Source: Candidatus Bathyarchaeum sp.
Lineage (GTDB): Archaea > Thermoproteota > Bathyarchaeia > Bathyarchaeales > Bathyarchaeaceae
Length of the DNA stretch: 18,700 nucleotides
Assembly: GCA_026014495.1 (NCBI GenBank)
Contig: JAOZIF010000161.1
Span: 1 to 18,700 of the forward strand
Reading direction: 5' to 3'
Made by a program: the position numbers and the translations under genes. Under the pieces are notes generated by a model that worked only from the letters and a program-made list of their open reading frames with translations, made no database searches and had not been told where the DNA came from. The number at the start of each line of letters is the position of its first letter. The first letter of the stretch is position 1. Shown piece by piece: positions 1 to 18,700 of this stretch.

Positions 1-1
1 A

Positions 2-658
2 GAGTTGGATTCGTTGTCTCGTAAAGAGATTGTTGACTACTTGATGGGAATCGGTTTAGAAGCAGAATTTCACGGTTTAGGGAAAAGTGCCACGCCTGAT
101 AGACGAGTTTCGGGTCCAGATCTAAATGACAGTGGTTGGAGAGGACGTGTAGCTAAAGGAACATACGAATTTCTTTTAACTGCGTCCAAAGAGGAGTTAG
201 AAAAAGTTGGTTTAGATAAAAGAAATGTGAAATTGTTGATTTTGCATAGCGAGGCTATTTTGGACAGTTGGAACGAAAAAGGTCCTTGGGGTGTAGTTAA
301 GGGGATAACTCCAGAAACTTGGAGAAAGATAGCTCAATATGGCGTGGAGAAGCAGTCTGTGAAAATCGATACAGTAGTTACTCCTGACATCAATCGTCTA
401 ATACGGCTACCTAATTCGTTACACGGAAAAACAGGGTTAAAAAAAGTCGAGTTTCCTATTGGTGACATCGAAGATTTTGACCCTCTCAAGAGTGCAGTAG
501 CCTTTAAGACGGGGGAAGTAACTGTTCATGTTTCAGAGGCTCCGCAATTCAGGATAAAGGACGAAATATATGGTCCATTTGAAAAGCAAAACGTTGAACT
601 TCCCACTGCGGCGGCTTTGATACTGTTGTGTAAAGGTATGGCAAACGTGGTGCAGTAA
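2..658 (+). CDS. priS: DNA primase small (catalytic) subunit, 5'-truncated by the window edge
   Basis: C-terminal PriS motif KIDTVVTPDINRLIRLPNSLHGKTGL. The frame is open to the window start and lies directly upstream of gins51, as in the conserved archaeal cluster. Confidence 0.93.
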   Translation, partial: ELDSLSRKEIVDYLMGIGLEAEFHGLGKSATPDRRVSGPDLNDSGWRGRVAKGTYEFLLTASKEELEKVGLDKRNVKLLILHSEAILDSWNEKGPWGVVKGITPETWRKIAQYGVEKQSVKIDTVVTPDINRLIRLPNSLHGKTGLKKVEFPIGDIEDFDPLKSAVAFKTGEVTVHVSEAPQFRIKDEIYGPFEKQNVELPTAAALILLCKGMANVVQ

Positions 659-660
659 AC

Positions 661-1209
661 TTGTATACTGAACTATATGAGATTTGGAAAAAGGAAAATG
701 AAACTGAGGAACTTCAGAAGCTCCCAAAGAGTTTCTACGCCAAAATTGCTGCGTATATCAAAACAATGAAAGAAGAAAATCGGATGTTGGATAAACGAAC
801 AACAAAAGCCAAGATTATGGATAACGCATTTAGGAACGTCAAGATTATGGTTAGTGAACTTGTTTGTCTTCGTTACAGAAAACTTGGAGAAAACGCTTTT
901 GCCCGAGAAACTGTTGCCCGAGATGCGTTAAGTACAGAAGAAAAAAAGTTGTATGAAGAAGTTTTGCCCTTAGCCGAGGCTTGGAATGTTTTTTTTAAAG
1001 ATCTTTTTCGTGGGCGTTTATCGGGTCTCGATAAGTGTGTGAAACAAACGATGATGGTTTTACGTTTTGTTCAGGACATTCCCGCCTTGGTTGGTTCTGA
1101 TATGAAAACTTATGGTCCATTTGGTCCAGAGGATGTAGCGACCTTGCCTCCAGAAAATGCTCGAATTCTCATTAAACAGGGAGTAGCCATAGAGGTGGAT
1201 TCGAAATGA
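661..1209 (+). CDS. gins51: GINS complex subunit, Gins51 (Psf1/Sld5-like)
   Basis: N-terminal helical A domain (WKKENETEELQKLPKSFY) and C-terminal B domain (VLRFVQDIPALVGSDMKTYGPFGPEDVATLPPENARILIKQGVA). TTG start 2 nt after the priS stop. Confidence 0.88.
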   Translation: MYTELYEIWKKENETEELQKLPKSFYAKIAAYIKTMKEENRMLDKRTTKAKIMDNAFRNVKIMVSELVCLRYRKLGENAFARETVARDALSTEEKKLYEEVLPLAEAWNVFFKDLFRGRLSGLDKCVKQTMMVLRFVQDIPALVGSDMKTYGPFGPEDVATLPPENARILIKQGVAIEVDSK

Positions 1210-1309
1210 TCCAGTTTTGTTACTCCTTCCTGTTTTAGAAACGAAATCTTATTGCTACTTTAGTTTCAAGTTTTGAAATCTCTATTCACAACGCCCCCGT
1301 TCATATTCC

Positions 1310-1323
1310 TTTTTTGTTTTTTT
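1310..1323 (+). terminator. Candidate oligo-T terminator after priS-gins51
   Basis: TTTTTTGTTTTTTT tract about 100 nt after the gins51 stop. Archaeal intrinsic terminators are T-rich. Confidence 0.35.
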
Positions 1324-1421
1324 CCTCTTCTCTTTAAGGTACAAGAATCGGCAAAAATGTATCAAAATTAACGTTACAGCACCGCCTCTTTTTAAAGAAG
1401 AGCTCGCAGAATGCATCAAAC

Positions 1422-1428
1422 TTTTAAA
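1422..1428 (+). promoter_or_regulatory. TATA box for a probably leaderless Lrp-like gene
   Basis: TTTTAAA at -31 to -25 from ATG 1453. Confidence 0.45.
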
Positions 1429-1452
1429 GGACTTGTCATAAAACATTATCTT

Positions 1453-1950
1453 ATGAAACAGCAAAAACTCCTTAGACTCGTAAGTGAGATGTTAAAAAAT
1501 TCTAAGAAAAGCGACAGAGAATTAGCCGGCATCTTAGGCGTCTCACAGCCCACTGTCTCCAGAACTCGTGCTAGAATTGAAAAAGAATACATAAACACCT
1601 ATACCATAATTCCGGACTTTCAGAAACTTGGGTATCAAATAATGGCGTTCACGCTTGCTAAGATGAAGACAAATCCAGAAAATGCGACATTCGAGAAAAT
1701 GATGCAAAAATCCAAGGAATGGGTGGCTAAACGGCCTAACATTATCTTTGCCGCTGATGGTGAAGGCTTTGGAAAGGATTTGGTTTTGATATCATTCCAC
1801 AAGAACTATTCCGCTTACGCTACGTTCGTGAGGTCATTCGCTATGGATTGGGGGCCTTCCTTAGATAACTTTGAATCGTTCTTGGTTAGTATCGGTTCAG
1901 GTTACACGCTAAGAGATTTTGACCTCAAATATCTTGCAGACGACATCTAA
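1453..1950 (+). CDS. Lrp/AsnC-like winged-helix transcriptional regulator
   Basis: HTH KNSKKSDRELAGILGVSQPTVSRTRARIEK followed by YTIIPDFQKLGY, typical of the Lrp N-terminus; the C-terminal domain is divergent. ATG 1453 is preferred over 1411 because of TATA spacing. Confidence 0.75.
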   Translation: MKQQKLLRLVSEMLKNSKKSDRELAGILGVSQPTVSRTRARIEKEYINTYTIIPDFQKLGYQIMAFTLAKMKTNPENATFEKMMQKSKEWVAKRPNIIFAADGEGFGKDLVLISFHKNYSAYATFVRSFAMDWGPSLDNFESFLVSIGSGYTLRDFDLKYLADDI

Positions 1951-2250
1951 GAATCTACGATACTGCTATCTGTGAGGCTTTCAACGCGCGATTCGTAGTC
2001 TGGAATCTTTTAGTTCTTTAAACTGGAGAATGCGTCTTCTGCTTTTCTGTGGTCGAAGGCAATCTCTACTTTTTTTATGCAATCATTTTTTTGTTCAGGA
2101 AACAAATACGTCGATATTTACAGTTAATTTTTCATCATTTAACCGCAAAAACTATGTGTCCTTTTTTCAGAGAATTTAATCTGTGCGGCTTTTTTGGTGC
2201 AGATTTATCTTTCTTTCTAGAAACAGATAAATAGTAATTAAGGGGGCTGT

Positions 2251-2260
2251 TTTATACTTA
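2251..2260 (+). promoter_or_regulatory. TATA box for the rpl44e-rps27e-eIF2alpha unit
   Basis: TTTATACTTA at -27 to -18 from ATG 2278. Confidence 0.45.
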
Positions 2261-2277
2261 ACTAGTCTGTGAGAGCG

Positions 2278-2556
2278 ATGAATACACCAAAACAAGTTAA
2301 CACATATTGCCCCAAGTGTCAGTCCCATCAGCTTCATGCTGTTTCTTTGTATAAGGCTGGAAAGAGAAGAGCCTTAGCAAAGGGAGAGCGAGCTCATGAG
2401 TTGCGTGAAAAGAAGGGGTATGGTGGACAAAAATTTCCTAGGCAAAGGAAGTTTGCGAAAGTAACTAAGAAGCAGACGCTGAGGCTAAAGTGTAAGAGCT
2501 GTGGCTTTATGCGCCATAAGAAAGGCCTTCGTCTTAAGAAGTTGATTATAGTCTAA
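2278..2556 (+). CDS. rpl44e: 50S ribosomal protein L44e (eL42)
   Basis: TYCPKC...H, KKGYGGQKFP, AKVTKK...LKCKSCG zinc ribbon. The start at ATG 2278 matches the usual N-terminus. Confidence 0.95.
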   Translation: MNTPKQVNTYCPKCQSHQLHAVSLYKAGKRRALAKGERAHELREKKGYGGQKFPRQRKFAKVTKKQTLRLKCKSCGFMRHKKGLRLKKLIIV

Positions 2557-2572
2557 GTGGGGTGAAGAAAAG

Positions 2573-2770
2573 TTGAGTGAATGGGATAAAGTTATACCAA
2601 AACCTAAGAGCAGGTTCTATAGAATAAAGTGCCCTGACTGTGGGAATGAGCAGTTCGTTTTCAGTCACGCTACTACCTCTGTACACTGTAACGTATGTCA
2701 GGCTGTCTTGGCGGAACCTTCTGGCGGAAAGGCAACCGTCAAAGGCGAAATTACTGCGGTGTTAGAGTAA
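2573..2770 (+). CDS. rps27e: 30S ribosomal protein S27e
   Basis: PKPKSRFYRIKCPDCGNEQFVFSHA...CNVCQAVLAEPSGGKA. GGGGTGA SD-like sequence upstream of the TTG start. Confidence 0.96.
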   Translation: MSEWDKVIPKPKSRFYRIKCPDCGNEQFVFSHATTSVHCNVCQAVLAEPSGGKATVKGEITAVLE

Positions 2771-2790
2771 AAAAGAAGGAAAATAGAAAA

Positions 2791-3582
2791 ATGAGTTTAA
2801 GGAGACCTGAATGGCCTGAAGTAGGCGACTTGGTGATAGCCACTGTTATACGAATAACCGACTATGGAGCCTACGTTAGGTTAGATGAATACGACAAGGA
2901 GGGTCTCCTGCACGTTTCTGAAGTTGCTTCTCGGTGGGTACGCAATATCCGCGATTATGTTCGTGAGGGCCAAAAGGTTGTGCTCAAAGTTCTGCGTGTC
3001 CAAGCAAACAAGGGACAAGTTGACTTATCGCGCAGAAGAGTTACAAAACGGGACAAAAAAGAGAAGATTCAGTCTTGGAAAAAGGATCGTAAAGCGGAGA
3101 GTCTGTTGCGGACTGCTGCTGAAAAGTTGAACATCTCTTTTGAGGAAGCCTACGAGAAGGCAGGGGCTTTAATTGATAACGCTTTTGGGGAGCTTTATGA
3201 GGGTCTGGAGAAGACTGCTAAAGATGGCGTGGATGTTCTGCTGGATTTAGGCATCGATAAGGAGATTGCAACTACTTTAGAGGAGATTGCAAAAGAGAAG
3301 ATTCAGATATCCTTGGTGACTGTGAAAGGGATTTTGAATTTGCAGAATCCAAGCTCGAAGGGTGTGCTTGTTATCAAAGATACTTTGAAGCATGCTAAAG
3401 AGGTTGGTGAATCAGAGGGTGCAGATGTGACTGTTTATCTGGTTTCGCCTCCCAAATATCGTATTGTGGTTGCGGCTGAGGACTACAAAAGTGCGGAGAG
3501 CATATTGGAAACCACTACTGATTCTGCAGTGAAGTTCATTTCACAGAATGGCGGAAAGGGCTCCTTTAGACGAGAAAAATAG
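2791..3582 (+). CDS. eif2a: Translation initiation factor 2 alpha subunit (aIF2alpha)
   Basis: S1 domain WPEVGDLVIATV...YGAYVRLDEY...GLLHVSEVASRWVRNIRD and C-terminal SPPKYRI. The real start is ATG 2791, not 2695. Confidence 0.96.
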   Translation: MSLRRPEWPEVGDLVIATVIRITDYGAYVRLDEYDKEGLLHVSEVASRWVRNIRDYVREGQKVVLKVLRVQANKGQVDLSRRRVTKRDKKEKIQSWKKDRKAESLLRTAAEKLNISFEEAYEKAGALIDNAFGELYEGLEKTAKDGVDVLLDLGIDKEIATTLEEIAKEKIQISLVTVKGILNLQNPSSKGVLVIKDTLKHAKEVGESEGADVTVYLVSPPKYRIVVAAEDYKSAESILETTTDSAVKFISQNGGKGSFRREK

Positions 3583-3594
3583 TTTCTTATACCC

Positions 3595-3603
3595 TTCTTT
3601 TTT
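3595..3603 (+). terminator. Candidate oligo-T terminator after eIF2alpha
   Basis: TTCTTTTTT tract 13-21 nt after the stop. Confidence 0.35.
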
Positions 3604-3619
3604 GTTATGCTCTGGATTT

Positions 3620-3670
3620 TTTAGAAAAAGGTAGTTTTCAACAATGTACTTCTATTAGTCTCCTAATATG
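3620..3670. repeat. Dispersed intergenic repeat, copy 1
   Basis: Core 3634-3670 GTTTTCAACAATGTACTTCTATTAGTCTCCTAATATG is 36/37 identical to 17010-17046 and 34/37 identical to 17695-17731. The upstream AGAAAAA flank is also shared. Confidence 0.9.
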
Positions 3671-3808
3671 TGCATGAGACTTAGATTTTGTACACGTTTC
3701 TACTGGTGTGCGCGTCTTATTATTGGAAACGTAAATAGGTGTGTTCGCACAATAGGTGTGAACGTCCAGAACGTGGGCAACTAATATGTGATTTAACGGG
3801 TGTTACAA

Positions 3809-3964
3809 TTGGTTTGGCTGCTTAGAAAATGTGTAAAGTGCGAAAAATATACGCTGAGCCATGAGAACTGTCCCGTTTGTGGGGGTAAGTTGCGTGTTCC
3901 GCATCCAGCTAAATTCTCGCCTGAAGACCGTTACGCAAAGTATAGACGAGCAATGAGAGGTTAA
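3809..3964 (+). CDS. nop10: H/ACA RNP protein Nop10 (51 aa, absent from the ORF track)
   Basis: Hand translation from TTG 3809: MVWLLRKCVKCEKYTLSHENCPVCGGKLRVPHPAKFSPEDRYAKYRR. It has the Zn ribbon plus the HPAKFSPED-Y-KYR motif and the usual position between eIF2alpha and PAC2. Confidence 0.95.
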   Translation: MVWLLRKCVKCEKYTLSHENCPVCGGKLRVPHPAKFSPEDRYAKYRRAMRG

Positions 3965-3970
3965 GTTAAA

Positions 3971-4744
3971 ATGAAAACATCAATCATCAAAGAATTCGAG
4001 AAAGTTGAGTTAAAAAATCCGATTCTTTTGGAAGGGTTTCCTGGGTTGGGTATGGTGGGAAGCATAGCCACAAAATACCTTGTTAAACATTTGAATGCTA
4101 AAAAACTGGCGGTTTTGCATTCTCCTCATTTTCCGTACCATGTTATTGTCAACAAAAAAGGAAGTGCTAGGCTTCTTCGTGGGGAATTTTATTTCTGGAA
4201 AAATGAGGCTGGAGAAAACGACTTCATTTTCTTAACTGGAGACAGCCAAGCCCAGACAATTGAGGGCCAGTTTGAGGTTGCGAACAGTATTCTTGATTTT
4301 GCTGAAGCAAAAAAAGTGAAAACAATCGTAACTATTGGTGGGTACAGAAATGAAATTGAAGGTACCCCAAATGTGGTTGCAGTGTCCACAACTCCCGCTC
4401 TTTTAGAGAGGGCACTAAAAGCTAATGCGGTGCCCAGCGAGTCTGGGACTCCTATTGTTGGTACTGCTGGTTTGCTTTTAGGGTTGGCGAAATTTAGGCG
4501 TTTGGATGCTGTTTGTCTTTTGGGTGAGACTCGTGGATATTTGCCTGATCCGCGGACGGCAAAAAGTGTTATCGAAGTTCTTCAGGGGCTTTTGGGCATA
4601 TCTGTTGATTTGAAGGGTTTGGATAAGGATATAGAGCAGTCTAAAGAGATTCTAGGTAGAATGCAAGATATTGAGAAAAGACGAGTTAAATATATGCAGA
4701 AGATGCGCAGGGTAGAAGAGGAGCGCATCACCTACATTTCTTGA
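3971..4744 (+). CDS. PAC2-family proteasome assembly chaperone-like protein
   Basis: PILLEGFPGLGMVGSIA, HFP, GDSQ, TIGGY, PIVGTAGLLLG and CLLGETRGY..DP motifs; conserved neighbour of nop10. Confidence 0.88.
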   Translation: MKTSIIKEFEKVELKNPILLEGFPGLGMVGSIATKYLVKHLNAKKLAVLHSPHFPYHVIVNKKGSARLLRGEFYFWKNEAGENDFIFLTGDSQAQTIEGQFEVANSILDFAEAKKVKTIVTIGGYRNEIEGTPNVVAVSTTPALLERALKANAVPSESGTPIVGTAGLLLGLAKFRRLDAVCLLGETRGYLPDPRTAKSVIEVLQGLLGISVDLKGLDKDIEQSKEILGRMQDIEKRRVKYMQKMRRVEEERITYIS

Positions 4745-4757
4745 TGCTTTTTTGTGG

Positions 4758-6995
4758 TTAATCATAGACAACTTCGAAGACGCATACAGCTGCTGCAAAG
4801 TAAGTGTCTGAACTTACGTAGTACCAATCGAGTGTTTCAGCTTCTTGCGAGAAATATGCTGGCTCAAAGTGTTCCAGTTCAATTGTTGATGAACCATACA
4901 TAAGCATTTCTTTTGTGTACCACATCAGTTTGTACAAAACTGTGCTGTTTCCAACGTCGTTAACTACTAGTTCGTCAGAGTCTACTGTGCCATCATCACT
5001 TGTATCCACCCAATCAACTCCTAGGCTGTAATCTCCGTATTTATCATCATCTAATCCTGCAATCCGTGCCATCCATCGCCATTTTCCTTCGTCGCCATAT
5101 CCGTAATCGTTTCCGTTGTTATCGAAGGTTATGAAAATCAAGACATATTCTGAATCATAGCGTTCTAGTATTTTGATTGCTTCAGTTTCATTTGACATGT
5201 ACATTTCGCCAATGTTCCCTATCTGCGTAGTATTCACAGTACCGTTATCCGCAAGCGTTGTTACATTTCCAATAGTCGTAATCCAGTATCCGTAGTCCCA
5301 CCAAGATACCACTATACTGTTTGAGTTTAGATTGACCCGCATCCAGTTGAGCGTATCTAACCAGTCGCTGACTTGACCTCTAAGCGGTAAACTAGAAGCA
5401 GCAATGGTTGTTGGTGAATTTGCACGCTCTATAACTCTTGAATATGATGAACCACTGCTTGGCAATACAAAAGTGACTGTCAGCAAGAGGAACATCAAAA
5501 TGATAAAGCCCGCGCTGAATTCTTTGCCCACGCGCGGTCTGAAGCGCATTTTACGCCTCGGGACTTTTGGTTTCTCTCGTAGAATTGTGACAAAGGGTTT
5601 AACCAGTTCAACCAACGCTAGTGCCCATAGTATGCTAACAACGGGTGCCAAAAGCAAACTTAATCGCGCCATTGACCCTGCAAAGTATATTGCTGTTATA
5701 CCAAAGATTCCAAGGAAAATATTGCGGTTTGTAGGATTCTGCACAATAAAGAATAGACCAAGAGGTACAAATAGAATGCCTATGCCTAAATCATAGTAGA
5801 ATGTTCCCCATGTGGTTGGTCTGTGTTCCTGAACTGACTGAACCAGTTGTTGTACAGCACTTTCACCTAGCCGTTCAGTGGGGAATATTACTGAAATGAA
5901 TTTGTTTCCTAATTCTCCAACAAACCCAAGACTTGCAAGCCCAACGAACAAGATGACAATAAGCGATAAGAACCCAATTACAAAAAATGTTTTGTTTTTA
6001 GGTGTTTTGATTCGTCTAGACATCTCTAAGGTGAACAACAAGAGGAACATTCCCGCCACTGCCAAAACTGTGGGTTCTGTCAGAAATTCAATGCCTAATT
6101 TTGGTACTTGTACTGCTATAAGAAGTGCCAAGGCGAAGACTGTAGAGTATGAAATAAGAAGACGCGTTGAATATCTACGTAAAATGAGTAGAACGAAAAC
6201 AAAAACTAGTACTATTCCAAGAGGATACAGTGCCGCTCCCCAAGATGCAAAGAGATATCCTAACGATAATCCTCCAGCAACTGCGTATGTAACTGTGCTT
6301 TTAATTGACCTTTCGGGGTCAATGGACCTTAGGAAGAAAAATATGAACAAGAGTATGCCGAAGATTCCGACGGTTTCGTCGTCAAAAAAGCCAAGGGAAG
6401 TACGACTAATATATGATGAACTTAGGGCTAAAAAGAATGCTGAAAAAAGCCCAACTGATTTGCCGCCAATGTCTCTTCCTACAAAGTAGACGACCAGAAC
6501 TGTCAATGTCGCCATAATTACTGGAAATATTACACAAAAATTGAAAACTGGGTCAGCGGTTAGAGGGTGATAAACATCTGAGGTGAGGATTGCTCCTGGA
6601 GCAAGATTCAGTGCGTTAGCTATCTGATAAAAGAATGCTGCTGTTGCTGCCAGTCCAGGATAAATTACGGCTGAAACTGGATATCCTTGTGGATACCAGC
6701 TCATGGGGTCTACCCATGTTGTCCAAGAAAAGAATCCGTTATCAACCATGTAACTTGTTAAGCGGTAATGCATGTGGGGGTCAAATTCTGAGAGTTGAAA
6801 ACCCCAACGAAGAGGAAGCAGCCTAATCGTGGCAGTTATTGCAAGAATAACAAGCAGTAGTGATATGTGCAACATCGAGGAATGAGATAGCCTTAATCGA
6901 AGAGCTCCAATGCTGGTTAAGGCGTTACCTGTACTTTCTTTACTAAACATTTTTCCAATCTTCACCGCAAACCCTTCTCTCGTCAATGAAAGCAA
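4758..6995 (-). CDS. aglB: Oligosaccharyltransferase catalytic subunit AglB/STT3
   Basis: Multi-TM N-terminus with EFDP, YPGL and SVQEHRPT, then WWDYG, DNGT and DEGKWRWMARIAG. The start is uncertain: TTG 6995, GTG 6965 or ATG 6950. Confidence 0.95.
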   Translation of the reverse strand: MLSLTREGFAVKIGKMFSKESTGNALTSIGALRLRLSHSSMLHISLLLVILAITATIRLLPLRWGFQLSEFDPHMHYRLTSYMVDNGFFSWTTWVDPMSWYPQGYPVSAVIYPGLAATAAFFYQIANALNLAPGAILTSDVYHPLTADPVFNFCVIFPVIMATLTVLVVYFVGRDIGGKSVGLFSAFFLALSSSYISRTSLGFFDDETVGIFGILLFIFFFLRSIDPERSIKSTVTYAVAGGLSLGYLFASWGAALYPLGIVLVFVFVLLILRRYSTRLLISYSTVFALALLIAVQVPKLGIEFLTEPTVLAVAGMFLLLFTLEMSRRIKTPKNKTFFVIGFLSLIVILFVGLASLGFVGELGNKFISVIFPTERLGESAVQQLVQSVQEHRPTTWGTFYYDLGIGILFVPLGLFFIVQNPTNRNIFLGIFGITAIYFAGSMARLSLLLAPVVSILWALALVELVKPFVTILREKPKVPRRKMRFRPRVGKEFSAGFIILMFLLLTVTFVLPSSGSSYSRVIERANSPTTIAASSLPLRGQVSDWLDTLNWMRVNLNSNSIVVSWWDYGYWITTIGNVTTLADNGTVNTTQIGNIGEMYMSNETEAIKILERYDSEYVLIFITFDNNGNDYGYGDEGKWRWMARIAGLDDDKYGDYSLGVDWVDTSDDGTVDSDELVVNDVGNSTVLYKLMWYTKEMLMYGSSTIELEHFEPAYFSQEAETLDWYYVSSDTYFAAAVCVFEVVYD

Positions 6996-7168
6996 TGAAC
7001 CCTTTATTTTTCTTGTGGTATTCCACTCTTGCTAGCCCTCTTCTTTGGATAAAGGAATATTTTAATTTTTTAATTTTACCTCAAATAAATGCGTGATAGA
7101 CAGCAACTTGAATCCAAAACCTATGACTTGACCTGCAGATGCCGCGCCAATTATCTTTTTGGCTAACT

Positions 7169-7291
7169 TTATTTTTTGATTACCTTTGGAACGTATATTA
7201 TGCAGCACCCACACATTGGGCATTGCCTAGGCTCGACTTTGCTGTCGGTGTTCCATTTTTTTCCACACTTCATACATACCCATTCTACCAT
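7169..7291 (-). CDS. 40-aa Zn-ribbon protein, RpoP/Rpo12-like pattern (absent from the ORF track)
   Basis: Hand translation: MVEWVCMKCGKKWNTDSKVEPRQCPMCGCCIIYVPKVIKK, with a CxxCG...CPxCG pattern. Confidence 0.6.
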   Translation of the reverse strand: MVEWVCMKCGKKWNTDSKVEPRQCPMCGCCIIYVPKVIKK

Positions 7292-7297
7292 GTTTTA

Positions 7298-7399
7298 TCA
7301 CATCTTTAGAATTGTTGTATCATCCTTGGGGCACTTAATTTTTTCCATCAAAAACTTGGAAGTATCAGCAAAGATCCTTGTATGACTGCTAAACGCCAT
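7298..7399 (-). CDS. Possible 33-aa micro-ORF
   Basis: MAFSSHTRIFADTSKFLMEKIKCPKDDTTILKM. Its ATG overlaps the upstream stop (TGATG) and it ends 6 nt before the next ATG. No recognisable motif. Confidence 0.25.
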   Translation of the reverse strand: MAFSSHTRIFADTSKFLMEKIKCPKDDTTILKM

Positions 7400-7581
7400 C
7401 AACGCTTTTTGCCTGTGTTGCTTGCAGCTCTTACCTCAACTTTTTTTGGTACAAAAGAGATTTTTTTGCTGCATTTAGGACATTTACCATCATGAGTTTG
7501 AATTATCTCATCTGGGGGCTTCAATTCTGTGCCTTCGTATAGAACAAAACCGCATTTCTCACAAATTACCTGTTGAGGCAA
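7399..7581 (-). CDS. Small Zn-ribbon protein of unknown function
   Basis: From TTG 7581: MPQQVICEKCGFVLYEGTELKPPDEIIQTHDGKCPKCSKKISF, with two CxxC pairs. The ORF track start at 7623 is probably too long. Confidence 0.7.
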   Translation of the reverse strand: MPQQVICEKCGFVLYEGTELKPPDEIIQTHDGKCPKCSKKISFVPKKVEVRAASNTGKKR

Positions 7582-7788
7582 CGTTTCACAGCCCTTGTAG
7601 ACCGAAATACAATCATTACACACTATTTATATATTACGACGAAATGCAAAAGCTCGCCAGAAACACTTTCTTGTTTCCTATACGTACATTGGAACACTCG
7701 AAATGCTGGTTCTGGTGAACTGCGAATATAACTTACACCTCATTTATAGGCTCTTGAATGCTTGAAAAAACATGGACTGAATACATCG

Positions 7789-9867
7789 ATGGAAAACTAC
7801 ACACTAATAGTTACCGAAAAACCTGATGCTGCTAAAAGAATAGCTCAAGCCCTTGACCATCAAGGCAAACCAAAGAATCTTAAAAAAAATGGTGTGCCCT
7901 ACTTTATTGCCCAAAGAGACCGACAGCTTGTTGTTGTTCCTGCAATCGGACACCTTTACACTATTGTTCAAGAACAAGGAAAACGAAGCCATTATCCTGT
8001 ATTTAACTTCAAGTGGGCACCAAGGCACTTGGCAGAGAGAGGTGCAAAGGGCATTCGTAATTGGGTTGAAACGTTTTCAGAGCTGTCTGCAGATGCTGAC
8101 GAGTTTGTGTCAGCCTGCGACTACGACATTGAAGGCAGCCTAATTGGTTATTGCATACTAAAATTCGCTTGCGGCAACAAGGAAGCTTCAGCTAAAAGAA
8201 TGAAATTTTCCACTCTCATGAAAAGCGAGTTAGAACAAGCCTACGAAGAGCTTCTACCTCATTTGGATTTTAATCTTATAGCCGCTGGAAGAACCCGACA
8301 CGAAGTTGACTGGTTATACGGCATAAACCTATCACGAGCATTAACCTTGGCGGCACATAACTGGAGCGGCAGCTACTACACCTTGAGCACTGGAAGAGTT
8401 CAAGGTCCAACCCTTCAGTTTCTGACTAAAAGGGAGAAAGCAATCAGCAGCTTTGTGCCGACACCCTACTGGCAACTATACTGTGAGGCTGAAATCCAAA
8501 CCTCTGTTGTTGAGGCAGAATATGAAAAAAAACGGATTGAAACGCGGGCAGAAGCAGACGCTATTGTGCACTCCTGCACAGACAAACTGGGAACAGTCAC
8601 AAACGTTACCCTTAGAACAGTTCACCAGAAGCCTCCACTTCCATTCGATGTAGGCACCTTGCAGCGAGAAGCCTACAGTCTTTTCGGCTATACTCCTAGG
8701 CGCACCTTAACAATCGCTCAGCGCCTATATCTCGACGCTTTGATTTCCTACCCTAGAACAAGCAGCCAGAAACTTCCTCCAATCATAGGCTACAAAAAGA
8801 TTCTCAGTTCCCTACAGCGACAAGCTGGTTACAAAAATTTAGCCTCAAAACTTCTAGAAAAACAAGAATTGAAGCCACGAGAGGGCGCTAAACAAGACCC
8901 TGCCCATCCTGCTGTTTATCCCACAGGGAAACTGCCCGAAAAACCTCTGAAAACCCCTGAGAAGAGAATTTGGGACCTTATTGTCAGACGGTTCATGGCT
9001 GTCTTTGGAGTTGATGCACTCAAGGAGAGTCTAAAAGCACATCTAGACGTGAACGATCACAGCTTCTTTGTGAGGGGCAGACGCCTTCTAAAAGACGGTT
9101 GGATGGAATACTACAAGCCATACGTTCGTGCTGAGCAAGTGCTCTTGCCCCCCATAAAGCAAGGCGATACCGTTCGGATGCGGCGGATCATGCGAGAAGA
9201 CAAGTTCACCTGCCCCCCATCTCGTTACAATCCAAGTAGTCTGCTAAAGAAGATGGAGGAGCTTGGAATTGGAACAAAGGCGACCCGAGCAGACATAATT
9301 CAAACTCTCTATAAACGTGGATACGTTAAAGACGAACGAATCACAGTAACCGAGCTGGGCTTTGATGTTATTGGTGTCCTAGACAGGTATGCTCCTACTG
9401 TAACTTCGGCAAAGCTCACTAGAGAACTTGAGGCTAAAATGGAACAAATCCAAAGCAATACAATGAATCGAGAAACTGTTCTCGCAGAGGTTGTTGAACA
9501 ACTCAAACCCCAGCTTGAACACTTCAAAGAAAACAAAGAAACTATCGGTGAAGCCTTAACCCAAGCCACCAAAAAAGCACAAACACATGAACGAATCGTG
9601 GGACGCTGCCCAAACTGTGGCACAGGTGACCTAACAATTATTTATTCGCGAACAACAAAAAAGCGCTTCATAGGCTGCACCAACTATTTCAAAGGCATCT
9701 GCACAACATCTTTTCCTCTTCCCCAGCGTGGAACAATCAAACCAACAGGAAAAACTTGCAAAGCTTGTGGATGGCCTTATGTTCTGGTTTGGCTCAAAGG
9801 CAGAAAGCCTTGGAACCTGTGTTTTAACCCAAACTGTTCCCTTAAAACAAAGAGGAAAAAACCATGA
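7789..9867 (+). CDS. topA: Type IA DNA topoisomerase with C-terminal Zn ribbons
   Basis: TOPRIM LIVTEKP, GHL, CDYDIEG, GRVQGPTL, catalytic ISYPRT, AHPAVYPT, GIGTKATRA, and C4 zinc ribbons at the C-terminus. ATG 7789 is preferred over TTG 7762. Confidence 0.96.
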   Translation: MENYTLIVTEKPDAAKRIAQALDHQGKPKNLKKNGVPYFIAQRDRQLVVVPAIGHLYTIVQEQGKRSHYPVFNFKWAPRHLAERGAKGIRNWVETFSELSADADEFVSACDYDIEGSLIGYCILKFACGNKEASAKRMKFSTLMKSELEQAYEELLPHLDFNLIAAGRTRHEVDWLYGINLSRALTLAAHNWSGSYYTLSTGRVQGPTLQFLTKREKAISSFVPTPYWQLYCEAEIQTSVVEAEYEKKRIETRAEADAIVHSCTDKLGTVTNVTLRTVHQKPPLPFDVGTLQREAYSLFGYTPRRTLTIAQRLYLDALISYPRTSSQKLPPIIGYKKILSSLQRQAGYKNLASKLLEKQELKPREGAKQDPAHPAVYPTGKLPEKPLKTPEKRIWDLIVRRFMAVFGVDALKESLKAHLDVNDHSFFVRGRRLLKDGWMEYYKPYVRAEQVLLPPIKQGDTVRMRRIMREDKFTCPPSRYNPSSLLKKMEELGIGTKATRADIIQTLYKRGYVKDERITVTELGFDVIGVLDRYAPTVTSAKLTRELEAKMEQIQSNTMNRETVLAEVVEQLKPQLEHFKENKETIGEALTQATKKAQTHERIVGRCPNCGTGDLTIIYSRTTKKRFIGCTNYFKGICTTSFPLPQRGTIKPTGKTCKACGWPYVLVWLKGRKPWNLCFNPNCSLKTKRKKP

Positions 9868-10076
9868 AATGCATAATTTGCGACAGAGACACCAAAAAGA
9901 CCTATTGCGTGTTCCATGACAAAGCATACCAAAATGTTGTTCACAATTTCGAAGATTGGAAACTTGCTGCAGCCGTTTCTTGGAAGGAATATTTAAAAGC
10001 TGTTGTGGAGAATTCATACACAGGCACTTGGGCAAAAGAAGTTGCAGAGCACTTATTGAAAAAAAAGGATGAATAA
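9864..10076 (+). CDS. Small hypothetical protein with C-x2-C...C-x2-H motif, coupled to topA
   Basis: ATGA overlap with the topA stop; MKCIICDRDTKKTYCVFH. Confidence 0.7.
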   Translation: MKCIICDRDTKKTYCVFHDKAYQNVVHNFEDWKLAAAVSWKEYLKAVVENSYTGTWAKEVAEHLLKKKDE

Positions 10077-10079
10077 ACT

Positions 10080-10499
10080 ATGGCTAAAGGTTTCAGCAAA
10101 CAAATTTCCTCTATTGCCTTTTCATTACAAAAAACATACGAGAAAATACTTACCGCAAAGCCCTCCTTAACGATTGTTGCCCTTGCAGCTGTCGGTGTTT
10201 CACTATTCTTGCTTGCCGGAGGAATATATGACATCATGACTCAGCCCATCGCAGCGTACGTAACTTCAGCTGGCGAGATAGTTGCCTTTTATCCATATGG
10301 AATAACTGAACAGTTGCTCCTAGAAAGCGTAATTGTAATGCTCTTTTATGCACTGGGAGTCGTGGGCTTTCTTATAGCATATCGAAGCACAAAGTACGCT
10401 TATACTCCAAGTCAAGCATACAGGTTCCTGCTGATTGGCGCTGTTTTGCTCCTTATATCCTATGTTTTGCTAGAACAAAATCTGCTAGCCAATTTCTAG
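10080..10499 (+). CDS. OSTC/DC2-like (OST3/OST6 family) three-TM membrane protein
   Basis: FLLAGGIYDIMTQP, VAFYPYGITEQLLLES, LGVVGFLIAYRS and LLIG match the recalled DC2 pattern FLITGGIIYDVIVEP / VAF..Y....QYIMEG / GGLGFII..RS / LLFIG. By-eye comparison only. Confidence 0.7.
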   Translation: MAKGFSKQISSIAFSLQKTYEKILTAKPSLTIVALAAVGVSLFLLAGGIYDIMTQPIAAYVTSAGEIVAFYPYGITEQLLLESVIVMLFYALGVVGFLIAYRSTKYAYTPSQAYRFLLIGAVLLLISYVLLEQNLLANF

Positions 10500-10535
10500 C
10501 ACCCTTTTTGTGCTATTCTTTAACGTGGCGTAGCA

Positions 10536-11078
10536 TCAACTGCTTTTTCCTTTGTTTTTCATGTTCAACAGAGCCGCCCCTAGATTTGTTATCAGATGTA
10601 TTGGGATTGTTACCAGAAGAATAATTCCTGCCTCTAGCAAGGAAGGAGGAGAAACTGGAATGGAAAAAAGGAATGCTCCTAAAATGAAGTCTAGCTGGTC
10701 TGCTATTGGAAGGGAGCTTCCGGGAGAGCGGTTTAGTCGCCGTTTAGCAAACGATTCTATCAGGTCACCTGTTAAGGCTCCTAGAGAGAGCATAAATCCA
10801 AGCACAATGCTATATTGAAACTGGGGGCTATACTGAATGAGAACCTGCTCGAAGATGACTGTTTGAGCGAAACCAACTAATGTTCCAACAACAAGACCTG
10901 CAACAAAGCCTCTGAATGTCTTGTGGGAACCAAGTACAGGTTTGCCATCAAAAAAAATTTTACCAAAGTCCATGGGCTTGCCGCCGCCAAAGATAACAGG
11001 TGCTGCGTTGGCGCAGTAAGCTGGGAAAATAAACCACATAGCGGCGGCGATATCGATTAGCGTTATCATGGTTCTCAT
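10536..11078 (-). CDS. carS: CDP-archaeol synthase
   Basis: PAYCANAAPVIFGGGKPMDFGK, GSHKTFRG, GDLIESFAKRR and DQLDF motifs. Start is ATG 11078 or 11069. Confidence 0.92.
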   Translation of the reverse strand: MRTMITLIDIAAAMWFIFPAYCANAAPVIFGGGKPMDFGKIFFDGKPVLGSHKTFRGFVAGLVVGTLVGFAQTVIFEQVLIQYSPQFQYSIVLGFMLSLGALTGDLIESFAKRRLNRSPGSSLPIADQLDFILGAFLFSIPVSPPSLLEAGIILLVTIPIHLITNLGAALLNMKNKGKSS

Positions 11079-11106
11079 CCTTTATTCTTAATGGAAGAAA
11101 ATAACT

Positions 11107-11799
11107 CTAGTGTCTGTAATCGCTTATTCCTGTGTTCTCTATCTTAACGTAAGTGTACCCTGTTCCCTTGATTTTAGGATGCTTTTCACGTAAAACTTTG
11201 ATGACCCGTGTTTGACTTGTCTGCCGCATGTCAAGCACAATATCTGACCAATAGTTTAGGACTCGCGTTGCCACCGGCTTCATTTCAACAGTTTCTCCGC
11301 GAAGAACACTTCTCACCTGACTGATAGCCAGAACTGCTACTCCCCGCGTTTTGGCTATCTGTGTCAAAACCGCTAGTTGCCTGTTTAATTCACGGTTTGC
11401 GGCGTATGTTTCTTGTGTGCCGCTTAGTTCAACGCGATACAGTGACGTGACCGTGTCGACAACTATTAATCCAAATTTGTTTGTTATGACCTTTTCAAGA
11501 TGGTCTATTGCTTTTGCCTGTTCCTGAAATGTTGTCGGTCTCATGATAATCATGAGTGGCGAAATTTTTTCATAATCGTAATCTGCTATCTGTGACAGCC
11601 GTTCATAGGAGAATGTTCCATCCGTATCTATGAAAAGGGATTTGATTCCTCTGCGTGCACAATTAACTGCGCACTGAACCGCGAGGGATGTTTTGCCTGT
11701 TTCTGCTTCTCCATAGATGAGAAAGACGCCTTCAGCAGGGAATCCTCCTCCTAATAGTTTGTCCAGCGAAATGCAACCTGTTTGAACAAAATTTTGCAA
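11107..11799 (-). CDS. radB: RadB-like RecA-family ATPase
   Basis: TGCISLDKLLGGG, Walker A GEAETGKT, FIDTDG, Walker B LIVVDTV, ISQVRS and a C-terminal KH motif. Single-domain length, lacking the RadA N-terminal domain. Confidence 0.8.
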   Translation of the reverse strand: MQNFVQTGCISLDKLLGGGFPAEGVFLIYGEAETGKTSLAVQCAVNCARRGIKSLFIDTDGTFSYERLSQIADYDYEKISPLMIIMRPTTFQEQAKAIDHLEKVITNKFGLIVVDTVTSLYRVELSGTQETYAANRELNRQLAVLTQIAKTRGVAVLAISQVRSVLRGETVEMKPVATRVLNYWSDIVLDMRQTSQTRVIKVLREKHPKIKGTGYTYVKIENTGISDYRH

Positions 11800-11975
11800 T
11801 CTCTCTACACAAGAAGCGAAGTAACCCTTCAGGAATTATAAGGCTTGTCTATTGTTCCTGTTTTATTGGTTGTTATTTCGTAACATATTTAAGCGGAAAA
11901 AAGACAGGAAAGTCACGCAGGGTTCAAAGTTATGCACAACCGCAGCTCTCCATTGTCTAATCAGCTTTTCTTTGC

Positions 11976-12644
11976 GTGGAATGTGGAAAGTGTAATAGTG
12001 TGAAGACGAAAATAGCTGTTGCAACTGTAAATGGAAGAGCCTATTACGAGCTTGTGAATGAACTGCAAAATAAGAGGTTACCCTTCTTGAGCCTCAAACC
12101 ATGGGATCCTGTTCCCCTAAACGTCAAGGTTGTTCTAACCACAGAAGAGGAGAGTAGCCAGATTTCACATCCTAGAAAGTTACATTTCAAGTTGGGGTCA
12201 AACCCTGAATCTGTGGTAGATGAGGCAGTTTTGATTATTCAGGGAAAGCAAGGCTACGAAAAAGTTGTTATTGGTGTGGACCCCGGCAAAACTTGTGGCA
12301 TAGCCATTCTAGGCGACAGTAAAGTGATAGAAACCTTGACTGCCTCGAGCGTCGAAGAAGCATCATGCCTTATTGTAGACAGCTTAAAGCGGTTTCCAGC
12401 AGAAGTTAGAGTGGTGCGGGTGGGAGATGGAACTCCAGAATACACCAAAACATTGCTTGATTTATTGGATTCTGGTTTGCCAGAAGAGACTTTGGTTGAG
12501 ATTGTCCGTGAGGCTGGGACAAGTCGGACTGCAAGCAGTTCTGTTAACCGCAGAGTGTTAAGGGACACTGTTTCTGCCATAAAAATTGCGGGAAGAAACG
12601 GTCAAATATTTTCGAGGAGGAGCTTTCATGAAGCATGTTGTTGA
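11976..12644 (+). CDS. Hypothetical protein with C-terminal RNase H-like (RuvC/YqgF-type) fold
   Basis: VVIGVDPGKTCGIAILGD beta-strand motif with conserved Asp, then VRVGDG, EAGTS and RD..SA..IA. Start is GTG 11976 or 12000. Confidence 0.6.
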   Translation: MECGKCNSVKTKIAVATVNGRAYYELVNELQNKRLPFLSLKPWDPVPLNVKVVLTTEEESSQISHPRKLHFKLGSNPESVVDEAVLIIQGKQGYEKVVIGVDPGKTCGIAILGDSKVIETLTASSVEEASCLIVDSLKRFPAEVRVVRVGDGTPEYTKTLLDLLDSGLPEETLVEIVREAGTSRTASSSVNRRVLRDTVSAIKIAGRNGQIFSRRSFHEACC

Positions 12645-13911
12645 TGCAGGAAAGACTTTGCTTGTTGATGGTCCTGCTTGTGTGAGCGTTCTCTCTGGAA
12701 ATGTGAGTGTTCTTGGAGCGCTTTTGCCTCTTGAAAAGAATCTTGTTGTCAGGGAAGGAAAACGGTTGCCTTTGTGGGTAAACGAAATGGCTACTGTTGA
12801 GTTGATGCTTGGAGAAGGAGCTTGTATCAACGAGGTTGCCGAAGGAACGGTTCCTTCTTCATGGGATGAAGCTGTAAAGGAGCTTTTGGCTTTGGATAAA
12901 CCAGTAACTGTCATGGTTATGGGTGGAGTGGATTCGGGCAAGACAAGTTTTTGCACTTTTCTTGTGAATTCAGCGGTTATGGCAGATTTGAGAACAGGAG
13001 TTATCGATGCTGATTTGGGGCAGTCTGATGTGGGACCGCCCTCGACTGTGGGATTTAGTTTAGTGAATCAGCCAGTAAAGGACCTTTTTGAGCTTGAGGC
13101 TCAGTGCACGGTTTTTGTTGGCTCGACGAGTCCAAGTGGGTCAATAAGTAAGGTTGTTGATGGGTTGGCTTGTTTGAAAGATAGAGTGCTAGTTGCAGGC
13201 TTGGATTTTCTTGTTATAAATACTGACGGCTGGGTCGAAGGTAAAGAAGCGTCCGCGTATAAAGTTGGGTTAGTAGACGCTGTTGGTTCTAGTGCAGTTG
13301 TTGGAATTCAACAGGGAAACGAGTTGACCCCTGTACTAGATTCTTTGCGCAGCATCAAGACTTTTGTTATAGATTCTCCGCAGCTTATTCAGCCACGGAG
13401 TAGAGAAAAAAGGAAACTTTTGCGGAAACTTAGTTACAAAAAGTATCTGAAAGGGGCAAAGATGCAGTCTTTTTCTTTTAGTTGGATTAAAGTTGAGGAT
13501 TCTCTTTTGGGTGCTGGCGCTCCACTGCACCATAAACGTTTGAATGCGTTGACTAATCTGCTTGGGACAAGACCCATCTACTCTGAAGAAAGTATAGGTG
13601 CAATTCTTGCTGTGCTAAAGAAAAGTGAAAAAGTTACAGAGACGCAGATAAACGATGCAATAGAGCACTTTGGAAAACCAGTCAAAGTAATACGTGAGGG
13701 CGACGAGCAGGGATTGCTTGTGGGACTAAAAGGTGAAGAAGACACTTTTTTGGGAATAGGTGTACTACATGAGGTTGACTACAAGCGAAAAGCCCTGAAA
13801 GTCTATACTCCTGTTGTCGAAAAAGTGTACAAGCTATGTTTTGGGCAGATAAAACTAAACAAAAACTTCAGAGAAATCGGCTTAAGCACGGTGTACTCTG
13901 TGAATCTTTAG
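12628..13911 (+). CDS. Clp1/Grc3/Nol9-family polynucleotide 5'-hydroxyl kinase
   Basis: VMVMGGVDSGKTSF (Walker A), IDADLGQSDVGPP and VINTDGWVEG. GAGGAGG SD before ATG 12628; overlaps the upstream gene by 17 nt. Confidence 0.88.
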   Translation: MKHVVDAGKTLLVDGPACVSVLSGNVSVLGALLPLEKNLVVREGKRLPLWVNEMATVELMLGEGACINEVAEGTVPSSWDEAVKELLALDKPVTVMVMGGVDSGKTSFCTFLVNSAVMADLRTGVIDADLGQSDVGPPSTVGFSLVNQPVKDLFELEAQCTVFVGSTSPSGSISKVVDGLACLKDRVLVAGLDFLVINTDGWVEGKEASAYKVGLVDAVGSSAVVGIQQGNELTPVLDSLRSIKTFVIDSPQLIQPRSREKRKLLRKLSYKKYLKGAKMQSFSFSWIKVEDSLLGAGAPLHHKRLNALTNLLGTRPIYSEESIGAILAVLKKSEKVTETQINDAIEHFGKPVKVIREGDEQGLLVGLKGEEDTFLGIGVLHEVDYKRKALKVYTPVVEKVYKLCFGQIKLNKNFREIGLSTVYSVNL

Positions 13912-13980
13912 TTGCCTGTGTTTGAAAATACTAAATAGATGTTTTATCTTTGTCATTAACTGGACAGGGAGAGTCTCAGG

Positions 13981-14340
13981 TTGTCACGAGCAAAGATTAG
14001 TAAAGAAGAGTTGGTTGAGGAAGACACATCTTTTTTTGCTGTTTACATTGAAACAAAAAATGCAAACCAGTTGTTTTTGAGTGAAACTGAAGACAAGTTG
14101 GGCACCTTGGCTGTGGCTATGCCGCAACCAAAGAACTTGGTTGGCTCGCCTCTTTCTTCGGTGCTGCTTGGAGACCGAAACATGATGGTTGCTCGCCTGT
14201 TAGCTGAGCTTCTTGCTCAACAAACAGGTAAAATCAGTTTAGTTTCAGTTTTCACAAAATCTGTTACCGAACAGCAAGCTGCCTCTATTCTTCGTAAACT
14301 AATGGATAAGGTTCTCAAAAAAGAGGAAGAAACAAACTGA
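13981..14340 (+). CDS. PAC4 (PSMG4/Pba4)-like proteasome assembly chaperone candidate
   Basis: LGTLAVAMP...PLSSVLLGD...LLAELLAQQTGKISLVS matches the recalled PSMG4 pattern LRNLAVAM...PVSTSLLGD...GLAQRLARKTNKQVFVS. Similar length, about 120 aa. By-eye comparison only. Confidence 0.62.
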   Translation: MSRAKISKEELVEEDTSFFAVYIETKNANQLFLSETEDKLGTLAVAMPQPKNLVGSPLSSVLLGDRNMMVARLLAELLAQQTGKISLVSVFTKSVTEQQAASILRKLMDKVLKKEEETN

Positions 14341-14505
14341 ATCTCTAAAGTTTTTGTGTCTACGATTTTTGTTAAAACCCGCAACACCTTAACTGTTTGT
14401 TTTTGTTTGCTGGCAACAATGGTTGCTTGTTGTGTTTGTTTTTTTGCAGCCAACACATATATTGCACCTATTCTATGTAGTTTTGGAATTCCGGAGGAAC
14501 CGTTG

Positions 14506-15885
14506 ATGAATTTCGACGTTATAATCGTGGGCGCTGGTCCGGCTGGAATCTTTTCTGCTCTTGAGTTAGCTGACAAAACAGACCTTAGTGTGTTGCTGTT
14601 GGATAAAGGTCGAGCTATTGATAAACGCAAATGTCCTGCAAGCAGAGGTTTAGGTTGCCTGAACTGTGACCCGTGCTCTTTGTTGGCTGGTTGGGGGGGC
14701 GCCGGCGCTTTTAGTGATGGTAAACTTACTTTGTCCACTGAAGTTGGTGGCTGGCTTAATGAGTACTGCACGCAAGAGCAGCTTTGGGAGCTTTTGCATT
14801 ATGTTGACGATGTTTACATCAAGTTTGGGGCTACTAAACATCTTTATGGCGTTGGACCCGAAAAGTTTGATGAAATTGAACGAAAAGCTTCTCTTGCTGG
14901 GTTGAAGCTTGTTTCTCAGAAAGTTCGGCATATGGGCACTGAAAAATGTGCTGAGACTCTTCTTAAGATGCGTAGTCATCTTGAGGGCAGGGTTGATATT
15001 CGAACTGGAACAGACGTGAAGAGCCTTTTAATAAAAGACGGTAAAGTTGAAGGCGTCGAGACGACAAAGGGCGAAAAGTTCTACGGAACATATGTTATTG
15101 TGGCGCCTGGCAGAATTGGCGCCGAGTGGCTCAAGACTGAGGCAGAGCTTTTGGGTCTAAAAACCTTGAACAATCCTGTTGACATTGGCGTGCGGGTGGA
15201 GCTTCAAGCCGCTGTCATGGAAGAACTAACTAAGACCCTCTATGAGCCTAAGCTGATTTATCACTCAAAATCGTTTGACGATCAGGTGCGAACGTTTTGT
15301 GTTTCGCCTTTAGGAGAAGTTATCACCGAATCATATGATGGCGTCTTAACCGTGAATGGTCAGAGCTACGCTGAGCGGAAAACAAAAAACACAAACTTTG
15401 CCATCCTTGTTAGCACATCCTTCACAGAACCCTTCAGGGAACCCATAGCATACGGAAAATACATTGCAAGGCTTTCAAACTTGCTTAGTGGAGGCGTGAT
15501 TGTTCAGCGGCTAGGTGACCTAAAGGCTGGACGACGCTCAACAGAGGAGCGAATAAAACGGAGCTTGTGTGTTCCAACCCTCAAGAATGCCACGCCTGGG
15601 GACCTTAGCTTTGTTTTGCCCTACCGTTATCTTGCTGACATCAAGGAGATGCTTCAGGCACTGGATAAGGTGTCTCCGGGTGTATACTCAAATGATACGC
15701 TGCTTTATGGTGTTGAAGTGAAGTTCTATTCCACAAGGCTTGAGTTGACTGACCAGCTGGAAACAAGGATTAAGAACATGTTTACTATCGGCGATGGCGC
15801 TGGAGTAAGCCGTGGTCTGATTCAGGCTTCTGCTTCTGGAGTTATAGTTGCTAAGGAGATTGCGAAGCGGGCAAAGAAGCAGTAA
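14506..15885 (+). CDS. FAD-dependent oxidoreductase/dehydrogenase of unknown substrate
   Basis: Rossmann DVIIVGAGPAG, GWGGAGAFSDGKL, NPVDIGVRVE, RTFC, VNG.S, TNFAIL, YGVEVKFYS and IGDGAGVSRG. GGAGG SD before ATG 14506; the ORF track N-terminal extension is probably spurious. Confidence 0.85.
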   Translation: MNFDVIIVGAGPAGIFSALELADKTDLSVLLLDKGRAIDKRKCPASRGLGCLNCDPCSLLAGWGGAGAFSDGKLTLSTEVGGWLNEYCTQEQLWELLHYVDDVYIKFGATKHLYGVGPEKFDEIERKASLAGLKLVSQKVRHMGTEKCAETLLKMRSHLEGRVDIRTGTDVKSLLIKDGKVEGVETTKGEKFYGTYVIVAPGRIGAEWLKTEAELLGLKTLNNPVDIGVRVELQAAVMEELTKTLYEPKLIYHSKSFDDQVRTFCVSPLGEVITESYDGVLTVNGQSYAERKTKNTNFAILVSTSFTEPFREPIAYGKYIARLSNLLSGGVIVQRLGDLKAGRRSTEERIKRSLCVPTLKNATPGDLSFVLPYRYLADIKEMLQALDKVSPGVYSNDTLLYGVEVKFYSTRLELTDQLETRIKNMFTIGDGAGVSRGLIQASASGVIVAKEIAKRAKKQ

Positions 15886-15893
15886 ACTGTTTT

Positions 15894-15971
15894 TGGTGGG
15901 ACCGCCCGGATTTGAACCGGGGTCCCGAACGTCCGAGGCTCAGAGCCTAGACCATGCTAGCCGACGGTCCC
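15894..15971 (-). tRNA. tRNA-Pro (anticodon CGG), intronless, CCA encoded
   Basis: Hand fold: acceptor GGGACCG/CGGTCCC, D stem GGCT/GGCT, anticodon arm TGAGC-CTCGGAC-GTTCG, T arm CCCGG-TTCAAAT-CCGGG, then A73 and CCA. The scaffold resembles TACK tRNA-Pro. Confidence 0.88.
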
Positions 15972-16095
15972 TTTGTGGATTCTTTGATGCGTCATGTTTT
16001 AGATAAGGATTCTTGTGGGCTGTTGTTTTTTTGGTTTGGGCTTTTGGGGTGTGAAAAAAAAGAAGGTTTTTATATTGTAACCCCGTTTTCGGGGT

Positions 16096-16416
16096 ATGCA
16101 ACTAATATTCGACATTGACCCCAATTGGTTTGTGCTCTTTTTTGGCTTTTTAGGGGCTTGGGCAGTTCTAATTGTTAACAGAAAACGTAGTGGTAAGCAG
16201 AACAATTTTAAGGAGCAGGTTTACTTGGCGGCGGCTGGACTGACTTCGATGGTTCTCATGGAGCTTTTTGCAACCCAAACTGATTTGTGGCATTACCTTC
16301 CAGGCGATTGGCCAATAATTTTGTGGCCTACCTATGTTGCTGCTATACTGTTTGGGCATCAATTGTTGCGGTTTATAGAAGAACATGTTACCTTAAAGGG
16401 CACAAAGATGTGCTAA
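16096..16416 (+). CDS. Small membrane protein of unknown function (about 3 TM)
   Basis: Three hydrophobic segments, with an E..A....LWHY....WP motif in the loop. Confidence 0.6.
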   Translation: MQLIFDIDPNWFVLFFGFLGAWAVLIVNRKRSGKQNNFKEQVYLAAAGLTSMVLMELFATQTDLWHYLPGDWPIILWPTYVAAILFGHQLLRFIEEHVTLKGTKMC

Positions 16417-16425
16417 AAAAAGCTG

Positions 16426-16572
16426 TTATTTGTCGGCGAATTTGCTTCTGTTTCTTTTGAATTTCTTTTTGCATTTTACGCTGCAGAAGTAGTATTTTTC
16501 TCCGTCGTGGGTTATCTTGTATTTGGCTGTTTTTTCGTTTAGTATTACTCCGCATACTGGGTCTCTAGGCAT
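16426..16572 (-). CDS. YHS/TRASH-domain small metal-binding protein (48 aa, absent from the ORF track)
   Basis: Hand translation: MPRDPVCGVILNEKTAKYKITHDGEKYYFCSVKCKKKFKRNRSKFADK, with DPVCG and YYFCS..C...F motifs. Confidence 0.88.
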   Translation of the reverse strand: MPRDPVCGVILNEKTAKYKITHDGEKYYFCSVKCKKKFKRNRSKFADK

Positions 16573-16772
16573 TAGTTTTCCTTCACTGACCAAATGTAAA
16601 CGGCATTAGATAAGCTCTTTGCACGTTATTCGTTTATTTTACACAATTTTAGGGAAAAATTGCTGTTTGGGGGACTAAGTGGTGCGTTTTCAGGTAATAT
16701 TTAATAGCTGCTCTTGTTATCGAGAAGTTGTGTTATGCACCAATTTGTTTGCTGTTTAGGGAGGAAATGTTG

Positions 16773-16961
16773 ATGGCGGATGTTAAAGTTGGAGATAAAA
16801 TGAAGATTCCAGTTCACAGTGTTTTTCATCAAGAAGCTGGACATGTAGGTAAGGTTGTGTACATCAGCGAAGACGGCGAAACCGTAACCGTCAAATGTGA
16901 CCGCAAACACGGCGGCAAAACAGTCGCATTCAACATCGCGCTTGTACCAAGAGACCTATAA
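16773..16961 (+). CDS. 62-aa beta-rich protein, possibly SH3/KOW-like
   Basis: GGAGG SD before ATG 16773; MADVKVGDKMKIP...GKVVYISEDGETVTVKC. Confidence 0.65.
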   Translation: MADVKVGDKMKIPVHSVFHQEAGHVGKVVYISEDGETVTVKCDRKHGGKTVAFNIALVPRDL

Positions 16962-16992
16962 CCCGCACCTTTTCAGGTGTGCTTAAGGCAGT

Positions 16993-17046
16993 TTTTCAGA
17001 AAAAAGCTAGTTTTCAACAATGTACCTCTATTAGTCTCCTAATATG
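16993..17046. repeat. Dispersed intergenic repeat, copy 2
   Basis: TTTTCAGAAAAAAGCTA followed by the core 17010-17046 GTTTTCAACAATGTACCTCTATTAGTCTCCTAATATG. Confidence 0.9.
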
Positions 17047-17068
17047 CTTGTTTTGTCTTTTTTTTGGG

Positions 17069-17632
17069 TTAGTGTTGGTGTTCTATGATTCCGTATTCTC
17101 CAGTGACTGAGTCCTGAAACAGTTCTATGTGGGGTGGGTAGAACGTGAAGACAACAAATAAGACCGCCAAAACAGCCAAAGCGATTAATGAAAGCCATTC
17201 TGTCCTTTTTGGAAGCTGTTTGTAGGTTAATATTTTGTAGCTTAGAACTTGTCCAATTATTACTGCTATGATGAAGCTTAGGATGTCTATTGCAAAGATG
17301 CTTTCTCCTGTAATGCTGGTGTAGCCGTAGAATATGGCTGGTATGACAAGGATTATCGAGTATGCTGCTGCGGTTTTTGCTAAAAAGAAGTTGTTTGTCT
17401 GCTTTTTTATGAGAAAATATTCGATTATTGTGTACAGTATGATTGGCCAGACGCCTAGTTTGAGGTGTTCCCATACGCTTTCGTTTACGGCAGAGAATGC
17501 GCCAACTATTGGGTTATAGCCAGACCATTCAAAAGTAAAATGAAGTGCTCCTCCAAGAAGAGAAACAAAAAGCATTCCAAACAGTTCATAACGTAGTATG
17601 ATCCCTTTTTGGGTTGCAGCCATAAAAATCAC
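17069..17632 (-). CDS. DUF6512-like membrane protein
   Basis: GGALHFTFEWSG...GAFSAVNESVWEHLKL motif and about 5 TM segments; family name from memory. Start is GTG 17632 or ATG 17623. Confidence 0.65.
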   Translation of the reverse strand: MIFMAATQKGIILRYELFGMLFVSLLGGALHFTFEWSGYNPIVGAFSAVNESVWEHLKLGVWPIILYTIIEYFLIKKQTNNFFLAKTAAAYSIILVIPAIFYGYTSITGESIFAIDILSFIIAVIIGQVLSYKILTYKQLPKRTEWLSLIALAVLAVLFVVFTFYPPHIELFQDSVTGEYGIIEHQH

Positions 17633-17678
17633 TAACTACTATTATAGTCGAAAAACGGATTTAAGGTTTCACAACAAA

Positions 17679-17731
17679 TTTCAGAAAAAACCATGTTTTC
17701 AACAATGTTCTGCTATTAGTTTCCTAATATG
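17679..17731. repeat. Dispersed intergenic repeat, copy 3
   Basis: TTTCAGAAAAAACCAT followed by the core 17695-17731 GTTTTCAACAATGTTCTGCTATTAGTTTCCTAATATG. Confidence 0.9.
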
Positions 17732-17732
17732 T

Positions 17733-18398
17733 TTAGTTTGTTTTTGTTCTTGCTTGTGTTATTAGGTCTGTTAGTGCTGCGAAGGCTTTGCTTACGTCTT
17801 CCATTGCTAGTATGATTATTGTTTCTGTGTAGCAGCTCATTGTTTCTTCTATGTTGATGTGGCGTCTTGAGATTGCATTGTAGAAGGCTTGTACACACCC
17901 GGGCGTAGAGGTTATCTGGTCTGGGCTGCGGATGATTATTGTTGCCAGATTCTGTTTTTGGTCTATGACATCTTTTTTGGTGAATATGGCGCTGATTTTG
18001 TTGAATGAATTCAGGTCAGAAATCAGGGTAACTATGCTGTTTCCTTCTATTACTTGAAGAAAGTCGCCTGAGAATGTGGCTAAGGTTTTTCGTATTTTTT
18101 CTTGAGTTTCTTTGGTTTTTTCGACAGAAACTTTTGCCATATCTGTTCTGATGTTTAAGCCGCTTTGTGCAACGACTCGTGTTATTTTTCCTTGCAGGAT
18201 TGTGTAGTTTGTTTTGGCGCGTTTTACTGCGGTTATTATGCTTTCGAGGTTGACTGTGCTGTCGGATGTTTCTTTTATTTTTGGTGTTAGCATTCTGGCT
18301 ATGGCGCTGTAGTTTGCGTAGTCTCTTTGCAGGGCATCCTGTAGGGAGAGGTCTTCGTCTATGAGGTTTTGGACGGTTTTCGAGATAGAATTGACCAT
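17733..18398 (-). CDS. Archaeal ACT-domain protein with N-terminal helical/HTH-like region, putative amino-acid-responsive regulator
   Basis: N-terminal LQDALQRDYANYSAIARML...ESIITAVKR and C-terminal ACT-like TPGCVQAFYNAISRRHINIEETMSCYTETIIIL. Confidence 0.72.
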   Translation of the reverse strand: MVNSISKTVQNLIDEDLSLQDALQRDYANYSAIARMLTPKIKETSDSTVNLESIITAVKRAKTNYTILQGKITRVVAQSGLNIRTDMAKVSVEKTKETQEKIRKTLATFSGDFLQVIEGNSIVTLISDLNSFNKISAIFTKKDVIDQKQNLATIIIRSPDQITSTPGCVQAFYNAISRRHINIEETMSCYTETIIILAMEDVSKAFAALTDLITQARTKTN

Positions 18399-18440
18399 TT
18401 TTGGTCACATTTGCCCGTTTTACAGTAATATTGACCAAAA
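18392..18440. promoter_or_regulatory. Palindromic operator candidate in the ACT/argG divergent region
   Basis: TGACCA-TTTT-TGGTCA at 18392-18407, with a third TGACCA at 18432-18437. Confidence 0.4.
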
Positions 18441-18442
18441 TC

Positions 18443-18449
18443 TATATAA
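18443..18449 (+). promoter_or_regulatory. TATA box for argG
   Basis: TATATAA preceded by the A-rich CCAAAA, about 40 nt upstream of ATG 18488. Confidence 0.55.
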
Positions 18450-18487
18450 GTGTTTCTGGAATTAACAACCTGAAACTGGGAACCACA

Positions 18488-18700
18488 ATGAAAGACACGG
18501 TAATATTAGCTTACAGTGGCGGACTAGACACGTCTGTACTCATAAAATGGCTACAAGAAGAAAACAACGTAGACGTGATCACGTTCACCATGGAACTAGG
18601 ACAAAAAAGCAACCTAGAAAAAGTATCAGAAAAAGCCCAAGCTCTAGGCGTAAAGAAACACTACTCCGTAGACGGCACAAAAGAATTCATAACAAAATAT
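18488..18700 (+). CDS. argG: Argininosuccinate synthase, 3'-truncated by the window edge (absent from the ORF track)
   Basis: Hand translation: MKDTVILAYSGGLDTSVLIKWLQEENNVDVITFTMELGQ, containing the canonical LAYSGGLDTS PP-loop. Confidence 0.95.
   Translation, partial: MKDTVILAYSGGLDTSVLIKWLQEENNVDVITFTMELGQKSNLEKVSEKAQALGVKKHYSVDGTKEFITKY

Follow-up and report, generated by a model that had tools for sequence, protein, structure and literature searches.

The recurrence of one short sequence at three places in the window, the 18,700-nt stretch of archaeal DNA analysed here, raises the question of what these copies are: a structured RNA, a mobile element, a recombination site or a sequence read as DNA. 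The window belongs to a fragmented 2.19-Mb Bathyarchaeia MAG near Ca. Bathyarchaeum, labelled G000 in our comparisons. The three copies proposed in the initial annotation lie where it placed them, with cores at 3634-3670, 17010-17046 and 17695-17731, in identical orientation and each in a spacer between genes, and a degenerate 37-nt pattern recovered exactly these three in the window and none in 200 dinucleotide shuffles. The core identity given there, 34 to 36 of 37 positions, holds at its upper end (36/37 between copies 1 and 2, 34/37 between 1 and 3) but not at its lower end (33/37 between 2 and 3). The window copies also show the TATTAG/CTAATA arms and the GAAAA...TTTTC feature as described. 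The features are:

2695-3582, plus strand: aIF2alpha gene (Pfam EIF_2_alpha plus S1), on the T/A-run side of copy 1
3614-3671, plus strand: element copy 1, short type (sequence-model match C101:3614-3671)
3617-3645, plus strand: copy 1 T-run (3617-3622), AG, A-run (3625-3629) and box A, GTTTTCAACAAT (3634-3645)
3646-3670, plus strand: copy 1 variable linker (3646-3652), dyad TATTAG-TCTC-CTAATA (3653-3668) and TG (3669-3670)
3800-3964, plus strand: ORF that we take to be nop10, its translation being recognised by eye; copy 1 sits in the spacer between aIF2alpha and this gene
16990-17048, plus strand: element copy 2, top match of the sequence model (69.8 bits)
16992-17021, plus strand: copy 2 T-run (16992-16996), CAG, A-run (17000-17005) and box A (17010-17021)
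17022-17046, plus strand: copy 2 linker (17022-17028), dyad (17029-17044) and TG (17045-17046)
17069-17632, minus strand: DUF6512 membrane-protein gene (Pfam DUF6512, 3.6e-40), bracketed by copies 2 and 3
17679-17731, plus strand: element copy 3, with T-run (17679-17681), CAG, A-run (17685-17690) and box A (17695-17706)
17714-17729, plus strand: copy 3 dyad, TATTAG-TTTC-CTAATA
17733-18398, minus strand: ACT-domain gene, with its stop codon right beside the ATATG end of copy 3

Copy 2 lies 22 nt past the DUF6512 stop codon, and copy 3 lies 1 nt past the stop of the ACT-domain gene and 47 nt ahead of the DUF6512 start. The spacer of copy 3 also holds a copy in 6 other species, inverted in one. 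Because this upstream copy is common to seven species, the DUF6512 gene is not a moving cassette.

The three stretches belong to a family that, in G000, numbers about 110 conserved intergenic DNA elements of 60 bases, so that the genome-wide search suggested at the outset greatly enlarges the three copies first noticed. Eighty matches were found at three or fewer mismatches, against none for a reversed control, and nhmmer returned 109 matches at E<1e-5. The copies are spread over 196 contigs, 44 forward and 36 reverse, and 99 of 101 are intergenic. Matches to the sequence model occur in all 15 genus genomes to which it was applied and in 14 of the 56 genera of the order, with fewer copies in the genera outside this genus. 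To judge from these matches, the family appears to be specific to one order of Bathyarchaeia and to have expanded to about 100 copies per genome in this genus. We found no published description of it.

Each unit is a module of about 60 nt with the arrangement T-run-CWG-A6, N4, GTTTTCAACAAT, N7, TATTAG-N4-CTAATA-TG. Its boxes, held at fixed spacing, are a TTTTC-W-GAAAA dyad with its A6 tract, the box A sequence and the TATTAG-N4-CTAATA dyad, and the set includes the ATTAGTCTCCTAAT dyad. The boxes are invariant, and the spacers between them vary in sequence at fixed length. Of 39 intergenic occurrences of the T-run-CWG-A-run motif, 37 belong to the element, and each TATTAG-N4-CTAATA that the genome contains falls in an element copy, some copies being degenerate or cut by a contig end. 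The A-run measures 5 to 7 nt in 178 of 187 copies, which places T5-7 on the minus strand; beside CWG on the plus strand, T-runs of 5 nt or longer occur in only about 28%. By duplication the units give rise to tandem and mosaic long forms, tandem units of 90 to 105 nt share conserved 'spacer' sequence, and G000 holds 34 near-identical long forms of about 125 nt. A small protein encoded by the long form was considered from short ORFs seen by eye and provisionally set aside, since the length of the A-run varies and the short form has no start codon.

In the reading preferred by the initial annotation, selection would act on a GNRA-capped hairpin in single-stranded form, of minus-strand polarity and located in 3′ UTRs or expressed as a minus-strand small RNA. 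Copies 2 and 3 of the window do lie directly after minus-strand stop codons and are followed by T6-7, a copy in a provirus has the same arrangement of stop codon and T tract, and one of six folds reached z = −2.1. Copy 1, however, lies on the wrong strand for this reading, both its neighbouring genes being on the plus strand, and in co-directional spacers genome-wide the orientation relative to the flanking genes is random (24 copies one way, 20 the other). The hairpin would have six pairs, most of them A-U, with a folding energy of about −3.9 kcal/mol, and it folds no better than shuffled sequence (z-scores from −2.1 to +1.2, mean about 0). Five of the six pairs never vary and the sixth departs by unpaired cells (A.A 11 times, T.T 11 times); 97.5% of stem cells are paired, nearly every deviation breaks pairing, and compensatory change is confined to a single cell among 225 copies, giving a covariation score of 0. 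The loop is free to change: changes that keep a GNRA tetraloop are the rule in the three window copies but not genome-wide, where the four positions take 38 variants, including GAGA where others carry TCTC, and a minus-strand GNRA occurs in 89 of 225 unique copies (40%). The annotation had itself said that copies lacking GNRA loops would argue against such a structure; they occur, and the RNA reading fails on them. The annotation had recognised no known family in the sequence, and Rfam gave no match in the whole window at gathering thresholds, none in 16900-17800 at E≤5, and for the long form only chance-level matches (E 2.8 to 4.4, far below gathering). A C/D-box or H/ACA sRNA was also rejected, proper boxes being absent by eye and the sole Rfam CD-box match scoring 12.8 bits against a gathering threshold of 75. 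The orientation and covariation results already largely refute a structured RNA module, which we regard as very unlikely.

Because the boxes are invariant, the spacer lengths fixed and the loop free, with no compensatory change, shuffle-like folding and random orientation, we place the conserved information in DNA rather than RNA. The best reading, in which our confidence is about evenly balanced, is a DNA-level and probably protein-bound boundary element of the REP/BIME type that is also a rearrangement hot spot. On this reading, one or more host proteins, sequence-specific and probably dimeric, would recognise the boxes in double-stranded form. Of the options first offered, a dispersed REP/MITE-like repeat or a recombination site survives, whereas the single-stranded hairpin with minus-strand polarity does not. 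A plain transcription-factor operator, the alternative raised with them, is in keeping with the dyad symmetry but not with position, the copies lying near stop codons, with most start codons over 70 nt away.

Position is also what suggests a boundary function. Convergent spacers hold 31% of elements against 17 to 19% expected, divergent spacers are depleted, and in 15 of 32 short-type cases the distance from the ATATG end to a stop codon is −8 to 27 nt. Units placed at the ends of transcription units would have terminator or boundary activity, in which the minus-strand T5-7, and often a plus-strand T-run, probably stop the archaeal RNA polymerase. A bidirectional terminator nevertheless fits only part of the family, given the share of copies with a long plus-strand T-run, and 16 to 17 copies stand between divergent genes, a setting that calls for no terminator. 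Two promoter-related ideas were discarded: the long forms are not portable promoters, as 15 of them face the start of a downstream gene and 17 a 3′ end, and GTGTGAA is not a general initiator, since an element lies no more than 120 nt from 63 of its 122 intergenic occurrences and the others lack a common promoter context.

Comparison of orthologous sites shows both retention and change. The copy between aIF2alpha and nop10 is kept in the same orientation in most of the readable loci of the genus, while its linker, loop and the remaining spacer differ, a pattern that shows purifying selection on the boxes at orthologous sites. Outside the genus, in CP070759 (L059), there is no aIF2alpha-nop10 spacer and a nop10-homologous ORF directly follows aIF2alpha; the family has thus moved into new sites in the past, the split aIF2alpha-nop10 operon being one example. 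Elements have also been gained or lost at otherwise syntenic sites. Element positions coincide with gene-order breaks, more so on the ATATG (dyad) side: gene adjacency is kept at 6 of 46 element spacers against 55 of 85 element-free spacers of at least 150 nt (Fisher 7e-9). A gene end that faces an element also faces one in G000 in 54 of 109 cases, compared with 13 of 292 controls. The T/A-run side shows the stronger linkage (30/61 vs 15/52, p=0.035), and DNA is replaced more often on the ATATG side. These synteny statistics come from ORFs that we called by a crude method in a fragmented genome, and from related species that are not independent. Spread and rearrangement would, on the boundary-element reading, proceed by recombination at the dyad end and not by a classical transposase.

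The gains and losses at syntenic sites, together with the near-identical 125-nt long forms, would also fit a mobile element. Such an element would be non-autonomous, MITE- or REPIN-like and copied in trans by an unrecognised enzyme, with the boxes conserved as its recognition sequence. In line with this, strict-pattern matches range from 0 to 92 per genome, subfamilies are genome-specific (the linker GAAGTAT dominates in G021 and G024, GTACCTC in G000), contigs break at copies, and the ancestral aIF2alpha-nop10 operon received an insertion of the element. The machinery and the marks of transposition are nonetheless missing from what was searched. The suggested search for a Y1/HUH transposase found none: PF01797 (Y1/RAYT) gave no match in G000 or in any of 25 genus genomes, although the same search was positive in 6 of 14 control genomes, and no TnpB or Cas1 was found in G000, so that an IS200/IS605, RAYT or TnpB partner was rejected. 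The element ends, TTTTCWGAAAA... and ...CTAATATG, bear no inverted-repeat relation to each other. Flanks show no target-site duplication (longest shared word 3.82 against 3.71±0.09 in shuffled pairings), and a CTAGC word shared at two empty sites, tried as a target duplication, is within chance. A search for a parent autonomous IS, covering TnpB, Y1 and Cas1, found no separated half-elements flanking an ORF, and no dyad lies outside a copy. An immobile copy with intact boxes across the genus is unexpected for a neutral MITE, and simple insertions would leave the flanking genes adjacent, as is the case at only 13% of element spacers. We therefore consider a mobile element possible but doubtful. 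A CRISPR link, proposed from the resemblance of the minus-strand core end, ...ATTGTTGAAAAC, to a repeat 3′ handle, was dropped, as there is no Cas1 and no CRISPR-like array of 3 or more units was found.

The initial annotation had also proposed looking for a tyrosine recombinase; one type of tyrosine integrase abuts the ATATG end in two species. In G000, the integrase at C140:12293-13534 begins about 90 nt past the ATATG end of a copy, and a 71%-identical homologue in G005 abuts a diverged copy, with a left flank and cargo that are not homologous. These two cases raise the possibility that the family is a repeated attachment site at whose dyad end integrase-bearing islands or viruses integrate, the remaining copies being empty landing pads. 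The more frequent replacement of ATATG-side DNA and the resemblance of a dyad with variable central spacer to a recombinase core site would agree with this, as would a copy that in seven species is a fixed part of a tailed provirus and precedes a terminase gene by 250 nt. That copy, however, is inside the virus gene order and not at a prophage end. The junction holds for one integrase type in two species, a type present in only 4 of 25 genomes, and none of 32 other integrase loci of the genus has a copy within about 1.5 kb, so that a general association with integrases was rejected. No second, partial att copy or duplicated core was found at the far end of either island, and arms of only 6 bp around a spacer of only 4 bp fall short of known tyrosine-recombinase cores. 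We judge an attachment site improbable.

We hold rather improbable, too, that the family is the substrate of a dedicated site-specific recombination or DNA-joining system acting at the TATTAG-N4-CTAATA end, by which genes, integrase islands and provirus DNA would be inserted or swapped at about 100 fixed 'joints' that separate transcription units. If true, this would amount to integron or shufflon logic applied genome-wide in an archaeon, with no array. We include in that estimate a variant in which the copy upstream of the terminase would be a packaging or recombination signal mimicked by the host copies. In IMG/VR the exact 34-nt pattern had no match and a shorter pattern had 52, of which 10 were true copies, all from one provirus type; these viral copies represent a provirus block that is present in host genomes too. 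A 111-aa ORF beside the provirus copy was tried as a small terminase and gave no family match.

The boundary-element reading draws on the likeness to the REP/BIME repeats of E. coli, Pseudomonas and Stenotrophomonas. Those too comprise tens to hundreds of short, imperfectly palindromic intergenic copies in both orientations, occur preferentially at the 3′ ends of genes and in convergent spacers, and assemble into tandem and mosaic clusters; their positions are conserved in part, and rearrangements are associated with them. The present family differs in being archaeal and A/T-rich, in having three separate boxes instead of one G/C-rich stem-loop, in lacking a RAYT (Y1) gene among the 25 genus genomes, and in carrying archaeal-type oligo-T runs and a hairpin with no sign of selection on pairing. 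With archaeal MITEs, such as the SM-type elements of Sulfolobus and those of haloarchaea, it shares short non-coding repeats, genome-specific subfamilies and variable copy number, but not terminal inverted repeats, target-site duplication or a parent IS with matching ends, and its individual copies are retained over the long term. It resembles attB and attC sites in that the centre of its dyad varies, that in two species a single integrase family sits precisely at the dyad end, and that direct copies sometimes bracket single genes, as they do DUF6512. Unlike attC sites in integrons, the copies are scattered in both orientations among housekeeping genes and are not arrayed behind intI, and unlike in attB/attC systems most integrases are not adjacent to a copy.

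REP/BIME-type repeats are a classic and still poorly understood feature of bacteria, and to our knowledge comparable families are barely documented in archaea. Here one family persists throughout a genus of a sediment lineage that is abundant and almost uncultured, and the searches turned up no known enzyme that mobilises it. The boxes are selected at orthologous sites and element positions predict gene-order breaks; the family therefore offers a defined bait sequence with which a new DNA-binding or recombination protein of archaea might be caught. The family is also a candidate marker of transcription-unit boundaries in Bathyarchaeia. Several contigs end inside copies, and short-read MAGs of this group fragment because of the repeat family.

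The three copies in the window belong to an element family that is real, large, old and lineage-specific and that acts at the DNA level. All three lie where the initial annotation had placed them and form the top family (D1) in a repeat search of the window; a degenerate pattern of the 37-nt core matched these copies only, as against no matches in 200 shuffles. The copies and the genes around them are listed below.

2695-3582, plus strand, aIF2alpha gene, flanking copy 1
3614-3671, plus strand, element copy 1
3800-3964, plus strand, nop10 gene, flanking copy 1
16990-17048, plus strand, element copy 2
17069-17632, minus strand, DUF6512 gene, right of copy 2 and flanking copy 3
17679-17731, plus strand, element copy 3
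17733-18398, minus strand, ACT-domain gene, flanking copy 3

A minus-strand polarity had been proposed for the repeat, but orientation relative to transcription is not constant even among these three: all are in plus orientation, copy 1 amid plus-strand genes and copies 2 and 3 amid minus-strand genes. A tRNA-Pro (CGG) gene at 15894-15971 on the minus strand has no element copy associated with it.

The source genome, G000 (2.19 Mb in 196 contigs, 41% G+C, 93% complete, the window being contig C101), is that of a Bathyarchaeia archaeon and encodes a topoisomerase 76-81% identical to those of MAGs labeled Bathyarchaeia, Bathyarchaeota or Ca. Bathyarchaeum. Its core-pattern matches numbered 80 at no more than 3 mismatches (44 forward, 36 reverse; none in a reversed control) and 101 at no more than 8 substitutions, and an nhmmer profile found 109 copies at E<1e-5 plus 7 at E<1e-2. 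Several contigs terminate within element copies, indicating that the repeat fragments the assembly. Among 24 further species of the genus, 19 match the strict pattern, and 16 genomes searched from other genera gave no match. A sequence-only covariance model (R1), built from an alignment of 40 copies (A1), recovered the family in each of the 15 genus genomes sampled, those without a strict match among them, and in 14 of 56 genera of the order; the genomes from the 13 additional genera had 1-9 matches. More than 110 loci of a species-representative collection carry the exact pattern, and all are labeled Bathyarchaeia or Bathyarchaeota except two short contigs, CAYQWZ010000012.1 and CAXXNY010000019.1, which hold an exact 34-nt core match, are binned as Saccharibacteria and Christensenellaceae, and are probably mis-binned Bathyarchaeia contigs.

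The anatomy of the unit, derived from 225 unique copies from several species, comprises five parts in order.

Part 1: T(2-6)-C-W-G-A(5-7), a TTTTC-W-GAAAA dyad with A-tract
Part 2: 4 variable nt
Part 3: GTTTTCAACAAT, nearly invariant
Part 4: 7 variable nt
Part 5: TATTAG, 4 variable nt (38 variants), CTAATA and TG

The motif of part 1 is almost private to the family (37 of its 39 intergenic occurrences), and all TATTAG-N4-CTAATA sites in the source genome fall within element copies, some of them degenerate or cut by contig ends. About 34 of the copies there are long forms, roughly 125-145 nt in length, which read ...CTAATG-N3-GTGTGAAC-TTTTTTAG-TAAATGTGTGCTGTGCAG... upstream of the core and CCGCACAGAA-GTGTGAATAA downstream of it. 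Because their left part is a decayed unit, the long forms represent tandem or mosaic assemblies; cores repeated intact in tandem, at periods of 90-105 nt, are present on contigs C42, C59 (three units), C73, C93 and C167.

The initial annotation read the dyad as a GNRA-capped hairpin and suggested selection on single-stranded structure, with a 3′-UTR or small RNA module among its options. The proposed 6-bp helix is indeed 97.5% paired in alignment A1, but five of its pairs are invariant, departures at the sixth are unpaired cells only, and the covariation score is 0. Across the 225 copies there is one compensatory cell in total; pair 24/31 shows 11 A.A and 11 T.T copies, none of them compensated. 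A GNRA loop occurs on the minus strand in just 89 of the 225, the common loops being TCTC, GCTC, TATC, GAGA and GTTC. Mutual information among multi-species copies gave signals between neighboring columns only, and folding-energy z-scores for four short copies and a long form, on both strands, ranged from -2.08 to +1.23, mostly near 0. Rfam returned no match at gathering and chance-level matches only at E<=5. The GNRA-hairpin reading is thus unsupported, and we regard a structured RNA as very improbable. Invariant blocks at fixed spacing, joined by free spacers, are the pattern that sequence-specific recognition of duplex DNA produces, and we infer from this arrangement that the boxes are protein-bound.

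Of 101 copies in the source genome, 99 are intergenic under simple longest-ORF gene calls (2272 ORFs, 87% coding). Convergent spacers contain 24, co-directional spacers 24 in one element orientation and 20 in the other, and divergent spacers 17. Convergent spacers are enriched for elements (31% versus 19% by spacer number and 17% by spacer length) and divergent spacers hold fewer than their total length predicts (19% versus 30%; chi-square p = 0.014 and 0.001). The distance from a gene 3′ end to a facing ATATG end, the dyad end of the element, was -8 to 27 nt in 15 of 32 short-type cases, with the stop codon inside a dyad arm in four cases, and most start codons are over 70 nt distant. Read on the minus strand, the A-run amounts to T5-7 in 178 of 187 copies, and the plus-strand T-run by CWG reaches at least 5 nt in ~28%. 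The element may plausibly act as a terminator or boundary.

The element also coincides with breaks in gene order. In 110 loci of other species, picked for carrying an element and compared with element-free spacers of at least 150 nt from the same loci, both homologues of an element-separated pair were adjacent or near in the source genome in 6 of 46 cases versus 55 of 85 controls (Fisher 7e-9). Contig ends account for only 3 of 40 broken pairs. Gene ends facing an element had one at the same end of the source-genome homologue in 54 of 109 cases versus 13 of 292 controls, and one partner of a broken pair kept the element in 22 of 40, both in 4 of 40. Linkage was better preserved on the T/A-run side than on the ATATG side (raw counts 49/86 versus 20/71, p=4e-4; de-duplicated by source-genome gene end, 30/61 versus 15/52, p=0.035), indicating that DNA at the dyad end is replaced more often. 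All of these gene-order figures rest on crude ORF calls and on related species that do not count as independent. The most likely reading, which we hold with belief and doubt about evenly balanced, is a REP/BIME-like boundary element that is recognized by protein, carries oligo-T runs and also serves, at its dyad end, as a hot spot where DNA inserts and rearranges. Literature on Bathyarchaeia repeats, MITEs and intergenic palindromic repeats yielded no description of the family; REP-like palindromes are on record for archaea generally from a 2025 survey tool, which leaves Bathyarchaeia unmentioned (PMC12306157).

Individual sites can be long-lived. Of 21 genus genomes with a full aIF2alpha gene at the locus (the source genome not counted), 19 have a detected copy after that gene. 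Its side and orientation never change, and it is present twice in G001, G012 and G014. Linker, loop and the remaining spacer vary among species, and the boxes are under purifying selection. Outside the genus, in CP070759, the aIF2alpha stop codon is where nop10 begins, with PAC2 immediately next, and two more genomes have the same 163-166-nt gap; because no aIF2alpha-nop10 spacer exists there, the element-bearing spacer is derived, an insertion that interrupted a conserved operon and was later kept. About 60 nt upstream of nop10, TTATTGGAAACGTAAATAGGTGTGTTCGCACAATAGGTGTGAAC (3720-3763) is recognizable in 9 of 11 other genus spacers printed, the remaining spacer being unconserved, and looks like a BRE/TATA and start region, from a promoter gained by nop10 once the operon had been split. 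In G006 (contig C11), ~1.2 kb separates aIF2alpha from nop10 and the element adjoins nop10, which places the extra DNA on the T/A-run side, an exception to the general asymmetry. Elsewhere, the spacer upstream of DUF6512 carries the element in six other species too, inverted in one; two convergent pairs only 10-12 nt apart in the source genome carry it in another species, and one otherwise syntenic site is a reverse presence/absence case.

Such differences could also arise from a MITE-like element moved by an enzyme of an unrecognized kind. No Y1/RAYT gene was found in the source genome or in 25 genus genomes, TnpB and Cas1 were absent from the source genome, as were separated element halves flanking an ORF, and no CRISPR array was found; we consider this reading unlikely, if the strongest of the alternatives. 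The initial annotation had proposed looking for a Y1/HUH transposase or a tyrosine recombinase in the genome. Among six Phage_integrase matches in the source genome, five above the Pfam cut-off, that at C140:12293-13534 begins ~90 nt past the ATATG end of a copy. The ends of contigs C137 (13989-14045) and C140 (13620-13673) share a 55-nt overlap on one element copy, and joining them there brings this 413-aa tyrosine integrase directly behind the ATATG end. In G005, a homologue with 71% identity likewise lies behind a diverged copy, with unrelated flank and cargo, an arrangement that speaks for integration beside the element in this type. Only 4 of 25 genomes carry the type, and none of 32 other genus integrase loci had an element within the fetched ~1.5 kb; that the family as a whole is an att-type recombination site seems to us improbable.

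One copy lies within a tailed-provirus-like block outside the window.

C113:28100-33600 of the source genome, tailed-provirus-like block, also at loci L299 and L344-L351

Ten IMG/VR contigs hold a true element copy with a CAAATA arm, which overlaps the stop codon of an 84-aa ORF 250 nt upstream of the large-terminase gene; their block matches that on C113 at 80-87% amino-acid identity, and one TerL is 100% identical to that of G001. Seven species share this position of the copy, which thus joins the others that are fixed in place. It could possibly serve in packaging or as an att site, though this is unsupported because no family match was found for the 111-aa ORF beside it. The block, which runs from a tail protein through 135-aa and 84-aa ORFs, the element, the 111-aa ORF and large terminase to an ABC-type ATPase, is present in 9 genus genomes (TerL identity 79-100%) and in IMG/VR as viral contigs.

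Follow-up and report, generated by a model that had tools for sequence, protein, structure and literature searches.

All archaeal membrane lipids are built from precursors made by the archaeal mevalonate pathway, which is also the subject of current engineering toward isoprenoid production. One of the pathway's enzymes, anhydromevalonate phosphate decarboxylase (AMPD), is of the UbiD type and requires prenylated FMN (prFMN) (PMC12547664). In Lactiplantibacillus plantarum, activation of UbiD is assisted by LpdD, a dimer of the Pba3/Pba4 fold that binds prFMNH2 and has a conserved metal site at H35, H61, and D63 (PMC10865409). The fold recurs in the eukaryotic proteins PAC3 (PSMG3, Pba3; PF10178; structures 2Z5E, 6JPT, and 8QYJ chain L) and PAC4 (PSMG4, Pba4/Poc4; PF16093; 5WTQ, 8QYJ chain M, and 8TM3). 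Among archaea, the PAC1/PAC2-like proteins PbaA and PbaB are the only homologues of proteasome chaperones described in the literature that we found (PMC3605417), and our searches turned up no paper that treats archaeal (including Asgard) homologues of PAC4 or links an LpdD-like factor to the mevalonate pathway.

Here, we analyzed a PAC4-like gene in an 18,700-nt stretch of DNA (hereafter the window; contig JAOZIF010000161.1 of assembly GCA_026014495.1) from Candidatus Bathyarchaeum sp. The original prediction, made from the sequence alone, had taken the product for a homologue of PAC4 and placed it in proteasome assembly. We considered these two claims separately, the first through sequence profiles and structural models and the second through the genes that surround the family in related archaea and in the window genome (2.19 Mb, 93% complete).

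A PAC4-like protein family in Bathyarchaeia

The ORF listing and its translation agree with the original prediction on a 119-aa product containing LGTLAVAMP, PLSSVLLGD, and LAELLAQQTGKISLVS, and the opposite strand over the same interval is stop-rich with no open frame (Table 1). The start of the protein is kept as M/L-SRAKI in 20 orthologues, and the Shine-Dalgarno-like motif ahead of the TTG codon presumably serves as the ribosome-binding site, as judged from its sequence and position. The gene is genuine and under purifying selection, with dN/dS values of 0.12-0.22 against 13 orthologues.

Table 1. Coordinates of the PAC4-like gene, its flanking features, and the PAC2-family gene within the window
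Feature	Position	Strand	Remarks
PAC2-family (PbaA/PbaB-like) gene	3971-4744	+	PF09754, E 2.7e-44
CDP-archaeol synthase CarS gene	10536-11078	-	
RadB gene	11107-11799	-	
Weak DUF460-like protein gene	11976-12644	+	
Clp1-like P-loop polynucleotide kinase gene	12586-13911	+	PF16575
Shine-Dalgarno-like GGGAGAG	13967-13973	+	7 nt 5' of TTG start; sequence inspection
PAC4/LpdD-fold protein gene	13981-14340	+	119 aa, TTG start, TGA stop 14338-14340
Three T5 tracts	14351-14355, 14366-14370, 14400-14404	+	Directly 3' of stop codon; from the sequence
FAD-dependent protein gene	14356-15885	+	PF21688 FAD-depend_C; GIDA and Pyr_redox_2 N-terminus

Homologues of the window protein at E<=1e-3 number 395, nearly all of them with PF16093, and they come almost throughout from metagenomic Bathyarchaeia, with one (L031) belonging to Ca. 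Bathyarchaeum tardum, whose genome is complete. An exhaustive HMMER search resolved into 121 clusters at 50% identity, from which 73 full-length members were aligned as a family profile. In this 73-sequence alignment, every family-invariant residue is present in the window protein, which retains the signature N27, G41-T42, P48, S59-S60, G64-D65-R66-N67, A75-E76, and S89. The protein contains no His, Cys, or Trp.

The window protein is a true distant relative of eukaryotic PAC4. Pfam PF16093 matched it at 33.7 bits (E 3.7e-8), above the curated cut-off of 31, and the 73-member family profile, searched against all PDB sequences, retrieved human PAC4 as its sole match (E 2.8e-8, or ~3e-8). Across the family, PF16093 was matched by 61 of the 73 aligned members and the LpdD family PF21758 also by 15 of the 73 (E<=0.01), while NCBIfam yielded for the window protein only a stray FlbB match, far under cut-off. 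The window protein and human PAC4 have the blocks L..LAVAM, S.LLGD, and LA..LA..T.K...VS in common; human PAC4 differs in being without the invariant polar residues N27, T42, R66, N67, and E76 of the archaeal family.

Structural comparison gave the same nearest relative. An initial AF2 model that drew on 20 close sequences (pLDDT 75) was superseded by one from the 73-sequence alignment (pLDDT 95.4), for which the top Foldseek match was human PAC4 (8qyj_M; E 2e-7, TM 0.74/0.78). With VIA-align, the model superposed on human PAC4 in the 20S assembly intermediate with a Z of 14.2 (rmsd 2.2 A over 111 residues, 21% identity), followed by yeast Pba3/4 (2z5b_A; Z 13.6), PAC3 (Z 12.3-12.7), and LpdD (8PO5, 8P4W, and 8PZH; Z 12.1-12.7, rmsd 2.3-2.5 A over 106-108 residues, 6-7% identity); the best unrelated fold lay much lower, at Z 7.8. 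As modeled, the window protein has the PAC3/PAC4 alpha-beta sandwich (Pba3/4-like) fold. Profile search, PDB search, and structural ranking thereby all bear out the predicted homology, with human PAC4 the nearest relative in both sequence and structure.

The comparison with LpdD (8PO5, 8PZO, 8PZH, and 8P4W; PF21758, renamed from PAC_bac to LpdD_chaperone) is closer in architecture than in sequence. Size is about equal and the fold is the same; identity in the structural alignment is at the low level given above, and PF21758 found no match to the window protein in a genome-wide search even at E<=10. Archaeal relatives scored 14-21 bits against PF21758, below its cut-off of 27, and the family profile that finds human PAC4 in the PDB did not recover LpdD from it. 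The window protein, being free of histidine, lacks the H35/H61/D63 metal site of LpdD, and in the 73-sequence family alignment no invariant or near-invariant column is a His. Lack of histidine, together with the lack of a PF21758 match, means that the window protein is not a strict member of the LpdD family. The family profile did align with a Helarchaeales protein named "prenylated flavin chaperone LpdD" by NCBI (hhalign probability 98.7%, E 2e-16), and the archaeal PAC4-like family is continuous with proteins that bear the LpdD name. The window ORF is accordingly placed in a branch of the PAC3/PAC4/LpdD fold that is archaeal, free of histidine, and closest in sequence to eukaryotic PAC4.

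Gene neighborhoods and the link to UbiD

Genomic context was compared over 93 loci with the gene, in which ORFs were called and neighbors clustered; a survey of 401 genomes of the phylum contributed 12 of these loci, genome contigs another 80, and the window the last. A UbiD-family gene stands immediately 3' on the same strand in 44 of the 93 loci, and in 35 of those 44 the two genes overlap by 4 bp. The adjoining UbiD proteins are ~445 aa long and consist of UbiD_N, UbiD (PF01977), and UbiD_C domains. The pairing was found in family f15, whose members are Nitrosopumilus and Nitrosarchaeum by RefSeq name (Nitrosopumilaceae), in families f17 and f3, and in many other Bathyarchaeia. Because the UbiD-coupled proteins match Pfam PAC4 (34 of 34 tested), they belong to the same family as the window protein; six of them scanned singly against PF16093 scored 37.7-42.5 bits, over the 31-bit cut-off, and L084, the first member of the UbiD-coupled alignment, scored 29.4 bits, below it.

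The identity of the coupled decarboxylase was approached through gene order and copy number. In one genome (G004), the order is PAC4-like gene, UbiD gene, and AcnX gene (PF04412), AcnX being the family to which phosphomevalonate dehydratase belongs. G004, G093, and G372 each have no UbiD other than the coupled one, and almost all of the Bathyarchaeia genomes sampled contain a single UbiD. The UbiD coupled to the PAC4-like gene is most probably the AMPD of the archaeal mevalonate pathway, so that the client of the archaeal protein would differ from that of LpdD, which serves an aromatic-acid decarboxylase, even though both families are encoded beside a UbiD-family gene (for the archaeal family in the 44 loci above, though not in the window). 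Translational coupling to a UbiD-type decarboxylase in kin makes service to UbiD likelier than service to the proteasome; the adjacency itself is evidence of linkage, not of mechanism. A complex prediction with two copies of the L084 PAC4-like protein and its adjacent UbiD, both supplied as alignments, returned a score of 0.00, which counts neither way on binding.

Several minor points arose from the same survey. ORFs of ~125 aa just 5' of the gene ("cluster 13"), considered as a possible PAC3-like partner, proved to be spurious reading frames antisense to an HhH-GPD glycosylase gene. Metagenome contigs searched with protein P0246 yielded no relative. Two contigs of MAGs titled Anaerolineales and Limnocylindrales (Chloroflexota), namely L038 (CAYGAW010000052.1) and L089 (DATHCJ010000018.1), carry the Bathyarchaeia-type gene; their proteins nest among Bathyarchaeia rows in the tree, and the gene in both is probably a product of binning contamination rather than of gene transfer.

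In the window, ubiD is not beside the PAC4-like gene, and the next gene 3' encodes the FAD-dependent protein, which occupies the slot of UbiD in 20 of 20 loci of the window's clade. The ORF of this neighbor as listed begins 50 codons before its 459-aa kin, and comparison with them puts its true start probably near 14506, ~165 bp past the PAC4-like gene. Oligo-T tracts serve as transcription terminators in archaea, and the three T5 tracts behind the stop codon are candidates for this role; their position between the two genes suggests that the PAC4-like gene is not co-translated with the FAD-dependent gene downstream. On the other side, the block of Clp1-like kinase, DUF460-like, RadB, and CarS genes is conserved in 44-56 of the 93 loci, with the Clp1-like kinase gene 5' of the PAC4-like gene in 56 of them. 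Between these last two genes, a divergent HhH-GPD glycosylase gene stands in many kin, including at UbiD-coupled loci.

A third context has GNAT and then Sua5 genes downstream and looks like the UbiD context minus ubiD. In a tree of 125 columns with an assumed root on Nitrosopumilaceae, the outgroup and the first lineages to branch off are UbiD-coupled, and the clades with the FAD-dependent gene (SH-aLRT 84) and with GNAT (99) are nested within. Given the small number of columns and the assumed root, we infer, and do no more than infer, that UbiD coupling is ancestral and was lost in the window's clade, which comprises the genus Bathyarchaeum and close kin.

Within the window genome itself, the family profile found a single copy of the PAC4-like family. 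Two UbiD genes are located on contigs C175 and C119, and UbiX on another contig, so that any action of the PAC4-like protein on them would have to be in trans. The genome has its archaeal mevalonate-pathway cluster on C175 (locus L099, 49060-52626), where the gene for a UbiD-family decarboxylase is flanked by those for mevalonate kinase and an AcnX-like dehydratase. The coupled UbiD proteins of kin are only 38-40% identical to the UbiD of this cluster, and the UbiD client in the window genome is therefore uncertain.

Candidate functions of the PAC4-like protein

On balance, we lean toward reading the window protein as an LpdD-like partner, be it a cofactor chaperone or a small subunit, of a UbiD-type mevalonate decarboxylase on which it acts in trans here. 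By analogy with LpdD, a small dimer would take up reduced prenyl-flavin from UbiX and pass it to apo-UbiD; alternatively, the PAC4-like protein may sit on UbiD as a small maturation or stabilizing subunit. Binding of prFMN, binding of UbiD, and formation of a dimer are all expectations carried over from the LpdD system. In the Bathyarchaeum clade, the gene would have lost its place before ubiD, and it now stands by itself between the genes for the Clp1-like kinase and the FAD-dependent protein. Such a helper is not universally required, since MVK, PMDh, AMPD, prFMN synthase, and IPK sufficed to reconstitute the archaeal mevalonate pathway of M. mazei in E. coli (PMC12547664).

The foremost alternative is the one originally proposed, namely that the protein is a PAC4-type 20S assembly chaperone which acts as a homodimer on the alpha ring, alongside the PAC2-family protein encoded upstream. 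In its favor are the homology itself, with a Pfam PAC4 score above the cut-off, human PAC4 as the only sequence match in the PDB, and a best structural match to PAC4 as bound in a human 20S assembly intermediate, as well as the uncoupling of the gene from ubiD in the window's clade. The genome also encodes three proteasome subunits; the two of ~211-218 aa are taken to be beta and the one of 250 aa alpha. The PAC2-family gene, likewise part of the original prediction, is real (Table 1), its protein scoring 183.6 bits against TIGR00162, slightly short of the 200-bit cut-off. However, PbaA/PbaB proteins (PF09754) are unrelated to the window protein in fold and family, and the 9 kb that separate the two genes make for mere proximity; no PAC2 gene was seen near the PAC4-like gene in other loci, whose 4-kb flanks would not reach that far.

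Other evidence speaks against a role at the proteasome. No proteasome alpha gene lies near the PAC4-like gene in any of the 93 loci (flanks of ~1.5-4 kb), and the conserved, coupled gene partner is the UbiD decarboxylase; in this the archaeal family, with neither a PAC3 partner gene nor a genomic link to proteasome genes, differs from PAC4. The absence of a PAC3 partner agrees with the original suggestion that the protein perhaps acts as a homo-oligomer: a PF10178 search of the 93%-complete genome gave no PAC3 paralogue at E<=1, the single copy found by the family profile leaves no second gene, and the best PF10178 match in the archaeal family had an E of 0.098. PAC3, with which the window protein has its fold in common, can form a homodimer according to the title of entry 6JPT, and a single-gene archaeal form would have to do likewise. 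Four archaeal control genomes, each with a proteasome, also lack the PAC4-like family, and archaeal 20S particles self-assemble without helpers (PMC3605417; PMC13022661). Finally, PAC3, yeast Pba3/4, and LpdD match the model nearly as well as PAC4 does, so that the fold, which LpdD employs in UbiD activation, cannot by itself pick the function. We therefore regard a role in proteasome assembly as unlikely, and this part of the original prediction, unlike its homology claim, is not supported.

In the window genome, at locus L017 (contig C194), the gene for the 250-aa proteasome alpha subunit is directly followed by an SBDS-family gene with a 1-bp overlap.

More improbable still are a new client in the Bathyarchaeum clade (the FAD-dependent protein or the Clp1-like kinase), a general scaffold role, and a dual role with UbiD and the proteasome. 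In their favor, the FAD-dependent gene fills UbiD's slot throughout the clade, 56 loci have the Clp1-like kinase gene upstream, and purifying selection persists without ubiD nearby. Against them, the ~165-bp gap with T-tracts before the FAD-dependent gene gives no sign of coupling, the family-invariant residues are unaltered in the clade, which argues for an unaltered function, and the Clp1 neighborhood also occurs at UbiD-coupled loci.

Beyond the window protein, a wider proposal seems to us possible, and we put it forward tentatively. The archaeal PAC4 family as a whole may be an unrecognized accessory of the mevalonate pathway, either a histidine-free prFMN/UbiD chaperone or a small subunit of AMPD, and eukaryotic PAC4 and PAC3 may descend from an archaeal cofactor-chaperone lineage that was recruited to alpha-ring assembly only in the eukaryotic stem. 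If so, the archaeal mevalonate pathway gains a helper with the potential to increase how much of its prFMN-dependent decarboxylase is obtained as holo-enzyme, and the origin of the eukaryotic PAC3-PAC4 pair becomes testable as the exaptation of an archaeal cofactor chaperone. Service to UbiD and service to the proteasome are both open to direct test, as Nitrosopumilus is cultivable and Ca. Bathyarchaeum tardum has been enriched.

Database names and a neighboring observation

Existing annotations of the family clash. As the original prediction had anticipated, annotation pipelines already label such proteins, with NCBI/RefSeq applying "proteasome assembly chaperone 4 (family protein)" to those of Nitrosopumilus and Bathyarchaeia (WP_428325894.1/P0251, P0189, and P0075) and the LpdD name to a Helarchaeales member (P0250). 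It had likewise cited no functional study, and none turned up in the literature searched. Should the mevalonate-pathway reading be true, the "proteasome assembly chaperone 4" names of the Nitrosopumilus and Bathyarchaeia proteins would be functionally misleading and would feed wrong claims of eukaryote-like proteasome assembly in archaea.

Elsewhere in the window, a small membrane protein gene (10080-10499, plus strand) has a sub-threshold match to OST3/OST6 (25.1 bits against a cut-off of 27), and it lies a few kb from a gene for an AglB/STT3 oligosaccharyltransferase (4758-6995, minus strand).
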